DNA of 64,000 nt from Patescibacteria group bacterium (GTDB taxonomy: Bacteria > Patescibacteriota > Microgenomatia > UBA8517): positions 16,457 to 80,456 of the forward strand of contig JALHYA010000004.1 of the NCBI GenBank assembly GCA_022868165.1, in the 5' to 3' direction. This document shows positions 1 to 64,000 of the stretch, piece by piece. The notes beneath the pieces were generated by a model. It was not told where the DNA came from. It did no database searches and was given only the letters and a program-made list of their open reading frames with translations. A program made the translations under genes and the position numbers. Numbering within the stretch: position 1 is the first letter of the stretch; each line of letters opens with the position of its first letter.

Positions 1-2
1 TC

Positions 3-128
3 TCTACTGGACTAATAGGTTTGGTTATCGTAATTACTGCAATATTTATTGTCGACCTGGTTGGAACTCTTATCGGAATTCCGAACATTCTTAATATCAG
101 CCAACTTTTCAACCAAATTACTAAATAA
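3..128 (+). CDS. T4SS-type pilin-like small membrane protein, C-terminal fragment (5' end outside window)
   Basis: Frame 3 is open from the window edge to TAA at 126-128. The tail STGLIGLVIVITAIFIVDLVGTLIGIPNILNISQLFNQITK mirrors the last TM helix and tail of the paralogs at 132, 473 and 1340. Confidence 0.6.
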   Translation, partial: STGLIGLVIVITAIFIVDLVGTLIGIPNILNISQLFNQITK

Positions 129-131
129 TAA

Positions 132-461
132 ATGTTACTCGCACAAGAACCTATTTCGAATCCAATCGGTCCTAAATTCTCATCGGGGGTGGGTTTCTTC
201 CAAAAGTTTATTCCCTCATTAATAGGAATCGCTTTTGTTGTTGGCTCCTTGGTTTTCTTTTTTGTTATGATAATCGGAGCAATTCAATGGATTACATCGG
301 GCGGAGATAAGGCAGCAATAGAAGCCGCTAGGGGGAAAATTGCAAATGCAGTAATTGGTTTCGTACTTCTTTTGACGGTTTTCGCAATCATTAAGGTAAT
401 CGAGAGCTTTTTTGGAATAAACATACTAATACTTGACATTGGTATTCTGAAAATTCAATAA
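132..461 (+). CDS. T4SS-type pilin-like protein (TrbC/VirB2-like mini-pilin)
   Basis: 109 aa with two hydrophobic helices around the motif WITSGGDKAAIEAARGKI. This motif is shared with 473..808 and, in diverged form, with 1340..1639. Confidence 0.7.
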   Translation: MLLAQEPISNPIGPKFSSGVGFFQKFIPSLIGIAFVVGSLVFFFVMIIGAIQWITSGGDKAAIEAARGKIANAVIGFVLLLTVFAIIKVIESFFGINILILDIGILKIQ

Positions 462-472
462 TAGTTCATAGC

Positions 473-808
473 ATGCTAAATCTTTTGTACGCAGCCACCG
501 ATATTAATCTTCAGCCCTCCGGCCAATTTTCCCAACTTGGAAACTTAACTATCGGCGGAATTGTGTCGGGACTGATTAGATTTATTCTGGTAGTTGCAGC
601 ACTTGTGTTTTTCTTCATCTTGGTTATCGGCGGAATTCGCTGGATAGCATCAGGGGGTGACAAAGCACAAACGGAAGCCGCTAGAAATCAAATTACGGCA
701 GCATTGGTCGGCTTGGTTATTGTTTTTGCCGCTTGGGCGATAGTCCAGCTAATTAACACATTCTTCGGAATCAACATCTTCCAACTCACAATTCCTTCAG
801 CGGTTTGA
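473..808 (+). CDS. T4SS-type pilin-like protein (paralog)
   Basis: 111 aa with motif WIASGGDKAQTEAARNQI between two TM helices and a FFGINIF tail like 132..461. Confidence 0.7.
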   Translation: MLNLLYAATDINLQPSGQFSQLGNLTIGGIVSGLIRFILVVAALVFFFILVIGGIRWIASGGDKAQTEAARNQITAALVGLVIVFAAWAIVQLINTFFGINIFQLTIPSAV

Positions 809-810
809 GC

Positions 811-868
811 TCTAGAGGTTAGAAATTGGAAGCTAGAAACTAGATTATGAAGTTGGATAGTGGATTAG
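811..868. repeat. GGAAGTT-type heptamer array, left arm flanking the four-helix-bundle gene
   Basis: The sequence tctagaggttagaaattggaagctagaaactagattatgaagttggatagtggattag reads as 7-nt units (gaggtta|gaaattg|gaagcta|gaaacta...). It is an imperfect inverted copy of 1240-1299. Confidence 0.7.
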
Positions 869-1230
869 AACTTTCTCCAATTCTCTTTAAGTTTTGTAAG
901 CTTCCTACCAACAACATTATATCTTTCGATTAGTTCGTCGGCTTTATTGGGCGAAAGATACTTCCTCGCTTTGGCAAAAGCTATGTGATTTATCATCTCA
1001 TTTGCCTCCCCGATTGCGTCTCTGAGAAATTTTTTGAATACGGCCACCGTTTCTCTTTTTGCGTATCCTTCTGCAATAAGGGCGGGAATAGCTCTAGAAG
1101 CTCTTCGCATTTGGTCGGTCAAAAGAAATTCTTCACGTCTCGGGAATTCCTTAATCAGATCCTCAATTTCCAAAGACAACCCGAACGATTCTTCGTAAAC
1201 GTCTAAATCAAGAAAGCTTTTAATTGCCAT
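865..1230 (-). CDS. four-helix bundle protein (family formerly called 23S rRNA intervening-sequence protein)
   Basis: 121 aa. The pattern LDVYEESFGL...FPRREEFLLTDQMRRASRAIPALIAEGYAKR...GEANEMINHIAFA matches the family's QxRRAxxSIxxNIAEG core. The gene is antisense to the surrounding pilin genes. Confidence 0.85.
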   Translation of the reverse strand: MAIKSFLDLDVYEESFGLSLEIEDLIKEFPRREEFLLTDQMRRASRAIPALIAEGYAKRETVAVFKKFLRDAIGEANEMINHIAFAKARKYLSPNKADELIERYNVVGRKLTKLKENWRKF

Positions 1231-1239
1231 CTCGTTTCA

Positions 1240-1299
1240 CTATCCCACATCTATCCTCGCTAATCCAGCCTCTCACTTCTAACTTCCAACCTCTAAACC
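1240..1299. repeat. GGAAGTT-type heptamer array, right arm (inverted) flanking the four-helix-bundle gene
   Basis: The reverse complement ggtttagaggttggaagttagaagtgagaggctggattagcgaggatagatgtgggatag aligns by eye at roughly 70% with 811-868. Confidence 0.7.
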
Positions 1300-1339
1300 A
1301 GGCTTGCTCAAAGCACTTCATTAGGTTAAACTTTGCTTA

Positions 1340-1639
1340 ATGTTGGCTCAAGCTGGAAGTTCAGATGTCGCAAAACTCTCAGATCTCGAGGGTGTCTTTG
1401 GAAATGTAGTTGGGATACTTTTAGGGCTAGCAGGTATTGCGCTGTTTATAATGCTTGTGGTCGGGGGTTTTAAATACATCACAGCCGGAGGAGACCCCAA
1501 AGGAATCGAGAGCGCAAAAAAAACCCTGACTTATGCAATCGGCGGAATTGTACTAATTGCTGCAGGATTTTTAATTCTTCAATTCATAAAGCAATTTACG
1601 GGAGTTGATGTAACACAATTTAGAATTTTCCAACCATAA
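1340..1639 (+). CDS. T4SS-type pilin-like protein (diverged paralog)
   Basis: 99 aa with motif YITAGGDPKGIESAKKTL between two TM helices. TAAACT lies 7 nt upstream of the ATG. Confidence 0.65.
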   Translation: MLAQAGSSDVAKLSDLEGVFGNVVGILLGLAGIALFIMLVVGGFKYITAGGDPKGIESAKKTLTYAIGGIVLIAAGFLILQFIKQFTGVDVTQFRIFQP

Positions 1640-1646
1640 ATGAGTC

Positions 1647-3806
1647 ATGGACTCGTTTAAACCTGCCACCTTAAAAATTTTTAGTCTAATTTCTCTTCTT
1701 TTTTCCCTATATACCCTATACCAAATACTTATCCCTCGCACCGCGTTGGCCCAGGTTCCCCAACCCTATGTTCCCTGCAACGAAACTCGACCAAACGAAT
1801 TCAACTCTTTAAGGCCTTATCAGGCAAGCCCGTGTGTCAAGGAGGTATCCCAAACGGCAAATTTTTGCGGCAACCGCCTGGTTCTAACCGATAGCGTAAC
1901 TGCCGTGCAAACAACCTCCCCTGCCTATGCTCCAAACTGCACTTTTATTGAAAATAATCTTTACCAATGTACATATAAAGTTACCGGCAAAACAGCGAAT
2001 TATAAAATCGACCTTTCTAAAGCAAAGTTTCCAATTCTTGGCAACACCGAAGATAATTTAAACGACGCACAAAAAACAAACGACTATGTCAGCTGGTATC
2101 TTAACGGGGTGAACAATAGGGCCGAGTCGACCTATCTTAATTCAAACAATCCAACGGATTTGGACAAACTTGTAAACTTTTCGGGTCCTTTAAATAAACT
2201 CCTCCCTTGGGAGGTTCAACTCAATGATAGAATTACCTCCATCAAGGCGGCCGGCAATAGCCAACACGACCAGATGGTCGCCTGTGAGGTCGCAGGAATT
2301 CCTGTTCCCTGCAACGACCAAGGTGTAATTGGCTTGATAGATACAAAATTGAGACTCTCCTACTGGAATGGCCATCTTCCCCCTCTTCCGAGTGACTCAA
2401 AATATCAGGGAAAAGACTTCAGTGTTTATTGGAAAGATTATCAAAGATGGAGAGGAAATAGCTGCACCCCCGACTTCACAATCCCTGTTATAAACAAAAA
2501 TATTTATCTCTGTTTTGACAATCCCTTAAAACCAAACTTTTGGTCAAACCTTTTTGCATATATCCCGATGTCTTCGACAGAAGACAGAAAAGGGGAAGTT
2601 GCAGTAGAATCGCAAAACGTAAGTGCTGCTTCCCCCGACTTAAAGATCAGTAACGTTAACCTAACGACCACGCCTGCCGACCTGTTTTTCGCACACACCG
2701 AAGAAGCCAATGGTCTTGCTGAAAAACTACAGATGACTTTCGTTCCGCAAGGCGGAGACACAACCGGGGCCGTAACAGGGGTGTCGCCGGCAGAGGCCTG
2801 CGACTTAACAAATATTCGTTCGAACCCCGGGGACAATCTTTTCGCGGGAACCATCGACGGGAATCTAACCTACGACGCAGAATTTACTTGCAACTTCCAG
2901 GGAATCGCTACCGAGAGTGCCTGTAAAAAAGATGTTTCTGTCGGCCTTGGCGTAACAACAAAAACTCCTTTGGCGGATGATTTATGGTCAAGATTGGTTG
3001 CGGGCCCAGCAGGAATTTTTAAAAGAATATTTCCCAAGGTAGGCGAGGGAGGCGCAATTTTGGGAATTCTTGATATTCCGGCTGCAACCAAGGTTAGTTA
3101 TTCGGGAAGCGGAGTTTCTGCGGCAAACCCAGGCCAGCGTTCCGGGGAAAGCGCGGAACTTTACTTTCCTCACGTCGGAGGAATCTCCGAATATTTCTTA
3201 AAAGGAATTCAAACCATACTTCGGCCAAAAGGCTTCGGTGAACAAATTATATCGGGAGAGCCCGGAACTTTTACCTCAAGCGGGAAAATAAACTGCGATA
3301 CCTCTGCCCCCGATGTTTCTCTTCGAGGAACGATTGATAAGCAGGCCTATTTTCAACTCGCCCTAAACTGGCTCGGGGGCCAACCGGGAACCAATGCTCT
3401 CGAGTGTTATAACGACACTGTTAGAAAAGCGAGGGAAGCCGGAATAAATACGGCACTTACGCTTTGGCTCTGGTTACACGAAAGCGATGCCAGCAACTAC
3501 GACTTGGGATACCTTCAAGATTTCGGCGCGGCCAGTCCTGCTCCTGTTGGTTATGTTGACCAGATAAATGAATTCTTCGCCCGCGCCAGAAGATATACCC
3601 CGAGTAGTCCTCTCTGCTCCGGGAGAAATGTAACCCCCATACAGGCTTTCGCTTACATTTATAAGTCGGGTACGTGCGACCCTAATACGACAGATGCCCA
3701 CGGAGTATCCGCCGCCGATTTTTACCAAGCAATGGTTGACCAGTGGTCTTTGGTATCTAGTTGTCCATTTCCCAATTCTCCGACAGATACCAGTTGTCAG
3801 AATTAA
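1647..3806 (+). CDS. large secreted Cys-rich protein of unknown function (T4SS-like cluster)
   Basis: 719 aa with an N-terminal hydrophobic signal-like segment (LKIFSLISLLFSLYTLYQILIPRTALA). I recognised no family motif. It follows the last pilin gene after 7 nt. Confidence 0.7.
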   Translation: MDSFKPATLKIFSLISLLFSLYTLYQILIPRTALAQVPQPYVPCNETRPNEFNSLRPYQASPCVKEVSQTANFCGNRLVLTDSVTAVQTTSPAYAPNCTFIENNLYQCTYKVTGKTANYKIDLSKAKFPILGNTEDNLNDAQKTNDYVSWYLNGVNNRAESTYLNSNNPTDLDKLVNFSGPLNKLLPWEVQLNDRITSIKAAGNSQHDQMVACEVAGIPVPCNDQGVIGLIDTKLRLSYWNGHLPPLPSDSKYQGKDFSVYWKDYQRWRGNSCTPDFTIPVINKNIYLCFDNPLKPNFWSNLFAYIPMSSTEDRKGEVAVESQNVSAASPDLKISNVNLTTTPADLFFAHTEEANGLAEKLQMTFVPQGGDTTGAVTGVSPAEACDLTNIRSNPGDNLFAGTIDGNLTYDAEFTCNFQGIATESACKKDVSVGLGVTTKTPLADDLWSRLVAGPAGIFKRIFPKVGEGGAILGILDIPAATKVSYSGSGVSAANPGQRSGESAELYFPHVGGISEYFLKGIQTILRPKGFGEQIISGEPGTFTSSGKINCDTSAPDVSLRGTIDKQAYFQLALNWLGGQPGTNALECYNDTVRKAREAGINTALTLWLWLHESDASNYDLGYLQDFGAASPAPVGYVDQINEFFARARRYTPSSPLCSGRNVTPIQAFAYIYKSGTCDPNTTDAHGVSAADFYQAMVDQWSLVSSCPFPNSPTDTSCQN

Positions 3807-3842
3807 GCCATTGTTGGCACTGGTAAGGCTAGTGTATTATTT

Positions 3843-3937
3843 ATTGTTAGAGGTTAGAAGTTTGAAATGGGAAGTTAGAAAATTCCAATATCTAGCATCG
3901 ATGTCTAGCGTCCAGCATCCAACTTCCCACATCAAAC
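3843..3937. repeat. GGAAGTT-type palindromic heptamer element, intergenic 'empty' copy
   Basis: The left arm gtttgaaatgggaagttaga (3860-3879) is complementary to the right arm tccaacttcccacatcaaac (3918-3937). The loop contains the near-palindrome ctagcatcgatgtctag. Confidence 0.7.
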
Positions 3938-3943
3938 AAAAAA

Positions 3944-5629
3944 ATGTCAAAAATAAAAAAATTATTAACAAAATCAATTTTGTCCCTGTTTATTTCTCTG
4001 CTTTTTATTTTTTCGTTTGCCCCATCAGCTTATGCTCAAAATTGGTTTAGCCAATCTCCTTCCGAATGGTACACAAAAGTTTATGATACAAATAATCCCA
4101 CAGAAATTTTTGGAGAAAGATATACGGCTGCGCAGGTTGAATGGGTTATCTACACAATTCTTTTCTGGCTTCCAACCAAAATCATTGGACCCCAGGTAAT
4201 GAGCTGTGCACTTTCGGGGGATCTATCCTCTTGCATCGAAAGCCTTTTTTCCTCCTCTACAACCCAGCCCCAGCCGCTAGCGACATCTAGCGAGAGCCTT
4301 TTATCTGCAGTCTTTCTCGAGGAACGTCCAATTTCTGCCATTACATATTTCAAAGACTTGGCCCGCAAATTCAAACTTATTCCGGAAGCCCAAGCACAAG
4401 GTTTTGGTTTCCAGTATGCTCTAAGTCCAGTTCTTGAAATGTGGAAGGCTTCGCGAAATGTTGCTTACGGCCTTATTATTTTGGCAACAATTATTTTGGC
4501 TTTTATGATAATGTTTCGGGTTAAAATATCTCCCCAAGTTGTTATCTCCGTACAGTCCGCAATCCCCAAGCTGGTAATTGCATTAATCTTAATCACTTTT
4601 TCCTATGCAATAGCGGGTTTTCTTATCGATTTGATGTACGTTGTAATTGGACTCGTGAGCCTCGTTGGAAAGGGGTTCTTCCCCTCGGCCCTTCATTTAT
4701 CTTCTACATCAATTTTTAGGTTACTTACCGAGGGACACTTTTTTAATATTAACGTTCCATTGGGCGCAATCGGTTTAATGGCCCTATATCTTTTCTTTTT
4801 CTGTCTAATTCTTGCTCTTACTCTTTTGATGACCCTCGGCACTGTAGGAGTGGGTTTGGGAGCAGTTCTTGGGGCCGTGGGCATTACGTCGATTACAGCT
4901 GGAACGGGAGGTACTTTTGGTATTATTCTTATCATAATCGGTGCTTTGGTTCTCCTTATTCTTTTGGTTAGCCTCCTATGGATGGCGTTTAAAACTCTCT
5001 GGACTATTCTTAAGGCATATGTAACAGTGCTCTTGCTAACCATTTTCGCTCCGTTTCAACTTCTTCTTGGAGTAATTAGTTCTAACTTCGGTTTTGGGGC
5101 CTGGCTAAAAAGTTTCGTTTCGAATCTTTCAACTTTTATTGTCGTTGGGGTTCTTTTCCTTTTGTCTTTCGTTTTTCTTTTTCAAGGCTTCAGCCTAGCA
5201 TTCCAAGAGTTTGTGGGTGGAAACGTTGTTCAGCGTTTTTTTAGTGTGATATTTGGAACGGGGGCAGTAAGCCTTTTTACAGGTTCTACCAACGCCAGCT
5301 GGCCTCCCCTTTTGGGTCTGGGAGGAAATAGCGGAGTCGCGCTTTTGTTTCTTGGGGTAAGTTTTGTCCTCTTCACTATGATTCCAAAGGCGTCTGATAT
5401 AATAAAGTCCATGATTGAAGGAAAACCGTTCGCCTATGGAACAGCAATTGGGGAAGTCGCAGCGCCTTTTAGAATGGTTGCGGGCTCACCTCCTGGCCGG
5501 GTAATCCAGGACGCCTTGACGCGCAAGGGCACATCCCAAACAATTACTAAAGTTGCAACTCGACTTCCAGCAGGTTCAGTTAGGACTTTTCTTGAGGATC
5601 TGGCGGCTGGAACTAGCAGGCGACCTTGA
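3944..5629 (+). CDS. polytopic membrane protein, VirB6/TrbL-like candidate
   Basis: 561 aa with a signal peptide (…FSFAPSAYA|QNW) followed by many long hydrophobic helices and Gly-rich loops. The size, topology and position between pilins and the VirB4-like gene fit VirB6/TrbL. I saw no diagnostic motif. Confidence 0.5.
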   Translation: MSKIKKLLTKSILSLFISLLFIFSFAPSAYAQNWFSQSPSEWYTKVYDTNNPTEIFGERYTAAQVEWVIYTILFWLPTKIIGPQVMSCALSGDLSSCIESLFSSSTTQPQPLATSSESLLSAVFLEERPISAITYFKDLARKFKLIPEAQAQGFGFQYALSPVLEMWKASRNVAYGLIILATIILAFMIMFRVKISPQVVISVQSAIPKLVIALILITFSYAIAGFLIDLMYVVIGLVSLVGKGFFPSALHLSSTSIFRLLTEGHFFNINVPLGAIGLMALYLFFFCLILALTLLMTLGTVGVGLGAVLGAVGITSITAGTGGTFGIILIIIGALVLLILLVSLLWMAFKTLWTILKAYVTVLLLTIFAPFQLLLGVISSNFGFGAWLKSFVSNLSTFIVVGVLFLLSFVFLFQGFSLAFQEFVGGNVVQRFFSVIFGTGAVSLFTGSTNASWPPLLGLGGNSGVALLFLGVSFVLFTMIPKASDIIKSMIEGKPFAYGTAIGEVAAPFRMVAGSPPGRVIQDALTRKGTSQTITKVATRLPAGSVRTFLEDLAAGTSRRP

Positions 5630-5638
5630 AACAACAAA

Positions 5639-8203
5639 CTACCTTCTAAGGATTGGCTTCAATAAAACAATTCTTTCTTCAATGTTAGCTCCAACCTCTG
5701 CAAATTCCTTGGATAATTCCTTCCTGTACGCGTCACTTGCCATGGCCTCCTCCGCTATCCCAGCAAGCATTCCAGCCCTCGCGACAACGGTGGCATAAAA
5801 TTTCGTCATCCTTGCCATATATTCGCCATAGTGTGCATCAATATCGTCTCTTTTCTCGGGCAAATACCTAAAGGCAGTAATCCATTTAGCAATATCCATT
5901 GCCCAATCACTCCTTCTTGATTTGTCTATACCGGCGGCTCCCCACATCCCATGCTCATATGACGTACGAAGTACTACTAAAAGCGGAACAAGCGAGATGG
6001 TCAAGGCTGTCATTGGCAGCTGTTCGTCCCTTTCACCCAAATCGGACCTTTTAAGTAGCTCCTTTAAGTTGTCGGGGCTGGAAAAGAACACTTCCAACTG
6101 ATCCTTCGCTGCCATTTCTGGATCAAGCATTGTAACAACATAGCGAACGGTTTGCCCAATAGTAATCATCCAACGATAGAGTGCTTGATCTCCCATCTTT
6201 TCCCATTTCAACTCGGACATCTTTTCCCCGGTTCTTAACTGATCCCAGACTGTCTGTTGCCCCGGCCTTTCGACCGGTTCGGCCCCTACGTTGACAAATT
6301 TGGGTTTGATGTCTCTATCGCCCTTAAATGAAATTGTATTCAAAAAGTTTAGAGAGGCTATTTCTGGTGGAAAAAAGAAAGGAATTTTCAAAAAAAGAGG
6401 TTTTTCAATTCCGTTCTCGTCTTTGACCATAATTTTAGAATCTTTTATTGATGTTTCCCAATACCAAGCCATCTTTTCCAATAATTTTCGCGTTTTCGGA
6501 TTCCATTCGAAGTTGCCTTCCGGCACCCAAAGTTTGTTCCATGCAGTTCTTAATTTAGGATCCTGATTAACAATTTTTTCTACCTCAATCCAACCCTGTT
6601 TCCAATCTGGAGCATGATCTCCTAGCTCGCTGCGATAATCAGGGCTCGTGGGTGGCAAAAAACCCTTAGACCAGGCCTTGTTTTGATTAACTCTCTCGGT
6701 CTCTCTCCAATAGGCTGGTGTGCTTATGTCGGTCGCAACAGTAGGTCCCCCGAGAGATTTTTCTCTTTTGACATGTAATTCCCAGGGCTCGCTTTTTCTT
6801 TTTTCAATGTCTTTAGTTTCTCGTACATCAATAGAATAATTCCATCCCCACGACATCTCTGCGGAAGACATATGGCCCCAGTCCATCACTACTCCTGCCC
6901 TGGCTACTACTGCAGCCAGTTTGTCCTCTATTTTTCTTGAAGGGGAAAACCAATCCCCAAGCTTCTCTATGTATTTTGCTTTTACAGTGCTAATTAAGTT
7001 GTCCATTCCGACTTGGTCAAAACCTTTAATCCCGTTTTCTTCTTTTTCCAACTTACTTAACTCTTCCCGAGTATTTCCCGTTAGCAAAGTTTCCATTATT
7101 GCCAAATAGGTTCTTTTCTTTTCTTCAACGCTTCCCATGGCGTACCAATTTAGAAGATTAAGCGGAACAGGAGTATCTCCGGTTTTGCCCTTGTAAATAG
7201 CCCAGCCGCCTTCCACTTTGAAATCGCCAATTTTTTGTATAAGCCCTTCTGCATATACCTTGGCTTTTTCTCTAATCTTATCTTTGAGCTTCTCTTCTTG
7301 TGCCCGTTCGGCATCTGGGTCATAGTCGGTAAATACTTTACGAATGAAATATGTTTCTGCCGGTGTCAATTTCTCCATAAAAGTACTATTTGCCGGATCA
7401 TCAAGGTCAATTTGCTGTACCGCAGCAACATTCATTCTCCAATATGCACTGTCATCCTGATACCGAATTGCTTTCTCCCTCAATCCGTCGGCTTTCTCTT
7501 TTAGGACTACTTTCTCCGTATCCGTTAACTTCAATCCAGGCAGTTCTTTGGCAAATGTCCGCTCGTAAAAAGAAGCAGTCGGATCGCTTCGAAGAGGAAC
7601 GCTGACCCACTGCATCATCTTCTTGCCGTCGTAAAAAGCAGGAAGAACGGATCCTAGTCCTTCCAATAATCGAAAGTTGGCCTCACCCCACGTTGCGTCA
7701 ATTGCTATCCTATCTAACCAAGAATCAATCTTTGTCCGAACGTCTTCTTCTGGGCTCGCGCCTGGAACCTTCTCCGGCCACTCCTCTTGCCGGGCTTTTT
7801 GCACGGCTTCGTGCAAATTATCAAACCACATCTCCTGCCTTCTGGAATCGTAAGGATAAGGGCTCTTAAACCTGAGGAGTTGGTTATCAAGCATTCCCTG
7901 AAGCTCGTTTAGCTGCGCTCCCATCAGTTTCTCAAAATTTTTTGGGATCTCTTTTTCTACCCTTGCTGCCAATTCTTCGGCCTCCCTGATTAACTTATCT
8001 TTCTGAGGCCCACTCGCTTCCCTTCTTACTTTATCCAAGTTTGCCAATGCTCTAAGTCCGTTTAAGGTCGCGAGAAAGCTGGGCTCGACATAAAAATACT
8101 CGCGGCCTTCTCCTCTCAAGGGGTCATATTCTCCACCCCCACCCTCCTTGCCCTGTGCTTGGTAGTTAATTCGGGGGCCGAAATCGGGTCTGTTTTCCAT
8201 CAC
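5639..8203 (-). CDS. large soluble hypothetical protein (orphan, Trp/Lys/Glu-rich)
   Basis: An 854-aa uninterrupted ORF antisense to the rest of the cluster, with no TM segment and no recognisable motif. Confidence 0.75.
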   Translation of the reverse strand: MMENRPDFGPRINYQAQGKEGGGGEYDPLRGEGREYFYVEPSFLATLNGLRALANLDKVRREASGPQKDKLIREAEELAARVEKEIPKNFEKLMGAQLNELQGMLDNQLLRFKSPYPYDSRRQEMWFDNLHEAVQKARQEEWPEKVPGASPEEDVRTKIDSWLDRIAIDATWGEANFRLLEGLGSVLPAFYDGKKMMQWVSVPLRSDPTASFYERTFAKELPGLKLTDTEKVVLKEKADGLREKAIRYQDDSAYWRMNVAAVQQIDLDDPANSTFMEKLTPAETYFIRKVFTDYDPDAERAQEEKLKDKIREKAKVYAEGLIQKIGDFKVEGGWAIYKGKTGDTPVPLNLLNWYAMGSVEEKKRTYLAIMETLLTGNTREELSKLEKEENGIKGFDQVGMDNLISTVKAKYIEKLGDWFSPSRKIEDKLAAVVARAGVVMDWGHMSSAEMSWGWNYSIDVRETKDIEKRKSEPWELHVKREKSLGGPTVATDISTPAYWRETERVNQNKAWSKGFLPPTSPDYRSELGDHAPDWKQGWIEVEKIVNQDPKLRTAWNKLWVPEGNFEWNPKTRKLLEKMAWYWETSIKDSKIMVKDENGIEKPLFLKIPFFFPPEIASLNFLNTISFKGDRDIKPKFVNVGAEPVERPGQQTVWDQLRTGEKMSELKWEKMGDQALYRWMITIGQTVRYVVTMLDPEMAAKDQLEVFFSSPDNLKELLKRSDLGERDEQLPMTALTISLVPLLVVLRTSYEHGMWGAAGIDKSRRSDWAMDIAKWITAFRYLPEKRDDIDAHYGEYMARMTKFYATVVARAGMLAGIAEEAMASDAYRKELSKEFAEVGANIEERIVLLKPILRR

Positions 8204-8325
8204 TGTTTATTTTAACACTCCCTCTTTTCAACATACAAACGGCTGTTTGTGAAAAAGGGTTGCTCTTGCGCGGAAGGCTTCACATTGTAACCTAGATTTA
8301 GAGTATCAAAGTACTCCTTTGTTTT

Positions 8326-9423
8326 ATGGAACAACACGCCATACCGCAACAAATATCTTCCTACCAATTCCGGTTGGTGGGAGATATGACCCTCAAGCAG
8401 TTCTTTCAGCTTGCAGGGGGAGCTTTGGTTGCACTTCTTTTCTATGCCGCCCCTCTTCCCGGCTATGTTAAATGGCCTTTTATAATTGTTTCGGCTCTTT
8501 TGGGGGCTGCTCTGGCATTTTTGCCTTTTGAAGAAAGACCGCTGGAGCGATGGATTATTGCTTTCTTTAGAGCCGCCTACTCCCCCACAAGCTTTGTCTG
8601 GCAAGAAACAAAAGCCACGCCCGTGTTTTATCGAGAAGAGGCCAAGGCTCCCACGGAAAAGATAATTGCCCCCGGCGGAGAAGCCGCCTTAAATGCATAT
8701 CTTGCCGCAACTGCCCAACCCCAAGGATTTTTGGGAAAACTAGAACTGGGGGAAAGTGGATTTCTGTCTAAGCTCGGCAAGCTTTTTGGGGCACCCGCGC
8801 CGGTTTCCGCACCGACGGTTGCTGTTCAACCTAGTGTTCCCGTTGCCCCAAGCCCAGCTCCCCTTCCCGCAACCGTGCTGGTTGCCAGACCCCAACAACA
8901 AATTGGGGTAAAGATTCCTACAACTCAATATATTAGAGTTGTTCCTTCGGCAAAACCAAAAATGGTTGTCGAGGAAAAACTAGCCGGCGGTAAGCCAATA
9001 ACCGAAAGGCTGCTTGATATTCAACCCATGGCCGGCCGGGGTTTTGCTCCCGGCGGGAAAGCGGCGCAGTTTTCTCCCGAGGCGGCCCCACCCATTCCGC
9101 CGACCACCCCAAACACCATTGTCGGTCAGGTCCTTGATTCTTCCGGCCGAATTATCGAAGGTGCAATTTTGGAAATTCGCGATGCCGCCGGTCGCCCCGT
9201 ACGAGCTCTTAAAAGCAACAAGGTCGGCCACTTTGTCGTTGTCACCCCATTGCAAAACGGCCGATACGAAATTATTACGGAAAAAGACGGATTTAGTTTT
9301 GACCCTGCAACCTTTGAAGCAACGGGAGAAATAATTCCGCCGATTGCCATTCGCGCCAGAATCAACATCGTCGCCGCCGAACTGCCAACAATCAGCAATC
9401 AGCAATCAACAATCGGCCAATGA
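8326..9423 (+). CDS. PrgI/VirB3-like membrane protein with C-terminal carboxypeptidase-regulatory-like beta-sandwich
   Basis: The N-terminus (IPQQISSYQFRLVGDMTLKQFFQLAGGALVALLFY...PFEERPLERWIIAFFR) has the PrgI-type two-TM layout. The C-terminus IVGQVLDSSGRIIEGAILEIRDAAGRPV...NGRYEIITEKDGF resembles a CarboxypepD_reg fold. Confidence 0.55.
   Translation: MEQHAIPQQISSYQFRLVGDMTLKQFFQLAGGALVALLFYAAPLPGYVKWPFIIVSALLGAALAFLPFEERPLERWIIAFFRAAYSPTSFVWQETKATPVFYREEAKAPTEKIIAPGGEAALNAYLAATAQPQGFLGKLELGESGFLSKLGKLFGAPAPVSAPTVAVQPSVPVAPSPAPLPATVLVARPQQQIGVKIPTTQYIRVVPSAKPKMVVEEKLAGGKPITERLLDIQPMAGRGFAPGGKAAQFSPEAAPPIPPTTPNTIVGQVLDSSGRIIEGAILEIRDAAGRPVRALKSNKVGHFVVVTPLQNGRYEIITEKDGFSFDPATFEATGEIIPPIAIRARINIVAAELPTISNQQSTIGQ
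9389..9416 (+). repeat. tandem heptamer repeat CAATCAG x4 at the CDS junction
   Basis: The units read caatcag|caatcag|caatcaa|caatcgg, flanked by degenerate units ctgccaa and ccaatga. The array ends in the ATGA stop/start overlap at 9420-9423. Confidence 0.85.
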
Positions 9424-10079
9424 AAATCCCTATAATATCAACTCCCGACAAACCCTTGACCGCTTCCAGCCAAGAATTTCTTCCAATTGCGGACATAACC
9501 GACGATATTGTTCTTTATCGGGACGGCGGAGCTGCTTTGATCATGGAGTCCACTTCTCTCAATTTCAGTCTACTCTCTGAAAAGGAACAGGAGGCCGTCA
9601 TTGCTGCCTACGCCGCTTTAATCAACTCCCTTTCCTTTGCGGTCCAGATTGTCGTCAGAACCAAAAGAAAAGATATTACAAGCTATATAAATTATATTGA
9701 CGAAAATGCTCAAAAAATTAGAAATCCTAAATTGGCACAACTGATGCAAGGTTATAAAGCCTTCATTATGGAATCCGTTAAAAAGAAAAATGTCTTGGGC
9801 AAAAAATTTTATATTGTAATTCCGTTTAGCCAACTTGAGCTGGGAGTAACAAAGGCGCTTTTTTCTTCAACCCGCAGAAAAGGTCCTCTTCCTTTCCCCA
9901 AAAGTTACGTTGTCAAAAAAGCCAAGGTGGTTCTTTATCCCAGACGCGACCATTTAATTCGGCAGACAGGACGGCTGGGCATTCGCTTAAAGCAACTCAC
10001 CACCAACGAATTAATTGAACTTTTTTACAGCGTTTTTAATCCTGAAATTCCGACTGTCAAAAAGGAGGAAACCCAATGA
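9420..10079 (+). CDS. T4SS-associated protein resembling the P-loop-less N-terminal domain of VirB4/TraC-type ATPases
   Basis: 219 aa. FLPIADITDDIVLYRDGGAALIMESTSLNFSLLSEKEQEAVIAAYAALINSL has the pattern seen at conjugative ATPase N-termini. ATGA overlaps couple it to both neighbours. Confidence 0.45.
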   Translation: MKIPIISTPDKPLTASSQEFLPIADITDDIVLYRDGGAALIMESTSLNFSLLSEKEQEAVIAAYAALINSLSFAVQIVVRTKRKDITSYINYIDENAQKIRNPKLAQLMQGYKAFIMESVKKKNVLGKKFYIVIPFSQLELGVTKALFSSTRRKGPLPFPKSYVVKKAKVVLYPRRDHLIRQTGRLGIRLKQLTTNELIELFYSVFNPEIPTVKKEETQ

Positions 10080-11803
10080 AGCCCAAAATCCCGAGCGTGC
10101 AGCTTTCGATTGCCCAAAAGCAAAATCTTTTGGATATTATCGCTCCCCAATCTCTCGATATTGATTTCGACTATATAACCCTAAACGGCGTTTTCTTTAG
10201 AACCATTTTTATTGCCGGCTATCCCAGATTTGTTGCTCCGGGCTGGCTCGAGCCGATCGTCAATTTCAACAACTCCCTGGATATTTCCTTCTCTATTTAC
10301 CCGGTCGAGGGTAAAACGGTCCTTGATGATTTACGAAGAAAAATTGCCGAGATGGAGGCCGAAATCGGAACCGACTTGGAAAGAGGAAAAATCGTTGACC
10401 CCTCAACACAGGCAAAACTTGAGGATGCAAGAAACCTGCAGGAACAACTTGTAAAGGGCGCAGAGCGTTTTTATCAGTTTTCTTTCTACATAACAATTCC
10501 GGCTCCGACACTTGAGGAGCTCAATCACATAACCCACCAGGTTGAATCAACTCTCGGTTCGCTCTTGATTGTTTCCAAGCATGCAATTTTGGACATGGAT
10601 TCGGGTTTCCTATCGACTGCCCCCTTTGGTTTAGACAAGCTGGCAATAACAAGAAACATGGACACAACTTCACTTTCCACAACTTTTCCGCTAACAAGCG
10701 CCGAGCTTTCCAGCGACCGCGGAGTCTTGTATGGAATTAATTCCAAAAACGAATCTTTTATTATTTTCGACCGCTTTTCAATGGAAAACAGCAACATGAC
10801 GATTTTCGCTACTTCGGGTGCGGGAAAATCCTACTTCGTAAAACTTGAGGCCTTAAGAAGTCTAATGCTGGGAACGGAAATAATCGTTCTGGACCCGGAA
10901 AGCGAATACAAAAGCCTTTGCGATGCTGTTGGGGGACAATTTATAACTTTTTCTTTCAACTCTCCTTCAAAAATAAATCCGTTTGACCTTTCGCAAATTT
11001 ATGAGGAAGGAGAAAATCAACTGGGACTAAAAATTCTTTCTCTCCACTCTCTATTTAAGGTAATCATGGGCCAGATTACTCCCATACAAGAAGCTCTTTT
11101 GGATAGGTCGTTGGTTGCGACCTACCGGGCCAAGGGAATAACCCAAGACCCTACAACACAGAAAAAAGAGCCGCCTTTAATGGAAGACCTTTATAAAATG
11201 CTTGTGGGAATGGAAACTCCCGAGGCTTTGGACTTGGCCGCAAGGATTGAAAAATTCGTCAGAGGCTCTTTTGTGGGAATCTTTGACAGGCAAACAAATG
11301 TCGATTTGAATAATCCGTTCACCGTTTTTTCTGTCAAAGACCTTCAGGATGTTCTGCGCCCAATCGCAATGTTTGTAATCCTCGATTATGTTTGGACAAG
11401 AGTCAAAAAGGATATTAAAAAGAGGCTTTTAATTGTAGATGAGGCCTGGCACATGATGAAATACCCGGACTCTGCACAATTTTTGTGGTCGGTGGTCAAA
11501 AGGGCCAGAAAATATTATTTGGGTCTTACAACTATCACCCAAGACGTAGAAGACTTTTTGGGTCAGGATATCGGAAAGGCGATAGTTACCAACTCCGCTT
11601 TGCAGCTTCTTCTTAAACAATCGCCTGCGGCTATAGATAAAATTGCCGAAGTTTTTTATTTGTCGCAGGGAGAAAGACAGCTTCTCTTGGCCGCCAACAT
11701 CGGTGAGGGAATCTTCTTTGCCGGTCCTCACCACGCTCCCATTAGGATTGTTGCCTCGGATGCGGAACATAAACTAATATCCACCAAACCCTTAGCAACA
11801 TGA
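10076..11803 (+). CDS. VirB4/TrbE-like type IV secretion ATPase
   Basis: 575 aa with Walker A (FATSGAGKSYF), Walker B (LLIVDEAWHMM), and LGLTTITQDVEDF. Confidence 0.8.
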   Translation: MKPKIPSVQLSIAQKQNLLDIIAPQSLDIDFDYITLNGVFFRTIFIAGYPRFVAPGWLEPIVNFNNSLDISFSIYPVEGKTVLDDLRRKIAEMEAEIGTDLERGKIVDPSTQAKLEDARNLQEQLVKGAERFYQFSFYITIPAPTLEELNHITHQVESTLGSLLIVSKHAILDMDSGFLSTAPFGLDKLAITRNMDTTSLSTTFPLTSAELSSDRGVLYGINSKNESFIIFDRFSMENSNMTIFATSGAGKSYFVKLEALRSLMLGTEIIVLDPESEYKSLCDAVGGQFITFSFNSPSKINPFDLSQIYEEGENQLGLKILSLHSLFKVIMGQITPIQEALLDRSLVATYRAKGITQDPTTQKKEPPLMEDLYKMLVGMETPEALDLAARIEKFVRGSFVGIFDRQTNVDLNNPFTVFSVKDLQDVLRPIAMFVILDYVWTRVKKDIKKRLLIVDEAWHMMKYPDSAQFLWSVVKRARKYYLGLTTITQDVEDFLGQDIGKAIVTNSALQLLLKQSPAAIDKIAEVFYLSQGERQLLLAANIGEGIFFAGPHHAPIRIVASDAEHKLISTKPLAT

Positions 11804-14163
11804 GCCAAGAAGAAGCTCGAAAACTTTTAGATGCATGGGCGTTTTTCGATAAACATCCCGAAGCCAAAAGCTGGGAAGGAATGCCGCGGCCAGAATTTTA
11901 TCGGCTGGTACAAATCATTGCCGGCACTGACAATTTGGTCGATGCCAAGGAATATTTCGAGGGAGTTGCCGCAGGAACCATAACCGGCGACATGCCGACC
12001 GCACTTCTTGAGGCCCAAAAAGAAGGGCAAGATATTTCCACGCGCCTTTCGACTTCCAAAAGTGCTTCGAGAGTCACAAAGGGTTGGTTGGCCAAATTAA
12101 GCACTAAGAGCGCAGAGGAAGTAGCAGAAAAGCAGGTGGCTGCGGCCCAAGTTCGGGCCGTAGTCGAAAGAGCAGAGGAAGAAACTCCCGCACTCAAAGA
12201 GGTTCCAAAGCCTAAAGCAACCAAGACGGTCGTGCCCTCTTCCGCGGAGACCCCGCCCTCGGCACCGGCCACAACACCGTCTACACCCGTTGAGGAAGGC
12301 CTTAGTATAAAAATTTCCAGCGGGGCATTTGGGTCTTTTGAACAAATGGCCGGAAAAGCGGCAGGAACTCCCCTGGCAATAATTTCTATGTTCTCTCCCC
12401 CCAAGAGCTCGATGACTCCCCAAACAAGCGCCGCTGTTTCGAGCGCCCTAAGTCTTTCCCAAGTAGCACAAAGGGCCGAAAAACTTCCTGAGGCGGACAG
12501 AGAGCACATCTTGTCTTTGGTTAACAATCTTAGAAAGGCCGAGTTTTCTTTTGTCCAACAAACCCGGCTTCTTTCCGTTCGAGAAATCACTATTCTCAGC
12601 GGTTCCGAGTTCGGGATGGACCAGGAAAGCATAGTTGCCCTCCTCGGCGGAGGGCGGGGTATTCCCGAAAGAGGCCCTTCTTTCGTTGCTCGGGTAGGAC
12701 AACAGCTTTTCGGCAGCATCGCCAAAAAGGCGGCAAGCAAGGCAATTGCAGGAGCACTAACCAAAGCAGGAATCTCTGTTGCCGGCAAAGCCGTTGCCGG
12801 AGCCGTAGGTCAGGCCGCAATCCCCATTCCCGGAGTCGGTTTTATTGTCGGCCAAATTATCGACTGGATTGCAAATAAAGCAGTGGATCTGGCCTCCCGT
12901 GTAGCTATCTGGATTAAAGAACACGGAAAAGAAGTTGTCGGGGGTCTTTTGATTGGCGGAGGAATCTTAATCGGCGGGTTTGCCGGATTGGCTGCCGGAA
13001 TTGCTGGCGGAGCAATTGCGCTGGGCGGTTCCGGGCTAAGCACAATCGCATCTGGAATTGGGAGTTTCTTTTCATTTATCTTTACCGGAATAATTCTTCC
13101 TTCAATTGGAATTCCGATATTGGTAGCCCTCTTTGCTGTTCCTGCAGTTATTGTAATTATTCTTTTTATTATCAACTCCAGTGCCTATATTGTCCCTCCT
13201 CGGACGGGATTTATAAGCGGAGAAAATCCTTATATAGGCGTAGAAAAAGTAGCCAGCCCCACGGGGCCCTTTAGCAACGACGACCTTTTCAAAACTCCCC
13301 CGATAGTTGTCGAATATACCATCACAATAACGGCGAAAAAGGGTACTCTGACCAATATAAGTTTTGCTTATGACTGCGAGGTTATAAAAAAGGGCTCGAC
13401 AGAGGACTGCCCTAATGCAAATTTAGTCGACTCGCAAGGGAAAGCAATTACAATTGGGCCGCAAGCAAACTTAAGAATCTCTCCGACCGAGCCCTACAAA
13501 ATTACATATCAAGCCCAGTATTCCGGCGGCCGCTTTCAAGACTCTGCAATTATAGATACCCTGACGGTTACCGCGGACGCGGCAGAACAAAACGGGGCGC
13601 AAGCAAGCGGCGGTGCAGCCGTAATAATCGGAAACCCCCCGACCGGCTGTTTCAGGTTTGATGATTCCTGGCCGGCCAATCTAAAGGCAAATGAGGTTAG
13701 AGCAATTACCGAGCTTACAAGGGCCAGTGTATATATGACAAGACTTTGTGCTGCAGGAGAAATTGTTCTGAAATACGGCGGGAACAACGGCGGTGTCGGC
13801 GGAGATGTTATCGCCGGTCCCAACATTATCACCATCTATTCTGCGGGCGTGCAATATGGACCCACAAGCACCCTCTATACCACAACGCACGAATCGGGCC
13901 ACATCTTTGCAAGAAGATATGGAGGAATTTTTAGACAATATGCGGACACGCCTGGCGTTGGCAATGTTCTTATCTGCACTTATCCTTTCAACAACAGCGT
14001 TGGAGAAAGCTTTCCCGAAATGATAGGTCTTTTTGTGGCCAACAGCCCGGGACATGCCCCAATTAATCTCTTCGGCTGTTTGGGTGGAAGTTTTAAAACC
14101 AAATATCCTGCACACTGGCAGTTTGCGCGAAACGTAATTTTTCAGCAAGACCTGGGGTGGTAA
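11800..14163 (+). CDS. membrane protein with Gly/Ala-rich TM core and C-terminal HExxH (putative zinc peptidase) domain
   Basis: 787 aa. The central region (about aa 330-460) is G/A/I-rich helices. The C-terminal domain carries TTTHESGHIFARRYGG. An ATGA overlap joins it to the VirB4-like gene. Confidence 0.6.
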   Translation: MSQEEARKLLDAWAFFDKHPEAKSWEGMPRPEFYRLVQIIAGTDNLVDAKEYFEGVAAGTITGDMPTALLEAQKEGQDISTRLSTSKSASRVTKGWLAKLSTKSAEEVAEKQVAAAQVRAVVERAEEETPALKEVPKPKATKTVVPSSAETPPSAPATTPSTPVEEGLSIKISSGAFGSFEQMAGKAAGTPLAIISMFSPPKSSMTPQTSAAVSSALSLSQVAQRAEKLPEADREHILSLVNNLRKAEFSFVQQTRLLSVREITILSGSEFGMDQESIVALLGGGRGIPERGPSFVARVGQQLFGSIAKKAASKAIAGALTKAGISVAGKAVAGAVGQAAIPIPGVGFIVGQIIDWIANKAVDLASRVAIWIKEHGKEVVGGLLIGGGILIGGFAGLAAGIAGGAIALGGSGLSTIASGIGSFFSFIFTGIILPSIGIPILVALFAVPAVIVIILFIINSSAYIVPPRTGFISGENPYIGVEKVASPTGPFSNDDLFKTPPIVVEYTITITAKKGTLTNISFAYDCEVIKKGSTEDCPNANLVDSQGKAITIGPQANLRISPTEPYKITYQAQYSGGRFQDSAIIDTLTVTADAAEQNGAQASGGAAVIIGNPPTGCFRFDDSWPANLKANEVRAITELTRASVYMTRLCAAGEIVLKYGGNNGGVGGDVIAGPNIITIYSAGVQYGPTSTLYTTTHESGHIFARRYGGIFRQYADTPGVGNVLICTYPFNNSVGESFPEMIGLFVANSPGHAPINLFGCLGGSFKTKYPAHWQFARNVIFQQDLGW

Positions 14164-14164
14164 A

Positions 14165-14737
14165 ATGTTTCGGATGAATAAAAAAATCGTTGTTGTTGGA
14201 ATAATTATTTTTATCTTGCTTTTTGGAGCAATTTTCCTTCTTGGTGCGGGACGTAAAAAAACGCCCACTCCTGTTCCAACTACAACCTCGGGGGTTTCCT
14301 GGCAAGGCCTCGTCGCCGGCAAGAGCACAAAGGACCAGGTCAATGGTGTACTGGGAAACCCTCTCAGTGAAACTTCCTCGGGAAATCAAACTACAAACAC
14401 ATATTCTTCCTTAAGCGAAACCCGACCCAACAGTGCCGTTTTTGACAACAACTCCAATACCGCACTGTTTTTAAGGCAAATCGTTTCCGCTAAAGATACC
14501 AAAACAACAAAAGACATTGTGGATGTGTATGGGGAAACAAACACAAAGCTTTACGGCCTTGATTGGATAAACGGGATTTACCTTTTTGTTTATCTGGACA
14601 AGGGGATTGCATATCTTGCAAACCCGGACAGCAACACCCTATTTGAAGTCTGGTATTTTCCTCCCACAACGCTCGACAATTTCCTAAAGACTTGGGCAAC
14701 CGATTATTCAACTCAACCCAAAAACCAACCCTTCTAG
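14165..14737 (+). CDS. membrane-anchored hypothetical protein
   Basis: 190 aa with an N-terminal TM helix (IVVVGIIIFILLFGAIFLLGA). It starts 2 nt after the preceding stop. Confidence 0.65.
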   Translation: MFRMNKKIVVVGIIIFILLFGAIFLLGAGRKKTPTPVPTTTSGVSWQGLVAGKSTKDQVNGVLGNPLSETSSGNQTTNTYSSLSETRPNSAVFDNNSNTALFLRQIVSAKDTKTTKDIVDVYGETNTKLYGLDWINGIYLFVYLDKGIAYLANPDSNTLFEVWYFPPTTLDNFLKTWATDYSTQPKNQPF

Positions 14738-15852
14738 CCCTGAAGTCTAACCGGCATTATAAGGTGAAGATAGTTGGGGTCTGTGGCTTCCTGAAACACT
14801 CCAGGAGCGGTGGCGGATGAGAAAGTTAGCGTTATGGCATCTCCTACGGCTGACTGCAAGAATTCTTCAACAAATCGATAATTGAATGCAATTTCAAATC
14901 CCTTACTTTCGCCCTCGACCTTTGCATCAACTACCGCCTTCTGGCTTCCGGTTTGGTTACTTTCGGCGCTTAACGAAAGTCCCCCTTTTGAAGTAGCAAA
15001 TCGAATTATGTTTGCCGAGTCTCTGGCAAAAACCGAGGATGTTTTGACCGCCCTTAAAAGTTCCTCTTTGTCCACTCCGACTTTTACTTGTCCTCCTTTG
15101 GGGATTATTTTTTCAAAATCGGGAAAGTCCCCTTCCAAAATTCTTGTCGAAAAAACACAATCCCCCACTTCAAAAACCACCTGACTGTCTTTTTCTTTAT
15201 AGGAAAGGGAGATCTCTTCTGCCTCCGCCGAAAGCCTGGAAATTTCTCCCAAAGCGCTTTTCGGCAAAATAATCTTTTGCGGCTTTCCTCCCCCACCCAA
15301 AGAAATCTTCTTTTGGGAAAGCCTAAACCCGTCGGTTGCAACCATTGTCAAGAATCCTTTCTGAAAAAGAAAAAGAACCCCCGTAAGAATGGGCCTTGTC
15401 TCGTCTACTGATGCCGAAAAAACAACCTGAGAAAGGGCCCGGGAAAATTCTTCTTTGGGTAGAAGTATTGAGTTTTGTTTATCTACGCTCTGAGGAATTG
15501 AAGGAAAGTCCCCGGCGTTCATTCCGGAAATGTTGCTTTCAAAACCCTGTGCCGAAATTTGAATTTTTTCTTTTTCTACGGATAATTCAATTTGTCCCGG
15601 AGGAAGATTGGCTACAAGTTCCGAGATAACCCTTGCCGGTACTGTAATTTCTCCCTCTTTTTGTACCTGTGCCCCTATGGAAATTGCAACCGAAATTTCT
15701 AAATTTGTTGCCAAAATGGAAAGTTTTGTCTTCTTTGCCGAAAGAAAGATATTTCCCAAGACAGGAAGTTGGGCTTTGCTGGAAGTAAATCTTAAGGCCG
15801 TATTAAGGGCTTTGGATAAGTTCTCCTGAAGAACAGTAAGTTTCATTTCCAT
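14734..15852 (-). CDS. dnaN: DNA polymerase III beta sliding clamp
   Basis: 372 aa starting MKLTVLQENLSKALN, with clamp-like three-domain length. It lies directly downstream of dnaA. Confidence 0.9.
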   Translation of the reverse strand: MEMKLTVLQENLSKALNTALRFTSSKAQLPVLGNIFLSAKKTKLSILATNLEISVAISIGAQVQKEGEITVPARVISELVANLPPGQIELSVEKEKIQISAQGFESNISGMNAGDFPSIPQSVDKQNSILLPKEEFSRALSQVVFSASVDETRPILTGVLFLFQKGFLTMVATDGFRLSQKKISLGGGGKPQKIILPKSALGEISRLSAEAEEISLSYKEKDSQVVFEVGDCVFSTRILEGDFPDFEKIIPKGGQVKVGVDKEELLRAVKTSSVFARDSANIIRFATSKGGLSLSAESNQTGSQKAVVDAKVEGESKGFEIAFNYRFVEEFLQSAVGDAITLTFSSATAPGVFQEATDPNYLHLIMPVRLQG

Positions 15853-15893
15853 GAGTATATAAAAAGGTTCTCAAAACACAAGTCGTACTTTTG

Positions 15894-16006
15894 ATTATGA
15901 CAGCATTCAAAAAACCGTGAGTGCAAGCTCTCAAATGAATTGAATGCTGACATGTCATCCTTCAAAACAAAAAAGCCTCAACTGTAAGATCGTAGAAGGA
16001 TGTCAT
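15894..16006 (-). repeat. promoter-proximal structured repeat, copy a (upstream of dnaN)
   Basis: The minus strand reads atgacatccttc-N33-gaaggatgacat-gtcagcattcaattcat-hairpin-tttttt-gaatgctgtcataat. It is collinear with the copies at 17887 and 47742. Confidence 0.75.
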
Positions 16007-16033
16007 TAAAATAGTCGTGATAGTAGTAGGTGA

Positions 16034-16131
16034 AGTTGATAAGTGGAAATTTTGACATATATGAATTTAAGTTTCGGGACAAATTCGTGTTGACATCAAA
16101 TATATCAATTTGTGGATTCTTTTGTGGATAG
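16034..16131 (-). promoter_or_regulatory. candidate DnaA boxes in the dnaA-dnaN spacer
   Basis: The minus strand reads TTATCAACT (16034-16042), GAATCCACA (16111-16119) and CTATCCACA (16123-16131), against the consensus TTATCCACA. An A/T-rich stretch lies at 16055-16110. Confidence 0.5.
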
Positions 16132-16176
16132 TTTTGAGGCGAGTGTTGATATGTTGGTGCTTTTTGCCAACTATCC

Positions 16177-17538
16177 TCAAAGCCTCTGTTTTATCCCCAA
16201 GATATCCTGGCGGATTTGCACATCGGTCGAAGCCATCTGGGTTATTTTGTCCACAGCGTGCATTACGGTAGTATGATCTCTTCCTCCCACAAGCCTCCCA
16301 ACTTCTTCCAGAGGAAGCCCCAGGTCCCTTCGAAGTAAATACATCAGTATCTGCCGGGGTCTGGCGACGGGCCTTGCTCTGGAATCTCCAAGAAGGGAAC
16401 GTTTTCCTAAGGAGAAGTGTTTGGACACCGCGGAGATGACGTTTTCCGGATTAACCCTTTTTGTTTGCAAAGCTTGCGACTCCCCCTTACCGAGAAGTGA
16501 CTGAATAAGCTCTTCGGTTATTTGTGTATTTTTTAGTTTCGCTTCAGAAGAAAGCCTTACCAAAAACCCTTCAAGCTTTCGGGCTGAGTCGGTGTTGGCT
16601 GCAATAAGCTGAACCAATTCCATAGGAAGCTCTATTCCCCTACCGGCCGCCTTTATCTGCAAAATCGCACAGCGCAACTCAAAATCCGGGGGCGCAATGT
16701 CAACAATTAATCCCGCCTCAAAACGGCTTCTTAATCTTTCCTCGAGTTTTGATATTTCGGAAGGGGGCCTGTCGGAGGTTAAAATAATTTGACCCCCGGC
16801 GCTGGTTACGGCGTTGAATGTGTGGAAGAATTCTTCCTGCACTGCGTCCTTGCCAGCAATAAACTGAATGTCGTCTATTAAAAGGGCATCAAGTTTGCGG
16901 TATTTGTTTCTGAAAGATTGTGTCGTTTTGTTTCTTATTCCCTCCACGATGTCGTTGGTAAAATCTTCTCCGGTACAAAAAAGAACGTTTGGGTTGGGAT
17001 TTTTGCTTAAGATTTCATACCCGACAGCAATCATTAAATGGGTTTTCCCAACCCCAACGCCTCCCCAAATAAAAAGAGGGTTATATGCGCTCCCCGGAGT
17101 TTTTGAAACCGCGTCAGCCGCAGCCCACGCCATTTGATTGGAAGAAGAGACGGCAAAGTTTTCGAAAGTAAACCCCTGTCTAATCCTTGCCCTAGCTAGC
17201 GCCGTAGAAAGCACTTCCAAAGATTCCTTTTCCTGATTAAACAAAGGGGCGAGAGAGTTTTCGATTGCTTTTGTTTTTGGCGCCTGTTTTACTACAAAGA
17301 GGATGTCGCAGGGCTTCCCCAACTGTTTTGTCAAGCTGTCTTGAATCAGTCCAAAATATCTCGACTCAATGGTTGTCTTAACAAAAGGGGAATTGCAACC
17401 GACCTGTGCGGTTGCCCGATCGTTTATGTCGGCAAGATCTATTAGGTGGGTTTGGGAAAACCATGTAGAGAAAATTGCGGGGGAGACTGCAACCTTTATA
17501 CTCTCAAGGACATCGTGCCAGAGTCTATTTGCATCCAT
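16177..17538 (-). CDS. dnaA: chromosomal replication initiator DnaA
   Basis: 453 aa with Walker A GGVGVGKTHL, Walker B LLIDDIQF, and a C-terminal DNA-binding region (...GGRDHTTVMHAVDKI). Confidence 0.95.
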   Translation of the reverse strand: MDANRLWHDVLESIKVAVSPAIFSTWFSQTHLIDLADINDRATAQVGCNSPFVKTTIESRYFGLIQDSLTKQLGKPCDILFVVKQAPKTKAIENSLAPLFNQEKESLEVLSTALARARIRQGFTFENFAVSSSNQMAWAAADAVSKTPGSAYNPLFIWGGVGVGKTHLMIAVGYEILSKNPNPNVLFCTGEDFTNDIVEGIRNKTTQSFRNKYRKLDALLIDDIQFIAGKDAVQEEFFHTFNAVTSAGGQIILTSDRPPSEISKLEERLRSRFEAGLIVDIAPPDFELRCAILQIKAAGRGIELPMELVQLIAANTDSARKLEGFLVRLSSEAKLKNTQITEELIQSLLGKGESQALQTKRVNPENVISAVSKHFSLGKRSLLGDSRARPVARPRQILMYLLRRDLGLPLEEVGRLVGGRDHTTVMHAVDKITQMASTDVQIRQDILGIKQRL

Positions 17539-17561
17539 TGTGGGAGGACAGGAGTAAGGGG

Positions 17562-17591
17562 ATAGTAACTAAGTTATCAACAATCCGTCAA
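17562..17591 (-). promoter_or_regulatory. candidate dnaA promoter overlapping a DnaA-box-like site
   Basis: The minus strand reads TTGACG (17586-17591), an 18-nt spacer, then TACTAT (17562-17567). The spacer contains TTATCAACA in reverse. Confidence 0.35.
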
Positions 17592-17592
17592 T
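17574..17592 (+). promoter_or_regulatory. 19-bp repeat ttatcaacaatccgtcaat containing a DnaA-box-like TTATCAACA (copy 1)
   Basis: An exact second copy lies at 17826-17844. TTATCAACA matches the TTATCCACA consensus at 8 of 9 positions. Confidence 0.5.
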
Positions 17593-17825
17593 AGTCAAAA
17601 AGTCTCAGTTTTGTTATCCCTCGAGCTTTGTCGTAAACGCATTTTCAAAAAATGCTCGTCGGGTGTAGCACAAAGAAGATTGCAAATCTCACTCCTCGCT
17701 TGACGTTTCACCAGTCGGAATTTCTCTTACGAGATACAACATCCTTTTTATGACTGGTTCGACACATTTTTGAAAATGGTTTCCTCGCGCTCTCGGGGCA
17801 AACAAAGACTTTGGTAGAATTTTCC

Positions 17826-17844
17826 TTATCAACAATCCGTCAAT
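17826..17844 (+). promoter_or_regulatory. 19-bp repeat ttatcaacaatccgtcaat (copy 2)
   Basis: Identical to 17574-17592. Confidence 0.5.
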
Positions 17845-17854
17845 CCCCAAAAAA

Positions 17855-17884
17855 CTGGAGACTGGAAAATGGAGATTGGAAACT
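17855..17884 (+). repeat. heptamer array (GGAGACT/GGAAAAT type)
   Basis: The sequence reads ctggagactggaaaatggagattggaaact, with a clear 7-nt period (ggagact|ggaaaat|ggagatt|ggaaact). It abuts structured repeat copy b. Confidence 0.6.
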
Positions 17885-17886
17885 TT

Positions 17887-17999
17887 ATGACATCCTCCCC
17901 GCTCCAAAGAGCGGGGTTTCCCTCCAAAGGAGGATGACATATCGGCGTTCAATTCATCTCCGCAACAAATTGCGGAGCGTTCTTGAATGCTGTTATAAT
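17887..17999 (+). repeat. promoter-proximal structured repeat, copy b (upstream of rpmH), ending in the extended -10 TGTTATAAT
   Basis: The sequence is atgacatcctcc-ccgctccaaagagcggggtttccctccaaa-ggaggatgacat-atcggcgttcaattcat-ctccgcaacaaattgcggag-cgttc-ttgaatgctgttataat. TATAAT (17994-17999) lies 6 nt before the rpmH ATG. Confidence 0.8.
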
Positions 18000-18005
18000 A
18001 CCCCT

Positions 18006-18146
18006 ATGTCAACAAAAAGAACCTATCAACCGAAGAAAAGGAAAAGAGCAAAAACTCACGGATTTCGTGCGAGAGTTAAGTCCGCTTCCGGCCGCAGGGT
18101 CCTTAAAAGAAGGCGCCAAAAAGGCCGAAAAAGGCTGACTCCATAA
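18006..18146 (+). CDS. rpmH: 50S ribosomal protein L34
   Basis: 46 aa: [46 protein letters not shown]. The ORF-track entry 17811..18146 is an in-frame read-through of the upstream repeat, so I moved the start to ATG 18006. Confidence 0.9.
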
Positions 18147-18148
18147 TA

Positions 18149-18493
18149 ATGCTTGCTGCACCATATAGACTTTCAGGCGAAGAAGAATTTGCTCGGGTCG
18201 AAAAAGAGGGAAAGCTTTATCAAAGCAAGTCCTTTGGCTTGCGCTTTTTTGATAGGGGAGACACCCAATACTCGAGGTTTGGAGTTGTTGTTTCAAACAA
18301 GATTTCTAAAGAAGCAACCCAAAGGAATAGAATAAAAAGAGCTTTCAGGGAGGCCATAAGGCAATCGATGGGCTATATTAATAGGGGATTGGACGTAGTC
18401 TTTTTAGCAAAAAAAATAAGCCTGTCGGAGTCTACGGACGAGCTGATGCATGAGGTCGGAAACGCTCTTTCGGCGACAGGAATAATGAAATGA
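18149..18493 (+). CDS. rnpA: ribonuclease P protein component
   Basis: 114 aa containing SRFGVVVSNKISKEATQRNRIKRAFREA (the RNR-motif region). It has the canonical position after rpmH. Confidence 0.85.
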   Translation: MLAAPYRLSGEEEFARVEKEGKLYQSKSFGLRFFDRGDTQYSRFGVVVSNKISKEATQRNRIKRAFREAIRQSMGYINRGLDVVFLAKKISLSESTDELMHEVGNALSATGIMK

Positions 18494-18720
18494 AAAAAAT
18501 ATTTACCTTTTCTTTGACCGCTTACAAAAATACGTTATCTTGGATACTGAAAGTTCTCTTTGGCGGAGGGTGCAGATTCCAGCCAACCTGTAGCGAATAC
18601 GCCAAACAGTCGATTGAAAAATTCGGAGTAATTAACGGAACTGGTCTGGCGCTTAAAAGGTTGATTCACTGCCACCCCTTTGGGAGTTTTGGCTATGACC
18701 CCATTCCGGAAAAGACATGA
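18490..18720 (+). CDS. yidD: membrane protein insertion efficiency factor YidD
   Basis: 76 aa containing CRFQPTCSEYAKQSIEKFG...HCHPF. Confidence 0.85.
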   Translation: MKKIFTFSLTAYKNTLSWILKVLFGGGCRFQPTCSEYAKQSIEKFGVINGTGLALKRLIHCHPFGSFGYDPIPEKT

Positions 18721-19529
18721 ATATTTTTAACACATTGTTAATTCAGCCGTTGGCAAACGGCTTGATTCTTTTTTACAAACTTCTTTTTAGCAACATGGGC
18801 CTGGCGATTGTCGGTTTCTCTCTTTTTCTTCGGCTAATTTTAAATCCGCTAACAAAGCCCTATATGCAATCGATGAAGAAAATGAAGGAGTATGAGCCGC
18901 AACTGGCGAAACTAAAAGAGAAGTGGAAGGGAGATAAGACAAAGCTTGTACAGGCGCAGGCAGATTTTTATAAAGAAAAAGGCATAAATCCGGGGGCCGG
19001 GTGCCTTCCTTATATTTTGCAAATAGTCGTTTTAATAGCTCTTTTTAATGTGTTTGCTCGCGCACTTTCTACTTCCAACGAGGCAGTCACAAATTTTAAC
19101 AAGCTTCTTTATTCTCCCCTGAAGTTTGCAGAAAACCAAACAATAAATACGAAATTTTTATATTTGGACGTAACCAAACCGGACATTTTCCATATTCCGG
19201 GAGTACCTTTCCCTTTCCCCGGACCAATTTTGCTTCTTGCGGCCCTGGTGCAGTTTTTGTCCGCAAAGATGATGGCGCCTTTGGTCAAAGCCGAAGAAAA
19301 GGTTGCCGAGAAAACAAAGAGCGGAGTTGACGATATTCAAGTTGCCATGCAGTCTTCGATGACATTTACGTTTCCCCTGTTTACTATTATTTTTGGAATA
19401 AGTTTTCCCGCGGGACTCGCGCTGTATTGGTTCCTATTCTCGCTTTATCAGATGATTCAGCAATATCAAACCTCCGGGTGGGGGTCTCTTTCTCCTTTTG
19501 TACAAAAAGTGAGCTTCTGGCGTAAATAA
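18717..19529 (+). CDS. yidC: membrane insertase YidC/Oxa1 family
   Basis: 270 aa and multi-TM, containing NPGAGCLPYILQIVVLIALF. It lies in the rnpA-yidD-yidC-jag order. Confidence 0.8.
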   Translation: MNIFNTLLIQPLANGLILFYKLLFSNMGLAIVGFSLFLRLILNPLTKPYMQSMKKMKEYEPQLAKLKEKWKGDKTKLVQAQADFYKEKGINPGAGCLPYILQIVVLIALFNVFARALSTSNEAVTNFNKLLYSPLKFAENQTINTKFLYLDVTKPDIFHIPGVPFPFPGPILLLAALVQFLSAKMMAPLVKAEEKVAEKTKSGVDDIQVAMQSSMTFTFPLFTIIFGISFPAGLALYWFLFSLYQMIQQYQTSGWGSLSPFVQKVSFWRK

Positions 19530-19558
19530 GACATCTCTGCTAGAATTGGGGTTGCAAA

Positions 19559-20035
19559 ATGGCGGCAAAAAATAAAATCCTTGTGCAAGTTGATGAGGCG
19601 GCGAACGGCCTTCTAACCTTGATGGGGACAAAGGCTAAGGCCCGCGTTTATGAAGACAAAGAAAATCAAGCGATTCGGGTGGATATTGAAACAGAAGACG
19701 AAACGGGACTTTTGATAGGCCGACATGGAGAAACACTGGCCTCCATGGAAACGGCACTGGGGATGATGATAAGACAATCGGTCGGCGAATGGGTAAGAAT
19801 AATAGTAAACGTCGGCGATTGGAGAGAGCGCCAGGAAGACCACCTTAAGGAAATTGCCGAGCAGGCAATGGAGAGGGCAATCCAAACAGGAGAGCCGCAA
19901 CCGATTTATAATCTGACTCCGGCACAGAGAAGGATTGTTCACCTTGCCTTGTCGGAAAGCAAAGATGTGGAAACAGAGTCGGTCGGAGAAGGCTTGGAGC
20001 GATATTTGGTAGTTAAGCCCAAAGGCAAAAAGTAA
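19559..20035 (+). CDS. jag: Jag-like KH/R3H RNA-binding protein
   Basis: 158 aa with a KH-like segment (IGRHGETLASME) and an R3H-like segment (LTPAQRRIVHLALSE). It lies downstream of yidC. Confidence 0.7.
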   Translation: MAAKNKILVQVDEAANGLLTLMGTKAKARVYEDKENQAIRVDIETEDETGLLIGRHGETLASMETALGMMIRQSVGEWVRIIVNVGDWRERQEDHLKEIAEQAMERAIQTGEPQPIYNLTPAQRRIVHLALSESKDVETESVGEGLERYLVVKPKGKK

Positions 20036-21225
20036 TGAGGTTCCTCGAAAAGATTTTCTTTTTCCTACTTATCTTTTTTCTTCCAACACAAATAGGCTTA
20101 CACCTTTGGCCAAACTGGTCTTTTGTCGCCGGAATTAGGGTCGATTATCTTTCCCCGACAATTTATTTAACGGATTTATTAATTCTGGGGATTTTACTAA
20201 CCTCACTAGTCAATCTCGGGTGGTATAAAAAGAGGAAATTCCTGGTTGTTGTGGCCGGCCTTTTGGTTTTCGCCATCATAAATTCATTGCGGGCGTTAAA
20301 TCCCTTGGTATCAATATTAAAGTGGGGGAAAGTTTTGGAGCTGACACTCTTGGCTTATTATATAATTGCTTCAAACCGCGAGAGAGTAAAGACACTAATA
20401 CTTAAGGCTCTCCCGTTTTCGATTGTAACCTTTGCCCTAATTGGGTTTTTACAGATTATTTTCCAAAAAACATTGGGCGGTCCTTTATATTATTTGGGAG
20501 AGAGAAGTTTCTCTGCGACCACCCCCGGCATCGCGCTTTACAACATTTTCGGGAAACTTCTTCTTAGGCCCTATTCAACCTTTCCTCACCCCAATGTTTT
20601 TGGCGCTTATATGTTTGTGGCAACATTAATATTTGTTGTTTTGAAAAGCAAAAAGTCCAGGTCGGACTATTTAGTTGTTCTAATTGGATTTTTGGCGTCT
20701 TTCTTGTCCGGGTCTTTAGCTGTTTATCTTGGAACAGTTGTTGTTTTATCCCTAAAATTTTTAGGAAAGAGTAGGGAAAAGCTAACAAAACTTATTCCGG
20801 CGGGGGCAATTCTTCTAAGCTTTGCTTTTTTGTTTCTCTCTCCACAACTTCTTTCGCAAAAATTTCCTGAAAGCATAGAAAAAAGAATTCTCTTGGCGAG
20901 AGCATCCGCAACCATGGTCTCAAAGTCGCCGTTATTGGGGGTAGGATTTAACAATTTTATCGTAAACCTTCCGGCCTATGCGGCAAAAGATTCTTCTTTG
21001 TGGATACTCCAACCGGTACACAATATTTTTCTTCTAACTTTTGTCGAGACAGGGATATTTGGCTTGTTATTGTTGGGATATTTATTTCAAAGGACATTAT
21101 CGAAAACATCCCCGCTAGCTTTAGCAATAGTTTTTGTTATCGTGACGGGAATGTTCGACCACTACTGGCTTACTCTCCAGCAACCCCAAATTTTGTTCGC
21201 TCTTTTGATCGGACTCCTGTGGTAA
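20035..21225 (+). CDS. O-antigen ligase (Wzy_C)-like polytopic membrane protein
   Basis: 396 aa with about 10 TM helices and a late HNIFLLTFVETGIFGLLLL segment typical of the family. Confidence 0.55.
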   Translation: MRFLEKIFFFLLIFFLPTQIGLHLWPNWSFVAGIRVDYLSPTIYLTDLLILGILLTSLVNLGWYKKRKFLVVVAGLLVFAIINSLRALNPLVSILKWGKVLELTLLAYYIIASNRERVKTLILKALPFSIVTFALIGFLQIIFQKTLGGPLYYLGERSFSATTPGIALYNIFGKLLLRPYSTFPHPNVFGAYMFVATLIFVVLKSKKSRSDYLVVLIGFLASFLSGSLAVYLGTVVVLSLKFLGKSREKLTKLIPAGAILLSFAFLFLSPQLLSQKFPESIEKRILLARASATMVSKSPLLGVGFNNFIVNLPAYAAKDSSLWILQPVHNIFLLTFVETGIFGLLLLGYLFQRTLSKTSPLALAIVFVIVTGMFDHYWLTLQQPQILFALLIGLLW

Positions 21226-21237
21226 ACTAGCAAGACA

Positions 21238-21657
21238 ATGGAGAGCAAACTTTCGATTTATTCCGACGGAGGAGCAAGGGGGAATCCCGGGCCCGCAGCC
21301 TGCGGCGTAGTTTTTTCAAAAGACGGTAAAGTAGTTTTTAAAGGCTCAAAATTTTTAGGAGAAACTACAAATAACGTTGCAGAATATCGCGGAGTAATTT
21401 TTGCCTTGGAAACGCTTTCAAAAAACCGTGAGTGGAGTGCAGATGCACCTGTAGATTTATTTCTGGACTCAGAACTAATAGCTCATCAGCTAAACGGAAA
21501 ATACAAAATTAAAAATCAACTGTTGGCAACGCTTTCTTTTGAAGTAAAAAAGTTGGAAAAACACCTTTCGACAAAAATTATTTATCAACACATTCCCCGG
21601 TCCAAAAATTCTATCGCGGATTTTCTGGTTAATGAAGAATTGGACAAACATCAGTGA
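21238..21657 (+). CDS. rnhA: ribonuclease H (type 1)
   Basis: 139 aa with the catalytic D/E/D pattern: YSDGGARGNPGPAA...NNVAEY...FLDSELI...SIADFLVNE. Confidence 0.8.
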   Translation: MESKLSIYSDGGARGNPGPAACGVVFSKDGKVVFKGSKFLGETTNNVAEYRGVIFALETLSKNREWSADAPVDLFLDSELIAHQLNGKYKIKNQLLATLSFEVKKLEKHLSTKIIYQHIPRSKNSIADFLVNEELDKHQ

Positions 21658-21720
21658 AAATTTCACGTTGCCCGTAATTTTCTTGATAATTCCACGTCTG
21701 TCATTTGGAAAATTGAAAGT

Positions 21721-24462
21721 TTGCGGAGATTGGCCTACGATAAGTCTACAATGAAGAGCTCGAGTAGTCCCTCTTTTGTGATAAGCAACAGACCTGCAGT
21801 TTCTGTCTTTGCCGATTTTGATGTTTTACCACTTAGCTTATTGGAAAAACTTCTTGCCAATTTTTGCAAGGTAAAAATATTTTCAGAAGATATCATGGCT
21901 TGGCAGGAAAAAACATTGCATCTTGGACACGCGAGATACTTTAGTTTTGCAAGCTATAGTGCTTTTTCTGAACTAAAGGGGTCCTCTTACGTGATTTATG
22001 TGAATCTTTACCCCGAGAATCTGGCCAGGGAGGAAAGAATAATTAAAGAAATAATAAAGTATTCTTCCGAAAACTTTGAAAAGGCAATTTTTGTTCTCCC
22101 CTATTTTTTAGAAACCGAAGAGCAGAAAAAACTTTGCACTTTTGTTAAGACTCAAATTGGAAAAGAGGAAAATTTTGAGCTTATTTATGTTGGACAAATT
22201 TTTTCTCCAAGGATGGTATTAAAAAGAGGGATTCTGCTCCATGAAATGTTAAGCGATTTGGAAAGAGGCTCCCGCCTAAAAATTCCCGACAACAATTTTG
22301 AAGTTTATCCAACCTTCGCAGTTGATGTTGCAAGAGAAGTCGTTAAGTCTTTGTTTTCTTTCGGATATTTTGGGCAGGAGGTATCAATGTACTCTGCAAA
22401 AACTACTTTTGATAATTTTGTTAAATATCTCGCCAGATTAAGACAAACCGAAAGCCCTATTGAAGCCGGAACTAAATATGTCAGGGCACCGGGGGTCGAC
22501 AAAGAAATTCATATTGCAAAAAATCTTGAAAGTTTTGTGCCCGACACTGTCGAATGGTTTCAGCAAAACCCCGGCGAAGTTCTTCCTCAAATCAAACCCA
22601 GAGAAGCTAGTAGGGTTAAAGAGGCGGCAGTTAAAGTTTCCTTCCCCAGAATTAAAAGAATATTGACCAACCCCATGTTTGTTTGGGGTGGGGGGTTGGT
22701 AGTTGGTTTCCTTCTGCTGCCGTTTTTGATGCTGATAATTAGCATTCTCAGCTTAGTCATTTTCGGGAAAACATTTGTAACCGGAAAACTTGTTTTGGCC
22801 GAAAGCGCAGCGGGGTTTGTTGGTGTCACGGCCAATTTGGCAAACAAAGAGTCGGGGTTTCTTATGCAAATCCCTCTTTTGGGAATGCCATACAAGGAGA
22901 CGGCTTCTTTGGGAAATATAATTGAAGATTCTTCTGTTATTGCCAAGCGGGCCGTATCAATAGCAAAACAAGGCAAAAGCCTTGTAAAAAACATTTTAGG
23001 AAAAGATTCTTATAACTTAAGTGGCGCATCCGAGTCCTTGGGGCTGGATTTGGATGTTCTCTATAAAGACTTGGGGTTTCTCCAGGGAGAGATCAACGAC
23101 CTAATGCCGATTAGCGCAAGGCTTGTGGCGCCGCTAACCGCACGCATAGATTTGGGCCAACTAAAAGAACGGCTCTTTTTTGGCAAAACCGCTGTCGATA
23201 ACTTACCCGATCTTTTGGGTGCGGACAAACAGAAAAGTTATCTAGTTCTTTTGCAAAACAATATGGAGCTTAGGCCAACCGGGGGATTTATCGGCTCATA
23301 CGCCCTTTTAACATTTGACCAAGGAAAATTGGTTGATACAAACGTCTCCGATATTTACTCTGCAGACGGGCAACTTCAGGGGCATGTTGAACCGCCGGCT
23401 CCTATTAAAAAATACCTGGGAGAAGCGAATTGGTATTTAAGAGACTCTAATTGGGATCCGGACTTTCCAACCTCGGCAACCCGCGCGGAATGGTTTTTGG
23501 GAAAAGAAATCAACAAATCCGTCGATGGAGTTATCGGAATTGACCTCGAGTTTATCAAGGGTCTAATTAAGGTAACCGGGCCAATTACGCTTTCCGATTT
23601 CAATCAAACGATTGGTTCGTCCGACCTTTACGAAAAAACCCAAACCCAGGTCGAAAAAGATTTTTTTCCGGGATCTCAGAAAAAGACAAATTACCTCACG
23701 GCACTTACCCGAACACTTTTGACGAATTTGGAAAATCCTTCGGATTCATTAATCTTGGGATTTTCAAAAGAAACATTCGCAGCCCTTAACGCAAGGCATA
23801 TCCAGGTATTTGTACATAACCGCGACGTACAAAACGCATTGTCAAACATCGGTTGGGATGGCGCAGTCAATCAGCCGACTTGCGAAGGCAACTGTTATCC
23901 TGATTGGGTTGGAATAGTTGATGCAAATGTGGGCGTAAATAAGGCAAATTACTATATAGGGAGAGAATCGTCTTTGGGGGTTAGATTTGACAACGACAAT
24001 ATTACCAGAGAGTTAACAATTAATTATAAAAATAGCGCGAATACAGTACTTGGAGCCGGAGCAAAATATAAAAATTATGTAAGAATCCTAGCCCCAAAAG
24101 GAGCCGACTTTGCAGACGTGCAAGTGACAATTGGAGACAAAACACAAACGATAAAGCCCGAAATTAACGACACACAGGGAAGAAGAGAAGCCGGTGTTTT
24201 GATAGAAATCCCTGCGGGGGCTAAAGCCTCGGCTAAGTTTGTTTGGCAAACTCCACTGGGCATCTCTTTCGGTCAGCCCGGAGAGTACAGACTCTATGTA
24301 CGCAAACAGGCAGGAACAATTGCAGACACAATAACCTTGAAGTTTTCTTTTCCCGAGGGGGTTGTCGCAAAAACCAGCCCAAAGCCTACCTTGACCGTCG
24401 AGGGAAGCCTCGAGTATAATACGACTCTGGCTGGCGATTTATTTGCGCTCAGCCGCTGGTAG
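21721..24462 (+). CDS. DUF4012 domain membrane protein (start uncertain)
   Basis: 913 aa with a TM helix near aa 320-350 and LLQNNMELRPTGGFIGSYALLTF, characteristic of DUF4012. The 21721 start is non-ATG, and ATG 21751 (MKSSSS...) is an alternative. Confidence 0.65.
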   Translation: MRRLAYDKSTMKSSSSPSFVISNRPAVSVFADFDVLPLSLLEKLLANFCKVKIFSEDIMAWQEKTLHLGHARYFSFASYSAFSELKGSSYVIYVNLYPENLAREERIIKEIIKYSSENFEKAIFVLPYFLETEEQKKLCTFVKTQIGKEENFELIYVGQIFSPRMVLKRGILLHEMLSDLERGSRLKIPDNNFEVYPTFAVDVAREVVKSLFSFGYFGQEVSMYSAKTTFDNFVKYLARLRQTESPIEAGTKYVRAPGVDKEIHIAKNLESFVPDTVEWFQQNPGEVLPQIKPREASRVKEAAVKVSFPRIKRILTNPMFVWGGGLVVGFLLLPFLMLIISILSLVIFGKTFVTGKLVLAESAAGFVGVTANLANKESGFLMQIPLLGMPYKETASLGNIIEDSSVIAKRAVSIAKQGKSLVKNILGKDSYNLSGASESLGLDLDVLYKDLGFLQGEINDLMPISARLVAPLTARIDLGQLKERLFFGKTAVDNLPDLLGADKQKSYLVLLQNNMELRPTGGFIGSYALLTFDQGKLVDTNVSDIYSADGQLQGHVEPPAPIKKYLGEANWYLRDSNWDPDFPTSATRAEWFLGKEINKSVDGVIGIDLEFIKGLIKVTGPITLSDFNQTIGSSDLYEKTQTQVEKDFFPGSQKKTNYLTALTRTLLTNLENPSDSLILGFSKETFAALNARHIQVFVHNRDVQNALSNIGWDGAVNQPTCEGNCYPDWVGIVDANVGVNKANYYIGRESSLGVRFDNDNITRELTINYKNSANTVLGAGAKYKNYVRILAPKGADFADVQVTIGDKTQTIKPEINDTQGRREAGVLIEIPAGAKASAKFVWQTPLGISFGQPGEYRLYVRKQAGTIADTITLKFSFPEGVVAKTSPKPTLTVEGSLEYNTTLAGDLFALSRW

Positions 24463-24466
24463 AAAA

Positions 24467-25174
24467 ATGGACAAAATAACTTTAGCGGCAGAAAAAAGAA
24501 GTGTTGTTGGTAGAAAAGTAAAAACTTTAAGAAAAGAAGGGTATTTGCCAGCAAACGTTTTCGGAAAAGGAATTAAATCCGAATCTTTGCAGGTAAAACT
24601 TTCCGACTTTCAAGATACCTATAAAAAGGTTGGAGAAACTGGACTTCTTTACCTTTCTATCAAAAACGGAAAAGTTGAAGAAAAACCCGTGTTGGTTTCC
24701 AATGTCCAACTTCAGCCCGTATCCGACACTCCCATTCATGTAGATTTCCACCAGGTTGATCTTAAGGAGAAAGTTACGGCTGCGGTTCCCGTAGAGATTA
24801 GCGGGGAAGCGCCGGCGGAAAAAGGAGGAATAGGCACTGTCGTTCAATATATCGACGAAATCGAGGTCGAGGCACTTCCGACCGATCTTCCCGAGAAGTT
24901 TATTTTAGATATCTCAAATTTGACCGAAGTGGACCAGGCGATTTTTGTCAAAGATTTACCGGTCGATAAGGCAAAGGTTGACATTAAGACGGATGCCGAA
25001 GGGATTATTGCTAAAGTAGAACCTCCTCAAAAGGAAGAGGTTGCACCTGTCGCTGAGGTTCCCGTAGAGGGAGCAGTTCCGGCGGAAGGAGCTCCTGAGG
25101 GTGTTGTGCCGGCCGAGGGAGAAGCTCCGGCCGCGGAAGAAAATGAGCCCCAAGAAAAAAAGCCTAAGGAGTAG
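24467..25174 (+). CDS. rplY: 50S ribosomal protein L25/general stress protein Ctc
   Basis: Starts MDKITLAAEKRSVVGRKVKTLRKEGYLPANVFGKG and has an acidic Pro/Glu/Ala-rich tail. I moved the start from 24443 to ATG 24467. Confidence 0.85.
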   Translation: MDKITLAAEKRSVVGRKVKTLRKEGYLPANVFGKGIKSESLQVKLSDFQDTYKKVGETGLLYLSIKNGKVEEKPVLVSNVQLQPVSDTPIHVDFHQVDLKEKVTAAVPVEISGEAPAEKGGIGTVVQYIDEIEVEALPTDLPEKFILDISNLTEVDQAIFVKDLPVDKAKVDIKTDAEGIIAKVEPPQKEEVAPVAEVPVEGAVPAEGAPEGVVPAEGEAPAAEENEPQEKKPKE

Positions 25175-25547
25175 TATTTAAGGCGCTTTCCAAATTTCTG
25201 ACTTCGCTTGAGTTCGGATCTATTTCCTTGGCGCGATCGAGATATGAAAGTGCGGCCTTATTGTCTCCGGACTTTATCTCGAGTTTTGCCAATTCCACCC
25301 ATCCTGACAAATAATTTGGGTACTTTGCTACGAGATTTTGCCAATAGAGAATTTCCTCTTGGGTTGTGGCCCTTTGACTGCTTGTCCCAAGAACCTTCCT
25401 ATTTAAAAAGAAGCTAGCGTTAAAAGTCGAAAGCGAAAAAATTATTATTGCCGCGCAACAGGAGCATAAAAACACGACTTCTTTGCTGAATTTGAGACGC
25501 AATTTCTTTTTCGATTTTTTTGGGGGTTGCTGGACAGGTTCTTTCAT
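25164..25547 (-). CDS. membrane-anchored TPR-repeat protein
   Basis: Starts MKEPVQQPPKKSKKK, then a TM helix, then TPR-like YWQNLVAKYPNYLSGWVELAKLEIKSGDNKAALSYLDRAKEIDP. The ORF-track 5' extension to 25787 is antisense to the neighbouring Pro-rich gene. Confidence 0.55.
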   Translation of the reverse strand: MKEPVQQPPKKSKKKLRLKFSKEVVFLCSCCAAIIIFSLSTFNASFFLNRKVLGTSSQRATTQEEILYWQNLVAKYPNYLSGWVELAKLEIKSGDNKAALSYLDRAKEIDPNSSEVRNLESALNTTP

Positions 25548-25566
25548 GCTGTATAATAAATTAATT

Positions 25567-26361
25567 ATGGATGACAACCTGCCGAATCCGCAAGGGGATA
25601 CCCAGAACCTTGCCAAAATGACAACTCCACCTACTGGAACACCTCCCATACCTCCAACCACGCCGGCTCCTTCTGCGTCGGTCTTAACTCCGACACCAAC
25701 CCCGCCGCCGACCCCCCCAGTGCCTAGTGCCTCAAAGCCTAATTTGATGCTTTGGATTTCTTTGGGAATTTTGGCGTTGGCCGCCATTGCGGGCGGAGCA
25801 TATTATTTCCTCAAGGGAACCTCGACAAAGCCAGTACCCACGCCGGTACCCGTTGCCCCAACTCCAATCCCAACCCCGGTAGATAGAACCACCGGTTGGC
25901 TGACTTATACAAACACAAAGAATAATTTTTCTTTCAAATATCGCCCGGACGCCAAGGTTCAGGAGCAAACAGACGGAACAATAAATCTTACCCTTTTGGG
26001 ACCGACTCAAAAAACAGGAACCGAATTTTTCGACGGACTAAACATGACTTTTAAGCCGGGAAGTCTAGGAGGCTTAACGCTTAAAACCTTTGTCGACAAA
26101 AAAATGACTGTGCTTTCCACTGAGGGGGTTGTTTCGGCGACAACCAGCGCAACCATAGCCCAAATGGTAGGGTATAAATTCCATTTGGAGACCATTGTGC
26201 CCTCCGATTATTATTATCTTCCCTTGGGAACGACTTCATACTTGGAAATTGTTGATTTGACCAGAGACCCTTCAAGCCAAGGTTTTGAGCAAAACGCCCA
26301 AGACACGCTCTCGACTATTACGTTTGGTGTAGCTAGCCCATCGGCAACTCCCGCGATTTAA
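25567..26361 (+). CDS. Pro-rich membrane-anchored hypothetical protein
   Basis: Starts MDDNLPNPQ, with a TPPxP-rich N-terminus, a TM helix (LMLWISLGILALAAIAGGAYYF) and an extracytoplasmic domain. TATAAT (25552-25557) lies 9 nt upstream of the ATG. Confidence 0.6.
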   Translation: MDDNLPNPQGDTQNLAKMTTPPTGTPPIPPTTPAPSASVLTPTPTPPPTPPVPSASKPNLMLWISLGILALAAIAGGAYYFLKGTSTKPVPTPVPVAPTPIPTPVDRTTGWLTYTNTKNNFSFKYRPDAKVQEQTDGTINLTLLGPTQKTGTEFFDGLNMTFKPGSLGGLTLKTFVDKKMTVLSTEGVVSATTSATIAQMVGYKFHLETIVPSDYYYLPLGTTSYLEIVDLTRDPSSQGFEQNAQDTLSTITFGVASPSATPAI

Positions 26362-28511
26362 GTTTTGGGCCAAGAAGCATTAATTAAAATAGGGGAGTCG
26401 AACCGTTCTTTTCCTTCTTGCCAAATTACTTCACTGACAAACGGCATAAACGGATGAATAAGTTTTAGAGATTCTTGTAAAACAAACTCCAAAGTTTTCT
26501 GAGCCTGCTCACGCCTATCTTTGCTTTTTTCGATGTATTCATCCGCAAATTTATGCCAGACAAATTCGTATATTTCTCCTGCAGCCTCATTGAGTCTATA
26601 TTTATCAAGCGCCTTGGTTACTTTGCTTGTCGTGCTTTTGAGCTCTTTTAATATTTTTTTGTCTTCGTCGTTCTTTTTAGCTTTTGAAGACGGTTGGGCC
26701 AGCACAAACCTTGCAATATTCCAAACCTTGTTGGCAAAGTTTCTTTGACCGCGAATATTGTCTTCGGAAAGGGAAATATCGTTTTCCACCAAAGCTCCCC
26801 AGACCATTCCCATTCTCATAGCATCCGCCCCGTATTTATTGGCCATGTCAATCGGGTCAATTACATTTCCCTTTGACTTGGAAATCTTTTGTCCTTCCTT
26901 ATCCCTAACCAATCCATGAATTACAACGTCTCTAAATGGAACATCGCCGGTTGCATAAAGCCCGAGCATGATCATTCTTATGACCCAGAAAGGGAGAATA
27001 TCGTAGGCCGTTTCCATAACTGAGGTTGGATAAAAATAGTTGTAGTCTTCGAATTTTTCTTTATTGGAAATTCCACTCGACGATAGGAGAGTGGCATATG
27101 GCCATTGGCCAGACGAAAACCAGGTGTCGAAGGTGTCCGGGTCCTGAACAAACTTGTCGTGCCCACAACTGGGGCATTTGACAGGCTCAGCCCCGTCTGT
27201 AACGGTCCACTTCATACATTTGTCGCAGCGAAAAGCCGGAATTCTTATTCCCCAGACAATTTGTCTTGAAATATTCCAATCCCTGAGGTTTTTAAGCCAG
27301 TGCTTGGCAATTTTTTCGTAGCGTTCTGAAACAAATTTCACTTGACCTTTAGTTATGGCTTCCAGTGCTTTTTTGGCCAAGGGCGTGATTTTTATAAACC
27401 ATTGTTTTGAAAGCATCGGCTCAATTAGGCCCTTGTCCCTATAGCAAAGTCCAACCACGTGCGCTATTTTTTCTATCTTTTTGATTTTGCCGGCCGCTTC
27501 GAGGTCTTTTACAACTTCTTGTCTTGCTTCTTCCACTTTCATTCCGACATATTTAGAGGGAGTATTCTTCATCCTTCCGGCCTCATCGATTACGCTGACA
27601 ATTTGCAGCTTGTGCTTTTGCCCGATTTCAAAGTCGGTCGCATCATGCCCTGGAGTAATTTTGAGAGCTCCCGTTCCGAAATCTTTATCAACCAAAACAT
27701 CCTCAATTATCGGAAGCTCACGCTCAACCAAGGGTAAGAGGGCGGTTTTGCCGACAATGTCTTTATATCTAGCATCATTGGGATTAACCGCAACCGCAAC
27801 ATCCGCAAATATCGTTTCCGGCCGGGTTGTGGCGATTGTGATTGTTCCGTAGTCCAGATAATACAAATTGTCTTCCCGTTCAACCGAATCAACCTCAAGC
27901 TGTGAATATGCCGTGCCGCAGCGGGGACAATAGTTAACTATTCTTTCGCCCCTATAAACCAACCCTTCGTCATAGAGCTTTTTGAATGTTTTATAGACTA
28001 TCTTGATAATTTCGGGGTCGAGGGTAAATTTGTTTCTTGTCCAGTCGCAGGAAGCACCCAAAATTCTAAGCTGACTTTCCATGGTGGATTTATTTTTTTG
28101 AACATCATCCCAAATCATCTTATAAAGTGTGTCTCGGTCATAGTCGAAGCGGCTTTTGCCTTCGACTCTTAGCTTCCTTTCAAAAACAAACTGCGTTTCA
28201 ATTCCGGCATGGTCTGCGCCCGGAAGCCAAAGCGTGGATTCGCCCTTCATCCTGTGATAACGAATTAAAATATCTTCGATTGCGATAAAACGTGCATGGC
28301 CAACATGTAGAGGGTCGGAAGCATTGGGAGGAGGCATAATTATGGTGAACGGAGGCATCCGACGTCCTGAGCTCTTCGAGTCTGAGCCTGAGGGCTCATC
28401 CCTCAGAGTCGAATGACTTGTCGAAGGAAGGCTTGGGCTAAAGGCGCCGGACTTTTCCCACATTTCATAGATTTTCGCCTCAAAAAGAGCGTGATTATAT
28501 GCCTTGTCCAT
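26358..28511 (-). CDS. valS: valine--tRNA ligase
   Basis: 717 aa with the HIGH region PPPNASDPLHVGHA, WLPGADHAGIETQ, and the KMSKS variant KISKSKGN. Confidence 0.85.
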   Translation of the reverse strand: MDKAYNHALFEAKIYEMWEKSGAFSPSLPSTSHSTLRDEPSGSDSKSSGRRMPPFTIIMPPPNASDPLHVGHARFIAIEDILIRYHRMKGESTLWLPGADHAGIETQFVFERKLRVEGKSRFDYDRDTLYKMIWDDVQKNKSTMESQLRILGASCDWTRNKFTLDPEIIKIVYKTFKKLYDEGLVYRGERIVNYCPRCGTAYSQLEVDSVEREDNLYYLDYGTITIATTRPETIFADVAVAVNPNDARYKDIVGKTALLPLVERELPIIEDVLVDKDFGTGALKITPGHDATDFEIGQKHKLQIVSVIDEAGRMKNTPSKYVGMKVEEARQEVVKDLEAAGKIKKIEKIAHVVGLCYRDKGLIEPMLSKQWFIKITPLAKKALEAITKGQVKFVSERYEKIAKHWLKNLRDWNISRQIVWGIRIPAFRCDKCMKWTVTDGAEPVKCPSCGHDKFVQDPDTFDTWFSSGQWPYATLLSSSGISNKEKFEDYNYFYPTSVMETAYDILPFWVIRMIMLGLYATGDVPFRDVVIHGLVRDKEGQKISKSKGNVIDPIDMANKYGADAMRMGMVWGALVENDISLSEDNIRGQRNFANKVWNIARFVLAQPSSKAKKNDEDKKILKELKSTTSKVTKALDKYRLNEAAGEIYEFVWHKFADEYIEKSKDRREQAQKTLEFVLQESLKLIHPFMPFVSEVIWQEGKERFDSPILINASWPKT

Positions 28512-28526
28512 GCTGATGCTATTATA

Positions 28527-29009
28527 TCAGCACCTGGCTTTGGAGAGAATGAATTTACGAATCTCGGGGGCGACATCGGAAGTAAATTTGTTAAGGACTT
28601 CCCCGGCCGGTACCCAGGCAATTTCGGCAATTTCATATGTTTCGCCATTTTTGGGAGTTTGATTTGCCTTGGGGGTGCAATCAAAATATGCAACTTCAAC
28701 AAAAGTATCGGGATGTTTGCGTTCCAAGAGTTTTTTTACAACCTTAACATCCAATCCGACTTCTTCTTTTGCTTCCCGGATAACCGCCTGCTCATCCGTT
28801 TCATCATCCTCAATAACGCCGCCCGGAAATGCCCACTCCAACTTAAGAAGTCTAACCTTTCTTCTTATGAGTAGAAATTTTCCGTCTTTGACAATCAAGG
28901 CAAGGACCACTTTGGGTTTAAAAACCCTTTTCTCTTTACGCATGAGGCTATTATACACCCGCTTTAATAGTTCTTCTTGCTTTTTTTGGACTCTTAATCG
29001 CTGTCGCAA
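28527..29009 (-). CDS. NUDIX hydrolase (start uncertain)
   Basis: Carries the Nudix box GGVIEDDETDEQAVIREAKEEVGL. The internal ATG at 28943 (MRKEKRV...) is an alternative start. Confidence 0.75.
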   Translation of the reverse strand: MRQRLRVQKKQEELLKRVYNSLMRKEKRVFKPKVVLALIVKDGKFLLIRRKVRLLKLEWAFPGGVIEDDETDEQAVIREAKEEVGLDVKVVKKLLERKHPDTFVEVAYFDCTPKANQTPKNGETYEIAEIAWVPAGEVLNKFTSDVAPEIRKFILSKARC

Positions 29010-29132
29010 TTCTTAGAAAAGAAGCGGTATTGGGGCTTCTGGGAATGCAGGAAAAGGCGGAATAATCTTCAAAGCATCCTTTTTACCGTTCCTTTTTGAT
29101 TATAGGATTAAGAATTGGTACAATTCGCACAT

Positions 29133-29687
29133 ATGGAGAGGATAGGTAGAAGGGACTTCCTTAAAATTATAAAAGTGGCGGGGGGAGGATTGATCTTGGC
29201 AGGCTGCGGGATTCCTACACCCCATCCAACTCCCGAGGCCGAAGAGGGAGAAATTTTTAGAGGAATAGTGGCAGATCCGGAAGATGGCTCTTTATGGGTT
29301 ATCCTTGATGAAGATTACAGAATTGTAGGAAGCTCGGCTGGAAGCTTCTATCGCTGGGTACCGGAAGAATCTATACCCGTAGATGAAAGACAAGATGGGG
29401 TAAGGTGGGGATTGTGGTCGAATAGGGAAGGGCGAGGAAGGATAAGGTTTATGAGGCTGGAAGGTTTTCAGGGAGATTTAAATTCTTCTATTTTCTTGGC
29501 GGATGCGAATAATGGAACTATCTGGAGAATGGTTGATAGAGACTACAAACTAGTTGGTAACTACCAAGGTATATTTGACGGTTGGGTGGATGAGGAAGAG
29601 GGAATTCGTAGCGGCAGATGGTCAAATAGAGAAGGTTATGGCACAGTCGGATTCGTGTGCATAGAAGAGCCGGAAGAGACTAAATAA
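29133..29687 (+). CDS. Tat-signal lipoprotein with internal two-fold repeat, unknown function
   Basis: Starts MERIGRRDFLKIIKVAGGGLILAGCG, which combines a twin-arginine motif (RRDFLK) with a lipobox (LAGC). Two repeats follow, of the form ADxxxGxxWxxxDxDYxxVGxxxGxFxxWVxEE...WSNREGxG. Confidence 0.65.
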   Translation: MERIGRRDFLKIIKVAGGGLILAGCGIPTPHPTPEAEEGEIFRGIVADPEDGSLWVILDEDYRIVGSSAGSFYRWVPEESIPVDERQDGVRWGLWSNREGRGRIRFMRLEGFQGDLNSSIFLADANNGTIWRMVDRDYKLVGNYQGIFDGWVDEEEGIRSGRWSNREGYGTVGFVCIEEPEETK

Positions 29688-29750
29688 ATCCTCTAGTGGT
29701 AAAATAGTGACTAACTAAACCACTTGTTGGTTTTGAAGCGTTAACCTAAA

Positions 29751-31076
29751 ATGAGAGAAAGAATGCCTGAACAGAAGTCTGAAATAGTTGAGGTTCCCCA
29801 TGAGGAATTTGTAGCGCGGGCTATTGTCGAAAACGCCAGAAACATGGCCCGTTTTTCAATTGGCCAAACCCCGCCCCCCAACTTTGATTTGGAGAGAGCA
29901 ACCGATTTGGAAGTTGCAAGACATCTTTCTGATGTACAAGTTGACGACAAAAGTCTAGCACAAGATATAAAAGAGGCTCTTGATAGAAATCTCGCAGACC
30001 CGGATGAAGCTTTTCAGGCAGCAAGCCTGACAGTAGCCAAAGCCATAGCTACAGAAGAAGTCGTATTGCCGAATGAAAGAGGATTCTTTAAAAGAGTCTC
30101 CGATAAAGTGGCAAAAGAGATGGGTCAGCTTATCGCCTCAAAATCCGGGAAGAGAGGTTTAGCTGTAGTTTCTGGCCTTTCGCTTGTCGCCACCGCCTGC
30201 GGTCAGGTTGCCCAAGGAGCAGAACCCTTAAGGCCAATAGACCTTGAAACTCCGACTACCGTGGCCACAGAGGTCAGACCTACCAGCACTCCTTTTTCAC
30301 CGGTTCCGCCAACCGAAATAGCCACCCCCACCCCCGAAGCGGTTAGGGATGAGTGGCAGGTATCGGCAGACGGGCTTATTCTTTACAATGAAGCAGAGTT
30401 ATATGACGGGATGTTTACTATAAACCCGGAACGAACAGGATATCTTTACGAACAACTGATGCGGAGTCTTTATCAAATTAACGTGGCGGGGGAAAATATG
30501 CCCTTCTTAAGACAATTTCCGACTCTCGAAGCTTTTATTCAATATGCCCATACTGGACAACCCATAAATAATATGTGGATTGCCATTGACCACCCGGGAA
30601 GCGGGGTAAGGTACCTGTATCAAGCAACTTGGGCTCCAGTTGAACCCGTAGACCTTTCCTCAACGGCCGTTGCTATTGTCCATCTAACCTATGATGATAT
30701 CGTGCATCCTACCACCCGGGACGAAAGGCCATTCTTTCCCGTCGAGGAGGGCGTGGGCGAGCTGGTAATAGAAAGGGTGGAAATAAACGGCGGTTTTGTC
30801 ATAAGGTTTACTTTCCGGCAAAGTCTTTATGATGACTCGGACTATGGCACTTTAGGGCTGTCAGATGATTATCCTTCGGAGCATAATTTGGCGGCAATAA
30901 CCCAGCTTATGAATGCTTGGTCTTGGGAAGTCGACCATATGAGGGATGATGAGGACGATATTCGTATAACTGGTGCGACCCCGCCCATATTCAACATAAC
31001 CAAAAGTTGGCCCAGTGAGGGGGAATTTAGAGAAATGGCAGAAGATGTTGAGAACTCTCCTTTTGTGCTTCGTTAA
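29751..31076 (+). CDS. hypothetical membrane-anchored/secreted protein
   Basis: 441 aa with an internal hydrophobic segment (GLAVVSGLSLVATACGQ) followed by a Pro/Thr linker. I recognised no family motif. Confidence 0.65.
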   Translation: MRERMPEQKSEIVEVPHEEFVARAIVENARNMARFSIGQTPPPNFDLERATDLEVARHLSDVQVDDKSLAQDIKEALDRNLADPDEAFQAASLTVAKAIATEEVVLPNERGFFKRVSDKVAKEMGQLIASKSGKRGLAVVSGLSLVATACGQVAQGAEPLRPIDLETPTTVATEVRPTSTPFSPVPPTEIATPTPEAVRDEWQVSADGLILYNEAELYDGMFTINPERTGYLYEQLMRSLYQINVAGENMPFLRQFPTLEAFIQYAHTGQPINNMWIAIDHPGSGVRYLYQATWAPVEPVDLSSTAVAIVHLTYDDIVHPTTRDERPFFPVEEGVGELVIERVEINGGFVIRFTFRQSLYDDSDYGTLGLSDDYPSEHNLAAITQLMNAWSWEVDHMRDDEDDIRITGATPPIFNITKSWPSEGEFREMAEDVENSPFVLR

Positions 31077-31122
31077 GTCACTTGAAAGATTTACCTTTTT
31101 TTGTAAAGATTAAGGTAGGTAT

Positions 31123-31641
31123 ATGAATAAGCTTCTTTATATTCTATTTGGTATAGTATTTGTCCTTGCTACTGTTTTAGGGGTGTTGTATGAAAGACGG
31201 GGAGGCTTGGTATTTTTGAGTAAAGACAAAATAAACTTCATAAGTAGTAAGAGCGGATTTGAGTGGGAAGTAAACGAAGATTTTGTGCGTTCGCTCGAAG
31301 AGTTGATTAGGACGAAAGAGGGCTCCGAATCGAAGAAAGTATTGGTAGTTCTCTCCTCCGAATTCAAACAAACACCCGAAGGTGGGGGATATGGAGAGCT
31401 TGAACCGTTTGTTTATGCAGAGTGGAGTTCTTCTGGAAATCGGGATACTTTAAATATCTACCTTGATGGCAATATTTGGAAGCAAATAGAAGAAAAGAAG
31501 AGAAATACCCCTGTGTCTTATCTGATATCTCAACAAATTCTGCAACACTTTGAGATGACCGATGAACCTTTAGAGAAGATTACTGAAGATATTTTTAACA
31601 ATGGACCAAAAATTTCTATTAAGGAAAGTTCAATTTTTTAA
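31123..31641 (+). CDS. membrane-anchored hypothetical protein
   Basis: 172 aa with an N-terminal TM helix (LLYILFGIVFVLATVLGVLY). Confidence 0.6.
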   Translation: MNKLLYILFGIVFVLATVLGVLYERRGGLVFLSKDKINFISSKSGFEWEVNEDFVRSLEELIRTKEGSESKKVLVVLSSEFKQTPEGGGYGELEPFVYAEWSSSGNRDTLNIYLDGNIWKQIEEKKRNTPVSYLISQQILQHFEMTDEPLEKITEDIFNNGPKISIKESSIF

Positions 31642-31648
31642 ATTTGCC

Positions 31649-33265
31649 ATGAGGAAACTAATATTGCTAATCTTTTCAGGTTTGATCTTTATTGCATTAT
31701 TTGTTGTCCCCAAAAACATTCAGGCTGCTTGTACTGGTAATACGAAATGCGCACCTTATAGTGGAGGCCATTGTTGGTGGGAGGAGAGTATGTACTATAC
31801 AGTAGGCTGTACCGCCTCGCCACAGTGCGAGGGGAATCCCTGTAATAAGGCCATTTGCCTAGTATCCGATACCTGTGCTTATGTCTGTAATCCTGGTGCA
31901 ACAACTTGTGGTCCTTGTTCCAAAACTTGTGGAGGAGGAATAAGTCTCTGTACGAATGGGTGTAGTTCGTGGAATGTGAATTGTAATACCCAGGCTTGTC
32001 CTCCGCCTGGCTGTCTTTGTGGTAACTGGGTGGACGGCGCCTGCGGTGTTGGTTTATGCGGCTCCAGCGAGCGGCAGCAAACAAGAACCTGTGTCCCTGC
32101 CGCCTGTGCCGCCGAAACCCAATGCGTTGTCGATCCAACTTGTACACTTCCTTCCAGTTGCACCGTTGATCTTCTACCGGCAACAGCCACAACATCAGTG
32201 GGCTCAAGCGTAACGCTTACGGCTTCGGTTACGGTAGGAAGTGGAACCGTTGACCAGGTAAATTTCACTTCTGCCAATACGGGGATTCTTACGGTAAGCC
32301 CGGCTTCCGACAGCACCGTGACGTATCAAACGCAGGCAACAGGGGTGGCCATTGGTTCAACTACCGTATCCACAGAGGTGATTATGGGCGGGGTTTCAAC
32401 TTGCGCTGATAGTGCTGGGTTAGGCGGAGGCACAGTTGTTAATGTGACTTCCGCAGGCCCTTGGTGGCAGGTGATTGATGCGGATATTACAACAAATGGA
32501 AGCATAACATCCAGCATTCCTGGAACTTGCGCCTTGCCGGGATGTAATCCCTTGTTTGATTTGGTCGGCCCCGGAGGCTATCCTGGTGTGCCTGCTTACG
32601 GGGGAACGGCAAGTTTTAGTACAGGCACGGTTTCTACTATTGGATGGCTGGCAAACACTTTAAGTCTAACTTCCAATAACCGGCAATATGCATATGCCTG
32701 GTTTAAGAGACTGATTCCTTCGGATGTAACTATGAATGAGATAACTTCACCTTCCATTGACGGCACCGAGCTTTCTTCAGGGGGAACGGCCAGTGGGGGA
32801 TACTATTATTACCGTTATGACGGCTCAAGCGGGCTGGATTTAACCATAAACACCGATGCTTCGTTGGGCACAAGAAAGGTAATTTTGCTGGTGGACGGGG
32901 CAGATTTGAACCTAAACGCAAGGATTAACTTCACAAAGGGACAGGGATTCTTTATGGCTTTTGTCGGCAAAACCCTGCTGGGGGCCAAGGGTAACATCAA
33001 TGTTTCTTCAACGCTTGGCGGAGGAGTCACACCCCATCTTGAAGGATTGTATGAAGCCGATGGCGCTTTCCATTCAGGAGCAGGAACAACACAGCTTTAT
33101 ATTCGCGGGTCTGTTGCGGCATATGGGGGAATGAATTTGGAACGGAATTTGACCGATAATTCCGCCACCCCGGCCGAAGTCTTTGAATACGCGCCCGATT
33201 TAATCTTCACCTATCCCTATAAACTTAGGGAAAGAAGGATCTTCTGGCAAGAAGTAGCCCCATAG
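31649..33265 (+). CDS. secreted surface protein with thrombospondin-type-1-like Cys repeats and a Big_2-like Ig domain
   Basis: The signal peptide is MRKLILLIFSGLIFIALFVVPKNIQA. CGPCSKTCGGGISLC and W..GACGVGLCGSSERQQTRTC resemble TSR cores (CSxTCGxG...R.R.C). TVDLLPATATTSVGSSVTLTASV...LTVSP is Big_2-like. I moved the start from 31601 to ATG 31649. Confidence 0.6.
   Translation: MRKLILLIFSGLIFIALFVVPKNIQAACTGNTKCAPYSGGHCWWEESMYYTVGCTASPQCEGNPCNKAICLVSDTCAYVCNPGATTCGPCSKTCGGGISLCTNGCSSWNVNCNTQACPPPGCLCGNWVDGACGVGLCGSSERQQTRTCVPAACAAETQCVVDPTCTLPSSCTVDLLPATATTSVGSSVTLTASVTVGSGTVDQVNFTSANTGILTVSPASDSTVTYQTQATGVAIGSTTVSTEVIMGGVSTCADSAGLGGGTVVNVTSAGPWWQVIDADITTNGSITSSIPGTCALPGCNPLFDLVGPGGYPGVPAYGGTASFSTGTVSTIGWLANTLSLTSNNRQYAYAWFKRLIPSDVTMNEITSPSIDGTELSSGGTASGGYYYYRYDGSSGLDLTINTDASLGTRKVILLVDGADLNLNARINFTKGQGFFMAFVGKTLLGAKGNINVSSTLGGGVTPHLEGLYEADGAFHSGAGTTQLYIRGSVAAYGGMNLERNLTDNSATPAEVFEYAPDLIFTYPYKLRERRIFWQEVAP
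33147..33265 (+). repeat. 119-bp perfect direct repeat, copy 1 (3' end of CDS 31649..33265); putative attL
   Basis: Checked base by base, this copy is identical to 39509-39627. Confidence 0.95.
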
Positions 33266-33306
33266 TCTCAAATCCCGAAGTTCTGAAAGTTGCAGGCGAC
33301 ACAAAA

Positions 33307-33336
33307 TTGGACGATAGGCGAGTTGGGCCTTATAAT
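33307..33336 (+). promoter_or_regulatory. candidate island promoter
   Basis: TTGGAC (33307-33312), an 18-nt spacer, then TATAAT (33331-33336), ending 20 nt upstream of ATG 33357. Confidence 0.4.
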
Positions 33337-33356
33337 AGTTTCTCAATAGTATATAT

Positions 33357-33923
33357 ATGGTAGACATCGACAGACTCAGGACATTGCCTGGAGAGGAATT
33401 GGTAAGGCTCGCTTTAAAAGGTGAGGTTATTCTAGCCAGCGAAGAAGGCATTGGAATTCTTGATGGCCAAATCGACCGAACAAAAAATGAAGCAGCTTCG
33501 CTTAAGCTAAGGCTAGGAGAAGTCGCTCGCCAGGACCCAGATTTGCCGGAAAATATAGAATTTAAGGAAATCAAAACCAAGTTACAGTTTGAGATCCCCA
33601 GAAAATTAGACGACTTGGGAAGGAAAAAAGCAAAAACAATAGTCTTTCAAGAAAACCAGGATGGAGCTATCCGTTTTGGAACTCTATTTGAAGCTCGGAT
33701 AGAGTATCCCACTGAGACTACCTCTGGGGTATTTGTTTTTTTGGGACCCATAGAAGCAGCCGCCGGAAAAATTGAGGCCAAACCTGAGGCCCAAGTTATT
33801 TCTTACCTGTCTGTAGTCGGAAAGGCTTTATGGGGTTATGATCCAAATAGTGGTAAACCGGTTCAGTTTGAGACGCCAGCTGGCAAGGCTACTTGTATTG
33901 TTAAAAAAGTTTTCAAGCCGTAA
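33357..33923 (+). CDS. GreA/GreB-family transcription elongation factor homolog
   Basis: 188 aa. The coiled-coil tip ARQDPDLPENIEFKEIK parallels GreA (GDLSENAEYHAAK). The C-terminus VISYLSVVGKALWGYDPNSGKPVQFETPAGKATCIVKKV parallels the GreA C-terminal domain. Confidence 0.65.
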   Translation: MVDIDRLRTLPGEELVRLALKGEVILASEEGIGILDGQIDRTKNEAASLKLRLGEVARQDPDLPENIEFKEIKTKLQFEIPRKLDDLGRKKAKTIVFQENQDGAIRFGTLFEARIEYPTETTSGVFVFLGPIEAAAGKIEAKPEAQVISYLSVVGKALWGYDPNSGKPVQFETPAGKATCIVKKVFKP

Positions 33924-34585
33924 TGATCGAGTCCAAAGAAAGTTCATATCTTTTGTATGGTCCTCCCGCAAGTGGTAAAACTGCACTTGCCCTCGAATTA
34001 AGCAGGAGGATTGCCAAGGAGTACATTTCAGTTGGCGAGCTTACTCGTAGGGAAATCGAATTAGGAACACCTAGGGGTAAAAGACTTCAGAGGTGTTTAG
34101 ACGAAGTTACCGAATATCCAATAGAGTTAATTACAGGATTGGTAGAGGAGAGCATTGTTGCTTGTATGTCGGCGGGCGAGAATTTCATTTTAGATGGTTT
34201 TCCTAAATATGCCCAAGAGGCTCGAGCGTTCGTAAAACTATTAGAAAAACACAGGATTCTCCTAGATGCAGCAATTGTAATTGACCTACCCGTTGAAGGA
34301 GCTTTTGTGCGAGTTCTTAACAGAAGAATTTGTGTTTCCTGTCTAGCGCAAACAGAAGATGGCGGACAAATATGTCCGCAATGTGGAGATGCCCTTACTA
34401 TAAGAGACGACGATATCCCACCCATATTTAAAAGAAGGTATAATGACTATAAGGACTCAATAGACGAAACACTTAGAATTATCGGACCATTTTGTAAGAG
34501 GATAATCCACATACAGGGCTCACAAAGCAAAGAAGATTTATTTAATTTGCTGTATATAAAATTATCCCTTTCCATGCCCGAGTAG
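33923..34585 (+). CDS. adenylate-kinase-like nucleotide kinase with zinc-lid
   Basis: 220 aa with P-loop YGPPASGKT, ILDGFPKYAQEA (compare LDGFPRT), and lid CVSC...CPQCGDALTIRDDD. Confidence 0.7.
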   Translation: MIESKESSYLLYGPPASGKTALALELSRRIAKEYISVGELTRREIELGTPRGKRLQRCLDEVTEYPIELITGLVEESIVACMSAGENFILDGFPKYAQEARAFVKLLEKHRILLDAAIVIDLPVEGAFVRVLNRRICVSCLAQTEDGGQICPQCGDALTIRDDDIPPIFKRRYNDYKDSIDETLRIIGPFCKRIIHIQGSQSKEDLFNLLYIKLSLSMPE

Positions 34586-34651
34586 CTCAGCAGAGAGAGC
34601 GGTTGCGTTGTAAGCAACAGGTCGATGGTTCAAGTCCATCCTCGGGCTCCA
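34576..34651 (+). tRNA. tRNA-Thr (anticodon UGU), CCA encoded, atypical D-loop
   Basis: I folded the cloverleaf by hand. The acceptor GCCCGAG/CUCGGGC has 7 of 7 Watson-Crick pairs. The D stem is GCUC/GAGC, the anticodon stem GUUGC/GCAAC, and the loop G-U-UGU-A-A. The T arm is GAUGG-UUCAAGU-CCAUC, followed by U-CCA. The D-loop AGCAGAGA lacks the usual GG, and position 32 is G. Confidence 0.8.
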
Positions 34652-34658
34652 ACAGTTT

Positions 34659-35576
34659 ATGAAAAATAAGGCCATTTTTACTTGGAAAGAGATCGTAGAA
34701 CTTTTAACTGGAAATGGTCACGCGGTTTCTTGTGCAGACATGAGTTCTCTGATTACATACTCCAGACAGCGTGGAATAGGCACGGCTATTTCTTATCAAA
34801 AAACCTCGTACTCAGAAGAAGGCTTGAAAAATCTTAAACGACTTGTTCGGTGGTGGATTTATCTAGACGATTTCACTATCCCCGAGTGGAGAAACGCTAT
34901 TATTACAAAAAAGATTCAAAAAATAGTTGTCGGCTCGTTAAAAAATAACTTACCTCTGACTTTGTACGCAGTATTCTGTCCTTCCTACAAAAAAGGGGTT
35001 GGAGTATCTGGATATACTGGGAAATTAGGAATGCATACCAAAAGGTATATTCAAAAAATGTCAGAATTCGTTCTTTCCACGGAAGATGCGGGCTTGAAAG
35101 TAAAAGGGACAGCCTTTTTTAGCGACCTTCTTTTAGAAAATTACAAAAGACTTGTCGGAACGAACTATAAAAAGGATCTCGCGTCCAACTTTCGAGAATT
35201 CAAAAAAGATATTAAAAAAAACAGTAAAGGAAAAATAAAAAGTGCTCTTTTGTCATCTATCATGGCCCTTAAGCGTGATGTCGGGGAGAAAGGGATAAAG
35301 ACTGGCCCTTTGGGGATATCAGGTGAGCTTTTTAATACGGTCTTTAAGAGGAATAGAGTTTTTTATACAAACCAGCTTGGCTGGTCGGAGCCCATGGTAA
35401 AAGAAAGAACGGAGGTCTTGGCCAGAAGTTACGCAAAACTTGGGGAATACTTTAGGAAGAAATATCCCGAGGGAATTATGTTTTGGGTAGAGAGTGCTTA
35501 CGAGAGGGGTGCCATGTATAGCGGAAACAATCAGCAGGACCCTATTCCAATAATTTATCCCAAAAAAGATGAATGA
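34659..35576 (+). CDS. hypothetical protein (island orphan)
   Basis: 305 aa and Lys-rich. I recognised no family motif. It overlaps the downstream gene by 8 nt. Confidence 0.7.
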   Translation: MKNKAIFTWKEIVELLTGNGHAVSCADMSSLITYSRQRGIGTAISYQKTSYSEEGLKNLKRLVRWWIYLDDFTIPEWRNAIITKKIQKIVVGSLKNNLPLTLYAVFCPSYKKGVGVSGYTGKLGMHTKRYIQKMSEFVLSTEDAGLKVKGTAFFSDLLLENYKRLVGTNYKKDLASNFREFKKDIKKNSKGKIKSALLSSIMALKRDVGEKGIKTGPLGISGELFNTVFKRNRVFYTNQLGWSEPMVKERTEVLARSYAKLGEYFRKKYPEGIMFWVESAYERGAMYSGNNQQDPIPIIYPKKDE

Positions 35577-36546
35577 CAATTCCAAAATAGAGGGGCTTCT
35601 AAGCAACTTGGAACTTGAGTGGTTTAGGCTGGGCCGAGATTTCCACCTCGATTTTGAATTTCTTACAAATCTTTACAGCAAGGAGAAAAAACATATTTTC
35701 GAACATAGCCCCTATCATGTACTCTCCTATTTACGATTCAAAAACCAGCTCTACGGTATTTCAGGCAGATTTGGTTCTCTAGTTTTGGTTTCGAGAAAAG
35801 ATGACAAATTTCTATTTACCCCTCGCATTGACGACTTTAAATCATTCGAGCTTTTTATCAAAGCAATTAAAAGGAGCCTCGGGGTTACCAAAATTGAAAT
35901 TCGGAACGTCAGTGAGCAATGGTTACAATCATTCCTGGTGAATGTATCAAATGTTGCGAAAAGGGGGATGTCTGTGAAAGAGCGCTCAAGGGAGGAGGCT
36001 ATCTATGATGTCGACCTGTTGTGCGAACTCCGCGGAAAAGATTTTGCAGGGATTAGACAATCCAGAAATAAGTTGTTAAACAGTGGAAGTATTCAGTTTA
36101 AGCCCTTTACTAAAATTTCCTTAAAGGACGGTGTAGGGGTCTTAAATAAATGGCAGAAAGTCCAAGGTTGGAAGTATGTTAAAGAGAGAATAGAGAAAGA
36201 GAAATATGTACTTGCGAGATTTTTTGATTTTTCTCGGTTAACAAAGAATGTATTGTGTGGGGTTGGCTATTATAAGGAAGTGCCTTTAAGTATTCTGGTT
36301 ATGCACCTTGTTCCAAACGGGGAAAAAAGCGGAACAATCTACCTACTTAAAGGAATAAACAGGCCTTCTGACGGGGGCACCCATGGAATATCAGATGCTA
36401 CTTACTGTTACGCTTTCCTTAGAGCTAAGGAGATGGGTATAAAATACCTCAATGATGGAGAATTGGGAACAGAAGAGGGTACAAGGAGACACAAACTCAA
36501 TTTTAAGCCGATAGAATTTCTCAAATCCTACGACGTTTTGCTCTAA
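35569..36546 (+). CDS. DUF2156-type (MprF/LysX C-terminal-like) putative aminoacyl-tRNA-dependent transferase
   Basis: 325 aa. EEAIYDVDLLCELRGKDFAGIRQSRNKL and the C-terminal YLNDGELGTEEGTRRHKLNFKP match the pattern I recall for DUF2156 (…Y…L..L.G......R...N.F … N.G......GL..FK..F.P). Confidence 0.55.
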   Translation: MNDNSKIEGLLSNLELEWFRLGRDFHLDFEFLTNLYSKEKKHIFEHSPYHVLSYLRFKNQLYGISGRFGSLVLVSRKDDKFLFTPRIDDFKSFELFIKAIKRSLGVTKIEIRNVSEQWLQSFLVNVSNVAKRGMSVKERSREEAIYDVDLLCELRGKDFAGIRQSRNKLLNSGSIQFKPFTKISLKDGVGVLNKWQKVQGWKYVKERIEKEKYVLARFFDFSRLTKNVLCGVGYYKEVPLSILVMHLVPNGEKSGTIYLLKGINRPSDGGTHGISDATYCYAFLRAKEMGIKYLNDGELGTEEGTRRHKLNFKPIEFLKSYDVLL

Positions 36547-36548
36547 AT

Positions 36549-37688
36549 ATGAAACAGCTAAGAACGAATGAGTTTTATAACGAGATCGAATTTGAAAAAA
36601 TTTTCCCCCCTCAACTTTATGAAAATTTCAACTCTGAATTGCCAGCACCACTAAATGGACGGACAACAATTTTCACCTTATATGGCAGAAATGCTCTGTA
36701 CCTTGGTGCGAGAGAGATGTTAAATTTGACTAAAAGAAACATTGTGCTAGTTCCGGCCTACTCGTGTGGGGATGAAATAGCTCCATTTGTAGCTTCCGGT
36801 TGCAGAATTAAAGCTTACCGTGTACACCCTGAAACCTTGCAGGTAGATAAAAAGGATATTGAGCAGAAATTGGATCAGAATGTTTCTGCGGTTTTGATAA
36901 CACACTATTTTGGTTTTCCTCAAAAGGAAATAGAAATTATAAAAAAGATATGTGGAGAAAGGGGAGTCGTACTTATTGAAGACTGTGCCCACGCTTTTGC
37001 GGGTGGATTTAAAAACATCCCCCTAGGTGCTTTTGGGGACTTTTCCATTTTTAGTTTAAGAAAGTTTTTGCCTATTCCGCATGGGGGAGCTCTGGTCATA
37101 AATAACACGAAGATAAACAGACCAAATCCCCTCCCGCCACCGGCTACGGCAGTAAATCTTGACCTTTTTCTTTATTCGGGTTACCAGGCTGGTATTTTTA
37201 CGCGAGGAATAAACATTCAGGACACACTCGATATGGTAGGTGTCAAACAAAAAGATTTACATGGCCCACGGCTAAAAGAGTTTGGTGGTTATAATTTAGG
37301 TCTTTCCAATGTTGCAAAAGTTCTAATCGCATTTATTGCAAAGCAGAAATTGTGGACAAAGAGAAGATCAAACTTTCTTTATTATTTGGACTTTTTCGAA
37401 AAGAATTCGCATAAATCGGTGCAACCGCTGTTTGAATTCCTTGAGAAAGGGGTAGTACCTTTATTTTTTCCTGTTCTAGTAAACGACTCTGAAGAGATAT
37501 ATAAAAGATTGAGAGACAAGGGCCTTTTTGCTGGACAACCATTCTGGTCTGATTCCCATACCTATTTCAACTGGGCTGATTTTTCGCCCTTAAACGAGCT
37601 GAAGAAGAAGGTTATGGTTTTGCCAGTGAATCATAGAGTCCATTATCGAGACTTAAAGCGTTTCCTTGAAGTTTCAGACTATAGGTAG
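36549..37688 (+). CDS. DegT/DnrJ/EryC1/StrS-family PLP-dependent aminotransferase
   Basis: 379 aa with VLITHYFGFPQ, LIEDCAHAFAGG, and FSIFSLRKFLPIPHGGALV, which places the Lys at the PLP position. Confidence 0.75.
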   Translation: MKQLRTNEFYNEIEFEKIFPPQLYENFNSELPAPLNGRTTIFTLYGRNALYLGAREMLNLTKRNIVLVPAYSCGDEIAPFVASGCRIKAYRVHPETLQVDKKDIEQKLDQNVSAVLITHYFGFPQKEIEIIKKICGERGVVLIEDCAHAFAGGFKNIPLGAFGDFSIFSLRKFLPIPHGGALVINNTKINRPNPLPPPATAVNLDLFLYSGYQAGIFTRGINIQDTLDMVGVKQKDLHGPRLKEFGGYNLGLSNVAKVLIAFIAKQKLWTKRRSNFLYYLDFFEKNSHKSVQPLFEFLEKGVVPLFFPVLVNDSEEIYKRLRDKGLFAGQPFWSDSHTYFNWADFSPLNELKKKVMVLPVNHRVHYRDLKRFLEVSDYR

Positions 37689-37700
37689 TATAATTCTTTT

Positions 37701-38978
37701 ATGTGTAGAGACATGTATATACTGTTTGGGCCTCCTGGAAGTGGTAAAACTGTCCAGGCGAGATTTTTGTCCCAAAGGTTGAAACTGGACGGTATTTCAT
37801 GGGGTGACATCTACTGGGGTACAAAGTTTAACAAGAAGTACAAGGGACAAATTGCTGTAATAAAGAAGGAGGCTATCTCTGACAGAACTCGCTCGAAGGA
37901 GATAGCAAAGATAATTGACAAGGAAATTGGCAGCCTTACTTTACGAAATAAAGGCGGGAAGCGGGGGTTGGTTTTGGACGGATTTCCTAGAAGATTGGGA
38001 GAGGCTAGACTCCTTCTTAAAATATGCAAGAAAAGGGGATACAGAATAAAATCCTTGATTCGCATAAATCCATCTTTAGATTTTTCAGCGAACCGCTTCA
38101 AAAAAAGGCTTTTTTGTGAAAAATGCCGCGCTTATTACGATGAACTCAATCTACCCAAGAAGAAGGGTCGTTGTGATTTAGACGGCGGAAGGCTATCTCA
38201 TATGGATATTTCAAAGGAGAGTGTGGCGAAAGAATTTAACACCTATTTAGACGAATGTCTCGAAACATTTGAATATCTCAAAGATTATGCAGACATTTTT
38301 TTTGATGTAACTGGCGACGATGAAGATATGGTTATTTCTTCAAATATTCTTATTAAAATAAAGAATAGAATTCGAGAAAATTATAGTCTCTTTTCAAGAA
38401 AGCCCTCTACATCTATTATGACTAAGTACGGTAGTTTTAAGCTTGTACCCTATCAATCACGACTAGATTATTCCTACCACTTAGCGCTTGTAAAGGGAAA
38501 CGTTAGAGATGGAAAACGAGTACTGGTTAGGGTTCATTCCTCTTGCATAACCGGAGATATTTTTGGGTCCTATATGTGTGATTGCGGAGAACAACTAGAG
38601 GAATCCATGAAAAGAATCGAGCACGAAAAGAGGGGAGTTTTAATATATTTATTTCAGGAAGGCAGGGGCATAAACATGATTAACAAAATTCAAGCTTACA
38701 GGTTACAACGCAATGGGTATGACACAGTGGATGCTAATGAAGCCATCGGTTTTCCAGCCGAAATGAGGGACTACCGGTTAGTGAAGGAGGTTTTGGAGGA
38801 TTTGGGGGTAAAAACAATTAGATTGTTGTCCAATAGTCCCGAGAAGATCAATAAACTTACAGACCAGGGAGTTATTATAGAAGAAATGGTTGGAGTCGAA
38901 GTAGAGCCTCGAAAGTGGAACAGAGGATACTTGCTTACAAAAAAGGAGAAAATGGGTCATAAGTTGGATGTTTCATAA
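37701..38978 (+). CDS. fusion protein: adenylate-kinase-like N-domain + GTP cyclohydrolase II (RibA-like) C-domain
   Basis: The N-domain has LFGPPGSGKT, LDGFPRRLGEA and lid CEKC...CDLDGG. The C-domain has VRVHSSCITGDIFGSYMCDCGEQL, conserving the three Zn Cys of RibA, plus QEGRGINMINK...GYDTVDAN...LLSNSPEK. ATG 37713 is an alternative start. Confidence 0.75.
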   Translation: MCRDMYILFGPPGSGKTVQARFLSQRLKLDGISWGDIYWGTKFNKKYKGQIAVIKKEAISDRTRSKEIAKIIDKEIGSLTLRNKGGKRGLVLDGFPRRLGEARLLLKICKKRGYRIKSLIRINPSLDFSANRFKKRLFCEKCRAYYDELNLPKKKGRCDLDGGRLSHMDISKESVAKEFNTYLDECLETFEYLKDYADIFFDVTGDDEDMVISSNILIKIKNRIRENYSLFSRKPSTSIMTKYGSFKLVPYQSRLDYSYHLALVKGNVRDGKRVLVRVHSSCITGDIFGSYMCDCGEQLEESMKRIEHEKRGVLIYLFQEGRGINMINKIQAYRLQRNGYDTVDANEAIGFPAEMRDYRLVKEVLEDLGVKTIRLLSNSPEKINKLTDQGVIIEEMVGVEVEPRKWNRGYLLTKKEKMGHKLDVS

Positions 38979-39507
38979 TAATATGAAAGTTGTTTTAGGG
39001 TCCACAAGTGATGATAAAAAAAGAATTGTAAAGGCAGCCCTGAAATCTCTTGGTGTAAAGGCTGTGATTGAGGGGGTTACTGTCTCTTCGGGGATAAGTG
39101 AGCAGCCTTTAGATAAAAAGACCACGATTTGCGGTGCAGTGAATCGGGCGGTAGAAGCCTTGAAAATTAAAACCGATTCGGACCTCGCTGTGGGGTTAGA
39201 GGGGGGCTTGGATCGAGTAAAAGATTCAGGCTTTTTTCTTGTGTGTGCGGCTGCTATATATGACAAAAGCGGAGGAATCTATCTGGGAACGAGCAGGAAA
39301 ATAAAACTTCCCAAAGAAGTATCTGAAAAAATAGAGGAGGGGGCATTTTTCGGAACGGTAATTAGAGAATATAGAAAGAAAGTAAGAAAAAATAAGGCAT
39401 TGTTTAATCTTTCAGACCAACTTATAACAAGAAATGTCCCTTTTTCAGAGGCAATACGAAACGCCTATAAATCTTTCAAAGAAGGTACACTCTATCAAAA
39501 GTTTTAG
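38968..39507 (+). CDS. YjjX-family non-canonical purine NTP phosphatase (ITPase/XTPase)
   Basis: MKVVLGSTSDDKKRIVKAAL...VSSGISEQPL...GAVNRA...LAVGLEGGL resembles the inosine/xanthosine triphosphatase family. ATG 38983 is an alternative start. The stop ends 1 nt before repeat copy 2. Confidence 0.6.
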   Translation: MFHNNMKVVLGSTSDDKKRIVKAALKSLGVKAVIEGVTVSSGISEQPLDKKTTICGAVNRAVEALKIKTDSDLAVGLEGGLDRVKDSGFFLVCAAAIYDKSGGIYLGTSRKIKLPKEVSEKIEEGAFFGTVIREYRKKVRKNKALFNLSDQLITRNVPFSEAIRNAYKSFKEGTLYQKF

Positions 39508-39508
39508 G

Positions 39509-39627
39509 ATTTGACCGATAATTCCGCCACCCCGGCCGAAGTCTTTGAATACGCGCCCGATTTAATCTTCACCTATCCCTATAAACTTAGGGAAAGAAGG
39601 ATCTTCTGGCAAGAAGTAGCCCCATAG
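39509..39627 (+). repeat. 119-bp perfect direct repeat, copy 2 (orphan copy of the gene 3' end); putative attR
   Basis: Identical to 33147-33265. It ends 2 nt before the convergent tsaD stop codon (39630-39632). Confidence 0.95.
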
Positions 39628-39629
39628 GT

Positions 39630-40835
39630 TTAGGCTGAATCGACAATCGTCATCTCCGCGTTAGCTGAAATCTTTTCCAAGGAAGCGGGTTTGTTGTTGA
39701 AAAAGGCATATGAGGCGATATATGCGGCGTTGTCCGTGCAGAGATTTGCGGGAGGAAATCGTAAATCAACTTTTAACTTTTCACTTTTCACTTTTAACTC
39801 AAATACTTGTCGAAGACGAGTATTAGCCGATACTCCTCCAGCTAAAAGAAGGGATTTGGGCTTGAATTTCTTTACTGCGTCCAGAGTCTTTTTAACTAAA
39901 ACGTCAACGATTGCCTCCTGTATTTCTGCTGCCAGCCTGGAAGTTAGAGGTGGGAAGCTTGAAGCTGGATGTAGATGTTGGAGTTTAGATTTATTCCAAC
40001 TTCTAACTTCTTTGTCCAGCTTCTCACCTCTATTTTCCAATTTCTCTGTTTCCCTAAGCACCGCTGTCTTAAGGCCCGAAAAACTGAAGTCAAAATTATC
40101 CTCATCAATCATCGGTCTGGGAAGTAGATTTAGTTGGAAGTGGGAGGCAGGAGGCTGGAAGTTCGCTGCGGCGGCGGCGATGGCTGGTCCTCCCGGGTAG
40201 GGAAGTCCCAAAAGACGGGCGGACTTGTCAAAAGCCTCGCCGGCCGCATCATCCCTTGTTCCTCCAATCCACTCTATTTTTCCCCGCCCGCCAGCGCTAC
40301 GCGCAAGCGTTGCGGGCGCGGCGTGGCCTTTCATCAGAACCAAATCCGTATGTCCTCCGGAAACAACCAGTGCCAGTGCCGGAAATTCCGGCCGACTATC
40401 CGTTAGCCAGTTGGCGTATATGTGTGCCACAAGATGGTTAACCGGAATAACAGGCTTTTTCCATAAATAGGAAAGGGTTTTGGCCGTTTCTACTCCGACC
40501 AAAAGGGAACCAATAAGGCCCGGCCCGACGGTTACGGCAATGGCGTCTATATTGGAAGATAGAAGATGGAGGTTTGAAGCTAGATTTTGATGTTGGATAT
40601 TAGATTTTTCCTCCAACTTCGAACTTCTAACTTCAGAGACAGTACTTAGTGCTTCGGAGATAACAGGAAGAACGCTGAGAACCTGCTGGCGTGCAGCCTG
40701 CTCCGGGATTACGCCGCCAAATTTGGCCTGCATTTCCGCGCTCGATGCAACAACATTGGAAAGAATTTTTGTTCCGTCTTCGACAACTGCCGCTGCAGTT
40801 TCATCACATGAGGTCTCTATCCCCAGAATTTTCAT
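39630..40835 (-). CDS. tsaD: tRNA N6-adenosine threonylcarbamoyltransferase TsaD, with low-complexity insertions
   Basis: Contains MKILGIETSCDETAAAVV, AIAVTVGPGLIGSLLVG, VVSGGHT, GGTRDDAAGEAFDK, FSFSGLKTA and LAGGVSANTRLR. At 401 aa it is longer than typical TsaD proteins, which as I recall are about 330-350 aa. Confidence 0.9.
   Translation of the reverse strand: MKILGIETSCDETAAAVVEDGTKILSNVVASSAEMQAKFGGVIPEQAARQQVLSVLPVISEALSTVSEVRSSKLEEKSNIQHQNLASNLHLLSSNIDAIAVTVGPGLIGSLLVGVETAKTLSYLWKKPVIPVNHLVAHIYANWLTDSRPEFPALALVVSGGHTDLVLMKGHAAPATLARSAGGRGKIEWIGGTRDDAAGEAFDKSARLLGLPYPGGPAIAAAAANFQPPASHFQLNLLPRPMIDEDNFDFSFSGLKTAVLRETEKLENRGEKLDKEVRSWNKSKLQHLHPASSFPPLTSRLAAEIQEAIVDVLVKKTLDAVKKFKPKSLLLAGGVSANTRLRQVFELKVKSEKLKVDLRFPPANLCTDNAAYIASYAFFNNKPASLEKISANAEMTIVDSA
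39768..39800. repeat. tandem heptamer repeat (AACTTTT/CACTTTT x4) inside tsaD
   Basis: The sequence aacttttaacttttcacttttcacttttaactc encodes ELKVKSEKLKV on the coding strand. Confidence 0.75.
39936..40046. repeat. GGAAGTT-type palindromic heptamer element, in-frame inside tsaD (copy B)
   Basis: The left half is ctggaag|ttagagg|tgggaag|cttgaag|ctggatg... The right half is ...ccaacttctaacttctttgtccagcttctcacctcta. The arms are mutually complementary, and the element is homologous to 40551-40640. Confidence 0.75.
40551..40640. repeat. GGAAGTT-type palindromic heptamer element, in-frame inside tsaD (copy D)
   Basis: The sequence is attggaagatagaagatggaggtttgaagctagattttgatgttggatattagatttttcctccaacttcgaacttctaacttcagagac. 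With copy B it shares gatgttgga..ttagattt..ccaacttc..taacttc. Confidence 0.75.
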
Positions 40836-40884
40836 TTCCCAATTATACTATTGAATCTGCCTTCCCGGTGCTAAAATTTAGTCC

Positions 40885-41409
40885 ATGAAAGAGGGGCACA
40901 GAGACGACGACTGTATAAACTGGCTTCTGGGAGATTCTTCCGTCTTTCCGGAAAAGAGGGTTTTGAGTGACAATTCCCGACCTCCCTCAAAGGAAGAGTT
41001 AACAGGCCGTGACGCATTTATAAAGGTTGTTTTTGACAAGATTGATAATCTAGTATTTCGACTATCGCGATATAAACATGAACACGTTCGAGGGTATTCG
41101 ACCATAGAAGGGGAATTTTTTATAAACCCAGGTGTCGCCAAAAAAACTTTGAGTTTTTTAGGTTTAGATCAAGAATCTTCCAGGGCCGGAGAGATAACGG
41201 TTGGTGTTTCTGTTTTAGACATAAAAGGTAAACAGGATGGAGCAAAAATATCGGTGAGAGCTCGGGACAAAGAAGCAATTTTTGCCTTTCAGAGAGATAC
41301 AACCGGTTCCAAAATTACTTTTAGCTGGTTTCCCTCCGGCGATGATGCTTTAAGGGGAGACTTCACTCAAAAAGCCCTCGAGGTAGTGGAGGAGATAGAG
41401 AATTTGTAA
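40885..41409 (+). CDS. hypothetical protein
   Basis: A 174-aa ORF divergent from tsaD. I recognised no motif. Confidence 0.55.
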   Translation: MKEGHRDDDCINWLLGDSSVFPEKRVLSDNSRPPSKEELTGRDAFIKVVFDKIDNLVFRLSRYKHEHVRGYSTIEGEFFINPGVAKKTLSFLGLDQESSRAGEITVGVSVLDIKGKQDGAKISVRARDKEAIFAFQRDTTGSKITFSWFPSGDDALRGDFTQKALEVVEEIENL

Positions 41410-41416
41410 AAATAAA

Positions 41417-43159
41417 TCAGTTTGCTGGGCCTGTCCCTCGAAGGTAGACAGCCTGCCAGGGTCGAAAATTTGAAACAAAAGTTTTCTGATAGATTGTCTC
41501 TCCGCCCCTTTCGACGGAATAGTTGAAAGTTACGGTTGCTCCCCAGGCGGTAAAATCAACCTGTTTTACCGTTCCTGTGGGCAGAGTCGGGTCGTCCTGA
41601 TAAAGATCCGGCGGTGGGGGAGATTGATTGGTGATAATCGGCTTGGTTACGGTTGCTACCCTACTGTCTTTGGTTCCGTAGAGCTCGAAAACAAGATTCA
41701 TAGTATTTAAGTCGACCGAAGTTTGAATGAGGATATATCCGGGAGTATCGTTTTTGAATTTCAAATCCGGCGAAGGAGAGTAAACCGTTGCATCAAGGCC
41801 GGGAGGAGAGTCCTGTTCGTAGTAGCCGACGCGATAGGCATGTGCGGCTCTCTCGGCAATTGGGAGTCCGGCATTTAATATTGCCCTAAAAAGGGTTGTC
41901 GAAACCTGGCAAACCCCACCGCCGTCTCCAAGGACGGTTTTTCCGTCTTTTATTATGTAGGCCTGTTTGTAGCCGGTGTAGGGGGAAACGTCTCCCAGAA
42001 CGTCATTGAAGGAAAAAGTATCTCCGGGTTTTACCAAGACTCCGTTGAATCTTGAGGAAGCGAGAACAATATTGTGAATCCTTCCCGGGATAGAGTGGAA
42101 GAAAAGCGAGGAGCCCCGGCCGATTAGCTCCTTTATTCCCAAATTGTTTATGTCTCCTGTTTTAATTTCCGGGGGAGTTGTAACAACGGGAATATCAACG
42201 GATGCCGTTTTTGCATCAGTTGATTCGAGAGTCTGGAGATTTCCGACGACTCGAGTTTCAAGAGCCGAAATATCTACTTTTGCGCCGTCTTTTGAAGGCT
42301 TAAACTCCTGAACCTTTCCGCCCTGAAAGACAAACACAGAATCTTGGGGTTCCCGGTTTACGGATTTGGCAATAGTCTCTTCTTCGGCCTCAATTGCACT
42401 TGTCGAATATTTTCCTTGGGGATTTAAAAACTTGAACAACTCTTCGGAAGAGAAAGAAAACCTTTGAAATTCAAAGCTTAGGTTCAGGGTTTTGCCCACA
42501 AGATTTTGGGCTCTTTCTTTAAATTTATTGGTCTGTTCGGTGTCAAGCGAAGGATCTACTTTGACAATCGGAACATTTATCGGAGAGGTTTTGGCAAAAG
42601 CCAGGTTTTGGCCTATTTCCACGCGAAGAAGCTGGTTATCCAAATTTGTCCCTTTCTTTCCGTTATCTATGACTACATTTCCTCCCACAAGTTTCGCCGT
42701 AGGATATATGGGGTCAACGGTTACTTGGCCCGCGAGAACCGAAATTTGGCTGTTTAATTTGTCCTCGTTGAGATTTATTCTTGAGCCAAGATTTATATGC
42801 CTAAAAAAGCCAAGTGAGCGGCAGTAAAAGTCGGCAAGAATATTTCCGGTTCTGTCCAAGTTGTAAGCCGCCCGGGCGGACTCATTAAAGTTATAAGAAA
42901 AATCAAAAGAGCCGGTTTCGATGTCAAAGTTTTGTCCGTTTGCGCTCAAGGTTAGCTTTGCCGGAGGGACCAATGATTTTTCCAAAGTACTTTGGGCTTC
43001 CTCGGGAGTTTTGCCTCCCAGATAAATTCCGGCGACGGATATGCCCGGAAAAATTCTTCCGGCAAATGCGATGTTATAAGCAGCAAAAAGGACAAGGACC
43101 GAGGTAAAAGAAATTAGAATTTTTTGCAGGTTTTTTTGTTTTTTTCGGGAAAACTTCAT
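41417..43159 (-). CDS. VanW-family protein
   Basis: The VanW core is GGGVCQVSTTLFRAILNAGLPIAERAAHAYRVGYY. An N-terminal TM anchor follows MKFSRKKQKNLQK. I moved the start from 43255 to ATG 43159. Confidence 0.75.
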   Translation of the reverse strand: MKFSRKKQKNLQKILISFTSVLVLFAAYNIAFAGRIFPGISVAGIYLGGKTPEEAQSTLEKSLVPPAKLTLSANGQNFDIETGSFDFSYNFNESARAAYNLDRTGNILADFYCRSLGFFRHINLGSRINLNEDKLNSQISVLAGQVTVDPIYPTAKLVGGNVVIDNGKKGTNLDNQLLRVEIGQNLAFAKTSPINVPIVKVDPSLDTEQTNKFKERAQNLVGKTLNLSFEFQRFSFSSEELFKFLNPQGKYSTSAIEAEEETIAKSVNREPQDSVFVFQGGKVQEFKPSKDGAKVDISALETRVVGNLQTLESTDAKTASVDIPVVTTPPEIKTGDINNLGIKELIGRGSSLFFHSIPGRIHNIVLASSRFNGVLVKPGDTFSFNDVLGDVSPYTGYKQAYIIKDGKTVLGDGGGVCQVSTTLFRAILNAGLPIAERAAHAYRVGYYEQDSPPGLDATVYSPSPDLKFKNDTPGYILIQTSVDLNTMNLVFELYGTKDSRVATVTKPIITNQSPPPPDLYQDDPTLPTGTVKQVDFTAWGATVTFNYSVERGGETIYQKTFVSNFRPWQAVYLRGTGPAN

Positions 43160-43195
43160 GGCTAGTAAATATGATAACATTAAGTTTGAAATTAT

Positions 43196-44578
43196 ATGGA
43201 CGGACAAAATATTTACCAGCCTCAAACTCCAACACCGGTTGTTCCGGTACCTCAAGTTACACCTCCAGCACCAAAAAGGAGAATTCCAAAGATAATTATT
43301 TTTATTTTGCTTGGGCTTGTCTTGCTTTCTTTGATTTTTGCAGCGATTAAATTTTTGCCTAAAAAGACAGCGGGCGGAGGTGAAATTACAATGTGGGGTC
43401 TTTGGGAAGACGAACCAACATTTGCACCACTAATTGCAGAATACCAACAGCAAAATCCCGGCGTAAAAATAACATATGTAAGACAATCCCAACAGGATTA
43501 CCGCGAAAGGCTTACAAATTCTTTGGCCAAGGGAGACGGCCCCGATATTTTCCGTTTCCACAATTCTTGGGTTCCGATGCTTAAAAGCAGTTTGGATTAT
43601 GTTCCGGCGTCGGTAATAAGCCCGGCCGATTTTGCCAAGAATTACTACCCCGTAATGACAAGCGATTTGTCCAGCGGAACCGGTATTGTAGGAATTCCTT
43701 TAATGTATGACGGCTTGGCGCTATTTATTAACCAGGATATTTTTGACAAAGCCGGAAAAATCCCACCGACCACATGGGATGAGCTAAGGATTACCGCTAA
43801 GGCGCTGACCCAAAAAGACGATCAAGGAGTTATCACACAAGCGGGAGTTGCATTGGGTAAAACTGGGAATGTCGACAATTGGCCGGAAATTTTGGCCTTG
43901 ATGATGCTTCAGAACGGAGTTTCTCTTTTTAAACCGACGGGCAAATTGGCTGAAGACGCCTTAACTTTCTACACCCTTTTTTCTACCGTAGACGGGGTGT
44001 GGGACGATACACAGCCGCCTTCGACCGTCGCCTTTGCTACCGGGAAACTTGCAATGTATATTGGACCTTCGTGGCGGGCCTTTGAAATAATGCAGCAAAA
44101 TCCGTCTTTGAAGTTTACAGTTGCACCTGTTCCTCAAGTTCCTAAAGTAAGCCAAAACCAGCCCGGCATTACCTATGCGACATATTGGGTAGAAGGGGTT
44201 TGGGCAAAGAGCAAAAACACGCAGGCCGCCTGGGATTTTCTGAAATTTCTTTCGAGCAAGGATTCATTGACCAAGCTTTACACCAACGCTTCGGCCCAGA
44301 GGCAATTCGGCGAACCCTATCCGAGAACGGATATGGCGGACCTACTCAAGGACCAGCCGATTTTGGCTCCGATTATTTCTCAGGCGCCCAACGCCGAAAG
44401 CTGGTATCTTGATTCGAGAACTTTTGACGGCCCGACAGGAATCAATTCGCAAATAAACAAGTATTTCGAAGATGCTGTAAATGCGGTAGGAAGCGGAACG
44501 CCGGCCGCAAAGGCCCTCGAAACCGTAGCCTCGGGAGTATCCCAAGTTCTTGCCCAATACGGTATGATTGCAAAATGA
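43196..44578 (+). CDS. ABC-transporter extracellular solute-binding protein (family 1, sugar type), membrane-anchored
   Basis: 460 aa with an N-terminal TM helix followed by ITMWGLWEDEPTFAPLIAEYQQQNPGVKITYV...GDGPDIFRFHNSWVPML. No permease or ATPase gene is adjacent. Confidence 0.7.
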   Translation: MDGQNIYQPQTPTPVVPVPQVTPPAPKRRIPKIIIFILLGLVLLSLIFAAIKFLPKKTAGGGEITMWGLWEDEPTFAPLIAEYQQQNPGVKITYVRQSQQDYRERLTNSLAKGDGPDIFRFHNSWVPMLKSSLDYVPASVISPADFAKNYYPVMTSDLSSGTGIVGIPLMYDGLALFINQDIFDKAGKIPPTTWDELRITAKALTQKDDQGVITQAGVALGKTGNVDNWPEILALMMLQNGVSLFKPTGKLAEDALTFYTLFSTVDGVWDDTQPPSTVAFATGKLAMYIGPSWRAFEIMQQNPSLKFTVAPVPQVPKVSQNQPGITYATYWVEGVWAKSKNTQAAWDFLKFLSSKDSLTKLYTNASAQRQFGEPYPRTDMADLLKDQPILAPIISQAPNAESWYLDSRTFDGPTGINSQINKYFEDAVNAVGSGTPAAKALETVASGVSQVLAQYGMIAK

Positions 44579-45384
44579 AGCTTGAAGCCGGCGAGGTTGC
44601 CTCGATTTATTATCACGACATTTTTGATTATCCTCTAACCCCTTTTGATTTAATCCGCTGGCGGGCGGGGGAAAAGGTAAGACCTAAAGATTTGAATTTT
44701 GAGATTACCCAAGAGAGGGGATACCTTTTTGTCAAAGGCCGCAAGGGACTGATTTTCAAAAGAACGATTCGCGAGAAAAACTTCCAGAGGAAAAAGGAAA
44801 TTGCCCAAAGCGCGGCAAGACTTCTTGCCAAACTTCCGACAATAAAAGTAATCGGACTTACGGGTTCGTTGGCAATGCAAAATGCACCGGATTCGTCCGA
44901 TATAGATTTTTTGATAATCACACGGAAGGGAACTCTTTGGACAACAAGGCTTTTGTCGTTTTTGCTTTTGAAATTGGCAGGTATTCCCACCAGAAGATTT
45001 GGAGACAAAAAGGAAAAGGACAAGATTTGTTTAAATTTGTGGCTCGACGAAACCGCACTTAACTGGCCAAAAACGCAAAGAAACGCTTATACAGCCCACG
45101 AAATCGCACAAATAATCCCGGTGGCGGATAAAGACAAGGTATTCGAAAAATTCCTGTGGCTGAACCGCTGGATAGAGAAGTATTGGCCCAACGCGATTAA
45201 GATAAGAAAAGCTATATTCCGTTCTGGAAAAAAGTCAGGCCCGAGCTTTATCGAGTTTATCGCCAGAAATTTTCAGTTCTGGCACATGAGAGGTAAGATT
45301 ACCCGGGAAAGAGTTTCCAAGAAAAAAGCTCTTTTTCATCCTCAGGATTGGGGAGAAATAGTTAAAACGCGATTTTACACTTGA
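44575..45384 (+). CDS. nucleotidyltransferase (Pol-beta superfamily) domain protein
   Basis: IGLTGSLAMQNAPDSSDIDFLIIT fits the GS...D.D NTase motif. Confidence 0.45.
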   Translation: MKLEAGEVASIYYHDIFDYPLTPFDLIRWRAGEKVRPKDLNFEITQERGYLFVKGRKGLIFKRTIREKNFQRKKEIAQSAARLLAKLPTIKVIGLTGSLAMQNAPDSSDIDFLIITRKGTLWTTRLLSFLLLKLAGIPTRRFGDKKEKDKICLNLWLDETALNWPKTQRNAYTAHEIAQIIPVADKDKVFEKFLWLNRWIEKYWPNAIKIRKAIFRSGKKSGPSFIEFIARNFQFWHMRGKITRERVSKKKALFHPQDWGEIVKTRFYT

Positions 45385-45408
45385 CAATATCCGCCCACCC
45401 CGTATAAA
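45381..45408 (+). promoter_or_regulatory. groES-groEL promoter
   Basis: TTGACA (45381-45386), a 16-nt spacer, then TATAAA (45403-45408). Confidence 0.6.
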
Positions 45409-45409
45409 A

Positions 45410-45435
45410 TAGCACTCGCTGTTGGTATTTGCTAA
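45410..45435 (+). promoter_or_regulatory. degenerate CIRCE-like operator
   Basis: tAGCACTC-N9-atTTGCTAA against the CIRCE consensus TTAGCACTC-N9-GAGTGCTAA. The left half is nearly intact and the right half matches 6 of 9. It lies just downstream of the -10. Confidence 0.45.
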
Positions 45436-45450
45436 CAGTTTTTCTAGTAT

Positions 45451-45759
45451 ATGGCAGCCAAATCTTCAAAACCTAATTTTAAGCCCACTGCGGGCTACGT
45501 TCTTATTGAGCCTTTAGAAGCCGAGACAAAAACAGCCTCGGGCATTTATCTTCCCGACACAGCCAGTGAAAAACCCCTAAAAGGAAAAGTCTTGGCAGTA
45601 GGCCCCGACGAGATAACAGATTCCGGTGCCAAAAGGTCGGCTCCGGTAAAAGCGGGGGATTATGTCATTTACAAAAAATGGGGAGGAAACGAAGTCAAAA
45701 TTGACGGCAAAGAATATCTTTTTGCAAAATTCGAGGACGTTTTAGCTGTTGAAGGCTAA
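45451..45759 (+). CDS. groES: co-chaperonin GroES
   Basis: 102 aa containing [28 protein letters not shown]...KGKVLAVG. Confidence 0.95.
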
Positions 45760-45782
45760 AACGTGGTGAGCGAAGTCGAACC

Positions 45783-47420
45783 ATGGCTAAACAATTAAAA
45801 TTCAGCGAAGACGCAAGACAAGCCCTACTTAAGGGAATGGAAGTCGTATCCAAGGCTGTCGTAACAACTTTGGGTCCAAAAGGCAGAAATATTGCTTTGG
45901 ATAAAAAGTGGGGAGCTCCAAACATAGTCCACGATGGAGTTTCCGTTGCCAAAGAAATTGATCTGGCCGACCCATTCGAAAATATGGGCGCACAATTGGT
46001 CAAAGAAGCCGCTTCAAAGACCAACGATGATGCCGGAGACGGAACGACTACAGCTACCCTTCTTGCCTATTCTATGACCAGAGACGGAATGAAGAATGTA
46101 GCTGCCGGAGCAAACCCGATGATTGTCAAAAAAGGAATTGAAAAAGCAGTTGCGGCTGTCGTTGAGGGCCTTAAGAAAATCTCCAAACCTATCAAAAACA
46201 GGGAAGAAATTACACAGGTTGCCACAATTTCCGCGGGAGACAGCGAGATTGGTGCCAAAATTGCCGAGGCTTTGGACAAAGTCGGAAGAGACGGAGTAGT
46301 TACAGTTGAAGAAGGAAAGGGCCTAACAATCGATATTGAATACAAAGAAGGAATGGAATTCGATAAAGGATATGCTTCGGCATACTTTGTCACGGAACCC
46401 GAAAAAATGGAGGCAGAGATTGAAAATCCATATATTTTGCTTACCGACAAGAAGATCTCCGCAATTGCCGACCTCCTTCCTTTCTTAGAAAAGTTTGTTA
46501 AAGTTTCCAAAAACCTCGTAATAATTGCCGACGAAATAGAAGGCGAAGCCCTAGCTACATTGGTTGTAAATAAACTTCGCGGAACCTTCAATATTTTGGC
46601 CATAAAGGCTCCGGGATTTGGCGACAGGCGCAAGGAAATGCTTGAGGACATAGCAATACTAACTGGCGGTTCGGTAATTAGCGAAGATACGGGCAAAACC
46701 TTCGAAAATATTGAAGTTGCGGATTTGGGACAGGCAGAAAAAGTTTGGGCCGACAAGGAAAACGCTCGAATAATCGGCGGAAAAGGCTCAAAAGCGGCAA
46801 TTAGTGCCAGAATAAGTCTTGTCAAAAACCAAATAGAAGAGTCCGACTCGGATTTCGACAAGGAGAAATTTGAGGAAAGATTGGCAAAGCTTTCCGGAGG
46901 AGTTGCTCAAATTAATGTTGGTGCAGCAACCGAGATTGAACTTAACGAGAAAAAAGAGAGAGTAAAAGATGCGGTTGGAGCGACAAAGGCTGCCGTAGAA
47001 GAGGGAATTTTGCCCGGCGGAGGAGTTGCACTTTTAAGAGCCAGGGAAGTTTTAAAAACCTTAACTGTTGAAAAAGGTATTAATAATAAAGATGAGCAGA
47101 CCGCCAAGGATATTGTATATGAAGCCTTGGAGCAGCCTCTCCGCTGGTTGGCTAAAAATGCCGGGGAGGACGATGGGTATGTTCTTAAGAAAATTGAAGA
47201 AGCAAAAGACGGTGATTATGGTTTCAATGCGCTAACCGGAGAATTCGGTTCAATGACCAAATTTGGAATTTTGGATCCCCTTAAGGTGACCAGGACCGCT
47301 CTTCAAAACGCCGCATCGGTTGCAATGATGGTTCTGACGACCGAAGGATTGGTTACGGATATCCCGGAAAAAGAAAAATCCACCCCGACTCCTGATATGG
47401 GTGGGGGAATGGAGTATTAA
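45783..47420 (+). CDS. groEL: chaperonin GroEL
   Basis: 545 aa containing [21 protein letters not shown], and the C-terminal GGM motif. Confidence 0.97.
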
Positions 47421-47732
47421 TTAGTTTTTGCTAGGCAATGGATAAACCCCCAAGGGGGCAGAATAAATTCTTTTATCTTCGCTTACCCCAAGATCTCTGG
47501 CGAGTTTTTCTATTTCCTGCTTACCTCTCACTGCGTGTTTTGGTGAAACTAAATAACCAGAATCCGGATGTCGCGGATGGGGAGAGACAAGAGAAAGGAA
47601 ATCATATATCTGTTCAGTTGCTTGCAGCTCGTTTTCAACACGCTCTCGGCCATCGGGGATGGGGGTAACCATATGTGGTTGGCCGAAAGGGTCTTCGGCT
47701 ACAGGATAGTAGTTTTTGATTCTTTCTGGCAT
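47421..47732 (-). CDS. hypothetical protein
   Basis: A 103-aa ORF whose stop abuts the groEL stop. I recognised no motif. Confidence 0.5.
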   Translation of the reverse strand: MPERIKNYYPVAEDPFGQPHMVTPIPDGRERVENELQATEQIYDFLSLVSPHPRHPDSGYLVSPKHAVRGKQEIEKLARDLGVSEDKRIYSAPLGVYPLPSKN

Positions 47733-47741
47733 GGGTGAATT

Positions 47742-47850
47742 ATGACATCCTCCCCGCTCAAAAGAGCGGGGTTCCCTCTAAAGGAGGATGACATATCAGC
47801 GTTCAATTCATCCCCGACTAAGTCGGGGTTTTCTTGAATGCTGTTATAAT
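47742..47850 (+). repeat. promoter-proximal structured repeat, copy c (upstream of ORF 47860)
   Basis: The sequence is atgacatcctcc-ccgctcaaaagagcggggttccctctaaa-ggaggatgacat-atcagcgttcaattcat-ccccgactaagtcgggg-ttttc-ttgaatgctgttataat. Confidence 0.8.
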
Positions 47851-47859
47851 ATACGCCCT

Positions 47860-48267
47860 ATGGGAAAAGAAAGAAAAAACGATTTTATGCCCCAGGAAAT
47901 TTATGGCGATACGCCGGCGACAAGACGCTGGTTTGCGATTTCCATATGTGAGGTAGCCAAGTACAAGCTTAAAATTAGAGGCGTTCATGAGCCTTCTTGT
48001 GAGGAAATCGAAGCTTTCGTTAAACGGATTAAAGAAAAGCATCCGGGAGAGTGGGCGGTGTTGAGGGATAAGGCCTCGCAACTCCGAAGGAACGAATTCC
48101 TAAAAATAAAAAGAGAGCTCTTTGGGGAAGCCGCGTTTTCTAAGGATGTTTTGATAGGTGTTGGCGAAAAAGTAGAGGAAATTTATCAGGAAATAGACAA
48201 AGATTTGTCAAGAAACTGTGCATTTTTAGATAAAATAATTTTTCCCGAACAAGAGGAAGAAGAATAG
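47860..48267 (+). CDS. hypothetical protein (acidic C-terminus)
   Basis: 135 aa from ATG 47860. The ORF-track start at 47788 reads through the repeat. TATAAT (47845-47850) lies 9 nt upstream. Confidence 0.6.
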   Translation: MGKERKNDFMPQEIYGDTPATRRWFAISICEVAKYKLKIRGVHEPSCEEIEAFVKRIKEKHPGEWAVLRDKASQLRRNEFLKIKRELFGEAAFSKDVLIGVGEKVEEIYQEIDKDLSRNCAFLDKIIFPEQEEEE

Positions 48268-48356
48268 GAATCTTACTCAAAAAGTCTTTTAATGGCCGAA
48301 AGTTAGGACAAATTGCCACCAAATGGATTCCTTACCGAACGGTTGCTTCTTGGTAC

Positions 48357-49100
48357 TTATGGCATTGGGACTATTGCCCAGGGGTTCATAGGAATTCCGT
48401 TCTGTCTAACTTCAAGGTGGACATGAGGCCCGGTTGCGTGCCCCGTAGCACCCATTTTACCGACTTCGATGATAGTTGTGACATACTGGCCTTCAGCCAC
48501 TTCAATTTCCGATAGATGAGCATAAAGAGAAGTAATTTCGTTCCCATGGCCGATGATTATGGCGTTTCCGTAGCCGTATCTCGAATGGTCGACAGCCTCA
48601 ATAACGCCTCCCATAATAGGGTAGACCGGTTCGCCCAAGTTTCCCGCAAGGTCAACTCCGGGGTGGAAAAAGCTAAATCCCTGGCTAATCATAAACTCCT
48701 TAACAGGAGTTTGGATTTTGCGTTCGGTTGTAAGCGGAGCAATATTTTCCTGAATAACTGCCGAGTCCGGCGCCGTTGTGTCTATGGTTTTGATGGGAAG
48801 AAAAGAGGACAAAATAATGCCCATGGCAAGGTTTGCGCCCAGAAGTTTTTTAACACTTCTGTGCTCAAAGACATGCCTGAAAAACCTCGAGATTTTACTA
48901 CCCTTTCTGGCCTTCTTGATGTCTTCAAGGCTAGGCATAAGGGGTAAATCATCAGAGGATTTTCGCCTTCTTACAAGATGAAGACGAAGGCGATATTTGG
49001 ACAGATTTAGCGATAGTTGTACCATATTGGGCAGATTTGTTGGGACAAAAAAATCCCGCATTTGTGCGGGACGCGTGAGTTTAGCTGATGAAGAGCCCAA
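48357..49100 (-). CDS. M23-family metallopeptidase (start uncertain)
   Basis: Contains HPGVDLAG...GYGNAIIIGHGNEITSLYAHL...GATGHATGPHVHLEV, which gives the HxxxD and HxH motifs. Confidence 0.8.
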   Translation of the reverse strand: MGSSSAKLTRPAQMRDFFVPTNLPNMVQLSLNLSKYRLRLHLVRRRKSSDDLPLMPSLEDIKKARKGSKISRFFRHVFEHRSVKKLLGANLAMGIILSSFLPIKTIDTTAPDSAVIQENIAPLTTERKIQTPVKEFMISQGFSFFHPGVDLAGNLGEPVYPIMGGVIEAVDHSRYGYGNAIIIGHGNEITSLYAHLSEIEVAEGQYVTTIIEVGKMGATGHATGPHVHLEVRQNGIPMNPWAIVPMP

Positions 49101-49158
49101 AAGTCAAGTTTTAAAGTTTTGTATCCGGAAGTGAGTTAAGATACAATATCAGTGTTTC

Positions 49159-49230
49159 GGCCTGGTGGCGAAGTGGAAACGCTGCGGTCTGCAAAACCGC
49201 GATGCGAGGGTTCGATTCCCTCCCAGGCCT
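49159..49230 (+). tRNA. tRNA-Cys (anticodon GCA), CCA not encoded
   Basis: I folded it by hand. The acceptor is GGCCUGG/CCAGGCC, the anticodon arm GCGGU-CUGCAAA-ACCGC, and the T arm GAGGG-UUCGAUU-CCCUC, with discriminator U. It is 72 nt long. Confidence 0.85.
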
Positions 49231-49295
49231 CAGACTCCGTCTTCGGCCAGTTCGGTCATCGATAGTGCTGGATAAAGTACTTCGTGCCGTGCACA

Positions 49296-49316
49296 CGATT
49301 CCCTCCCAGGCCTCAG
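49296..49316 (+). repeat. 21-bp duplicate of the tRNA-Cys 3' end
   Basis: cgattccctcccaggcctcag occurs at 49213-49233, covering the T-loop and 3' acceptor strand of the tRNA plus 3 nt beyond its 3' end. It occurs again at 49296-49316. Confidence 0.9.
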
Positions 49317-49335
49317 TTGTCAAGCGCAAACCTCT

Positions 49336-50232
49336 TTGCTACACTTGGAGCTCGTGAGAAAGCTTCTTCCGATTTTAGGGATAATAGTTTTAGTATTGGC
49401 CATTATCGGTTTGGTCTACTTCGTAATTGCCTATACAAAACCAAAGGCGGCAGGAATTTACATAACCTCCAATCCGCCGGCTACAGTTTATATAAACGGC
49501 CAGCAGGTGGGCAAAACTCCCTACGATGCTACCCGAAAACCGGGGGAAATAGTGGTTAAGCTTATCCCTATTTCGACGGGTAAGCCTTTAGCCTCATTTG
49601 AAACCAAAGTAATTTTGAGCCCCGATATCCAAACGGTAATTAGGAGAGATTTCGGAGATTCTGATGATACCTCCGCAGGGGAGGTAACCTCTTTTGTCAG
49701 AGTCGGCGGAAAGGATGCGCAGATTGCAATTATTTCTGTTCCGGACGCCGCAGCCGTCACCATCGATGGCCAAAAGGTTGGATATGCTCCTTATAAAGAC
49801 TCCGCGGTCTCTCCCGGAGATCATCAAATGATTGTTTCCGCAAGCGGGTTTTTTGAAAGAACTTTTTCCGCCAAAGCAATTGCCGGTTATAAATTAACCG
49901 TTGTGGTTAAGTTGGCCCAAAGCTCCGCCAATCAAGTTAGCGAAAAGCCGAAAGAAGTTCCTAAGCCAATGGTGCAAATCTTGGACACACCCACAGGGTT
50001 TTTACGGGTAAGGGTTGCGCCGAAGACCGATTCGGATGAAGTCGGCCAGGTAAAACCGGGGGACACCTTTGTACTGTTAGGTGAGGACAAAGACAGCGGC
50101 TGGTTTCAGATAGAATATCAAAAAGGAAAAAGCGGCTGGATTTCCAATCAATTTGCCAAGAAACTCGAGACAAATCCTTCGGGGAGTCCTACGCCATCGC
50201 CGACTTCTACATCTTCCGCGACCCCGGCCTGA
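49336..50232 (+). CDS. membrane-anchored PEGA-domain / SH3-like domain protein (start uncertain)
   Basis: The PEGA-like segments are IYITSNPPATVYINGQQVGKTPY and IISVPDAAAVTIDGQKVGYAPY. The SH3_3-like segment is GFLRVRVAPKTDSDEVGQVKPGDTFVLL...GWFQIEY. The 49336 start is TTG, and GTG 49354 is an alternative. Confidence 0.6.
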   Translation: MLHLELVRKLLPILGIIVLVLAIIGLVYFVIAYTKPKAAGIYITSNPPATVYINGQQVGKTPYDATRKPGEIVVKLIPISTGKPLASFETKVILSPDIQTVIRRDFGDSDDTSAGEVTSFVRVGGKDAQIAIISVPDAAAVTIDGQKVGYAPYKDSAVSPGDHQMIVSASGFFERTFSAKAIAGYKLTVVVKLAQSSANQVSEKPKEVPKPMVQILDTPTGFLRVRVAPKTDSDEVGQVKPGDTFVLLGEDKDSGWFQIEYQKGKSGWISNQFAKKLETNPSGSPTPSPTSTSSATPA

Positions 50233-50234
50233 AG

Positions 50235-51212
50235 TTAGGCAACGGTTGAAACTCCGCTATATAAAATCCAGATCACAAGTCCTATCCAGATGGCAACCGA
50301 AGCAAGAAGGGGAATGTCTGTTAAGAGAATCTTTTCCGGAGCTTCGGTTCTATCTTCAAAAATCAAGCTTTCATATCTCATTATTCCGAAAATAACCAAG
50401 GGGATTGTAATCATTAACATTTTATTGATAGTTGTGGTTTTTGATATTTCGGCCAAAAAAAGCCAAACGGGCACGGTTGCCTGAGGGGACTCGAAAAAGG
50501 TAAAAAGCGCCCAAGATAGCCAGGCCGCGTTTCCGAACATGGTAACATAGGAATCCAAGAGGCTTTTGGAATATTTGGTAAGACTTTGGCGTGTTGCCCC
50601 AGATGAAGCAGAAATTACCCCAAGCTCGGCCCTTCTTTTTCCTGAAGCCAAAAATAGAGCAACAGAGATTACACACAATAGAAACCAAACCGAAAGATGA
50701 GCATTAATGACAAATGCGCCGGCATAAACCCTTAAAATGAATCCGGCCGCAATGATAAGAATATCTATTATCGCCAAATTCTTAAGAACCAGAGAATAGA
50801 GCGCCTGCATAACTAAATAGCCGATAATCGAAAAGAGAAATAGGGGATTTAGCTTTGCCGCAAGAAAGATGGAAGCCGCAGCGAAGATAAACGCTTCGGC
50901 GAATGCAACCGAAATTGGAAGCTCCCCGGAAGCAATTGGCCTGAATTTTTTATGTGGATGGAGCCTGTCTCTTTTTATATCCCAAACATCATTGAAAATA
51001 TAGGTAGCCGATGTTGCCAAACAGAAAGCTATAAAAGCCAAAACTGTTCTATCTAAAAATATTTTGGTATAGAGGTTCCCGGTAAATATCAGGGCCGCAA
51101 AAAGAGCAAAATTTTTGACCCAATGAAGAGGTCTTGCCACTCGGATAAACGACGGCAAGAAAGAGAGAGTCTCTAGGTTTTCTTTGTAAGATTCGGTCGA
51201 TAAGTTAGCCAC
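50235..51212 (-). CDS. UbiA-family prenyl-phosphate phosphoribosyltransferase (decaprenyl-phosphate phosphoribosyltransferase-like)
   Basis: 325 aa and polytopic. NDVWDIKRDRLHPHKKFRPIASGEL matches the NDxxDxxxDxxHPxKxxRPIAsG signature of DPPR synthases. Confidence 0.7.
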   Translation of the reverse strand: MANLSTESYKENLETLSFLPSFIRVARPLHWVKNFALFAALIFTGNLYTKIFLDRTVLAFIAFCLATSATYIFNDVWDIKRDRLHPHKKFRPIASGELPISVAFAEAFIFAAASIFLAAKLNPLFLFSIIGYLVMQALYSLVLKNLAIIDILIIAAGFILRVYAGAFVINAHLSVWFLLCVISVALFLASGKRRAELGVISASSGATRQSLTKYSKSLLDSYVTMFGNAAWLSWALFTFFESPQATVPVWLFLAEISKTTTINKMLMITIPLVIFGIMRYESLIFEDRTEAPEKILLTDIPLLASVAIWIGLVIWILYSGVSTVA

Positions 51213-52255
51213 AAAATTAAGCCCCCTAAAGCGATTGCGACACCCACAATTGTATAGAACTTGGTCTTTGTATTCAAATTAATTGCCATAAATCCCAACA
51301 GGGCAGTGATTGCCCAGTAAAAAGACGCAACTTTTCTTTTGCTCCAACCCAAATCCAATAGCCTGTGGTGAAGGTGACCGCGGTCGCCCCACACCGGAGA
51401 CCTGCCCCCTATTATGCGTCGCACAATAGTATAGCCGGTGTCAATCAAAGGTACGCCCAAAACTACAATCAAGGTGCCAACTTTGGTTGTTGCCAGAATT
51501 GAAAGAACCGCCAAAAGATATCCGGCCAATGCGGCGCCTCCATAGCTCGGCATTATTTTTTGCGGATAAATGTGCCAAGGTAAAAATCCCAAATAAGCCC
51601 CGGCGGTTATTGCGGCAAGAATTATAACCGGCCATTGAGTGATATCGGCCGAAAACTTTAGGGAAAGAACGGCTATGGTTGCTGCGGCAATCACAACAAC
51701 TCCCGAAAGCTGGCCGTCAACCCCCTTGGCTCCCATATTGAGCATGTTCATCATAAAAACTATCCAAAAAAGAGCGAACAAATCCGACAGCACCCAGATG
51801 CTTTTTGCATCCCCGAAAAGGCTAAAGTGCAGTTGTGGCTGGGAAAGATTAATTATCCCGCCCAAAGGATTTGAAATGAATGCTATTCCGATTCCTGCGG
51901 CAATCGGGAAAAGTGCGGCCACAAAGCCAATGAGTAGCCTGAAATATGGGTTTAGGTCATATTTGTCATCCAGTAGCCCCATGATGATAATTACGGCTCC
52001 CCCGCCCAAAATCGCCAAAATATATTTGTCGTTGGGTAGAAACAGGAAGGAGGCAACGGCTATTGCCGCAAAAATCGCCAAACCTCCGGCTCGCGGCGTA
52101 GGGTGAATATGGATAATCGCGGGGTGCTTATGTTTTTTAGGGTCGTCCATAAGCCCAAATTTTTTAGCAAACCTGATTACCAGGGGTGTTGCAGCAAAGG
52201 CGATAAGTGCGGAAACTAAAGCCGGCAGAAGAGCCAGATTAAATATGCTATTCAT
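51173..52255 (-). CDS. glycosyltransferase family 4 (MraY/WecA-like polyprenyl-phosphate sugar-1-phosphate transferase)
   Basis: 360 aa and polytopic, with GLLDDKYDL, MNMLNMGAKGVDGQ and DRGHLHHRLLDLG. Confidence 0.7.
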   Translation of the reverse strand: MNSIFNLALLPALVSALIAFAATPLVIRFAKKFGLMDDPKKHKHPAIIHIHPTPRAGGLAIFAAIAVASFLFLPNDKYILAILGGGAVIIIMGLLDDKYDLNPYFRLLIGFVAALFPIAAGIGIAFISNPLGGIINLSQPQLHFSLFGDAKSIWVLSDLFALFWIVFMMNMLNMGAKGVDGQLSGVVVIAAATIAVLSLKFSADITQWPVIILAAITAGAYLGFLPWHIYPQKIMPSYGGAALAGYLLAVLSILATTKVGTLIVVLGVPLIDTGYTIVRRIIGGRSPVWGDRGHLHHRLLDLGWSKRKVASFYWAITALLGFMAINLNTKTKFYTIVGVAIALGGLILWLTYRPNLTKKT

Positions 52256-52406
52256 AGCAGTTTCAAGGATACCACGAATTTTATTCGTGGAGGAATTGAA
52301 CCTGATATATCATACTTCGATGGTACTCAGTATGATACTGAGCTTGCCGAAGTATCATCCTTCCCTCAAGGGAAACCGCAAACTTTAGTTTGCTTAAGGA
52401 TGTTAT
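52256..52406 (-). repeat. promoter-proximal structured repeat, degenerate copy d (upstream of the GT4 gene)
   Basis: The minus strand reads acatcctt-N33-aaggatgata, then a 52-nt insert, then ggttcaattcct-ccacgaataaaattcgtgg-tatccttgaaactgctATG. It has the same order of stems as copies a-c. Confidence 0.5.
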
Positions 52407-52410
52407 AAAG

Positions 52411-52812
52411 TTAAAAACTTCCTACCAAGAAAATTATCTTGATAGTTGTAATCACCGTAAAAAAAGTAACGCCGATGCTTGTTAAAATCAGTGCCTTTTT
52501 GAGGAATTCATCTTCCATCAAAAAACATGCCATAACATTGATAATCAGGATTCCTAAAGATACCAAACTTGGTAAGATTAGCCCCAATGCCGGGGCGAGC
52601 TGTGCTTCTCCTTCGGGAAGACTGTAATAAAGAGGTACCTGAGGAGGCAGTCTTTTAAGAAGAAGGACAACGGCCAAAATAGTGGCCAAGCTTGCGAAAA
52701 GCGAAAAATAGGCATAGTTCCTAAAAGGAATTAGGTCCGTGTCGAACCGGACATTTGTGGACAGTTTGGCAGGCCAAAATTTTCTTTTTGGGCCCTTCTT
52801 GGAGTTAGTCAT
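52411..52812 (-). CDS. small polytopic membrane protein
   Basis: 133 aa with 3-4 hydrophobic helices. It overlaps the upstream GT-C gene by 4 nt. Confidence 0.6.
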   Translation of the reverse strand: MTNSKKGPKRKFWPAKLSTNVRFDTDLIPFRNYAYFSLFASLATILAVVLLLKRLPPQVPLYYSLPEGEAQLAPALGLILPSLVSLGILIINVMACFLMEDEFLKKALILTSIGVTFFTVITTIKIIFLVGSF

Positions 52813-54287
52813 TTAGCTTTAGTCCTAATGAACCTCCAGACTTCAGCGCCCTCAACGCTGGCAATCCGGATATAAGAGGTTCTGATAAGCGGAGTCAGTT
52901 CCGTAAAGGCTTGTGCATCCGGAAGAAGAACTATAAATGTCGGCTTATTTTTCTCAAACTGCTTCTCAACATCGGCTTTGGAGGAAAAGTCGTTTATATG
53001 ATAGCCTGCAACATATTTTATCGGAGGAAACTTCCGGGAAAGCGCATAAATTGACGGACTGTCTCCCCAAACAAACACGGTTTCTCCCGGCATCATGGAT
53101 TTAACCAGAAAATCCGCAATTTTATAATCTCTGGGTACGGAGGCTCCGAAAGAAGCAAGATATGTCTGCTTGTCCATTTTCATAGAAGCAAAGCTCGCAA
53201 ACCTTTGGTAGTAAGTAGCTGTCGGGTAATACCAGAATTTGTAGTAAACGGGGACCAGAAAGAAAATAGCCAAAGGCAAAATCACCAAAGATTGTTCCAG
53301 TGTTTTGTCGGCAACAAGCACTCCAAACAAAAGTGCGGTTGGCGCCAACGATTGAATCAGATAATGAGGATAAGGTCGTTCCGAAAGCGTTACGGCAAAA
53401 AGAGAGAACAGAAGCCACAGACAAAGGAAAATAAATTGTTTGGAGAATTTTGCGCGTTTCCAATAAAGAAGCCCCGCGCCAATCAAAACGACAAAGCCCC
53501 TTATAAATAGGGGCAAATTTTTAAGTAGAGACTTGCCCTGGGTCCCTACCCTCCAGCTCGAAAGATAACCAAGGTTTTGCAAAAAGGCCGCGGTGAAGTA
53601 GTCTTTTAAACTTCCCTTAAAGGCAAACCAAAGAAAGGTTAAACCGATCGGAACAATAAAGCCCAAGACCAGCGGCCAGGTTTTCTTTGCAACAGCCTTT
53701 ATTCCATTTATATTTATGCCGTCTTTGATTAGCCACAAAAAGACTATCGCAGGGACATCAAAGGCAGCAGGAATTTTAAAAAGTGTCGCAATCGAAAAAA
53801 GCACCCCCGCCCAAAATATATTTTTGAATGTTTCGGGTTTGGAAAAAAGAATAAGAAAAGCCGCAATAATAGGCCCAATCATAAATATCTCGGCGTTTGC
53901 GATATTTCCTTCAAAAAGGGGAATTGTGGTTATTAAGGCAAAAATTGCGGTCGCTACTTTATGAAGCTTTTCTTTCCCGGGGAAAAGGGTTTTGGAAAGA
54001 TGCCAGAAAAGGACTATTGTACCCAGGCTCCAGAAGGCCAAAATCACCTTAAACCAAAACAAGCTTCCGGCAACGGCTGCGGTGATATAAAGAAGCGGAG
54101 GCTTGTTGTCGTAAATCCCGCTATATAGGGTAATCCCCTGTCTTATTCCGTTGCCCAAAGTTAAGTAAACCATCTCGTCGCCGTAGGAATAAGGCTCAAA
54201 GAAAGATGGAATCCTAAGAATTAAGACGATACCCAGAAGAATTGTCAACCAATTTGGTGTGTGAATTTTGTTCAAAATTTTTTTCAT
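52809..54287 (-). CDS. GT-C-fold membrane glycosyltransferase (ArnT/PMT-like)
   Basis: 492 aa and polytopic. The N-terminal loop YSYGDEMVYLTLG...IYDNKPPLLY resembles the DE...PPL(Y/F) pattern of GT39/GT83 enzymes. Confidence 0.55.
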   Translation of the reverse strand: MKKILNKIHTPNWLTILLGIVLILRIPSFFEPYSYGDEMVYLTLGNGIRQGITLYSGIYDNKPPLLYITAAVAGSLFWFKVILAFWSLGTIVLFWHLSKTLFPGKEKLHKVATAIFALITTIPLFEGNIANAEIFMIGPIIAAFLILFSKPETFKNIFWAGVLFSIATLFKIPAAFDVPAIVFLWLIKDGININGIKAVAKKTWPLVLGFIVPIGLTFLWFAFKGSLKDYFTAAFLQNLGYLSSWRVGTQGKSLLKNLPLFIRGFVVLIGAGLLYWKRAKFSKQFIFLCLWLLFSLFAVTLSERPYPHYLIQSLAPTALLFGVLVADKTLEQSLVILPLAIFFLVPVYYKFWYYPTATYYQRFASFASMKMDKQTYLASFGASVPRDYKIADFLVKSMMPGETVFVWGDSPSIYALSRKFPPIKYVAGYHINDFSSKADVEKQFEKNKPTFIVLLPDAQAFTELTPLIRTSYIRIASVEGAEVWRFIRTKAK

Positions 54288-55594
54288 ATTTTGTCAAACC
54301 AGACAAATTTTAAGTCCGAAAAAGTCTTTGCTTCACCTCTAGTATAGCCAGGTAGAGATGTCTCATCAATGCTCCCGCTCGTTATTACTCCTACTCTGGC
54401 CACCGTATGCGAATCCACCTTTTTTGGAATGGACGAAACAACATCGTCTTTTGTCATAAGCGCAGTGCCGACAAAAAACGGCAATGTTCCTCCGGGATTA
54501 TATAAGGGAGCGTTGAGGCCGTAGTATTTTGATTCCCACAAATGGTGCGAGGCGGAGTTCCAATTGATAAGATAGTCGTCTCCTTTTTGGACTTCGCGGG
54601 CGTAAGATGCCAAATCTCTAAACGGCAATTTGGTGGGATGGGTGAAATAAAAAGCGTCCATAATCACAAAAAAGATGACTAAGGGAGTTAAAAAGATATA
54701 CGAATATCTTCTTATGTTTGAGCCCAATAGAAGCATTGCCGCCGGAATTGTATAAAGTAAGTATCTATCGAAAAAGATAGATTGAAACTTTTGGGAAACA
54801 ATCCAGGTCAAGACAATAGGGACAAAAAACCAGGACAACAGAACAAGCGATTTTTCTTTGTCCGCGAGCCATCTTCGCAGGATAAGGATGGCAAAAGTCA
54901 GGTAAAGAGCAGGCTGGGCAAGCCTGTGCTTGATTCCCTCGGCCAAATAGTTGTAAATCAGATTTCTTAGGTCGACGAGTGTCGGTCTTCCCAACCAGAA
55001 ACCTCCGCCAACCATTTTGGTTTGCCCGTAAAGCGGGAGAATCCAGGGGGAATACAAAACTGCTACTAACGCGAAAGATTTGAGAATCGAATATGCAACC
55101 TTTCTTTTACCGAAGAAAAACTCTTTAAGGAACCAAAGGCCATGGGTAAATACGGCAAAAATTGCGAAGTGGTGCGTATATAAAGCTAGAGTCGTTGCTA
55201 CGACATACCACTTCCATTTTTTAGAAAGGAAAAAGTAAAAAGAGGCGGTAACGGTTGCCGCAAGCAGAGAATACATCCTTCCCTCGAAAGCGTAGGTGAA
55301 GAAAAACGGATTTAATAAAGTTAAAATGGCGGCCATAAATCCTGTTTTTTTGTCCCAAAGGTATTTGCCGATTAGATAAACAAAAAAGACGGCTATCAGA
55401 AAATAAAGCGAAGAAAGTGTTCTTATTGCGACCTCGGAATTCCCGAAGAGCTTAAACCAAAAATGTTCGGTTAGATTGTATAGGGGCGGAGAGGTGTCGT
55501 GAATTATGATTGAAATAATTTGGGGCACGCTCTTTTGAGATAAAACGGCCGAGAATGCCTCGTCTCCCCAAATACTGACGGTAAATTGGTTCAC
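54284..55594 (-). CDS. GT-C-fold membrane glycosyltransferase (ArnT/PMT-like), paralog
   Basis: 436 aa and polytopic, with WGDEAFSAVLSQ...HDTSPPLYNLTEHFWFKLFG. Confidence 0.55.
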   Translation of the reverse strand: MNQFTVSIWGDEAFSAVLSQKSVPQIISIIIHDTSPPLYNLTEHFWFKLFGNSEVAIRTLSSLYFLIAVFFVYLIGKYLWDKKTGFMAAILTLLNPFFFTYAFEGRMYSLLAATVTASFYFFLSKKWKWYVVATTLALYTHHFAIFAVFTHGLWFLKEFFFGKRKVAYSILKSFALVAVLYSPWILPLYGQTKMVGGGFWLGRPTLVDLRNLIYNYLAEGIKHRLAQPALYLTFAILILRRWLADKEKSLVLLSWFFVPIVLTWIVSQKFQSIFFDRYLLYTIPAAMLLLGSNIRRYSYIFLTPLVIFFVIMDAFYFTHPTKLPFRDLASYAREVQKGDDYLINWNSASHHLWESKYYGLNAPLYNPGGTLPFFVGTALMTKDDVVSSIPKKVDSHTVARVGVITSGSIDETSLPGYTRGEAKTFSDLKFVWFDKI

Positions 55595-55600
55595 AATTTA

Positions 55601-57091
55601 CTATACCTTTTCTGTTACCTTGTACTCAAGATACTTTCCCAGCATAAGCCGGGTGTGGGCGTCAAGCCCCGGAAGGGCTGAAAAGAAAAATCCGGCAATA
55701 GGCATTAGGACGAACTCCAAGGGAGTCAAAAGAGCTTTCCATAAAGGAACTTCTTTGGGCCTTTTTGGTCTATAGATGTTATCAATGATTATCATGATTA
55801 CAAGGAATATGAGGGCAAGAGACAGGACAAACGAGGAAAGTCTTGGAATCGTATAGCCAAGAGCTGTTCTTCTAAAAGCCGGGTTTAAAAGAGACGGAAG
55901 GGTTAACCCTATGGTGATGATGAACCAGTTAACTGGCCAGAGAAAGTGCGACCAGAGGACATAAATAAGCCTCATTGTCTTATCCCAAAAAGGAACACCG
56001 GGAGTAAGAAGATAATTTTTAATAATCCAGGGGTCATCGGATACCCCCCAAGACCAGCGTTTATATTGTTCATATTGGTTTTTAAGAGTTTTCCAAAAAG
56101 ATGTTGATTGTGCAGCATCAGCATGCAGGGGAAGATAAATCGGTTCAACCTCCACATCGCCCCGTTTTTTGTAGTAAGCTTTAAAAAATATTCCCCAGTC
56201 TTCAGGAATTTTATCCGGGTCCCAGTAGCCTACTTCATCCAGAAGTTTGAAAGAAAGGGAATAATTTTGTTGATTGATGAGCCTGTCCTTTCTGGGGAGT
56301 TGAGAAAGATTCCAAATGGTAGAGAAAGTATTGGGAACTCTGGTGATTGCCGGAAGTTCCCAGATGTTATTGTAAAACATTACCGCCGGTTGCCAGAAAT
56401 AGTTATAGCGCTTGGGGTTATCCAGAAATCTGAAAGTAAGAACGGCAAAATGCTGCGGGTGATATTTATGGTCGGCATCGCAACTGGTGACGGTAATATA
56501 GTTAATATCCATTTTTTCCTTATCGATAAGTTCCTTTTTAACCCAAACGGCGGCGAAACGCTCATTAGAGGCTTTCCCTACGACCTCTCCGGGGATAAGC
56601 TCATGAACAGTTACGAAAAAATTAGCAAAAACATTTTTAAACTTAGACTGGAGCTCCTGGACTTTTTTGGCTCTATCTTCTTCCGGTTCTTTTTTCTCCA
56701 TTGCCAAAACAAGGGTTATTTGCTTTCTAGGCAGGGTTTGGGCGGCAAGGGAGGCGAAGGTGCGCTCAAGAATGTGAATAGGCTCTTTATAAGTGGGGAT
56801 TATTATTATGTGATGGACTTTTTGCCAATCAGGGAAAGCTTTTATATCTTTCATCCAATCGTATTGCATCGATGCCTGAATTCTTAAGTGCGAGATAATC
56901 GCGGCCAAGGCAATTTGGAAGGATTGGTAAAACCAGTAGATGTTGAATAGAAGTACGAAGTATGCAACCGCCGAGGGCATAACGAAAATTCCCCAGTAAG
57001 GAAAAAGAATTAAATTCCAAGAGGTAAACCCTGGAAGTATTTCCAGAAAACGGCGAACGAGCCTATCGTGCTTAATAATAAAATCGCGCAT
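55601..57091 (-). CDS. membrane-embedded family-2 glycosyltransferase (processive, cellulose/chitin-synthase-like)
   Basis: Contains IIIPTYKEPIHILERTFASLAAQ, TSCDADH (DxD) and EQYKRWSWG (QxxRW). I moved the start to ATG 57091, because the ORF-track extension to 57337 overlaps metG. Confidence 0.7.
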   Translation of the reverse strand: MRDFIIKHDRLVRRFLEILPGFTSWNLILFPYWGIFVMPSAVAYFVLLFNIYWFYQSFQIALAAIISHLRIQASMQYDWMKDIKAFPDWQKVHHIIIIPTYKEPIHILERTFASLAAQTLPRKQITLVLAMEKKEPEEDRAKKVQELQSKFKNVFANFFVTVHELIPGEVVGKASNERFAAVWVKKELIDKEKMDINYITVTSCDADHKYHPQHFAVLTFRFLDNPKRYNYFWQPAVMFYNNIWELPAITRVPNTFSTIWNLSQLPRKDRLINQQNYSLSFKLLDEVGYWDPDKIPEDWGIFFKAYYKKRGDVEVEPIYLPLHADAAQSTSFWKTLKNQYEQYKRWSWGVSDDPWIIKNYLLTPGVPFWDKTMRLIYVLWSHFLWPVNWFIITIGLTLPSLLNPAFRRTALGYTIPRLSSFVLSLALIFLVIMIIIDNIYRPKRPKEVPLWKALLTPLEFVLMPIAGFFFSALPGLDAHTRLMLGKYLEYKVTEKV

Positions 57092-57092
57092 T

Positions 57093-58523
57093 TTATTTGA
57101 TGCGGGGAAAAAGCGGCGCTTCGGATTTAATTTTCGGTCCGGCAAACTGCTTTTCGATTTTCTCGGCTGTTTGGGGCAAGAAAGACACAAGACAATCAGC
57201 AATAGAACGGATAGCAGAAACCGCGGATTCCAAAGTTTTTTTGAGGTTCTCTCCGGTTTGCTCCCACGGCTTTTGGTCGTTGATATATTTATCGAGTTCG
57301 GAAACTTTTTTCCAAATAGATTCCAATGCCCCATCAAACCTAAATTCTTGCATATGTTTTTCTACGTCTTTATTTAGACTTCGATGAATCGATTCATCGA
57401 AGCGGAAGTCGTCTTTCTCACATAACTTTGCGACTCTGGCAACCAAATTTCCAATGCCATTTGCCAAGTCGGCATTGTAGGTTTCTTTTAATTTTTCCTC
57501 CGAGAAATCGCCATCGGCAAACGGAGAAACTTTTGCCAAAAGATAGTAGCGCAGGGCATCGACACCGTATTTTTCGATAATTCCGAATGGGTCGATTACA
57601 TTACCTAAAGTTTTCGAGATTTTCTGGCCGTTAACCGTCAAATAACCGTGTACAAATAGAGCTTTGGGAAGCTTCAGCTTTGCCGAAAGAAGAAATGCCG
57701 GCCAGTAAATTGCATGGAAGCGTGTAATGCCTTTCCCGATAACATGAACGTCTGCGGGCCAGTATTTGTTATATTTTTCTTCGTCCCAGCCGAAGCCGAT
57801 TCCGGATTGATAAATGTTCAGTGCATCAAACCAAACATAAATTTTTTGGTTTGGGTCACCCGGAACAGGAACACCCCAATTTTTTGCACGGTCGTTTGTT
57901 CGGGAAATGCTGATATCCTGCAAAGGCTCTTTCAGAAAAGCCAAGACTTCGTTTTTCCTGGTTTCGGGAACAATTTTTAATTCATCCGATTCGACGAGTT
58001 TTATTAATTGGTCTTGATATTTTGATAGTTTGAAGAAGTAGTTTTCCTCCGCTACCTTCTCGAGTTTTTTGCCCGGGTGCTCGAAACATTCCCCGTTTTC
58101 GTCAAGTTCATCGGGTGTATAAAATGCCTCGCAGCCGACGCAGTAAAGTCCCTCATAAGTTTTTTTGTAAATATCCTTCTCGCATAATTTCCAAAGTTTT
58201 TGTACAGAGGAATAATGATGGGTTTTGTCGCTGCCTTTTTGCCAAACTCCGAATTCGGCATTCATGGCAATGGCAAGCTTGCGGAAGGCCTCGGTGTTTC
58301 TGTCGACAAATTCCTGAATAGGAACTCCTTCTTCCTCGGCTGCCTGGACATTTTTGACCGCATTTTCATCTCCTCCGGAAAGCGAAAGAGTATCCTTGCC
58401 CAAAAGCTTATGGTATCGGGCTATTGTGTCCGTTTGTACGAACTCCAAAGCGTGCCCGATATGAGGCTTAGCGTTAACATATGGAATGGCAGCAGTGATA
58501 TAAAATTTCTTGGCCATAGGCAT
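57093..58523 (-). CDS. metG: methionine--tRNA ligase
   Basis: 476 aa with the HIGH region IPYVNAKPHIGHA and the KMSKS variant KISKTLGN. Confidence 0.85.
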   Translation of the reverse strand: MPMAKKFYITAAIPYVNAKPHIGHALEFVQTDTIARYHKLLGKDTLSLSGGDENAVKNVQAAEEEGVPIQEFVDRNTEAFRKLAIAMNAEFGVWQKGSDKTHHYSSVQKLWKLCEKDIYKKTYEGLYCVGCEAFYTPDELDENGECFEHPGKKLEKVAEENYFFKLSKYQDQLIKLVESDELKIVPETRKNEVLAFLKEPLQDISISRTNDRAKNWGVPVPGDPNQKIYVWFDALNIYQSGIGFGWDEEKYNKYWPADVHVIGKGITRFHAIYWPAFLLSAKLKLPKALFVHGYLTVNGQKISKTLGNVIDPFGIIEKYGVDALRYYLLAKVSPFADGDFSEEKLKETYNADLANGIGNLVARVAKLCEKDDFRFDESIHRSLNKDVEKHMQEFRFDGALESIWKKVSELDKYINDQKPWEQTGENLKKTLESAVSAIRSIADCLVSFLPQTAEKIEKQFAGPKIKSEAPLFPRIK

Positions 58524-58549
58524 ATTTTACCTTCTAAAGGGGATTCTAG

Positions 58550-58903
58550 CTACTTGCGGACGAACTTGCGGATTTTTTCGGCCCATTGATTCGCCCATTC
58601 TTCGGCCTCGATTTTTTTGATTGCGGAGGCAAATCCCGGCTTTTTCATCTGCTTTTCAACGGTAGCAATTGTGGCGGAAGAGACTTTTAAATTCTCTCTT
58701 ATATTGGAATAGCTTCTTTTCTTTTTTAACCAATAGGCGATAGATAGGCGTTTGGCAAAAGTTTCTAGCTCGCTGTCGTTAAAAAAATCGGAAAGAAACA
58801 AATAAAGCTCGTCGAGGTTTTTGAAATCCAAAATAGTTTGGGCAAAGGTTTTTTCTATTTGATTTTTAAGAGACGGATTTAGTTTTCTGTTTGAAATGCG
58901 CAT
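58550..58903 (-). CDS. TrpR-like (YerC/YecD family) DNA-binding protein
   Basis: 117 aa. ELETFAKRLSIAYWLKKKRSYSNIRENLKVSSATIATV fits the Trp-repressor-like HTH. Confidence 0.6.
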   Translation of the reverse strand: MRISNRKLNPSLKNQIEKTFAQTILDFKNLDELYLFLSDFFNDSELETFAKRLSIAYWLKKKRSYSNIRENLKVSSATIATVEKQMKKPGFASAIKKIEAEEWANQWAEKIRKFVRK

Positions 58904-58932
58904 CGCTTCGTTCGATTAAACCGCAGTATAGC

Positions 58933-59274
58933 CTATTTTCTTGAGAAGTAAAATTCTATTGTTCCCCCAAGAGCAAAGATAAAAAGAAGATTGAGAATGT
59001 TGCCAATTCCGAAATATCTAAGAATCAAAAATATCATTACACACAAGGTAGTAATGATCCCTCTTCTTGTATTTGCGAAAAGAATCGACAAGGTAAAAAG
59101 AAGAGAAAGAATAACCATAAAGAAAAAGACCGGAATAGCGCCAAACGTTTGTGGGTCTACAAAGTAAACGATCCCTGCAGTAACAACCCAGAGAACCATG
59201 GTGACAATCAGCGAAGGCAAAAAATTCTTTCTTCGAAGAATGGCCTGTTTTCTGAGTTCTTTCTTCATAACCAT
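58933..59274 (-). CDS. small membrane protein
   Basis: 113 aa with three or four hydrophobic helices. Confidence 0.55.
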   Translation of the reverse strand: MVMKKELRKQAILRRKNFLPSLIVTMVLWVVTAGIVYFVDPQTFGAIPVFFFMVILSLLFTLSILFANTRRGIITTLCVMIFLILRYFGIGNILNLLFIFALGGTIEFYFSRK

Positions 59275-59304
59275 ATTTTAACGGAAATGATACAATTGCG
59301 TACG

Positions 59305-60309
59305 ATGGACCCTCTTATTACTCTTGTTGTAGTTCTGGCGGCGCTGGTCGTCATCGCAGTTTTTATTAACAGAAAGCTGTCGGAATTGAAAGAGGCGCAG
59401 AAACCTTCGGAAGAACTTTTAGAAATAATTAAAATGCTTCAGACGGGTTCCAAAGAAGACAGAAGGGTTCTGTTGGATTCCCTACAGAAAAATACCCAAA
59501 GCCTGAATGAAAGGCTTGATAATGCCGCAAGGGTTATTTCCCAGGTCCAAAGAAATTTGGGTGAAATGAGCGAAGTTGGAAAGGGAATAAGAACTTTGCA
59601 GGAATTTTTACAATCTCCAAAATTAAGAGGAGGTTTGGGAGAAGAAGTTTTGAAGGAAATGATTAGCCAAACCTTTCCCAAGAACGCCTTTCATTTGCAA
59701 TATCCTTTCAAATCTGGGTTTAAGGTTGATGCTGTTTTGAAAACCGAAGCAGGGCTTTTGTGTATCGACTCGAAATTTCCCATGGAGAACTTTAACGTCA
59801 TGCTTAAAGGGGAAACCGAAGCTGAAAGAAATGCTGGGAAAAAACAATTTGCCGCCGACGTTAAGAAACACATAGAAGATATCTCAAGAAAATACATCTT
59901 GCCCGAAGAAGGAACAATGGATTTTGCCCTAATGTATATCCCCTCCGAGGCGGTTTATTACGAAGTTGTAAACATCCAGGAGCTAAGCAATTTTGCCAGA
60001 AGATTAAGGGTCTATCCCGTATCTCCAAACACCCTCTATGCGCATCTTCAGGTCTTACTTTTATCCTTTGAAGGAAAAGATTTGGAGACAAAATCGCGCG
60101 AGGTATTCAGAATCCTTAGGGCAATTCAGAAAGATTACTCAAAGGTTGGGGAGAATTTGGGAGTTCTGCAAAAGCACCTAAACAACGCTTACAACATAAT
60201 GAGTTCCGTTATTACATCTTTTGTCCAGCTTGGACAAAAGATTACTTCAACCCAAAGCCTGGGGGCGGGAGTTAAAAAAGAAAAGCTTTTGGAAACCAAA
60301 GAGAAGTGA
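59305..60309 (+). CDS. rmuC: DNA recombination protein RmuC
   Basis: Has an N-terminal TM helix, a coiled coil, then LRGGLGEEVLKEMI...VDAVLKTEAGLLCIDSKFP...DFALMYIPSEAVYYE. TACAAT (59291-59296) lies 8 nt before ATG 59305, and ATG 59287 is an alternative start. Confidence 0.8.
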   Translation: MDPLITLVVVLAALVVIAVFINRKLSELKEAQKPSEELLEIIKMLQTGSKEDRRVLLDSLQKNTQSLNERLDNAARVISQVQRNLGEMSEVGKGIRTLQEFLQSPKLRGGLGEEVLKEMISQTFPKNAFHLQYPFKSGFKVDAVLKTEAGLLCIDSKFPMENFNVMLKGETEAERNAGKKQFAADVKKHIEDISRKYILPEEGTMDFALMYIPSEAVYYEVVNIQELSNFARRLRVYPVSPNTLYAHLQVLLLSFEGKDLETKSREVFRILRAIQKDYSKVGENLGVLQKHLNNAYNIMSSVITSFVQLGQKITSTQSLGAGVKKEKLLETKEK

Positions 60310-63227
60310 GCAACTTCGAAAAAAAATTAAACAAAGAACAGCAGGAAGCGATAAAACATAAGGCAGGCCCACTTTTGATTATCGCCGGTGCGGGAACCGG
60401 CAAAACCACAGTTATAACCGAACGGATTAAATATATTATTCTTTCCAAGCTTGCCAAACCCGACGAAATTTTAGCACTTACATTTACGGAGAAAGCGGCA
60501 AGAGAAATGGAAGAAAGAGTCGACGTTGCAATGCCCTACGGATATACCCAGATGTGGATTTCTACATTTCATTCCTTTTGCGACAGGATTTTAAGAAGAG
60601 AGGCGCTTCATATTGGTCTTGACCCGAAATACAAATTAATGGGCGAGGCGGAAACTATCCAGCTAATCCGGAATAATTTATTTAAATTCGACCTGGATTA
60701 TTTTAGACCGCTAGGAAATCCCAATAAATTTATTGGAGGAATGCTTCAACATTTTTCCAGACTTCAGGACGAAGATGTTTCCCCAATTCAATATATGGAC
60801 TGGGTCAAAAAACAAAAAACCAAAGCCAAAAGAAAAAGCAAAGAAGAAAAATTGGAAATAACAAAATGGGAGGAACTTGCCAAAGCTTATAAGGCTTACG
60901 ATGAACTGAAAGTAAAAGAGGGATTCATGGATTATGGAGATTTGATAGTCAAAGCCTTAAAACTTTTTAAAGAAAGGAAAAATATTTTGAGGCAGTATCA
61001 AGAACAATTTAGATATCTTCTAATTGATGAATTTCAGGACACAAACTTTGCTCAAAATGGGTTGTCCGTGCTTTTATCAGGACTTAAGAAAAACATAACG
61101 GTGGTTGGGGATGATGACCAATCAATTTACCGCTTTAGGGGCGCCGCAGTCTCCAACATTATCCAGTTTCGCAAAAATTTCCCAAGGACGAAAGTTATTG
61201 TTCTTACTAAAAACTATCGTTCTACCCAGGAAATTTTGGACAAATCCTACGCTCTTATCCAACACAATAATCCGGATAGGTTGGAGTCGGTTGAAAAAAT
61301 AGACAAGCATCTGGTTTCCCAAGTCGCAAAAGATGGGGAGGAGATTAAATTTATTCATTCCGACAGAGTTGAAAACGAAGCGGACTCGGTTGCCAAAAAA
61401 ATTCAGGAACTTATTAAAGAAGAAGACTATGAATTTAGACATTTTGCTATTTTGGTTCGTGCCAATAATCACGCGGAGCCTTTCGTCCGCGCATTTCAAC
61501 GCCACGGAATCCCCTCTCAATTTTTGGGACCGGGGAGGCTTTTTAAACAGCCGGAGGTAGTGGATCTGATTTCATATTTGAAGGTTCTTTACAACTTCGG
61601 GGATTCGGTGGCTTTTTACAGATTATTATCGATTGAATATTTTGATATATCGGCCAGGGACCTGGCGATGGTAGGCAACTATGCGAAACGGCTCAGACTT
61701 TCTCTTTTTGAGGCCTGCGAAAAAGTTGACGATATTTTTGTTTCAAACGAAACAAAGGAAAAAGTAAAAAAAGTAATTGGCGTTATCGATAAACACCTGA
61801 AGCTTGTAAGAAAAGAAACTGCGGGGCAGCTTCTTTATTATTTTCTGGAAGATACGGGGCTCTTGCAAAAACTTCTTAATCCCAACTCTCCCGATACGGA
61901 AAAAAGGGCAGCAAACATTTCCAAGTTTTTCGACAGATTAAAAACTTATGAAGTCGACCACGAAGATGCGACCATTCCGGCAGTAGTTGATTGGATAGAA
62001 CTTTCGTCGGAATTGGGCGAATCTCCGTTGGCTGCGGATACGGATTGGACAGACATAAATGCCGTAAATATTTTAACGGCCCATTCTGCAAAGGGATTGG
62101 AGTTTCCAGTAGTGTTTTTGGTTAATCTTGTGGCGCAGCGATTCCCGACGATTGAAAGAAGGGAACAAATTCCGATTCCGGACGCTTTGGTTAAAGAAAT
62201 TTTGCCGGTCGGGGATTATCACCTGGAAGAAGAAAGAAGACTTTTCTATGTTGGAATGACCCGGGCCAAAGATTTGCTGTTCTTTACTGCTGCAGATTAT
62301 TACGGAGAAGGCAAAAGGGAAAAACGTCTCTCCCCTTTTATTTTTGAAACACTTGGAGATGAAGTTATTTCTTCCGAACAACTAACCTCCAACGTTAAGC
62401 AGCTGTCTTTCTTGGATTATGCCGCCCCCAAGATACCAGATACAAGATACGAAATACCTTCATTACACGTCGACTATCTTTCTTATTCCCAGATTGAAAC
62501 TTTCAGAACCTGCCCTTTGCATTACAAGCTTAAATATATTGTCAAGATTCCGACTCCGCCGTCTGCCTCTCAAAGTTTTGGAATTTCTATACATGCCGCC
62601 ATCAAAAGGTTTTTCGATTTAGTTGCTTTAGGTGAAAGGGCAAACGAGAAACTGATTTATAAATGTTTGGAAGGCAGTTGGGTGAAGGAAGGGTATTTGG
62701 ATAAAATCCATGAGAAAAAATTCTTCGAGAAAGGAAAAATTTATTTGTCGGGATTTCTAAAGGAAGGTTTTGACCCAGAAAATTTGCCGGAGGCGATGGA
62801 GCAGATGTTTACCGTTCCGATAATTTCAAAAGACAAAAAACAATATTTAAGAGTTGGCGGAAAGATTGATAGACTGGATGTTTTCCCTGACGGCTCAATA
62901 GAAATAATCGATTACAAAACCGGCGCGAGTATGCCTAAACAAAAAGAGCTGGAAAACAATCTTCAACTTTCGTTTTATGCACTTGCCGCGACTAGTATTC
63001 CAGATAAACCATTCGGAAGACTGCCGGAAAAAATAAAACTTACACTTTATTTTCTTGACCAGCAACAGAAGTTTTCGACCACAAGAACAAAAGAAGACTT
63101 GGAAAAGGCGAAGGAAGAAATTTTCAAAACTAAAGAGGAAATAGAAAAATCAGATTTCAAATGTTCTGGCCACATGTTTTGCCAAAACAACTGTGAGTAT
63201 TCACTTTTCTGTAGGGTCCAAGAGTAA
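60306..63227 (+). CDS. UvrD/PcrA-type helicase fused to a C-terminal PD-(D/E)XK (Cas4/AddB-like) nuclease domain with Cys cluster
   Basis: 973 aa with LNKEQQEAI..IIAGAGTGKTTV, LLIDEFQDTN and VGDDDQSIYRFRGA. The C-terminus has FRTCPLHYKLKY...IEIIDYKTG...CSGHMFCQNNCEYSLFC. Confidence 0.8.
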   Translation: MSNFEKKLNKEQQEAIKHKAGPLLIIAGAGTGKTTVITERIKYIILSKLAKPDEILALTFTEKAAREMEERVDVAMPYGYTQMWISTFHSFCDRILRREALHIGLDPKYKLMGEAETIQLIRNNLFKFDLDYFRPLGNPNKFIGGMLQHFSRLQDEDVSPIQYMDWVKKQKTKAKRKSKEEKLEITKWEELAKAYKAYDELKVKEGFMDYGDLIVKALKLFKERKNILRQYQEQFRYLLIDEFQDTNFAQNGLSVLLSGLKKNITVVGDDDQSIYRFRGAAVSNIIQFRKNFPRTKVIVLTKNYRSTQEILDKSYALIQHNNPDRLESVEKIDKHLVSQVAKDGEEIKFIHSDRVENEADSVAKKIQELIKEEDYEFRHFAILVRANNHAEPFVRAFQRHGIPSQFLGPGRLFKQPEVVDLISYLKVLYNFGDSVAFYRLLSIEYFDISARDLAMVGNYAKRLRLSLFEACEKVDDIFVSNETKEKVKKVIGVIDKHLKLVRKETAGQLLYYFLEDTGLLQKLLNPNSPDTEKRAANISKFFDRLKTYEVDHEDATIPAVVDWIELSSELGESPLAADTDWTDINAVNILTAHSAKGLEFPVVFLVNLVAQRFPTIERREQIPIPDALVKEILPVGDYHLEEERRLFYVGMTRAKDLLFFTAADYYGEGKREKRLSPFIFETLGDEVISSEQLTSNVKQLSFLDYAAPKIPDTRYEIPSLHVDYLSYSQIETFRTCPLHYKLKYIVKIPTPPSASQSFGISIHAAIKRFFDLVALGERANEKLIYKCLEGSWVKEGYLDKIHEKKFFEKGKIYLSGFLKEGFDPENLPEAMEQMFTVPIISKDKKQYLRVGGKIDRLDVFPDGSIEIIDYKTGASMPKQKELENNLQLSFYALAATSIPDKPFGRLPEKIKLTLYFLDQQQKFSTTRTKEDLEKAKEEIFKTKEEIEKSDFKCSGHMFCQNNCEYSLFCRVQE

Positions 63228-63548
63228 GTCAAAAATTCCAAGACTTCCTTTAATATTAATCGGTGGGTTAATAGGGCGAATATTTCTAAGAAACCAACTG
63301 TAAGCTCCGGGATAAATTTTTATACAAGCTTTCTTTTCGTGCCCTTTCGTCATTCGTTTTATATCGTAAAGCTCGACTATACACAGCGCTTTTCCGAAAG
63401 GTTCTATTTTGGGGTTTTGTGAAGAGCAGATTACCAAATCACCGCGATAGTTCGTTGACCATTTTCTGGTTTCAATGGTTTTCTTTCCGGAAGTCACCAA
63501 ATTTGCCCAGGGCTGCTTCAACGAAATTGCCTTATGAACTCTTTTCAT
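63201..63548 (-). CDS. ASCH-domain protein
   Basis: 115 aa. AISLKQPWANLVTSGKKTIETRKW fits the ASCH N-terminal motif. Confidence 0.55.
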   Translation of the reverse strand: MKRVHKAISLKQPWANLVTSGKKTIETRKWSTNYRGDLVICSSQNPKIEPFGKALCIVELYDIKRMTKGHEKKACIKIYPGAYSWFLRNIRPINPPINIKGSLGIFDLLLDPTEK

Positions 63549-64000
63549 AATAGAGCTATTCTACTTTTAACAAATGCTCCCGAATATTCAACCTCATATC
63601 CTCCAAAACTTTTCTTGAAATGGGTAAAGCCCAGCCAGGTTTTATTGGGAAACCGTTCATCATAAATTCCTTCAAAATCAAAAATTCTTGCACCTTTTTT
63701 TTTCGCCCAGAGAATTCCTTCCCAAACTACTTTGTATTGATAAAGTTTCTTGCGCCCTTCTTTGTTTGCAAAAGCTTGCCAGTAATAAGCAATGCCGTCG
63801 GCCAATAAAAATATTGCCCCGGATGAACCGTCGGCCGTCATTATAAACAAAGAGTTTTTCTTAAAAGATTTCTTGAGAGCTTTTAAATGAGCAAGTGGCG
63901 GAACATAGCGTTTTAATCCGACTGACCTTTTCCAGGCATTTCTAAAATCTTCCGGAGAGGCAAAACCAGTGGCGATGTTCTCATTTTGCCGGACTGCGCG
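63545..64000 (-). CDS. FemAB-like/GNAT-fold peptidoglycan bridge-formation family protein, C-terminal part (5' end outside window)
   Basis: The frame stays open to the window edge. YYWQAFANKEGRKKLYQYKVVWEGILWAKKKGARIFDFEGI...FTHFKKSFGG resembles the FemAB C-terminal half. Confidence 0.45.
   Translation of the reverse strand, partial: RAVRQNENIATGFASPEDFRNAWKRSVGLKRYVPPLAHLKALKKSFKKNSLFIMTADGSSGAIFLLADGIAYYWQAFANKEGRKKLYQYKVVWEGILWAKKKGARIFDFEGIYDERFPNKTWLGFTHFKKSFGGYEVEYSGAFVKSRIALL

Follow-up and report, generated by a model that had tools for sequence, protein, structure and literature searches.

In Campbell-type insertion-duplication a circle that bears a chromosomal fragment enters the chromosome by a single crossover, as in suicide plasmids and lambda-like integration by homology. 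Integrase-mediated genomic islands and integrase-less satellites, e.g. tycheposon-type arrays, sit at the 3' ends of tRNA or protein genes. Homology-facilitated illegitimate recombination has been proposed as the source of the displaced C-termini and the orphan arrays found at rhs, cdiA and T6SS effector-immunity loci (Kirchberger et al. 2017, PMC5361080, citing Jackson 2009 and Koskiniemi 2014). Dedicated non-proteinogenic tRNAs that serve aminoacyl-tRNA-dependent transferases are exemplified by S. aureus tRNA-Gly/FemXAB, MprF, and cyclodipeptide synthases (Raina & Ibba 2014, PMC4052509).

Here, we compare with these systems a locus in a 64-kb stretch of DNA (the window) in which a perfect direct repeat brackets a cassette of co-oriented genes. 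The host is a tiny groundwater-type CPR/Patescibacteria bacterium.

The repeat-bracketed interval and its setting

The features of the locus are as follows.

26358..28511, minus strand: LeuRS-like class I aminoacyl-tRNA synthetase (Pfam tRNA-synt_1, Anticodon_1, LeuRS editing domain)
28512..33146, no strand: lineage-specific block ahead of the cassette (NUDIX, three secreted/membrane proteins without annotation, body of the surface-protein gene)
28527-29009, minus strand: NUDIX, the only Pfam match within this block
31601..33265 (alternative start 31649), plus strand: Cys-rich secreted surface-protein gene (ORF, translation)
33147..33265, plus strand: direct repeat copy 1, the final 39 codons and stop of the surface-protein gene
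33306..33336, plus strand: promoter-like TTGGAC-N18-TATAAT preceding the first cassette gene (consensus match only)
33357..33923, plus strand: GreA/GreB C-terminal-domain protein of Rnk-like size (Pfam PF01272, 22 bits, under cutoff)
33923..34585, plus strand: adenylate-kinase-like P-loop kinase with zinc-ribbon lid (Pfam ADK, 6.7e-21)
34576..34651, plus strand: tRNA-Thr(UGU) (ARAGORN; Rfam tRNA, 63 bits)
34659..35576, plus strand: 305-aa protein with class-I aaRS/cyclodipeptide-synthase-like Rossmann fold (no family match)
35569..36546, plus strand: DUF2156/LPG_synthase_C-type transferase homologue (Pfam PF09924, 34 bits, cutoff 27.5)
36549..37688, plus strand: DegT/DnrJ/EryC1-family PLP aminotransferase (Pfam, 2.6e-21)
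37701..38978, plus strand: adenylate-kinase-like::GTP cyclohydrolase II fusion (Pfam GTP_cyclohydro2, 7e-61, and ADK; TIGR00505, 220.9 bits, cutoff 205.85)
38968..39507, plus strand: DUF84 (YjjX-type) ITP/XTP-ase, last cassette gene (Pfam NTPase_I-T, 6.9e-28)
39509..39627, plus strand: second copy of the direct repeat, an orphan surface-protein gene tail that was either displaced or duplicated
39630..40835, minus strand: tsaD, the conserved gene to the right, convergent on the orphan tail (TIGR03723, 345 bits; synteny)

The two copies of the repeat (33147-33265 and 39509-39627) are identical at 119 of 119 nt, for which a chance origin is effectively impossible, and the 64-kb window contains no other long direct repeat. 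Copy 1 terminates in the TAG stop of ORF 31601/31649-33265, copy 2 begins 1 nt past the final cassette stop (TAG, 39505-39507), and 2 nt separate its end from the stop codon of tsaD (39630-39632, minus strand). Base comparison and coordinates thus bear out what the first-pass annotation had claimed on these points, i.e. a perfect 119-bp repeat, copy 1 as the 3' end of the surface-protein gene, copy 2 as an orphan 2 nt from the convergent tsaD stop, and a last cassette stop 1 nt ahead of it. Its count of eight genes plus a tRNA has to be corrected, as the 6,243 bp between the repeats carry seven co-oriented protein ORFs, matching NCBI accessions MCJ7805295-301, and one tRNA-Thr(UGU).

The cassette has a GC content of 0.400 versus 0.436 for the window, the lowest of any 6.2-kb stretch, and its GC3 is reduced as well (0.378 versus 0.424, p=0.006). 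The earlier impression of A/T-richer DNA therefore holds, whereas that of Lys-richer proteins amounts to a trend (9.7% versus 7.6% lysine, p=0.08). Likewise, the promoter sequence assigned to the interval is present at 33306-33336, but it is a mere consensus match, and promoter-like sites are not enriched in the region (14 versus 12.9 in shuffles).

In at least ten relatives (L003-L014, 12 given) the LeuRS-like gene is the direct neighbour of tsaD, and within 10 kb around tsaD the 12 relatives contain neither a homologue of the 28512..33146 block nor a cassette gene. Judged by this synteny, the LeuRS-like gene marks the predicted left edge of the block, and lineage specificity extends over all of 28.5-39.6 kb. 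The interval is thus foreign at this locus, and the surface-protein gene itself belongs to the 11-kb lineage-specific block. The C-terminal ~270-aa domain of the surface protein represents a Patescibacteria-wide family with 69 homologues that ends in W-x-E-[VI]-A-P-stop; in L055 a family member lies beside type IV pilus genes.

The cassette and duplicated gene tails in other Patescibacteria

The same gene order, i.e. ADK-like kinase, tRNA-Thr, TyrRS/cyclodipeptide-synthase-fold protein, DUF2156, DegT, ADK::GTP cyclohydrolase II, DUF84, and GreA-like, can be found in 11 independent genomes with differing neighbourhoods. Elsewhere the GreA-like gene occurs at either end of the cassette and on either strand, and precomputed Pfam data list homologues under PF01272 at several loci (unmarked for L021 and L023, weak or faint for L029-L032). 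Rosetta-stone fusions tie the 305-aa protein to DUF2156, ADK, and NDK, and the GTP cyclohydrolase II domain of the fusion protein keeps its zinc cysteines. The 305-aa protein serves as marker of the cassette.

In three genomes that share one backbone (~50% aa identity) the cassette is located at PBP|TyrRS in L025 and at RNaseIII|S16 in L027, and the stretch of L055 examined contains no cassette. The interval is hence a rare, strictly ordered Patescibacteria cassette that is variable in site within otherwise syntenic backbones. It is not a classic mobile element. No matches linked it to phage, plasmid or defence functions, and the cassette contains no replication gene. The term accessory island, used before, fits in that the cassette is discrete, foreign to the locus and found at other sites elsewhere, but it describes a conserved tRNA-dependent enzyme cassette rather than a generic mobile element.

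In 3 of the 11 independent cases the cassette lies between two copies of the 3' end of the host gene upstream of it. Besides the window, these are L021/L034, where a 47-nt rho tail (94% identity) flanks the cassette, and L035/L036 with a 207-nt tail of a surface-protein-family homologue (90% identity), each seen in two separate assemblies; as these repeats are diverged, an assembly artefact is impossible for both. In the other eight a flanking repeat is undetectable, so that it is either not obligatory or decays. A different cargo, a 445-nt NTP_transf_2 module in L054, is followed by a 40-nt orphan tail of the same surface-protein family, and L035 harbours five tails, each ending W-x-E-[IV]-A-P-stop. 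The 5' edges of the orphans lie approximately 7, 12, 15, 20-23, 31, 39, and 53 codons ahead of the stop, and the 3' end is always complete.

Between tail and orphan there are 13 synonymous and 8 non-synonymous changes, with 23% synonymous changes expected (binomial p=1.6e-4); the bias is weaker (p ~0.02, an estimate) if only the functional copy was constrained after duplication. The synonymous excess implies that both copies evolved as coding sequence, as expected of donor and resident alleles, and suggests that the tails may be such alleles.

Mode of entry and alternative explanations

Based on our findings we favour, with a probability of roughly 0.55, that a conserved Patescibacteria cassette, the 6,243-bp interval, entered through homology with the surface-protein gene's 3' end and needed no self-encoded recombinase. 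Entry could have followed either of two routes. A circle carrying the tail and the cassette could integrate via a single RecA-type crossover, i.e. by Campbell insertion-duplication, or a linear donor consisting of a gene tail followed by the cassette could pair with the resident gene, its far end being joined illegitimately inside the resident tail. Either route would yield an intact gene, the cassette, and an orphan resident tail that runs into the old flank (tsaD), and through renewed recombination of the two repeats the cassette could leave as a 6,362-bp circle. The 100% identity of the repeats would point to an event that is recent or occurred within one population. Against this reading, convincing microhomology is not visible by eye at the joint of cassette and orphan.

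The same architecture of direct repeats, intact gene and orphan tail is typical of attL/attR islands, in which the target regains its 3' end, and would thus also result from site-specific integration by a recombinase encoded elsewhere, as in a satellite or integrase-less island, with the end of the surface gene as attB and the replacement tail as attP. L035 resembles tandem insertions at a single site, one gene family is the target of two cassettes that share only 50% aa identity, and the recombinase search covered 64 kb of a genome of ~1 Mb. Yet none of the seven cassette proteins matches a recombinase family, in agreement with the first-pass annotation, no integrase or transposase is present among these and the 40 of 59 window ORFs scanned, and no recombinase adjoins any of the 11 cassettes, the sole candidate being an IS200-type Y1 transposase 2 kb off in L030. 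Moreover, the unrelated rho tail is used in L021, the wide variation in repeat length and 5' edge leaves no fixed core, and tiny cargo (one 83-aa ORF; the 445-nt toxin-antitoxin-like module) is flanked likewise. As the targets differ (rho versus surface-protein gene) and the orphan 5' edge ranges from ~7 to 53 codons before the stop, we consider a site-specific event unlikely. Of the insertion proposed earlier, the 3'-end-anchored, recombinase-free part thus persists and its site-specific variant is disfavoured, and the cassette seems to move without a recombinase of its own.

Three further explanations can be considered. The orphan may be the remnant of a mostly deleted downstream surface-protein paralogue, kept identical by gene conversion, with no mobility at all: tandem paralogous surface-protein genes are frequent in Patescibacteria, the tail fragments in L035 differ in divergence, and the unit of tail and 83-aa ORF is present there twice. 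This is improbable, as all orphans (window, L021, L054, and four in L035) retain the extreme 3' end and the stop while the upstream part is gone, unlike in random decay, as rho, which is normally single-copy, exhibits the identical pattern, and as the cassette shifts its position within conserved backbones. An explanation about as improbable is that an empty site (surface gene, 2 nt, tsaD) and a 6,362-bp circle or tandem multimer were joined by the assembler through the shared 119-mer. A k-mer size of 119 is used by common metagenome assemblers, and the contigs that Logan assembled independently from SRR19116065 at k=31 break exactly within the repeat, the cassette standing alone as a 6303-nt contig with 30 nt of the repeat at each end and the tsaD-side contig beginning 30 nt into copy 2. 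These contigs imply that both cassette/repeat junctions are real in the reads, and the k=31 graph is equally compatible with the integrated form and with a circle plus empty site. However, the 210-kb NCBI contig has the integrated order, the cassette could not replicate by a gene of its own, and the same architecture occurs elsewhere with diverged repeats (90-94%) that can be neither collapsed nor mis-threaded, each in two independent assemblies. Finally, staggered cuts 40-200 nt apart, possibly made by a cassette protein, could have been filled in as a long target-site duplication, and the repeats are indeed target sequence within 1-20 nt of the cargo. Such transposition is very improbable, given that no terminal inverted repeats were found at the interval, that no nuclease or transposase fold or family occurs in the cassette, its sole unassigned protein having an aaRS/CDPS fold, that repeat length is very variable, that synonymous changes prevail where the copies differ, unlike in the decay of a non-coding orphan, and that flanks of this kind surround different cargoes.

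The cassette tRNA and comparison with known systems

The tRNA-Thr gene has a 10-nt overlap with the stop of the kinase gene and is directly followed by the gene for the 305-aa protein. All 17 cassettes examined contain a tRNA; ARAGORN classifies 15 of these as Thr and gives another call to the remaining two, whose anticodon loops are atypical. The arms are nearly invariant, with compensatory changes in five of five anticodon-stem pairs. N34 varies between U, C and A, and 10 of the 17 have a pyrimidine at position 37; across cassettes, constraint is confined to G35-U36 and the acceptor, D, and T arms. The loop of the window tRNA is canonical (U33, UGU, A37), and this tRNA could simply serve translation. 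Nevertheless, the tRNA-Thr is probably the cassette's own, dedicated tRNA, presumably charged by the host ThrRS, and the cargo probably forms one pathway. The fold of the 305-aa protein supports a relationship to aaRSs and CDPSs; the DUF2156 protein is a homologue of the MprF C-terminal, FemX-like aminoacyl-tRNA-dependent transferases. We speculate that these two proteins may transfer Thr onto a nucleotide-derived acceptor, which the kinase, GTP cyclohydrolase II, aminotransferase, and NTPase gene products may provide.

As in the described dedicated-tRNA systems, the tRNA gene lies beside relatives of aminoacyl-tRNA users (DUF2156/MprF-C homologue, CDPS/class-I aaRS fold), and decoding features are relaxed while charging features are kept. 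In contrast to them, the amino acid would be threonine, and the tRNA is accompanied by GTP cyclohydrolase II, kinases, an aminotransferase, and an NTPase.

With integrase islands and their satellites the cassette shares direct repeats that rebuild the target 3' end, tandem arrays at a single site, and small cargo-only units, but no integrase is found in or near any copy, the targets (rho, surface-protein gene) are unrelated and lack a constant core, and the tRNA gene is cargo instead of target. Campbell-type insertion-duplication likewise leaves the target fragment as direct repeats around the insert and is reversible via these repeats, yet a circular form, replication or transfer functions are not seen for the cassette, and how the circle first acquired the tail of a new target would be left unexplained. 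The rhs, cdiA, and T6SS arrays differ in that the displaced piece here is a conserved gene end and not a variable toxin domain, that the cargo, located past the stop codon, consists of metabolic or toxin-antitoxin-like genes instead of an immunity gene, that one case is at rho rather than at a polymorphic surface protein, and that the hosts are Patescibacteria. As in these arrays, however, the homologous anchor is the conserved part of a surface/secreted-protein gene, the incoming DNA would carry its own 3' end together with downstream genes, and the old 3' end would be displaced downstream as orphan in an integrase-free manner, repeats of the event building arrays such as that in L035.

The island and its surroundings

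The island lies between the surface-protein gene and tsaD and is bracketed by two copies of a repeat:

31601 or 31649 to 33265, plus strand: surface-protein gene, encoding a secreted Cys-rich protein
33147-33265: repeat copy 1, the last 39 codons and the TAG stop of the surface-protein gene
33266-39508: the island, or cassette
34576-34651: tRNA-Thr(UGU)
34659-35576, plus strand: gene of the 305-aa protein, the cassette marker
39509-39627: repeat copy 2, the orphan tail
39630-40835, minus strand: tsaD, the right-hand neighbour

The first-pass annotation had described a perfect 119-bp direct repeat, the 3' end of the surface-protein gene being present a second time, and this description holds: the two copies agree at 119 of 119 positions, and copy 2 runs from 1 nt past the stop of the final gene in the island to 2 nt short of the stop codon of the convergent tsaD. 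The pair is the sole long direct repeat within the 64-kb window. The surface-protein gene is intact at the island, with the orphan tail downstream; by eye the 33146/39508 joint has only 1-2 nt in common, and no inverted repeat is present at 33266/39508. Across 39505-39627 the orphan tail is in frame with the DUF84 gene, and read-through of the TAG would append D-LTDNS...WQEVAP. This shared frame is probably a coincidence, as the frames differ at the comparison locus L035.

Eight genes plus a tRNA had been counted in the interval, i.e. one gene more than the seven co-oriented, tightly packed ORFs that accompany the tRNA-Thr(UGU). The TTGGAC-N18-TATAAT sequence noted at its start is present at 33306-33336 and matches the consensus well, but we dropped it as evidence since the region shows no excess of promoter-like sites over shuffled sequence. 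The A/T-richness that had been suspected by eye is confirmed by computation, the island (GC 0.400 versus 0.436) being the lowest-GC 6.2-kb stretch of the window, with a GC3 of 0.378 as compared to 0.424 in the flanks (p=0.006), whereas the supposed lysine-richness of its proteins (9.7% versus 7.6%) agrees in direction at p=0.08. The composition of the island departs modestly but measurably from that of its flanks.

In the Logan assembly (k=31) of SRR19116065 the island is a stand-alone contig of 6303 nt, made up of the island and 30 nt of repeat at either end, and the contig on the tsaD side begins 30 nt inside copy 2. Because the Logan contigs carry 30 nt of repeat at the island ends, both island/repeat junctions are present in the reads. 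An integrated island and a 6,362-bp circle plus empty site look alike in a k=31 graph; the integrated order is carried by the 210-kb NCBI contig (locus tags MUP46_01475-01525). As regards an empty-site contig, the surface protein, looked up exactly with both candidate starts, is absent from the collection, and the Logan contigs end within the repeat.

The host is a Patescibacterium whose nearest relatives in the genome collection are Woesebacteria-like (TsaD 50-59% and GroEL ~85% identical). Synteny in twelve relatives bears out that the island is foreign to the locus; on the question whether the surface-protein gene is directly convergent on tsaD in relatives, it is the homologue of the LeuRS-like gene (26358-28511 in the window) that directly follows tsaD there. 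Neither cassette genes nor the surface-protein gene occur within 10 kb of tsaD in any of the twelve, and the stretch of 28.5-39.6 kb is therefore lineage-specific throughout. Besides the surface-protein gene and the island it contains a NUDIX gene and three secreted or membrane proteins that have no annotation. The relative L052 (GroEL 82% identical) has the block with its surface-protein homologue at another position, flanked by the homologue of 44575-45384 on one side and by groES on the other. The target gene itself belongs to the flexible genome. With dnaN and dnaA at 14734-17538, 16-20 kb to the left, the island is ~16-22 kb away from the likely replication origin.

Several further elements were observed in the window. 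A type-IV-like cluster at 132-14163, 20 kb from the island, comprises three T4SS-pilin-like genes, a 23S-IVP/bAvd-like gene (865-1230, minus strand), a PrgI-family protein and a TraG/VirB4-like ATPase, and is adjoined by large unannotated proteins; as a secretion or uptake system it may be relevant to DNA exchange. On the minus strand, tsaD contains two related palindromic DNA elements of ~90 nt (39930-40035 and 40545-40645; 80% identical, hairpin -45 kcal/mol), both in frame and amounting to ~55 extra residues as compared to relatives, and a third, partial copy is intergenic at 820-866; they recall the in-frame palindromic elements of Rickettsia. Finally, a structured element occurs twice (17874-17978 and 47740-47830, 92-95% identical over ~78 nt), both copies having the same promoter-like box (TTGAAT...TATAAT) and then an ATG behind them. 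Its match to Rfam HgcC on the minus strand is below threshold (34 bits versus 50, E 4e-6).

A recurrent cassette with a tRNA of its own

The gene order of the cassette recurs in 11 independent genomes from several Patescibacteria lineages, and the neighbourhood differs every time. It is found after rho, after tRNA-Tyr and a tRNA-editing-domain (YbaK-type) gene, between PBP and TyrRS, between RNase III and S16, and beside metal- and redox-related genes. Three genomes have a common backbone of PBP, RecG, NusB, ACP, RNase III, S16, KH and PilM (~50% amino acid identity), on which the cassette is located at PBP|TyrRS in L025 and at RNase III|S16 in L027, with no cassette in the stretch covered in L055. 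The cassette moves as a unit. Relatives of the 305-aa marker are lacking in IMG/VR, INPHARED and PLSDB, and a phage or plasmid origin was rejected on this ground; a search for defence systems (PADLOC) returned only P-loop noise.

Table. Genes of the cassette in order, with the profile match where scored.
1; GreA/GreB C-terminal-domain protein, first in the order
2; adenylate-kinase-like kinase
3; tRNA-Thr
4; 305-aa protein, outside any assigned family
5; DUF2156/LPG_synthase_C protein (aminoacyl-tRNA-dependent transferase domain of MprF); PF09924, 34.0 bits, cutoff 27.5
6; DegT-family aminotransferase
7; ADK-like domain::GTP cyclohydrolase II fusion; TIGR00505, 220.9 bits, ribA equivalog-domain cutoff 205.85
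8; DUF84 ITP/XTP-ase, last in the order

The translation of the GTP cyclohydrolase II contains a visible HSSC...CDCG motif, which we take to be the zinc site. The 305-aa protein belongs to a rare family, for which 1.84 billion sequences yielded 106 representatives at E<=1e-3, and eight homologues (P0111, P0112, P0118, P0136, P0165, P0127, P0128 and P0162) are fused, five of them to DUF2156, two to an ADK-like kinase and one to NDK. Given these natural fusions, the cassette neighbours are therefore functional partners. A sequence search of solved structures with the 305-aa protein yielded nothing meaningful; the protein is a candidate for an aminoacyl-tRNA synthetase (aaRS)/cyclodipeptide synthase (CDPS) fold, and the cargo resembles the aminoacyl-tRNA-dependent Fem/MprF and CDPS systems.

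A tRNA gene lies directly 5' of the gene for the 305-aa protein in all 17 cassettes examined, and in three of these (the window, L021 and L025) it shares 10 nt with the called kinase ORF. Its acceptor, D and T arms are nearly invariant, although the proteins are only 36-58% identical. The anticodon stem covaries freely, with compensatory changes at all five pairs, and in the anticodon loop G35-U36 alone is constant: N34 varies among A, C and U, ten of the 17 tRNAs have a pyrimidine at position 37, A33 replaces U33 in two, and three have odd loop sizes, with ARAGORN calls of Glu or '???'. The window's own tRNA-Thr has a canonical anticodon loop. ThrRS recognises its tRNA by the identity elements G1-C72, C2-G71, G35 and U36. 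Judged from sequence, this pattern fits a tRNA that has been kept for Thr charging and freed from decoding, i.e. a putative dedicated aminoacyl donor.

Gene tails as probable anchors of insertion

When both flanks of each cassette were compared for direct repeats, the host gene upstream turned out to have its 3' end duplicated in the window and in two other independent genomes. At L021/L034 the repeat comprises the last 15 codons and the stop of rho (47 nt, 94% identity), the orphan lying 19 nt past the last cassette gene, and at L035/L036 it comprises the last 53 codons of a surface-protein homologue and 45 nt downstream (207 nt, 90%), the orphan beginning 4 nt past the DUF84 stop. Each was found in two separate assemblies, and as the copies have diverged they are therefore no assembly artefacts. 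No flanking repeat was detected at the remaining eight cassettes (including L022, L025, L027, L032, L038, L046 and L056). At L030, a locus from Paceibacterota, two copies of a terminator-like perfect palindrome (4691-4728 and 11140-11177, a 38-nt match at 87%) lie on either side of the cassette and were excluded as a gene-tail repeat.

The surface-protein family (69 homologues with the conserved end W-x-E-[VI]-A-P-stop) has orphan tails that also surround cargo other than the cassette. In L035 (3845-13502) five tails lie in series, and between them are set an 83-aa ORF, the cassette, a second 83-aa ORF paralogous to the first and a minus-strand gene pair whose translations look UppS-like and methyltransferase-like. 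The 83-aa ORFs are coiled-coil-like and 55% identical, and the unit of tail plus 83-aa ORF, present twice, is mosaic: its copies are 90% identical in the first 207 nt and far less so beyond that point. In L054 (11128-11648) a duplicated tail of 40 nt (95%, both differences synonymous) follows a 445-nt insert that carries a nucleotidyltransferase (NTP_transf_2) gene and a 50-aa ORF. The homologues in L052 and L055 have no orphan tails, and that in L055 is tightly convergent on its neighbour, resembling the presumed empty site of the window.

All orphans, i.e. those in the window, L021 and L054 and four in L035, keep the extreme 3' end and the stop codon, whereas their 5' edges vary, lying about 7, 12, 15, 20-23, 31, 39 and 53 codons before the stop. 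Between orphan and functional tails there are 21 differences, 13 synonymous and 8 non-synonymous, where 23% synonymous would be expected under neutrality (p=1.6e-4); against a model of duplication with one copy constrained the bias has an estimated p of ~0.02, and the window's identical pair contributes nothing. Taken together, the fixed 3' end, the variable 5' edge and the synonymous bias speak against orphans that are random remnants of deleted paralogues and against a target duplication from a staggered cut that subsequently decayed, both of which we rejected. They also speak against a site-specific recombinase with a fixed core, and the unrelated rho target is a further argument against it. 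The absence of an integrase, transposase or relaxase from the island, stated earlier, is upheld for all seven proteins (Pfam, NCBIfam), and no recombinase was found in 40 of the 59 window ORFs (33 added by Pfam) or beside 10 other cassettes. An enzyme acting in trans might still be encoded in the unsampled rest of the genome, an explanation that we consider unlikely.

The tail features fit recombination anchored on homology between the tail of an incoming gene and a resident gene. Such an insertion could proceed by a Campbell-type single crossover of a circle that carries tail and cargo or by one-ended homology-facilitated illegitimate recombination (HFIR), in which the illegitimate joint would fall inside the resident tail. 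By either route the resident tail would become the orphan and continue into the former downstream flank, here tsaD. Thus, of the insertion by a Campbell-type or site-specific event that the first-pass annotation proposed, anchoring on a gene tail without a recombinase is supported. A site-specific event is disfavoured, given the lack of a constant core, the rho target and the variable 5' edges, and the circular element stays hypothetical. We class the island, on the sequence evidence, as a putative homology-anchored insertion without an element-encoded recombinase. The 119/119 identity points to an event that was recent or to exchange inside a single population, and with perfect repeats the island could readily be lost or circularised through recombination of one copy with the other.

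We speculate, with a probability of roughly 0.2, that the cassette is one of a class of recombinase-free mobile modules of Patescibacteria for which the 3' end of a host gene serves as a portable attachment site: recombination between tails would excise a circle, which would pass between cells (the genomes encode competence or type-IV-like uptake) and re-enter genomes in which a similar tail exists. Its cargo would then encode a new pathway, in which a decoding-free tRNA-Thr donates Thr to a product of GTP cyclohydrolase II origin, via the CDPS/aaRS-fold enzyme and the FemX/MprF-like transferase.

Significance and comparison with known systems

In Patescibacteria, whose genomes are tiny and contain few mobile elements that can be recognised, the gain of multi-gene functions is poorly understood. 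An eight-gene module (seven ORFs and the tRNA) at differing sites, with the tail scar in several genomes, offers a concrete route of gene gain and loss that needs host recombination only. The cargo brings together GTP cyclohydrolase II, in organisms from which riboflavin synthesis is generally absent, a private tRNA-Thr with a decoding-relaxed loop and enzymes of two types that are related to aminoacyl-tRNA users. If confirmed, this would be a new tRNA-dependent pathway and another tRNA withdrawn from translation. A literature search turned up no report of these genes in combination in Patescibacteria, nor of repeat-flanked islands without an integrase in CPR. What is added to the first-pass picture is a rare, conserved and relocating tRNA-dependent cassette, with duplicated gene tails as a recurrent scar.

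The Fem transferases of S. aureus use a non-proteinogenic tRNA-Gly (PMC4052509), and the cassette tRNA, known here from sequence, may likewise be read as a dedicated non-proteinogenic donor. As in att-flanked integrative islands, the direct repeats, comparable to attL/attR, rebuild the 3' end of the target gene. Unlike these islands, the cassette encodes no tyrosine or serine recombinase and has no constant crossover core, its targets being rho (L021) and the surface-protein tail (window, L035) with repeats of 47, 119 and 207 nt. It also differs from DDE/IS-type transposons, as the island has neither terminal inverted repeats nor a transposase and its duplication spans 119 nt instead of 2-15 bp.

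The closest known process to the proposed insertion is C-terminal displacement, by which arrays of orphans arise at the rhs, cdiA and T6SS effector-immunity loci; HFIR has been proposed as its mechanism (PMC5361080). Both share the anchor-and-orphan logic, with orphan 3' fragments downstream of the insert that always include the gene end. Here, however, the displaced piece is a conserved gene end and not a variable toxin domain that is paired with its cognate immunity gene, rho is one of the anchors, and the cargo, which lies past the stop codon, is metabolic, i.e. enzymes and a tRNA.

Follow-up and report, generated by a model that had tools for sequence, protein, structure and literature searches.

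The window analysed here is a stretch of DNA of 64,000 nt, and it carries a gene for a 538-aa protein whose reading frame, closed by a stop codon, is genuine by the ORF list (Table 1); an alternative ATG start lies upstream at 31601. The product is built, in order, of a signal peptide, a 146-aa Cys-rich region, a Big_2 Ig-like domain and a 276-aa C-terminal domain. The N-terminus, MRKLILLIFSGLIFIALFVVPKNIQA with AC after the cleavage point, looks like a signal peptide, as the earlier note on this DNA had read it, and the hydrophobicity scan finds a single hydrophobic segment, at aa 1-19. No recognised anchoring signal (LPXTG, PEP-CTERM or pilin N-terminus) was found in the protein. The products of the three genes upstream have one hydrophobic segment each and the gene order is syntenic in relatives, which agrees with the proposal of a block of four secreted or anchored proteins. 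None of the four proteins in this block (29115-33265) is represented by an NCBIfam model.

Table 1. Features of the gene, its product and the neighbouring DNA (positions within the window)
Feature	Position	Strand	Basis
190-aa protein, RR motif, LAGC lipobox-like N-terminus	29115..29687	+	ORF list, hydrophobicity scan; conserved only in close relatives
441-aa protein, one internal hydrophobic segment; conserved upstream partner family	29751..31076	+	18 loci
172-aa protein, N-terminal membrane anchor, directly upstream	31123..31641	+	hydrophobic segment aa 1-19
Whole gene	31649..33265	+	ORF list; 140-160 homologs, nearly all Patescibacteria and Microgenomates
Sec-type signal peptide, aa 1-26 (MRK, hydrophobic core, NIQA before the cleavage site, A after it)	31649..31726	+	sequence reading and hydrophobicity scan; cleavage site inferred
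N-terminal Cys-rich segment, aa 27-85, no assignable fold	31727..31903	+	9 Cys; AF2 pLDDT ~30; variable between homologs
Module 1, aa 86-118, degenerate short TSR-like module (CGPCSKTCGGGISLCTNGCSSWNVNCNTQACP)	31904..32002	+	HMM of 13 family modules
Module 2, aa 119-170, one copy of 8-Cys repeat	32003..32158	+	AF2 pLDDT 85-94, three strands
Big_2-type Ig-like domain, aa 171-262	32159..32434	+	Pfam Big_2 16.5 bits; family profile
Conserved C-terminal domain, aa 263-538	32435..33262	+	predicted right-handed beta-solenoid, IBP (DUF3494) / ComZ type
119-bp direct repeat, copy 1: last 38 codons and stop of the gene	33147..33265	+	exact identity to copy 2
6.2-kb segment between gene and orphan 3' end	33266..39508	.	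Pfam; tRNA; GC
119-bp repeat, copy 2: orphan 3' end without upstream ORF	39509..39627	+	abuts 3' end of tsaD (39630-40835, minus strand)

The protein family and its neighbours

Species-representative genomes contain 72 loci of the family, almost all of them in Woesebacteria, Microgenomates or Patescibacteria, and the family is essentially confined to Woesebacteria/Microgenomates. The C-terminal domain and the Big_2 domain are constant across its members, and the N-terminal modules are swapped, being Cys-rich, Hint, PA14, fn3 or LamG. At ~33 of 52 family loci the family gene is preceded, at a distance of -37 to +22 bp, by a gene for a protein of 165-230 aa with an N-terminal hydrophobic segment, and the 172-aa protein is a likely partner of the 538-aa protein. 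The position and topology of this upstream partner are conserved; its sequence similarity is detectable only among close relatives. We also considered that the 172-aa protein might be the split-off N-terminal extension of the fused homologs P0009, P0011, P0012 and P0014, and rejected this when BLASTP and an iterated profile search gave no link. Relatives of the 441-aa protein lie on the same strand, upstream of and <4 kb from a family gene at each of the loci found (18/18). Microgenomates-enriched families are mostly non-cytoplasmic, and MdbA-like disulfide oxidoreductases are over-represented in CPR genomes (bioRxiv 10.1101/335083).

The repeated 3' end and the 6.2-kb segment

The 3' end of the gene is, as the earlier note said, a 119-bp repeat: the two copies are identical throughout, and the first stops at the stop codon of the gene. 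The 6.2-kb segment between them encodes GreA-like, ADK, LPG_synthase_C-like, DegT and NTPase_I-T proteins, an ADK-GTP cyclohydrolase II fusion, a gene of unknown function and a tRNA-Thr. At 0.400, its GC content is below that of the four-gene block (0.463) and of tsaD (0.48). We found no integrase in the segment or at the repeat, and no RNA gene at the repeat. The segment is missing in the close relative L003, which has ~95% nucleotide identity over the upstream block and 86% over the rest of the gene; there the gene and tsaD are only 703 bp apart, with other cargo and a 29-bp repeat of the gene's 3' end of its own. In the distant L076 an orphan 3' end also stands beside tsaD, and tandem paralogs and orphan 3' ends occur among the relatives. 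From these comparisons, insertions appear to have occurred repeatedly at the 3' end of the gene.

The segment could instead be no mobile insertion at all, with the duplicated 119 bp arising from misassembly or left behind by a tandem paralog since deleted. The absence of an integrase and the housekeeping-type genes, including the tRNA-Thr, speak for this, as do the tandem paralogs and orphan 3' ends of the relatives, and an assembler could be led through an exact repeat of 119 bp along a circular or strain-variant path. We leave this explanation an appreciable, if minor, chance, because the arrangement in L003, the orphan 3' end retained beside tsaD in L076 and the low GC of the segment relative to its flanks are consistent with genuine and repeated insertion upstream of an ancestral junction of the gene with tsaD.

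The Cys-rich region and its two modules

The Cys-rich region (aa 27-172) contains 25 Cys in 146 aa (17%) and the entire protein 28, fewer than the >30 that had been given for the region alone. This enrichment is conserved across homologs and is far beyond chance. The AF2 pLDDT is ~30 over aa 27-118, module 1 included, and the 147-aa Cys-rich region by itself had no match in a word-indexed protein database. The two Cys motifs that had been quoted as resembling thrombospondin-type repeats (TSRs) are present letter for letter, at aa 87 and aa 126, and fall in modules 1 and 2, respectively.

Module 1 (aa 86-117, CSKTCGGG...CNTQAC) matches a short TSR-like module found repeatedly in sister proteins. 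When scored against an HMM built from 13 modules of the family, with the 538-aa protein left out (alignment A7, 34 positions), it gave 17.8-19.8 bits over HMM positions 5-33 of 34, a score that none of 5000 composition-preserving shuffles reached (best shuffle, 9.2 bits). The sister proteins P0313, P0314, P0327 and P0304 have modules at 22.3-26.2 bits, above the Pfam TSP_1 gathering score of 21.6 bits, and hhalign aligned this short TSR-like class with canonical TSRs at 96.8% probability (E 2.8e-10), over only 14 columns. Pfam TSP_1 gave no match to the 538-aa protein or to its sub-pieces even at E<=10. A validated canonical TSR HMM, run with filters off, scored 2.4 bits at aa 88-118, and 566 of 5000 shuffles did as well. 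The strand A Trp motif, WxxW(xxW), is absent from module 1, with Cys87 standing where sister modules have Trp; the RxR(xR) ladder is likewise absent from strand B, which has shrunk to ISL; and the CSxTCGxG loop between the two strands is kept, as CSKTCGGG. Judged by its sequence, module 1 is a degenerate TSR-like relic from which the Trp and the ladder of Arg residues are gone.

In its CSxTCGGG loop and terminal CNxQxCP, module 1 is like the TSR (Pfam TSP_1, PF00090; THBS1 TSR2-3, properdin, TRAP), as are the sister-protein modules, which read WxxWxxCSxSCGGGTRTR and exceed the Pfam threshold; it differs in its seven Cys and in lacking the Trp and the Arg ladder, and the local modules fail TSP_1. 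The bacterial TSR-like modules are ~34-40 aa long with a shortened C-terminal half, whereas the TSR has 50-60 aa. A literature search on type 1 TSRs in CPR/Patescibacteria returned only type-3 repeats or unrelated work.

Module 2 is one copy of a repeat with eight Cys and the consensus CxCxxWxNxxCGxGxCxxxx[RM]xQTRxCxPxGCxxExRCxxDxxC. This repeat occurs in 640 representative proteins (E<=1e-3), in tandem arrays of up to eight copies, and its hosts are CPR bacteria (including Paceibacterota) and DPANN archaea; it co-occurs with PKD, Big_7, fn3, CARDB and T4SS_pilin in multi-domain extracellular proteins. The single Trp of module 2 is kept in 97% of 330 copies; column 28 is Arg in 96% of copies, and the other Arg position is divided mainly between Arg (45%) and Met (43%). 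A Foldseek search with the predicted model of module 2 returned Sema5A and THBS1 TSRs, midkine and pleiotrophin at E 5-9, so that the structural matches of this three-stranded fold are weak, though TSR-enriched; the module 2 profile found nothing among PDB sequences at E<=10. Module 2 resembles the TSR in its predicted three-stranded, disulfide-stapled ribbon, its one conserved Trp, its RxQxR strand and a C-x10-C spacing equal to that between C2 and C3 of the TSR, but its Cys number eight, its loop reads CGxGxC where the TSR has CSxTCGxG, and profile comparison detects no similarity between the two. Motif 2 was dropped as a TSR by sequence because hhalign gave it a probability of only 4% (11 sequences) or 2.5% (330 copies) against TSRs, and 3.9% against the short TSR-like class.

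The resemblance to TSRs thus stands in part: it is supported for motif 1, through the module HMM, the shuffles and the sister proteins that pass TSP_1, and by sequence it falls for motif 2. The earlier note had named two outcomes that would speak against it, a TSP_1 failure and an unrelated fold; the first came about and the second did not, module 1 matching the TSR-like class. A stronger proposal makes the protein a true TSP_1-family adhesin, in which both Cys motifs are functional TSRs whose Trp-Arg ladder binds glycans or proteins of the host, in the manner of TRAP and properdin. The CSxTCGGG and CNTQxCP signatures of module 1, and the passage of TSP_1 by the best members of its class, are in keeping with such an adhesin. 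The proposal is nevertheless improbable, in view of the missing TSP_1 match, a canonical TSR score within the range of shuffles, the loss from module 1 of the very Trp and Arg residues that it invokes, and the low hhalign probabilities of module 2.

The Big_2 Ig-like domain

The Big_2-like Ig domain that had been proposed holds at the level of the family. Many homologs, aligned at the same position, exceed the Pfam Big_2 threshold, and the family profile matches solved Big_2/Lig Ig-like domains at E 1e-5 to 3e-3, the Ig domains of LigB/LigA among them; the 538-aa protein itself stays below the cutoff (16.5 bits, E 0.0084, against 22.8). Cys171 and Cys252 are conserved, the latter being invariant in alignment A1, and the two may form a disulfide. 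The protein is like modular adhesins of the LigA/LigB type (Gram-positive bacteria, Leptospira) in its signal peptide, Ig-like spacer and variable terminal binding modules. It is unlike them in that it has only one Ig domain, lacks anchoring by sortase or lipobox and is extremely rich in Cys in its N-terminal region.

The C-terminal domain

The Gly/Thr/Ser-rich C-terminal region is, rather than a low-complexity tail, a conserved and confidently modelled domain (aa 263-538). It opens with PWWQVxDAD, closes with an invariant W[KQ]EVAP-COOH and always stands at the extreme C-terminus. The predicted model has the triangular right-handed beta-solenoid of the IBP-1 type, and on this model the conserved core of the family is a C-terminal IBP/ComZ-like beta-solenoid of 276 aa. 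Pfam Ice_binding (PF11999) had no match at E<=10 in the domain or in 10 diverse homologs, and a family profile search found no solved structure related to it by sequence, so the link to IBP and ComZ is one of fold only, drawn from the predicted model. The structural alignment with type-1 DUF3494 IBPs (PF11999; ColAFP 3wp9, SfIBP_1 6bg8, AnpIBP 7bwx, 5uyt) has an identity of only 13-17%, with no profile match. The long flanking helix typical of these IBPs is replaced in our model by short helices only. Both groups are secreted and frequently have Big-type Ig partners, and DUF3494 proteins, in which signal peptides and Big domains are common, also occur in non-icy habitats including groundwater (PMC11645318); the present family differs in being lineage-restricted rather than habitat-restricted, and in the fixed C-terminal position and invariant end of its domain. 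In ComZ (6qvi), the competence pilus tip pilin of Thermus thermophilus, the solenoid is inserted in a pilin fold, whereas the present one comes after an Ig domain, in a protein with a Sec signal and no pilin features.

Proposed function

A host-attached life is assumed for CPR (Patescibacteria) cells, and few of their attachment proteins are known. We regard it as reasonably probable that the 538-aa protein is a Sec-exported, disulfide-stabilised modular surface protein, held by membrane partners and serving as an adhesin or ligand receptor; a role in host contact, for which the earlier note had put it forward as a candidate adhesin, is plausible. The protein would be exported through Sec and then folded oxidatively, with ~12 disulfides in its N-terminal region. 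Since no recognised anchoring signal is present, its retention at the surface is a conjecture; it would probably depend on the conserved proteins with membrane anchors whose genes lie directly upstream. The solenoid would offer a flat face for binding or docking, lineage-specific specificity would come from the Cys-rich modules, which evolve fast and are shuffled, and the Ig-like domain may be a spacer between the stack of Cys-rich modules and the solenoid.

Two other functions would make the solenoid the working part. One is binding to a regular inorganic surface, ice or mineral, as in DUF3494 IBPs, the rest of the protein being a stalk. DUF3494 proteins in groundwater and sediments may bind minerals (PMC11645318), and one member of our family comes from 0.1-um-filtered groundwater. 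We consider this quite improbable given the lack of an Ice_binding match, the short helices of the model and a distribution that follows one CPR lineage and not cold habitats. The other is that of an extracellular DNA receptor similar to ComZ, whose IBP-like solenoid is a pilus-tip DNA receptor (PMC6561018), and it would serve CPR bacteria in scavenging the DNA and nucleotides that they depend on; ComEA is present in only ~1/3 of CPR genomes and another DNA binder is therefore anticipated (bioRxiv 10.1101/335083), and at two distant loci type IV pilin genes lie 5-8 kb away. We find this very improbable, for the protein has a Sec-type signal and no pilin N-terminus and so could not be incorporated into a pilus as ComZ is, the prepilin motif G[FY]T[LIVM]xE is absent from all frames of the window, the DNA-contacting lysines of ComZ sit between its solenoid and a pilin half that has no counterpart here, and the proximity of pilin genes may be coincidental because CPR genomes hold many of them.

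Read as a modular surface protein with an adhesive or receptor role, the 538-aa protein defines an uncharacterised, lineage-specific family with an architecture of shuffled disulfide modules, an Ig spacer, a predicted IBP/ComZ-like solenoid and conserved membrane partners. These results overturn nothing in current understanding. A bolder view, to which we give a small chance, is that the WxxWxxCSxSCGGGTRTR modules of Microgenomates are true homologs of eukaryotic TSRs, and/or that the ultra-conserved 3' end of the gene is an integrase-free recombination site that repeatedly captures neighbouring cassettes. If the homology were true, the TSR would be native to episymbiotic CPR bacteria as a module for adhesion, shuffled with the 8-Cys repeat of CPR and DPANN and mounted on an IBP/ComZ-like solenoid. 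The architecture of the family, the TSP_1-passing modules, the 8-Cys repeat and the putative insertion point at the 3' end offer concrete starting points to structural studies, binding assays and comparative genomics. CPR bacteria do contain modules above the Pfam TSP_1 threshold, and the 8-Cys repeat, for which Pfam has no covering model, is common to both groups of ultra-small symbionts, the CPR bacteria and the DPANN archaea.

The gene product and its family

The proposed open reading frame is present (see table), and its product begins with a typical Sec signal of one hydrophobic segment (MRKLILLIFSGLIFIALFVVPKNIQA, then AC). The earlier note described the protein largely correctly, and its two cysteine motifs were found exactly, starting at aa 87 and aa 126. 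What did not stand was its account of the cysteine content and of the C-terminal region. More than 30 cysteines had been reported for the Cys-rich region, whereas residues 27-172 hold 25 and the entire protein 28. The C-terminal region, described as Gly/Thr/Ser-rich, is actually the family core and a confidently modelled domain.

The 140 homologs found by database search are all unnamed, annotated as hypothetical or assigned to Patescibacteria. The conserved part comprises the Big_2 region and a C-terminal domain of ~276 aa, which starts with PWWQVxDAD, ends with W[KQ]EVAP and stops exactly at the C-terminus in 116 of 117 homologs. The sequence N-terminal to this part is Cys-rich, variable and shuffled among homologs, and in some members Hint, PA14, fn3 or LamG modules replace it. 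N-terminal Hint/intein-type domains occur in P0063, P0105, P0110 and P0123, which carry the C-terminal domain or the 8-Cys repeat (module 2, below), a hint that some members of the family process themselves. Pfam Big_2 scored 16.5 bits against the query, below its cutoff of 22.8, but exceeded the cutoff at the aligned position in many homologs; the family profile also matched solved Big_2/Lig-type Ig domains at E 1e-5. The Ig-like spacer in the middle of the protein is well supported at the level of the family.

Among species-representative genomes the C-terminal domain is encoded at 72 loci, nearly all from Candidatus Woesebacteria, Microgenomates or "Patescibacteria group", with a few from Chloroflexi MAGs. 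The protein, otherwise specific to Microgenomates, is also encoded in many MAG records titled "uncultured Gammaproteobacteria bacterium" (loci L008, L009, L020, L021 and others); these titles look like placeholders or misassigned taxonomy.

Coordinates of features in the window and in the loci of relatives (L numbers)
Feature	Sequence	Position	Remark
49-nt direct repeat, 92% identity	window	17914-17962, 47768-47816	copies ~30 kb apart
441-aa-type gene	window	29751-31076	
Small-anchor-protein gene	window	31123-31641	
Alternative ATG of the family gene	window	31601	
Family gene (+)	window	31649-33265	ATG to stop, 538 aa
8-Cys repeat (module 2)	window	32003-32158	other carriers in P0121-P0269
119-bp repeat, copy 1	window	33147-33265	ends at the family gene's stop codon
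Island	window	33266-39508	6.2 kb
Adenylate-kinase-like gene	window	33923-34585	
tRNA-Thr(TGT)	window	34576-34651	between adenylate kinase gene and unknown 305-aa ORF
Adenylate-kinase-like gene	window	37701-38978	
119-bp repeat, copy 2	window	39509-39627	orphan 3' end adjoining the end of tsaD
Two extra tandem 441-aa-gene paralogs (384, 379 aa)	L002	5016-7376	between valS and the 190-aa gene
Orphan remnant ...MRWKEVAP and stop	L002	7385-7413	after the two paralogs
29-bp repeat of gene end	L003	4460-4488, 5163-5191	borders the L003 cargo
Orphan 3' end, ~100 bp	L076	1915-2043	beside tsaD

A predicted C-terminal solenoid

The AlphaFold2 model of the C-terminal domain, computed from a 120-sequence alignment, is composed of short parallel strands (pLDDT 90.7, pTM 0.89). 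The predicted fold is a triangular solenoid of the type seen in type-1 ice-binding proteins (IBP-1) and the competence pilus tip pilin ComZ. The structural match is specific to this type and not to beta-helices generally, because scores drop for the others: autotransporters, bactofilin, lyases and tailspikes reach at most 8.6. Pfam Ice_binding matched neither the domain nor 10 diverse homologs, a profile search of the PDB gave no sequence relatives, and no sequence profile connects the domain to IBP-1/ComZ proteins. Most proteins of the ice-binding DUF3494 family have signal peptides and many contain Big domains; they are also present in habitats without ice, groundwater among them (PMC11645318). 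In ComZ, the FfIBP-like solenoid serves as a DNA receptor at the tip of the pilus (PMC6561018).

Relation of the cysteine-rich modules to thrombospondin repeats

The resemblance to the thrombospondin type-1 repeat (TSR) held in part for the first motif; for the second, which belongs to a separate repeat, it extended only to the predicted shape. Every direct test of the query was negative. Pfam TSP_1 and its sister models matched nothing in the full protein or in its pieces with the limit relaxed to E<=10. We also built a profile from eight canonical TSRs, which in the PDB recovered properdin, THBS1, UNC5, ADAMTS, BAI1, TRAP, CSP, C6-C9, F-spondin and Sema5A; with filters off it scored 2.4 bits on aa 88-118, no better than composition-preserving shuffles, of which 566 in 5000 reached that value.

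The connection runs through relatives. A profile search with the C-terminal domain alone surfaced family members with precomputed TSP_1 annotation, and on re-scanning four exceeded the gathering score of 21.6: P0313 (26.2 bits), P0314 (25.2), P0327 (24.1) and P0304 (22.3, profile positions 2-49 of 49), with P0316 under threshold at 15.2. These matches, exemplified by NSWGAWSACSVSCGGGTRTRTNACGTVQSQGCNPQPC, were accompanied by sub-threshold matches to ADAMTS, spondin and CCN TSR variants. Shorter relatives of the form W..CS.SCGGGTQ..CG....CNTQ.C occur in 12 family proteins. An alignment of 13 short TSR-like modules (A7) matched canonical TSRs in hhalign with a probability of 96.8% and E 2.8e-10, covering only the 14-column core W..CS.SCG.G.Q.

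An A7 HMM made without the query protein and its two closest relatives aligned nearly end-to-end (HMM positions 5-33 of 34) with query aa 86-117, scoring 17.8 bits when the whole protein was searched and 19.8 bits when the Cys-rich region was taken alone; 5000 shuffles of that region gave no score above 9.2 bits. This segment (module 1) is therefore a divergent, degenerate member of the short TSR-like class, whose best members exceed Pfam's own threshold for TSP_1. The defining TSR residues are gone from it: Cys87 stands at the position of the relatives' Trp, and the TRTR strand has shrunk to ISL, followed by an extra Cys. We infer that an additional disulfide has taken the place of the Trp-Arg packing. 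The AlphaFold model is not usable over this part (pLDDT ~30). The query should not be classed with the TSP_1 family.

Module 2 (aa 119-170) is a different module, CxCxxWxNxxCGxGxCxxxx[RM]xQTRxCxPxGCxxExRCxxDxxC. Inside the family no more than 9-11 of 121 proteins have it, but a search of 1.84 billion proteins with its profile gave 640 representatives at E<=1e-3, and some of these carry up to eight copies in tandem. Named carriers include CPR bacteria (Candidatus Paceibacterota, Microgenomates) and the DPANN archaea Pacearchaeota, Woesearchaeota and Nanoarchaeota; its extracellular partner domains are Big_7, PKD, fn3, CARDB, Hint, T4SS_pilin and Peptidase_C39_2, and no Pfam model covers the repeat itself. 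Sequence comparison of module 2 with TSRs was negative: a profile search of PDB sequences gave no match at E<=10, and hhalign returned probabilities of 4% and 2.5% against TSRs, the 14 aligned columns sitting in the expected C2...R.R.C3 register, and 3.9% against the short TSR-like class. AlphaFold confidently predicted three strands (pLDDT 85-94). Six of its 16 weak Foldseek matches were Sema5A TSRs (three entries), THBS1 TSRs, midkine and pleiotrophin, a strong enrichment of TSR or TSR-like proteins given that ~0.04% of distinct PDB sequences match the TSR profile. In our reading, module 2 would be a TSR-shaped ribbon, the likeness lying in predicted shape only.

Upstream partners and export

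The secreted or anchored block proposed for this region was borne out; each of the three upstream proteins has one hydrophobic segment. The close relatives L001-L003 share the window's gene order: 190-aa gene (L002 and L003 only), 441-445-aa gene, 172-173-aa gene and family gene. The fetched loci contain 69 family genes. Immediately upstream of 52 of them lies an ORF on the same strand; ~33 of these 52 ORFs encode 165-230 aa with an N-terminal hydrophobic segment and lie only -37 to +22 bp from the family gene, a spacing that suggests translational coupling of the two genes. Relatives of the 441-aa protein turned up at 18 loci, and at each they lie upstream of a family gene, on its strand and no more than 4 kb away. 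Across L001-L080 both the 441-aa type and the small anchored type recur next to the family gene on its upstream side and frequently overlap it. The window has a NUDIX gene where L002 has its two extra paralogs. In some longer members (P0009, P0011, P0012, P0014, P0042) the Cys-rich part is instead preceded by a fused N-terminal extension with a membrane anchor; no profile link between this extension and the 172-aa protein was found.

CPR genomes are enriched in MdbA-like oxidoreductases and VKOR, and the families enriched in Microgenomates are mostly non-cytoplasmic (bioRxiv 10.1101/335083); the literature thus supports the view that CPR cells can oxidise the Cys-rich proteins they secrete. 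Functionally, the protein is best read as a secreted candidate surface protein, disulfide-stabilised and adhesin-like, on a predicted IBP/ComZ-type solenoid.

The conserved 3' end and the island

The 119-bp repeat reported to flank the island is exact. The island encodes a GreA-like protein, adenylate kinase, tRNA-Thr(TGT), an unknown protein, an LPG_synthase_C-like protein, a DegT aminotransferase, an ADK-GTP cyclohydrolase II fusion and NTPase_I-T; no integrase was found in it. Its GC content is 0.400; the four-gene block has 0.463 and tsaD 0.48. If the tRNA gene is the sole genomic copy, the segment is not dispensable. Of the two adenylate-kinase-like genes in the island, one is joined to a RibA-type GTP cyclohydrolase II domain, and this fusion is unusual.

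In several genomes inserted DNA is edged by orphan copies of the gene's last 27-119 bp, and in three lineages one such copy lies directly beside the 3' end of tsaD. L003 is ~95% identical in nucleotides to the window over the upstream block and 86% over the rest of the gene; only 703 bp separate its family gene from tsaD, and the cargo there is different (DUF5674 and an 86-aa ORF), bordered by its own repeat of the gene end, of which the tsaD-proximal copy and flank are orthologous to the window's. The more distant L076 again has its orphan end beside tsaD. The 119-bp duplication may be an assembly path through the repeat, or a decayed tandem paralog. The recurrence of orphan ends points to the conserved 3' end as a likely site at which DNA repeatedly recombines or inserts with no need of an integrase. 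Such recombination would, in the simplest reading, start from an ancestral convergent junction of the family gene and tsaD; DNA would insert repeatedly just upstream of, or inside, the conserved 3' end, each arrival supplying a replacement 3' end. Campbell-type integration would do this without an integrase: a circularised donor fragment would enter by one homologous crossover in its conserved 3' end.

Three contigs of MAG CAZDKH01 (L070, L074, L075) share the same ~45-codon 3' end of a family gene in their first ~140 bp and then diverge; the 3' end is therefore present in this genome in several identical copies, which break the assembly. The window also contains a separate 49-nt direct repeat (see table).

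What the first reader, a model, noticed from the sequence alone, without database searches (positions are those of the whole stretch)
33357..39507. Island cargo combines purine-nucleotide enzymes with a tRNA-dependent-transferase module: candidate undescribed pathway
Seen by motif, in one compact same-strand array: a GreA-like factor; an Adk-like kinase with Zn lid; tRNA-Thr(UGU); a 305-aa orphan; a DUF2156-type protein; a DegT-family aminotransferase; an Adk-like/GTP cyclohydrolase II fusion; and a YjjX-type ITP/XTPase. Established: the DUF2156 family contains the MprF/LysX C-terminal domains, which use aminoacyl-tRNA as donor. GTP cyclohydrolase II opens the imidazole ring of GTP, the first step of riboflavin and toxoflavin-type pathways. 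DegT enzymes aminate keto-sugar nucleotides. YjjX hydrolyses ITP and XTP. I saw none of the usual partners of these enzymes in the island: no RibD/RibB/RibH, no sugar dehydratase, no MprF flippase domain. The combination therefore does not match any pathway I know. Inference (speculative): the cargo either makes or modifies an aminoacylated amino-sugar or ring-opened purine nucleotide, or is a nucleotide-pool manipulation module (GTP destruction plus ITP/XTP clean-up) of the kind used in phage-host conflict. A FemAB-like gene at 63545-64000 shows the host also uses tRNA-dependent transfer elsewhere.
Basis: partly seen in the sequence, partly recalled or inferred. Interest (0 to 1): 0.8.

Follow-up and report, generated by a model that had tools for sequence, protein, structure and literature searches.

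The report
Mobile GTP-opening operon with own tRNA
A 6.4-kb gene cassette found only in the ultra-small Patescibacteria combines an enzyme that breaks open GTP, two enzymes whose folds are typical of tRNA- or amino-acid-using transferases, and its own threonine-type tRNA that in most lineages looks unfit for decoding, which points to an undescribed tRNA-dependent pathway for a GTP-derived compound.

Summary
The same gene order recurs in at least 13 divergent Patescibacteria lineages, in unrelated genomic contexts. The order is GreA-like, Adk-like, tRNA, 305-aa protein, DUF2156 transferase, DegT aminotransferase, Adk::GTP cyclohydrolase II, YjjX-type NTPase. Natural fusions tie the parts together: orphan::DUF2156, orphan::Adk, NDK::orphan and RibA::NTPase.

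The "orphan" has a confident predicted structure. Its closest matches are IsnA/PvcA isonitrile synthases, the TyrRS core and cyclodipeptide synthases. The DUF2156 protein has the MprF/FemX/Sbb17 aminoacyl-tRNA-transferase fold. The RibA domain keeps all catalytic residues.

The embedded tRNA is the main surprise. Its acceptor, D and T arms are nearly invariant across lineages, while the anticodon stem covaries. G35-U36 (Thr identity) is fixed, N34 varies freely, position 37 is mostly U, and G19 is missing. This resembles a dedicated non-decoding aminoacyl carrier.

In the window a perfect 119-nt direct repeat brackets the cassette, so the "island" idea has support.

My best reading is a mobile cassette for a tRNA-dependent, GTP-derived small molecule. 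The product is unknown. I found no description in the searched literature.

The parts
33147..33265 (+). Left copy of a perfect 119-nt direct repeat. It is the last 39 codons plus stop of ORF 31601-33265, an att-like cassette boundary.
   Evidence: the repeat finder gave 100% identity with spacing 6362; checked in Python. An independent k=31 Logan contig, L001, equals window 33236-39538. It therefore ends exactly 30 nt inside each repeat copy.
33308..33336 (+). Promoter-like site (TGGACG-17-TATAAT) 20 nt upstream of the first gene.
   Evidence: Consensus scan only. The number of such sites in the region is not above the shuffle expectation, so this is weak.
33357..33923 (+). GreA-like factor, a divergent paralogue with a conserved acidic tip (DPDLPEN).
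   Evidence: PF01272 at 22.2 bits, below the cut-off. NCBIfam GreA equivalogs score about 25 bits against cut-offs of 139-167. A GreA-like gene lies next to the operon in 11 lineages.
33923..34585 (+). Stand-alone Adk-like NMP kinase (ADK1). The P-loop, R36, zinc LID, R123, R156-D-D and R167 are kept. R88->K and Q92->E occur in all members.
   Evidence: Its stop codon is the TAG formed by tRNA positions 8-10.
34576..34651 (+). Operon-embedded tRNA with Thr identity (UGU here, CCA encoded). It belongs to a family with invariant acceptor, D and T arms and a free wobble base.
34659..35576 (+). 'Orphan' 305-aa enzyme with an IsnA/PvcA-like architecture on a TyrRS/CDPS-type Rossmann core. Invariant motifs: FCPSY, GYTG, FSDLLLEN, ESAYERG.
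35569..36546 (+). Soluble DUF2156-type tandem-GNAT aminoacyl-tRNA transferase. It overlaps the orphan gene by 8 nt.
36549..37688 (+). DegT/DnrJ/EryC1-family PLP aminotransferase, with K172 and the EDCAH motif conserved.
   Evidence: It is present or absent together with the DUF2156 gene.
37701..38978 (+). Fusion of an Adk-like domain (ADK2) with an intact GTP cyclohydrolase II. ADK2 keeps the P-loop and zinc lid but lacks R156, D158, D159 and R167. In this copy R36 is W.
38968..39507 (+). YjjX-type NTPase (NTPase_I-T, an ITPase/XTPase family).
   Evidence: PF01931 at 98 bits. YjjX structures 1u5w and 1u14 are the best PDB relatives. A RibA::NTPase fusion exists, P0159.
39509..39627 (+). Right copy of the 119-nt direct repeat. 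It starts 2 nt after the NTPase stop and ends 2 nt before the stop of the convergent tsaD gene.

Best explanation
The region is a self-contained, horizontally mobile cassette specific to Patescibacteria. It encodes a tRNA-dependent pathway that builds a small molecule from GTP.

Proposed flow (inferred unless marked as shown):
1. The Adk-like kinases keep guanine nucleotide at the triphosphate level. ADK1 has K88/E92 in its NMP site, and other lineages use NDK or guanylate kinase.
2. The GTP cyclohydrolase II domain opens the imidazole ring. This yields 2,5-diamino-6-ribosylamino-pyrimidinone 5'-phosphate, formate and PPi. The intact active site is shown; the activity is not.
3. The IsnA/PvcA-like 'orphan' works on this intermediate. 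Its solved relatives join an amino-acid nitrogen to ribulose-5-phosphate. Here it would act on the ribosyl or ribulosyl-5-phosphate amine together with an amino acid or aminoacyl-tRNA.
4. The DegT enzyme converts a keto group, plausibly the Amadori 2'-keto group, into an amine.
5. The DUF2156 transferase acylates an amine with an amino acid, most likely threonine. The donor would be the operon's own tRNA, charged by ThrRS through G1-C72, C2-G71, G35 and U36.
6. In most lineages that tRNA has lost features needed for decoding. It would therefore act as a private aminoacyl donor or carrier, like the non-proteinogenic tRNAGly of staphylococci.
7. The YjjX-type NTPase trims or sanitises non-canonical purine NTPs. 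CYTH or Ham1 take its place in other lineages.
8. The GreA-like paralogue regulates or protects transcription.

The final product is unknown.
For: One unit:
- The same order, ADK1 - tRNA - orphan - DUF2156 - DegT - ADK::RibA - NTPase, with a GreA-like gene adjacent, occurs in the window and in Amesbacteria, Blackburnbacteria, Paceibacterota, Taylorbacteria and unnamed lineages. Proteins are only 35-55% identical and the flanking genes are unrelated.
- Saccharibacteria (L034) and L035 keep all the protein genes.
- Fusions link the parts: orphan::DUF2156 (five representatives), orphan::ADK (three), NDK::orphan, RibA::NTPase and ADK::RibA.
- The orphan also pairs with a FolE2-type GTP cyclohydrolase plus CYTH (L039).

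Enzymology:
- RibA keeps the Zn cysteines, Tyr and Arg, and exceeds the TIGR00505 cut-off.
- DegT keeps its lysine and co-varies in presence with DUF2156.
- IsnA chemistry joins an amino-acid N to a carbon of ribulose-5-phosphate (PMC7949033 abstract).

tRNA:
- 13 distinct sequences share an invariant acceptor stem and U73, an invariant D arm (D loop AGCAGAGA, with A19 in place of G19) and a near-invariant T arm with U51-A63.
- All five anticodon-stem pairs covary. On the 11 sequences aligned, 99.6% of cells pair and 0 of 500 shuffles reach the observed score.
- G35-U36 is invariant, and position 34 is U, C or A. Position 37 is U in 8 of the 12 sequences with a 7-nt loop, and U33 is replaced by A in 3. 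One sequence has a 9-nt loop.
- A metagenome-wide scan for the D-arm 20-mer found this tRNA body only next to the operon.
- Loss of G18G19 and weak 51-63 pairs are the published marks of staphylococcal non-proteinogenic tRNAGly (PMC4052509).

Mobility:
- A perfect 119-nt direct repeat brackets the cassette. Both junctions are seen in an independent assembly, and cassette GC is 0.40 against 0.45.
- Analogous bracketing repeats occur in L002 (47 nt, the 3' end of rho) and L005 (38 nt).
Against: - No step has biochemical support and the product is unknown.
- L002/L015 lack DUF2156 and DegT yet keep the tRNA. Saccharibacteria and L035 keep DUF2156 but have no embedded tRNA. The tRNA is therefore not obligatorily coupled to DUF2156. 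Its partner may be the orphan, whose N-terminal 30-55 residues are missing in the tRNA-less lineages.
- The orphan shows no detectable sequence relation to IsnA/PvcA, CDPS or aaRS families. I could not make a residue-level superposition.
- The window's own tRNA has a canonical loop (U33, UGU, A37) and an encoded CCA. In this genome it could also decode.
- The ADK2 domain lacks the LID arginines, and R36 in this copy, so its kinase role is doubtful.
- No Amadori isomerase is encoded in this cassette. A PRAI-like domain appears only in a distant variant without the orphan (L036).
- The repeat length of 119 equals, to my recollection, one of MEGAHIT's default k-mer sizes. The integrated arrangement could therefore be a mis-threaded graph loop, meaning a 6,362-bp circle plus an empty site.
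- No integrase is present.
Confidence: 0.5

Rival explanations
1. Orthogonal charging triad. The orphan is a degenerate class-I-synthetase-like ligase that loads the dedicated tRNA with a non-standard acyl or amino-acid group, possibly made from the GTP-derived intermediate. The DUF2156 domain then transfers that group, as in ErdS (AspRS::DUF2156).
For: - orphan::DUF2156 fusions mirror aaRS::DUF2156 fusions, where the synthetase feeds the transferase (PMC7334510).
- orphan::ADK and NDK::orphan fusions would suit an NTP-consuming ligase.
- The tRNA gene abuts the orphan start codon by 5-12 nt.
- The orphan's N-terminal extension is present only where the tRNA is.
Against: - There is no HIGH or KMSKS equivalent; the position after the first Rossmann strand reads FCPSY...GxHTK with a variable H.
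- There is no anticodon-binding domain.
- The invariant G35-U36 is most simply read as ThrRS recognition.
- Foldseek ranks the ATP-independent IsnA/PvcA enzymes above TyrRS over the full length.
Confidence: 0.15
2. Primary-metabolic cofactor route. The cassette makes a pterin, lumazine or flavin-like cofactor from GTP for organisms that lack the canonical folate and riboflavin pathways. The tRNA-dependent steps attach an amino-acid tail.
For: - The orphan pairs interchangeably with GTP cyclohydrolase II or a FolE2-type GTP cyclohydrolase I.
- A distant ADK::RibA cluster carries a PRAI-like Amadori isomerase, guanylate kinase and Ham1. As I recall it, RibA plus a TrpF-type isomerase substitutes for FolE in Chlamydia.
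- folD lies next to the Saccharibacteria operon.
Against: - The cassette is rare, patchy and apparently mobile, which is unlike an essential cofactor pathway.
- No deaminase, reductase, lumazine-synthase or pterin-processing genes are present.
- The DegT and DUF2156 genes are dispensable in L002.
Confidence: 0.15
3. The tRNA is an ordinary housekeeping tRNAThr, or merely a cis-acting processing or translational-coupling element, that happens to be carried in the operon. The enzymes use bulk aminoacyl-tRNA or none.
For: - The window copy is canonical (U33, A37, CCA).
- tRNA-less versions of the operon exist.
- The ADK1 stop lies inside the tRNA and the orphan start lies 5-12 nt after it, which suggests an RNA-processing role.
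Against: - The wobble base varies freely between U, C and A, while the arms stay invariant across lineages whose proteins are about 45% identical.
- U37 precludes t6A. A33, A19 and a 9-nt loop are incompatible with normal decoding.
- This tRNA body is found nowhere else in 241 million metagenome records.
Confidence: 0.1
4. Nucleotide-pool manipulation or anti-phage (or anti-host) conflict module: GTP destruction plus ITP/XTP clean-up.
For: - The cassette is mobile and has lower GC.
- It encodes enzymes that degrade GTP and non-canonical NTPs.
- The lineages that carry it are, on general knowledge, episymbiotic.
Against: - There are no PADLOC matches beyond trivial P-loop noise.
- No homologue turned up in phage genomes or IMG/VR.
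- No sensor or effector architecture is present.
- Biosynthetic tailoring enzymes (DegT, DUF2156, the IsnA-like protein) are hard to explain by depletion alone.
Confidence: 0.07
5. Unrelated housekeeping genes clustered by chance in a compact genome.
For: Each Pfam family on its own is common. Flanking genes in the window are housekeeping.
Against: - Synteny is conserved over at least 13 lineages with different flanks.
- Five kinds of domain fusion link the parts.
- The subfamilies are tiny: 35 orphan clusters and 33 DUF2156-like clusters.
- All scores are far below the equivalog cut-offs for housekeeping Adk, GreA and YjjX.
Confidence: 0.02

Closest known systems
Aminoacyl-tRNA-dependent tailoring in aminoglycoside or nucleoside-type antibiotic clusters, e.g. 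Sbb17/Orf11 of streptothricin-related BD-12, acting on streptothrisamine
   Same: - The transferase is soluble and encoded in a compact biosynthetic cluster.
   Different: - The scaffold here starts from GTP cyclohydrolase II, not from a sugar or arginine pathway.
- The cluster carries its own tRNA and an IsnA-like enzyme.
- The host is Patescibacteria, not an actinomycete.
- No activity has been shown.
Staphylococcal non-proteinogenic tRNAGly used by FemXAB
   Same: - It is a dedicated tRNA isoacceptor diverted from translation to a transferase.
- It has lost the G18G19 signature (A19 here) and has a weak 51-63 pair (U-A here) (PMC4052509).
   Different: - The tRNA here is embedded inside the enzyme operon and overlaps the upstream ORF.
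- The wobble base is unconstrained, and position 37 is mostly U.
- Identity is Thr, not Gly.
- The acceptor is not peptidoglycan, as far as the context shows.
aaRS::DUF2156 fusions (fungal ErdS; actinobacterial LysX)
   Same: A Rossmann-fold, synthetase-like domain fused or adjacent to a DUF2156 transferase, which suggests channelling of an acyl-tRNA (PMC7334510).
   Different: - The partner here lacks all class-I synthetase motifs and an anticodon-binding domain.
- There is no membrane or lipid context.
- LysX is recalled from memory, not tested here.
IsnA/PvcA isonitrile synthases (DIT1_PvcA family)
   Same: - They have the same size, about 305 aa.
- They handle an amino-acid nitrogen and a pentulose-5-phosphate.
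   Different: - There is no sequence-level membership (no PF05141 hit).
- No IsnB/PvcB-type Fe/2OG oxygenase partner is present.
- The likely pentulose phosphate is the ribosyl or ribulosyl moiety of ring-opened GTP, which is inference.
Cyclodipeptide synthases
   Different: - The match is weaker than to IsnA/PvcA (Foldseek E about 0.04).
- The orphan has an extra N-terminal domain.
- Catalytic-residue equivalence was not tested.
GTP-cyclohydrolase-II-initiated pathways (riboflavin, toxoflavin; RibA plus TrpF bypass to pterins in Chlamydia)
   Same: An intact RibA active site provides the first committed step from GTP. As I recall, condensation of the diaminopyrimidine with an amino-acid-derived unit has a precedent in toxoflavin.
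   Different: - RibD, RibB, RibH, RibE and ToxCDE are all absent.
- RibA is fused to an Adk-like domain.
- The partners are tRNA-dependent enzymes.

Membership tests
GTP cyclohydrolase II (RibA) | Profile score above the curated cut-off | tested here: met
   TIGR00505 scores 220.9 against 205.85. PF00925 scores 205 bits.
GTP cyclohydrolase II (RibA) | Zn-binding Cys triad, catalytic Tyr105 and Arg128 (E. coli numbering) | tested here: met
   Alignment to 2bz0. C282, C293, C295, Y333 and the Arg are conserved in all 8 family members.
GTP cyclohydrolase II (RibA) | Converts GTP to the diaminopyrimidinone, formate and PPi | not testable with these tools
   Needs an enzyme assay.
DUF2156 / aminoacyl-tRNA transferase (MprF C-terminal domain, FemX superfamily) | Pfam PF09924 above the gathering score | tested here: met
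   34.0 bits against 27.5. 26 of 33 homologues carry the precomputed PF09924 annotation.
DUF2156 / aminoacyl-tRNA transferase (MprF C-terminal domain, FemX superfamily) | Tandem-GNAT fold shared with solved aa-tRNA transferases | tested here: met
   [not shown]
DUF2156 / aminoacyl-tRNA transferase (MprF C-terminal domain, FemX superfamily) | Positively charged helix between the two GNAT halves, which binds aa-tRNA | tested here: met
   The consensus GKxFAKLRxxRNKL falls in helix 157-171, with R163 invariant. The feature is described in PMC7334510.
MprF proper (lipid lysyltransferase/flippase) | N-terminal membrane flippase domain | tested here: not met
   The protein is 325 aa and entirely the soluble tandem-GNAT domain.
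IsnA/PvcA isonitrile synthase (PF05141 DIT1_PvcA) | Sequence-profile membership | tested here: not met
   No Pfam hit for any of the 35 members at E<=10. The PDB sequence-profile search finds no PvcA or IsnA.
IsnA/PvcA isonitrile synthase (PF05141 DIT1_PvcA) | Full-length fold similarity | tested here: met
   [not shown]
IsnA/PvcA isonitrile synthase (PF05141 DIT1_PvcA) | Adjacent Fe(II)/2-oxoglutarate oxygenase partner (IsnB/PvcB) | tested here: not met
   No such gene occurs in any of the operons.
Class I aminoacyl-tRNA synthetase | HIGH and KMSKS motifs; anticodon-binding domain | tested here: not met
   The family alignment shows FCPSY...GxHTK with a variable H and no KMSKS. The protein is 305 aa without a C-terminal domain.
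Cyclodipeptide synthase | Fold, and catalytic Ser/Tyr/Glu in equivalent positions | tested here: inconclusive
   [not shown]
Non-decoding ('non-proteinogenic') tRNA | Retains the cloverleaf and synthetase identity elements | tested here: met
   99.6% of cells pair and all five anticodon-stem pairs covary. G1-C72, C2-G71, G35, U36 and U73 are invariant. That these are ThrRS identity elements rests on established knowledge.
Non-decoding ('non-proteinogenic') tRNA | Loss of features needed on the ribosome or EF-Tu (G18G19, strong 51-63 pair, U33, purine 37, constrained wobble) | tested here: met
   A19 and U51-A63 occur in all. U37 occurs in 8 of the 12 sequences with a 7-nt loop, A33 in 3, and one has a 9-nt loop. 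N34 is U, C or A. The window copy itself is canonical at positions 33 and 37.
Non-decoding ('non-proteinogenic') tRNA | Excluded from translation and used by a transferase | not testable with these tools
   Needs charging, EF-Tu-binding and transfer assays.
DegT/DnrJ/EryC1 aminotransferase | Pfam above cut-off and a PLP-binding Lys | tested here: met
   PF01041 at 76.7 bits against 19.8. K172 aligns with the Lys of 4zwv and is invariant, as is EDCA[HQ].
DegT/DnrJ/EryC1 aminotransferase | Acts on an NDP-4-keto-sugar made by an adjacent 4,6-dehydratase | tested here: not met
   No dehydratase occurs in the cassette or the window. All NCBIfam equivalogs score far below cut-off.
Adenylate kinase | Equivalog-level score and the full catalytic set (R36, R88, R123, R156, R167) | tested here: not met
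   ADK1 scores 100.7 on TIGR01351 against a cut-off of 168, with R88K and Q92E. ADK2 lacks R156, D158, D159 and R167. Both are family members by Pfam only.
YjjX ITPase/XTPase | Pfam above cut-off; equivalog score | tested here: inconclusive
   PF01931 scores 98 against 25, so that is met. TIGR00258 scores 73.5 against 117.1, so that is not met. The conserved GSTS, QP and GLEGG motifs are present.
GreA/GreB transcript-cleavage factor | Profile membership and an acidic coiled-coil tip | tested here: inconclusive
   The window copy scores 22.2 against 26.9, and equivalogs score about 25 against 139-167. Orthologues score 28-38 bits. The tip DxDLPEN is conserved in the four upstream-type orthologues aligned.
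Known anti-phage defence systems (PADLOC) | Match to any defence-protein model | tested here: not met
   Only P-loop noise at E>=1e-3. No phage or IMG/VR homologues.
Integrative genomic island | Flanking direct repeats at a gene's 3' end; compositional shift | tested here: met
   The 119-nt perfect repeat, and GC of 0.40 against 0.45. There are analogues in L002 and L005.
Integrative genomic island | Own integrase or recombinase | tested here: not met
   None is encoded between the repeats.

The most novel reading that the evidence does not exclude
The operon tRNA is a covalent carrier rather than a simple donor. Threonine esterified to this private tRNA would be chemically remodelled on the tRNA by the IsnA-like enzyme. 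That enzyme would use the ribulosyl-5-phosphate or formyl part of ring-opened GTP. The DUF2156 domain would then hand the product over. This would be a tRNA-scaffolded natural-product or signalling-nucleotide pathway. The product might be sensed at RNA polymerase through the co-inherited GreA-like factor. That would be a new class of tRNA-dependent biosynthesis and the first mobile cassette known to carry its own non-decoding tRNA.
Probability: 0.12. Interest if true: 0.93.

Novelty: new variant of a known kind. Interest (0 to 1): 0.8.

Why it matters
Patescibacteria account for a large share of bacterial diversity, yet almost nothing is known of any specialised chemistry they perform.

- The cassette is small (6.4 kb) and clonable, and all of its parts can be tested.
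- If the model holds, it gives a second natural example of a tRNA retired from decoding to serve a transferase. This one is packaged with its enzymes on a mobile element.
- It also gives a new enzyme family that bridges isonitrile synthases, cyclodipeptide synthases and class-I synthetases.
- It would reveal a previously unseen fate for the GTP cyclohydrolase II product.
- The tRNA may offer a naturally orthogonal scaffold for synthetic biology, if charging and EF-Tu assays confirm that it is excluded from translation.
- The work shows that gene callers routinely translate this tRNA into false N-terminal extensions of the orphan protein.

Tried and rejected
Searches that found nothing:
- Sequence searches gave no classification of the orphan: Pfam at E<=10 on all 35 members, NCBIfam, and a PDB sequence profile.
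- The AlphaFold-DB Foldseek library was unavailable.
- PADLOC, phage tblastn and an IMG/VR scan were all negative, so I rejected the defence or phage reading.
- Nine literature searches on combinations of GTP cyclohydrolase II, adenylate kinase, Patescibacteria or Saccharibacteria, aminoacyl-tRNA, DUF2156, cyclodipeptide synthase and non-proteinogenic tRNA found no description of this operon.

Readings I changed or narrowed:
- I first judged the 'island' label unsupported, because there is no integrase and the neighbours are housekeeping genes. I reversed this after finding the 119-nt bracketing repeat.
- I tested whether the D-arm 20-mer marks a general tRNA type. The 9 non-operon hits have unrelated acceptor stems or are not tRNAs.
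- I looked for the tRNA in the Saccharibacteria, L035, L033, L036 and L038 variants with ARAGORN, and in the first three also with Rfam at E<=0.1. None was found.
- I tested whether the unannotated partners in the ADK::RibA::CYTH clusters (L033, L036) are remote orphan homologues. hhalign probability was 0.1%, so I rejected this.
- The promoter and terminator scan gave counts no higher than shuffles.
- The GTDB-representative scan recovered only 4 loci because it relies on exact peptide patterns.

Full report
**1.

ORF listing, ARAGORN and Rfam place seven same-strand genes and one tRNA at 33357-39507.
- 33357-33923: a weak GreA C-terminal domain (22.2 bits, below the 26.9 cut-off).
- 33923-34585: ADK with a CxxC...CxxC zinc lid.
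- 34659-35576: a 305-aa protein with no family.
- 35569-36546: PF09924/DUF2156 (34.0 against 27.5).
- 36549-37688: DegT (76.7 bits).
- 37701-38978: ADK plus GTP cyclohydrolase II (205 bits; TIGR00505 220.9 against 205.85).
- 38968-39507: NTPase_I-T (98 bits).

Catalytic residues survive proper alignment.
- The RibA Zn cysteines, Tyr105 and Arg128 equivalents are conserved.
- The DegT lysine K172 is conserved.
- The NTPase motifs are conserved.

None of the 57 largest ORFs in the 64-kb window, scanned against Pfam, is RibD, RibB, RibH, a sugar dehydratase or a flippase. The window is a Patescibacteria chromosome segment. It carries dnaA and dnaN, L25, LeuRS, tsaD, groES/EL and MetRS. The orphan is NCBI protein MUP46_01500 from a 'Patescibacteria group bacterium'.

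**2. The genes are one unit**

The orphan family is tiny. It has 35 clusters among 5.8 billion proteins and 106 representatives among 1.84 billion. The DUF2156 subfamily is the same size, at 33 clusters.

Neighbourhoods of homologues show one gene order: ADK1 - tRNA - orphan - DUF2156 - DegT - ADK::RibA - NTPase. It occurs in Amesbacteria, Blackburnbacteria, Paceibacterota, Taylorbacteria and several unnamed lineages. Proteins are 35-55% identical and the flanking genes are completely different.

A GreA-like gene is adjacent in 11 lineages, upstream or downstream and on either strand.

Variation between lineages is informative.
- One lineage (L002/L015) lacks DUF2156 and DegT together and has a small GNAT instead.
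- Saccharibacteria (L034) and L035 keep every protein gene but have no tRNA. Their orphan lacks the N-terminal 30-55 residues.

Natural fusions link the parts: orphan::DUF2156 (five representatives, including Taylorbacteria L037), orphan::ADK (three), NDK::orphan next to a stand-alone RibA (L038), RibA::NTPase (L035) and ADK::RibA (about 90 clusters).

In L039 the orphan::ADK fusion follows a FolE2-type GTP cyclohydrolase I and a CYTH triphosphatase. In L040 the order is orphan - CYTH - ADK. The invariant core is therefore a GTP cyclohydrolase, an Adk-like or NDK kinase, a triphosphate hydrolase and the orphan.

ADK::RibA also occurs without the orphan. In L033 it sits with a methyltransferase. 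In L036 it sits with CYTH, a PRAI-like domain, guanylate kinase and Ham1.

**3. The proteins**

*The orphan.* It folds with high confidence (pLDDT 94.4).
- Foldseek ranks the isonitrile synthases PIsnA and PvcA first over almost the full length (E 6e-5, TM 0.57). TyrRS comes next, and CDPS is weaker.
- There is no HIGH or KMSKS motif. The invariant motifs are FCPSY, GYTG, FSDLLLEN and ESAYERG.
- IsnA-type enzymes join the nitrogen of Trp or Tyr to a carbon of ribulose-5-phosphate (PMC7949033). CDPSs use aminoacyl-tRNAs on the same core fold (PMC4066775 abstract).

*ADK1.* It keeps all phosphoryl-transfer residues but has K88 and E92 in the NMP site in every member.

*ADK2, fused to RibA.* It keeps the P-loop and R88 but lacks the LID arginines, and in this copy R36 is W. 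Its role as a kinase is therefore uncertain.

**4. The tRNA**

A tRNA sits between ADK1 and the orphan in every locus of the main clade.

A scan of 241 million metagenome records for the D-arm 20-mer returned 23 hits.
- 14 have the same acceptor and T arms. All of these lie directly after an ADK1 gene, and directly before the orphan wherever the contig extends that far.
- The other 9 are unrelated sequences.

Several orphan homologues carry false N-terminal extensions, 'VQVHPRA' or 'GGSSPSSG'. These are translations of the tRNA's 3' half, so the same tRNA lies upstream of them too.

Thirteen distinct sequences show the following.
- The acceptor stem (G1-C72, C2-G71, C3-G70), U73 and the D arm are invariant. 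The T arm is nearly so.
- All five anticodon-stem pairs show compensatory changes. On the 11 sequences aligned, 99.6% of cells pair and 0 of 500 shuffles reach the observed score.
- G35 and U36 are invariant, while N34 is U, C or A.
- Position 37 is U in 8 of the 12 sequences with a 7-nt loop, which excludes t6A.
- U33 is replaced by A in 3 sequences, and one lineage has a 9-nt loop.
- The D loop AGCAGAGA has A19 instead of G19, and pair 51-63 is U-A.

Loss of G18G19 and a weak 51-63 pair are the published hallmarks of staphylococcal tRNAGly species that serve FemXAB instead of the ribosome (PMC4052509). G1-C72, C2-G71, G35 and U36 are the classical ThrRS identity set, which is established knowledge.

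I infer a dedicated tRNA that ThrRS can charge and that does not decode. The window copy is the exception: it has U33 and A37 and encodes CCA.

The packing is extreme.
- In 7 of 13 loci the ADK1 stop codon is the U8-A9-G10 of the tRNA.
- In 3 more the stop lies elsewhere inside the tRNA, and in one just past its 3' end, so the ADK1 reading frame overlaps the tRNA in 11 of 13.
- The orphan start follows the discriminator base by 5-12 nt.

tRNA processing and translation of both neighbours must therefore interact. This last point is inference.

**5. Mobility**

A perfect 119-nt direct repeat lies at 33147-33265 and 39509-39627.
- The first copy is the 3' end of ORF 31601-33265.
- The second starts 2 nt after the NTPase stop and ends 2 nt before the tsaD stop.
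- Together they bracket the eight genes exactly.

An independent k=31 assembly of run SRR19116065 gives a 6,303-nt contig equal to window 33236-39538. It stops exactly k-1 nt inside each copy, so both junctions exist in the reads.

Cassette GC is 0.40, against 0.45 on either side.

L002 has a 47-nt repeat at 94% identity: the 3' end of rho, and again just after the last cassette gene. L005 has a 38-nt terminator-like repeat enclosing ADK1 through the GreA-like gene. Six other loci show none.

No recombinase is encoded. The assembly graph is equally compatible with a 6,362-bp circle plus an empty site. As I recall, 119 is also one of MEGAHIT's default k values, so the integrated form needs checking against reads.

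**6. Mechanism**

*Shown computationally*
- An intact GTP cyclohydrolase II.
- A bona fide aa-tRNA-transferase fold.
- A DegT enzyme with its lysine.
- An IsnA/TyrRS/CDPS-like enzyme.
- A dedicated tRNA.
- Tight genetic coupling of all of these.

*Inferred*
1. Kinases supply GTP.
2. RibA opens the ring.
3. The orphan acts on the ribosyl or ribulosyl-5-phosphate amine with an amino acid or aminoacyl-tRNA.
4. DegT aminates a keto (Amadori) position.
5. DUF2156 acylates an amine with threonine from the operon tRNA.
6. The NTPase, or CYTH or Ham1 in other lineages, trims or sanitises non-canonical NTPs.
7. The GreA-like factor regulates or protects transcription.

Confidence that this is one functional, tRNA-linked cassette is about 0.85. 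Confidence in the specific flow is about 0.3-0.4. I give 0.5 overall.

*Rivals*
- An orthogonal synthetase-tRNA-transferase triad, as in ErdS (0.15).
- A pterin or flavin-like cofactor route, suggested by RibA/FolE2 interchange and by the PRAI, Gmk and Ham1 variant (0.15).
- An ordinary or merely cis-acting tRNA (0.10).
- A conflict or nucleotide-depletion module, with PADLOC, phage and IMG/VR all negative (0.07).
- Chance clustering (0.02).

**7. Novelty**

Each fold is known, and tRNA-dependent tailoring and non-proteinogenic tRNAs have precedents. I found no described pathway that combines GTP cyclohydrolase II with tRNA-dependent enzymes. I found no family assignment for the orphan, and no earlier case of an operon- or cassette-borne tRNA with an unconstrained wobble base. 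Nine literature searches found nothing relevant. I classify it as a new variant of a known kind, namely aminoacyl-tRNA-dependent small-molecule biosynthesis. There is a real chance it is something more distinct.

Noticed in passing
window 33147-33265 and 39509-39627: A perfect 119-nt direct repeat brackets the operon. Its length equals what I recall as a default MEGAHIT k value. The arrangement could therefore be either a true integrated cassette or a mis-threaded 6,362-bp circular element.
   Followed up: partly
window 34576-34585; L002, L003, L005, L007, L014, L030: The ADK1 stop codon is the U8-A9-G10 of the tRNA, and the orphan ATG lies 5-12 nt after the tRNA's 3' end. RNase P cleavage would remove the ADK1 stop codon, and 3' processing would leave the orphan mRNA almost leaderless.
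   Followed up: partly
P0007, P0018, P0019, P0023, P0032, P0034, P0035 (alignment A1): Database orphan proteins carry spurious N-terminal extensions ('VQVHPRA', 'GGSSPSSG'). These are translations of the upstream tRNA gene, so gene callers are reading through the tRNA.
   Followed up: yes
L039 (GCA_900218215.1 contig) and L040: The orphan::ADK fusion sits behind a FolE2-type GTP cyclohydrolase I and a CYTH triphosphatase. The orphan family therefore pairs with two unrelated GTP cyclohydrolase types.
   Followed up: partly
L036 7352-15229: A distant ADK::RibA cluster has no orphan. Its genes are ADK, ADK::RibA, CYTH, a 323-aa unknown, a 1041-aa protein with a PRAI-like (Amadori isomerase) domain, guanylate kinase and a Ham1 ITPase. 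It may be a related GTP-derived pathway.
   Followed up: partly
L033 7001-12952 (Uhrbacteria): A triple fusion ADK::RibA::CYTH (636 aa) is followed by a methyltransferase, two unknown proteins and an MBL-fold hydrolase. There is no tRNA and no orphan.
   Followed up: no
L009 / L013: A contig labelled 'Nanoarchaeota archaeon' (JBBSXF010000060.1) carries the same bacterial-type operon and tRNA as Patescibacteria. This is probably mis-binning, or otherwise a transfer into DPANN archaea.
   Followed up: no
L030 3718-3790: In this one lineage the T loop has U56 instead of C56. U56 would pair with the family's unusual A19, which may be a compensatory change at the tRNA elbow.
   Followed up: no
window 8326-14163: A type-IV-secretion or conjugation-like gene set is present: a PrgI-family protein, a TraG/VirB4-type P-loop ATPase and large proteins with no family hit.
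   Followed up: no
window 14734-17538: dnaN and dnaA lie at the minimum of cumulative GC skew (about 15-18 kb). The window probably spans the replication origin.
   Followed up: no
window 63545-64000 (- strand): A FemAB-family gene (C-terminal part, 26 bits) runs off the window end.
   Followed up: partly
window 39630-40835 (- strand): tsaD (t6A synthase) converges on the cassette, only 2 nt from the right repeat. The adjacency to a tRNAThr-type gene is not conserved in other loci, so it is probably coincidental.
   Followed up: yes
L034 1360-3455 (Saccharibacteria): Two GreA-family paralogues (157 and 171 aa) lie upstream of the tRNA-less operon, and folD lies immediately downstream on the opposite strand.
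   Followed up: no
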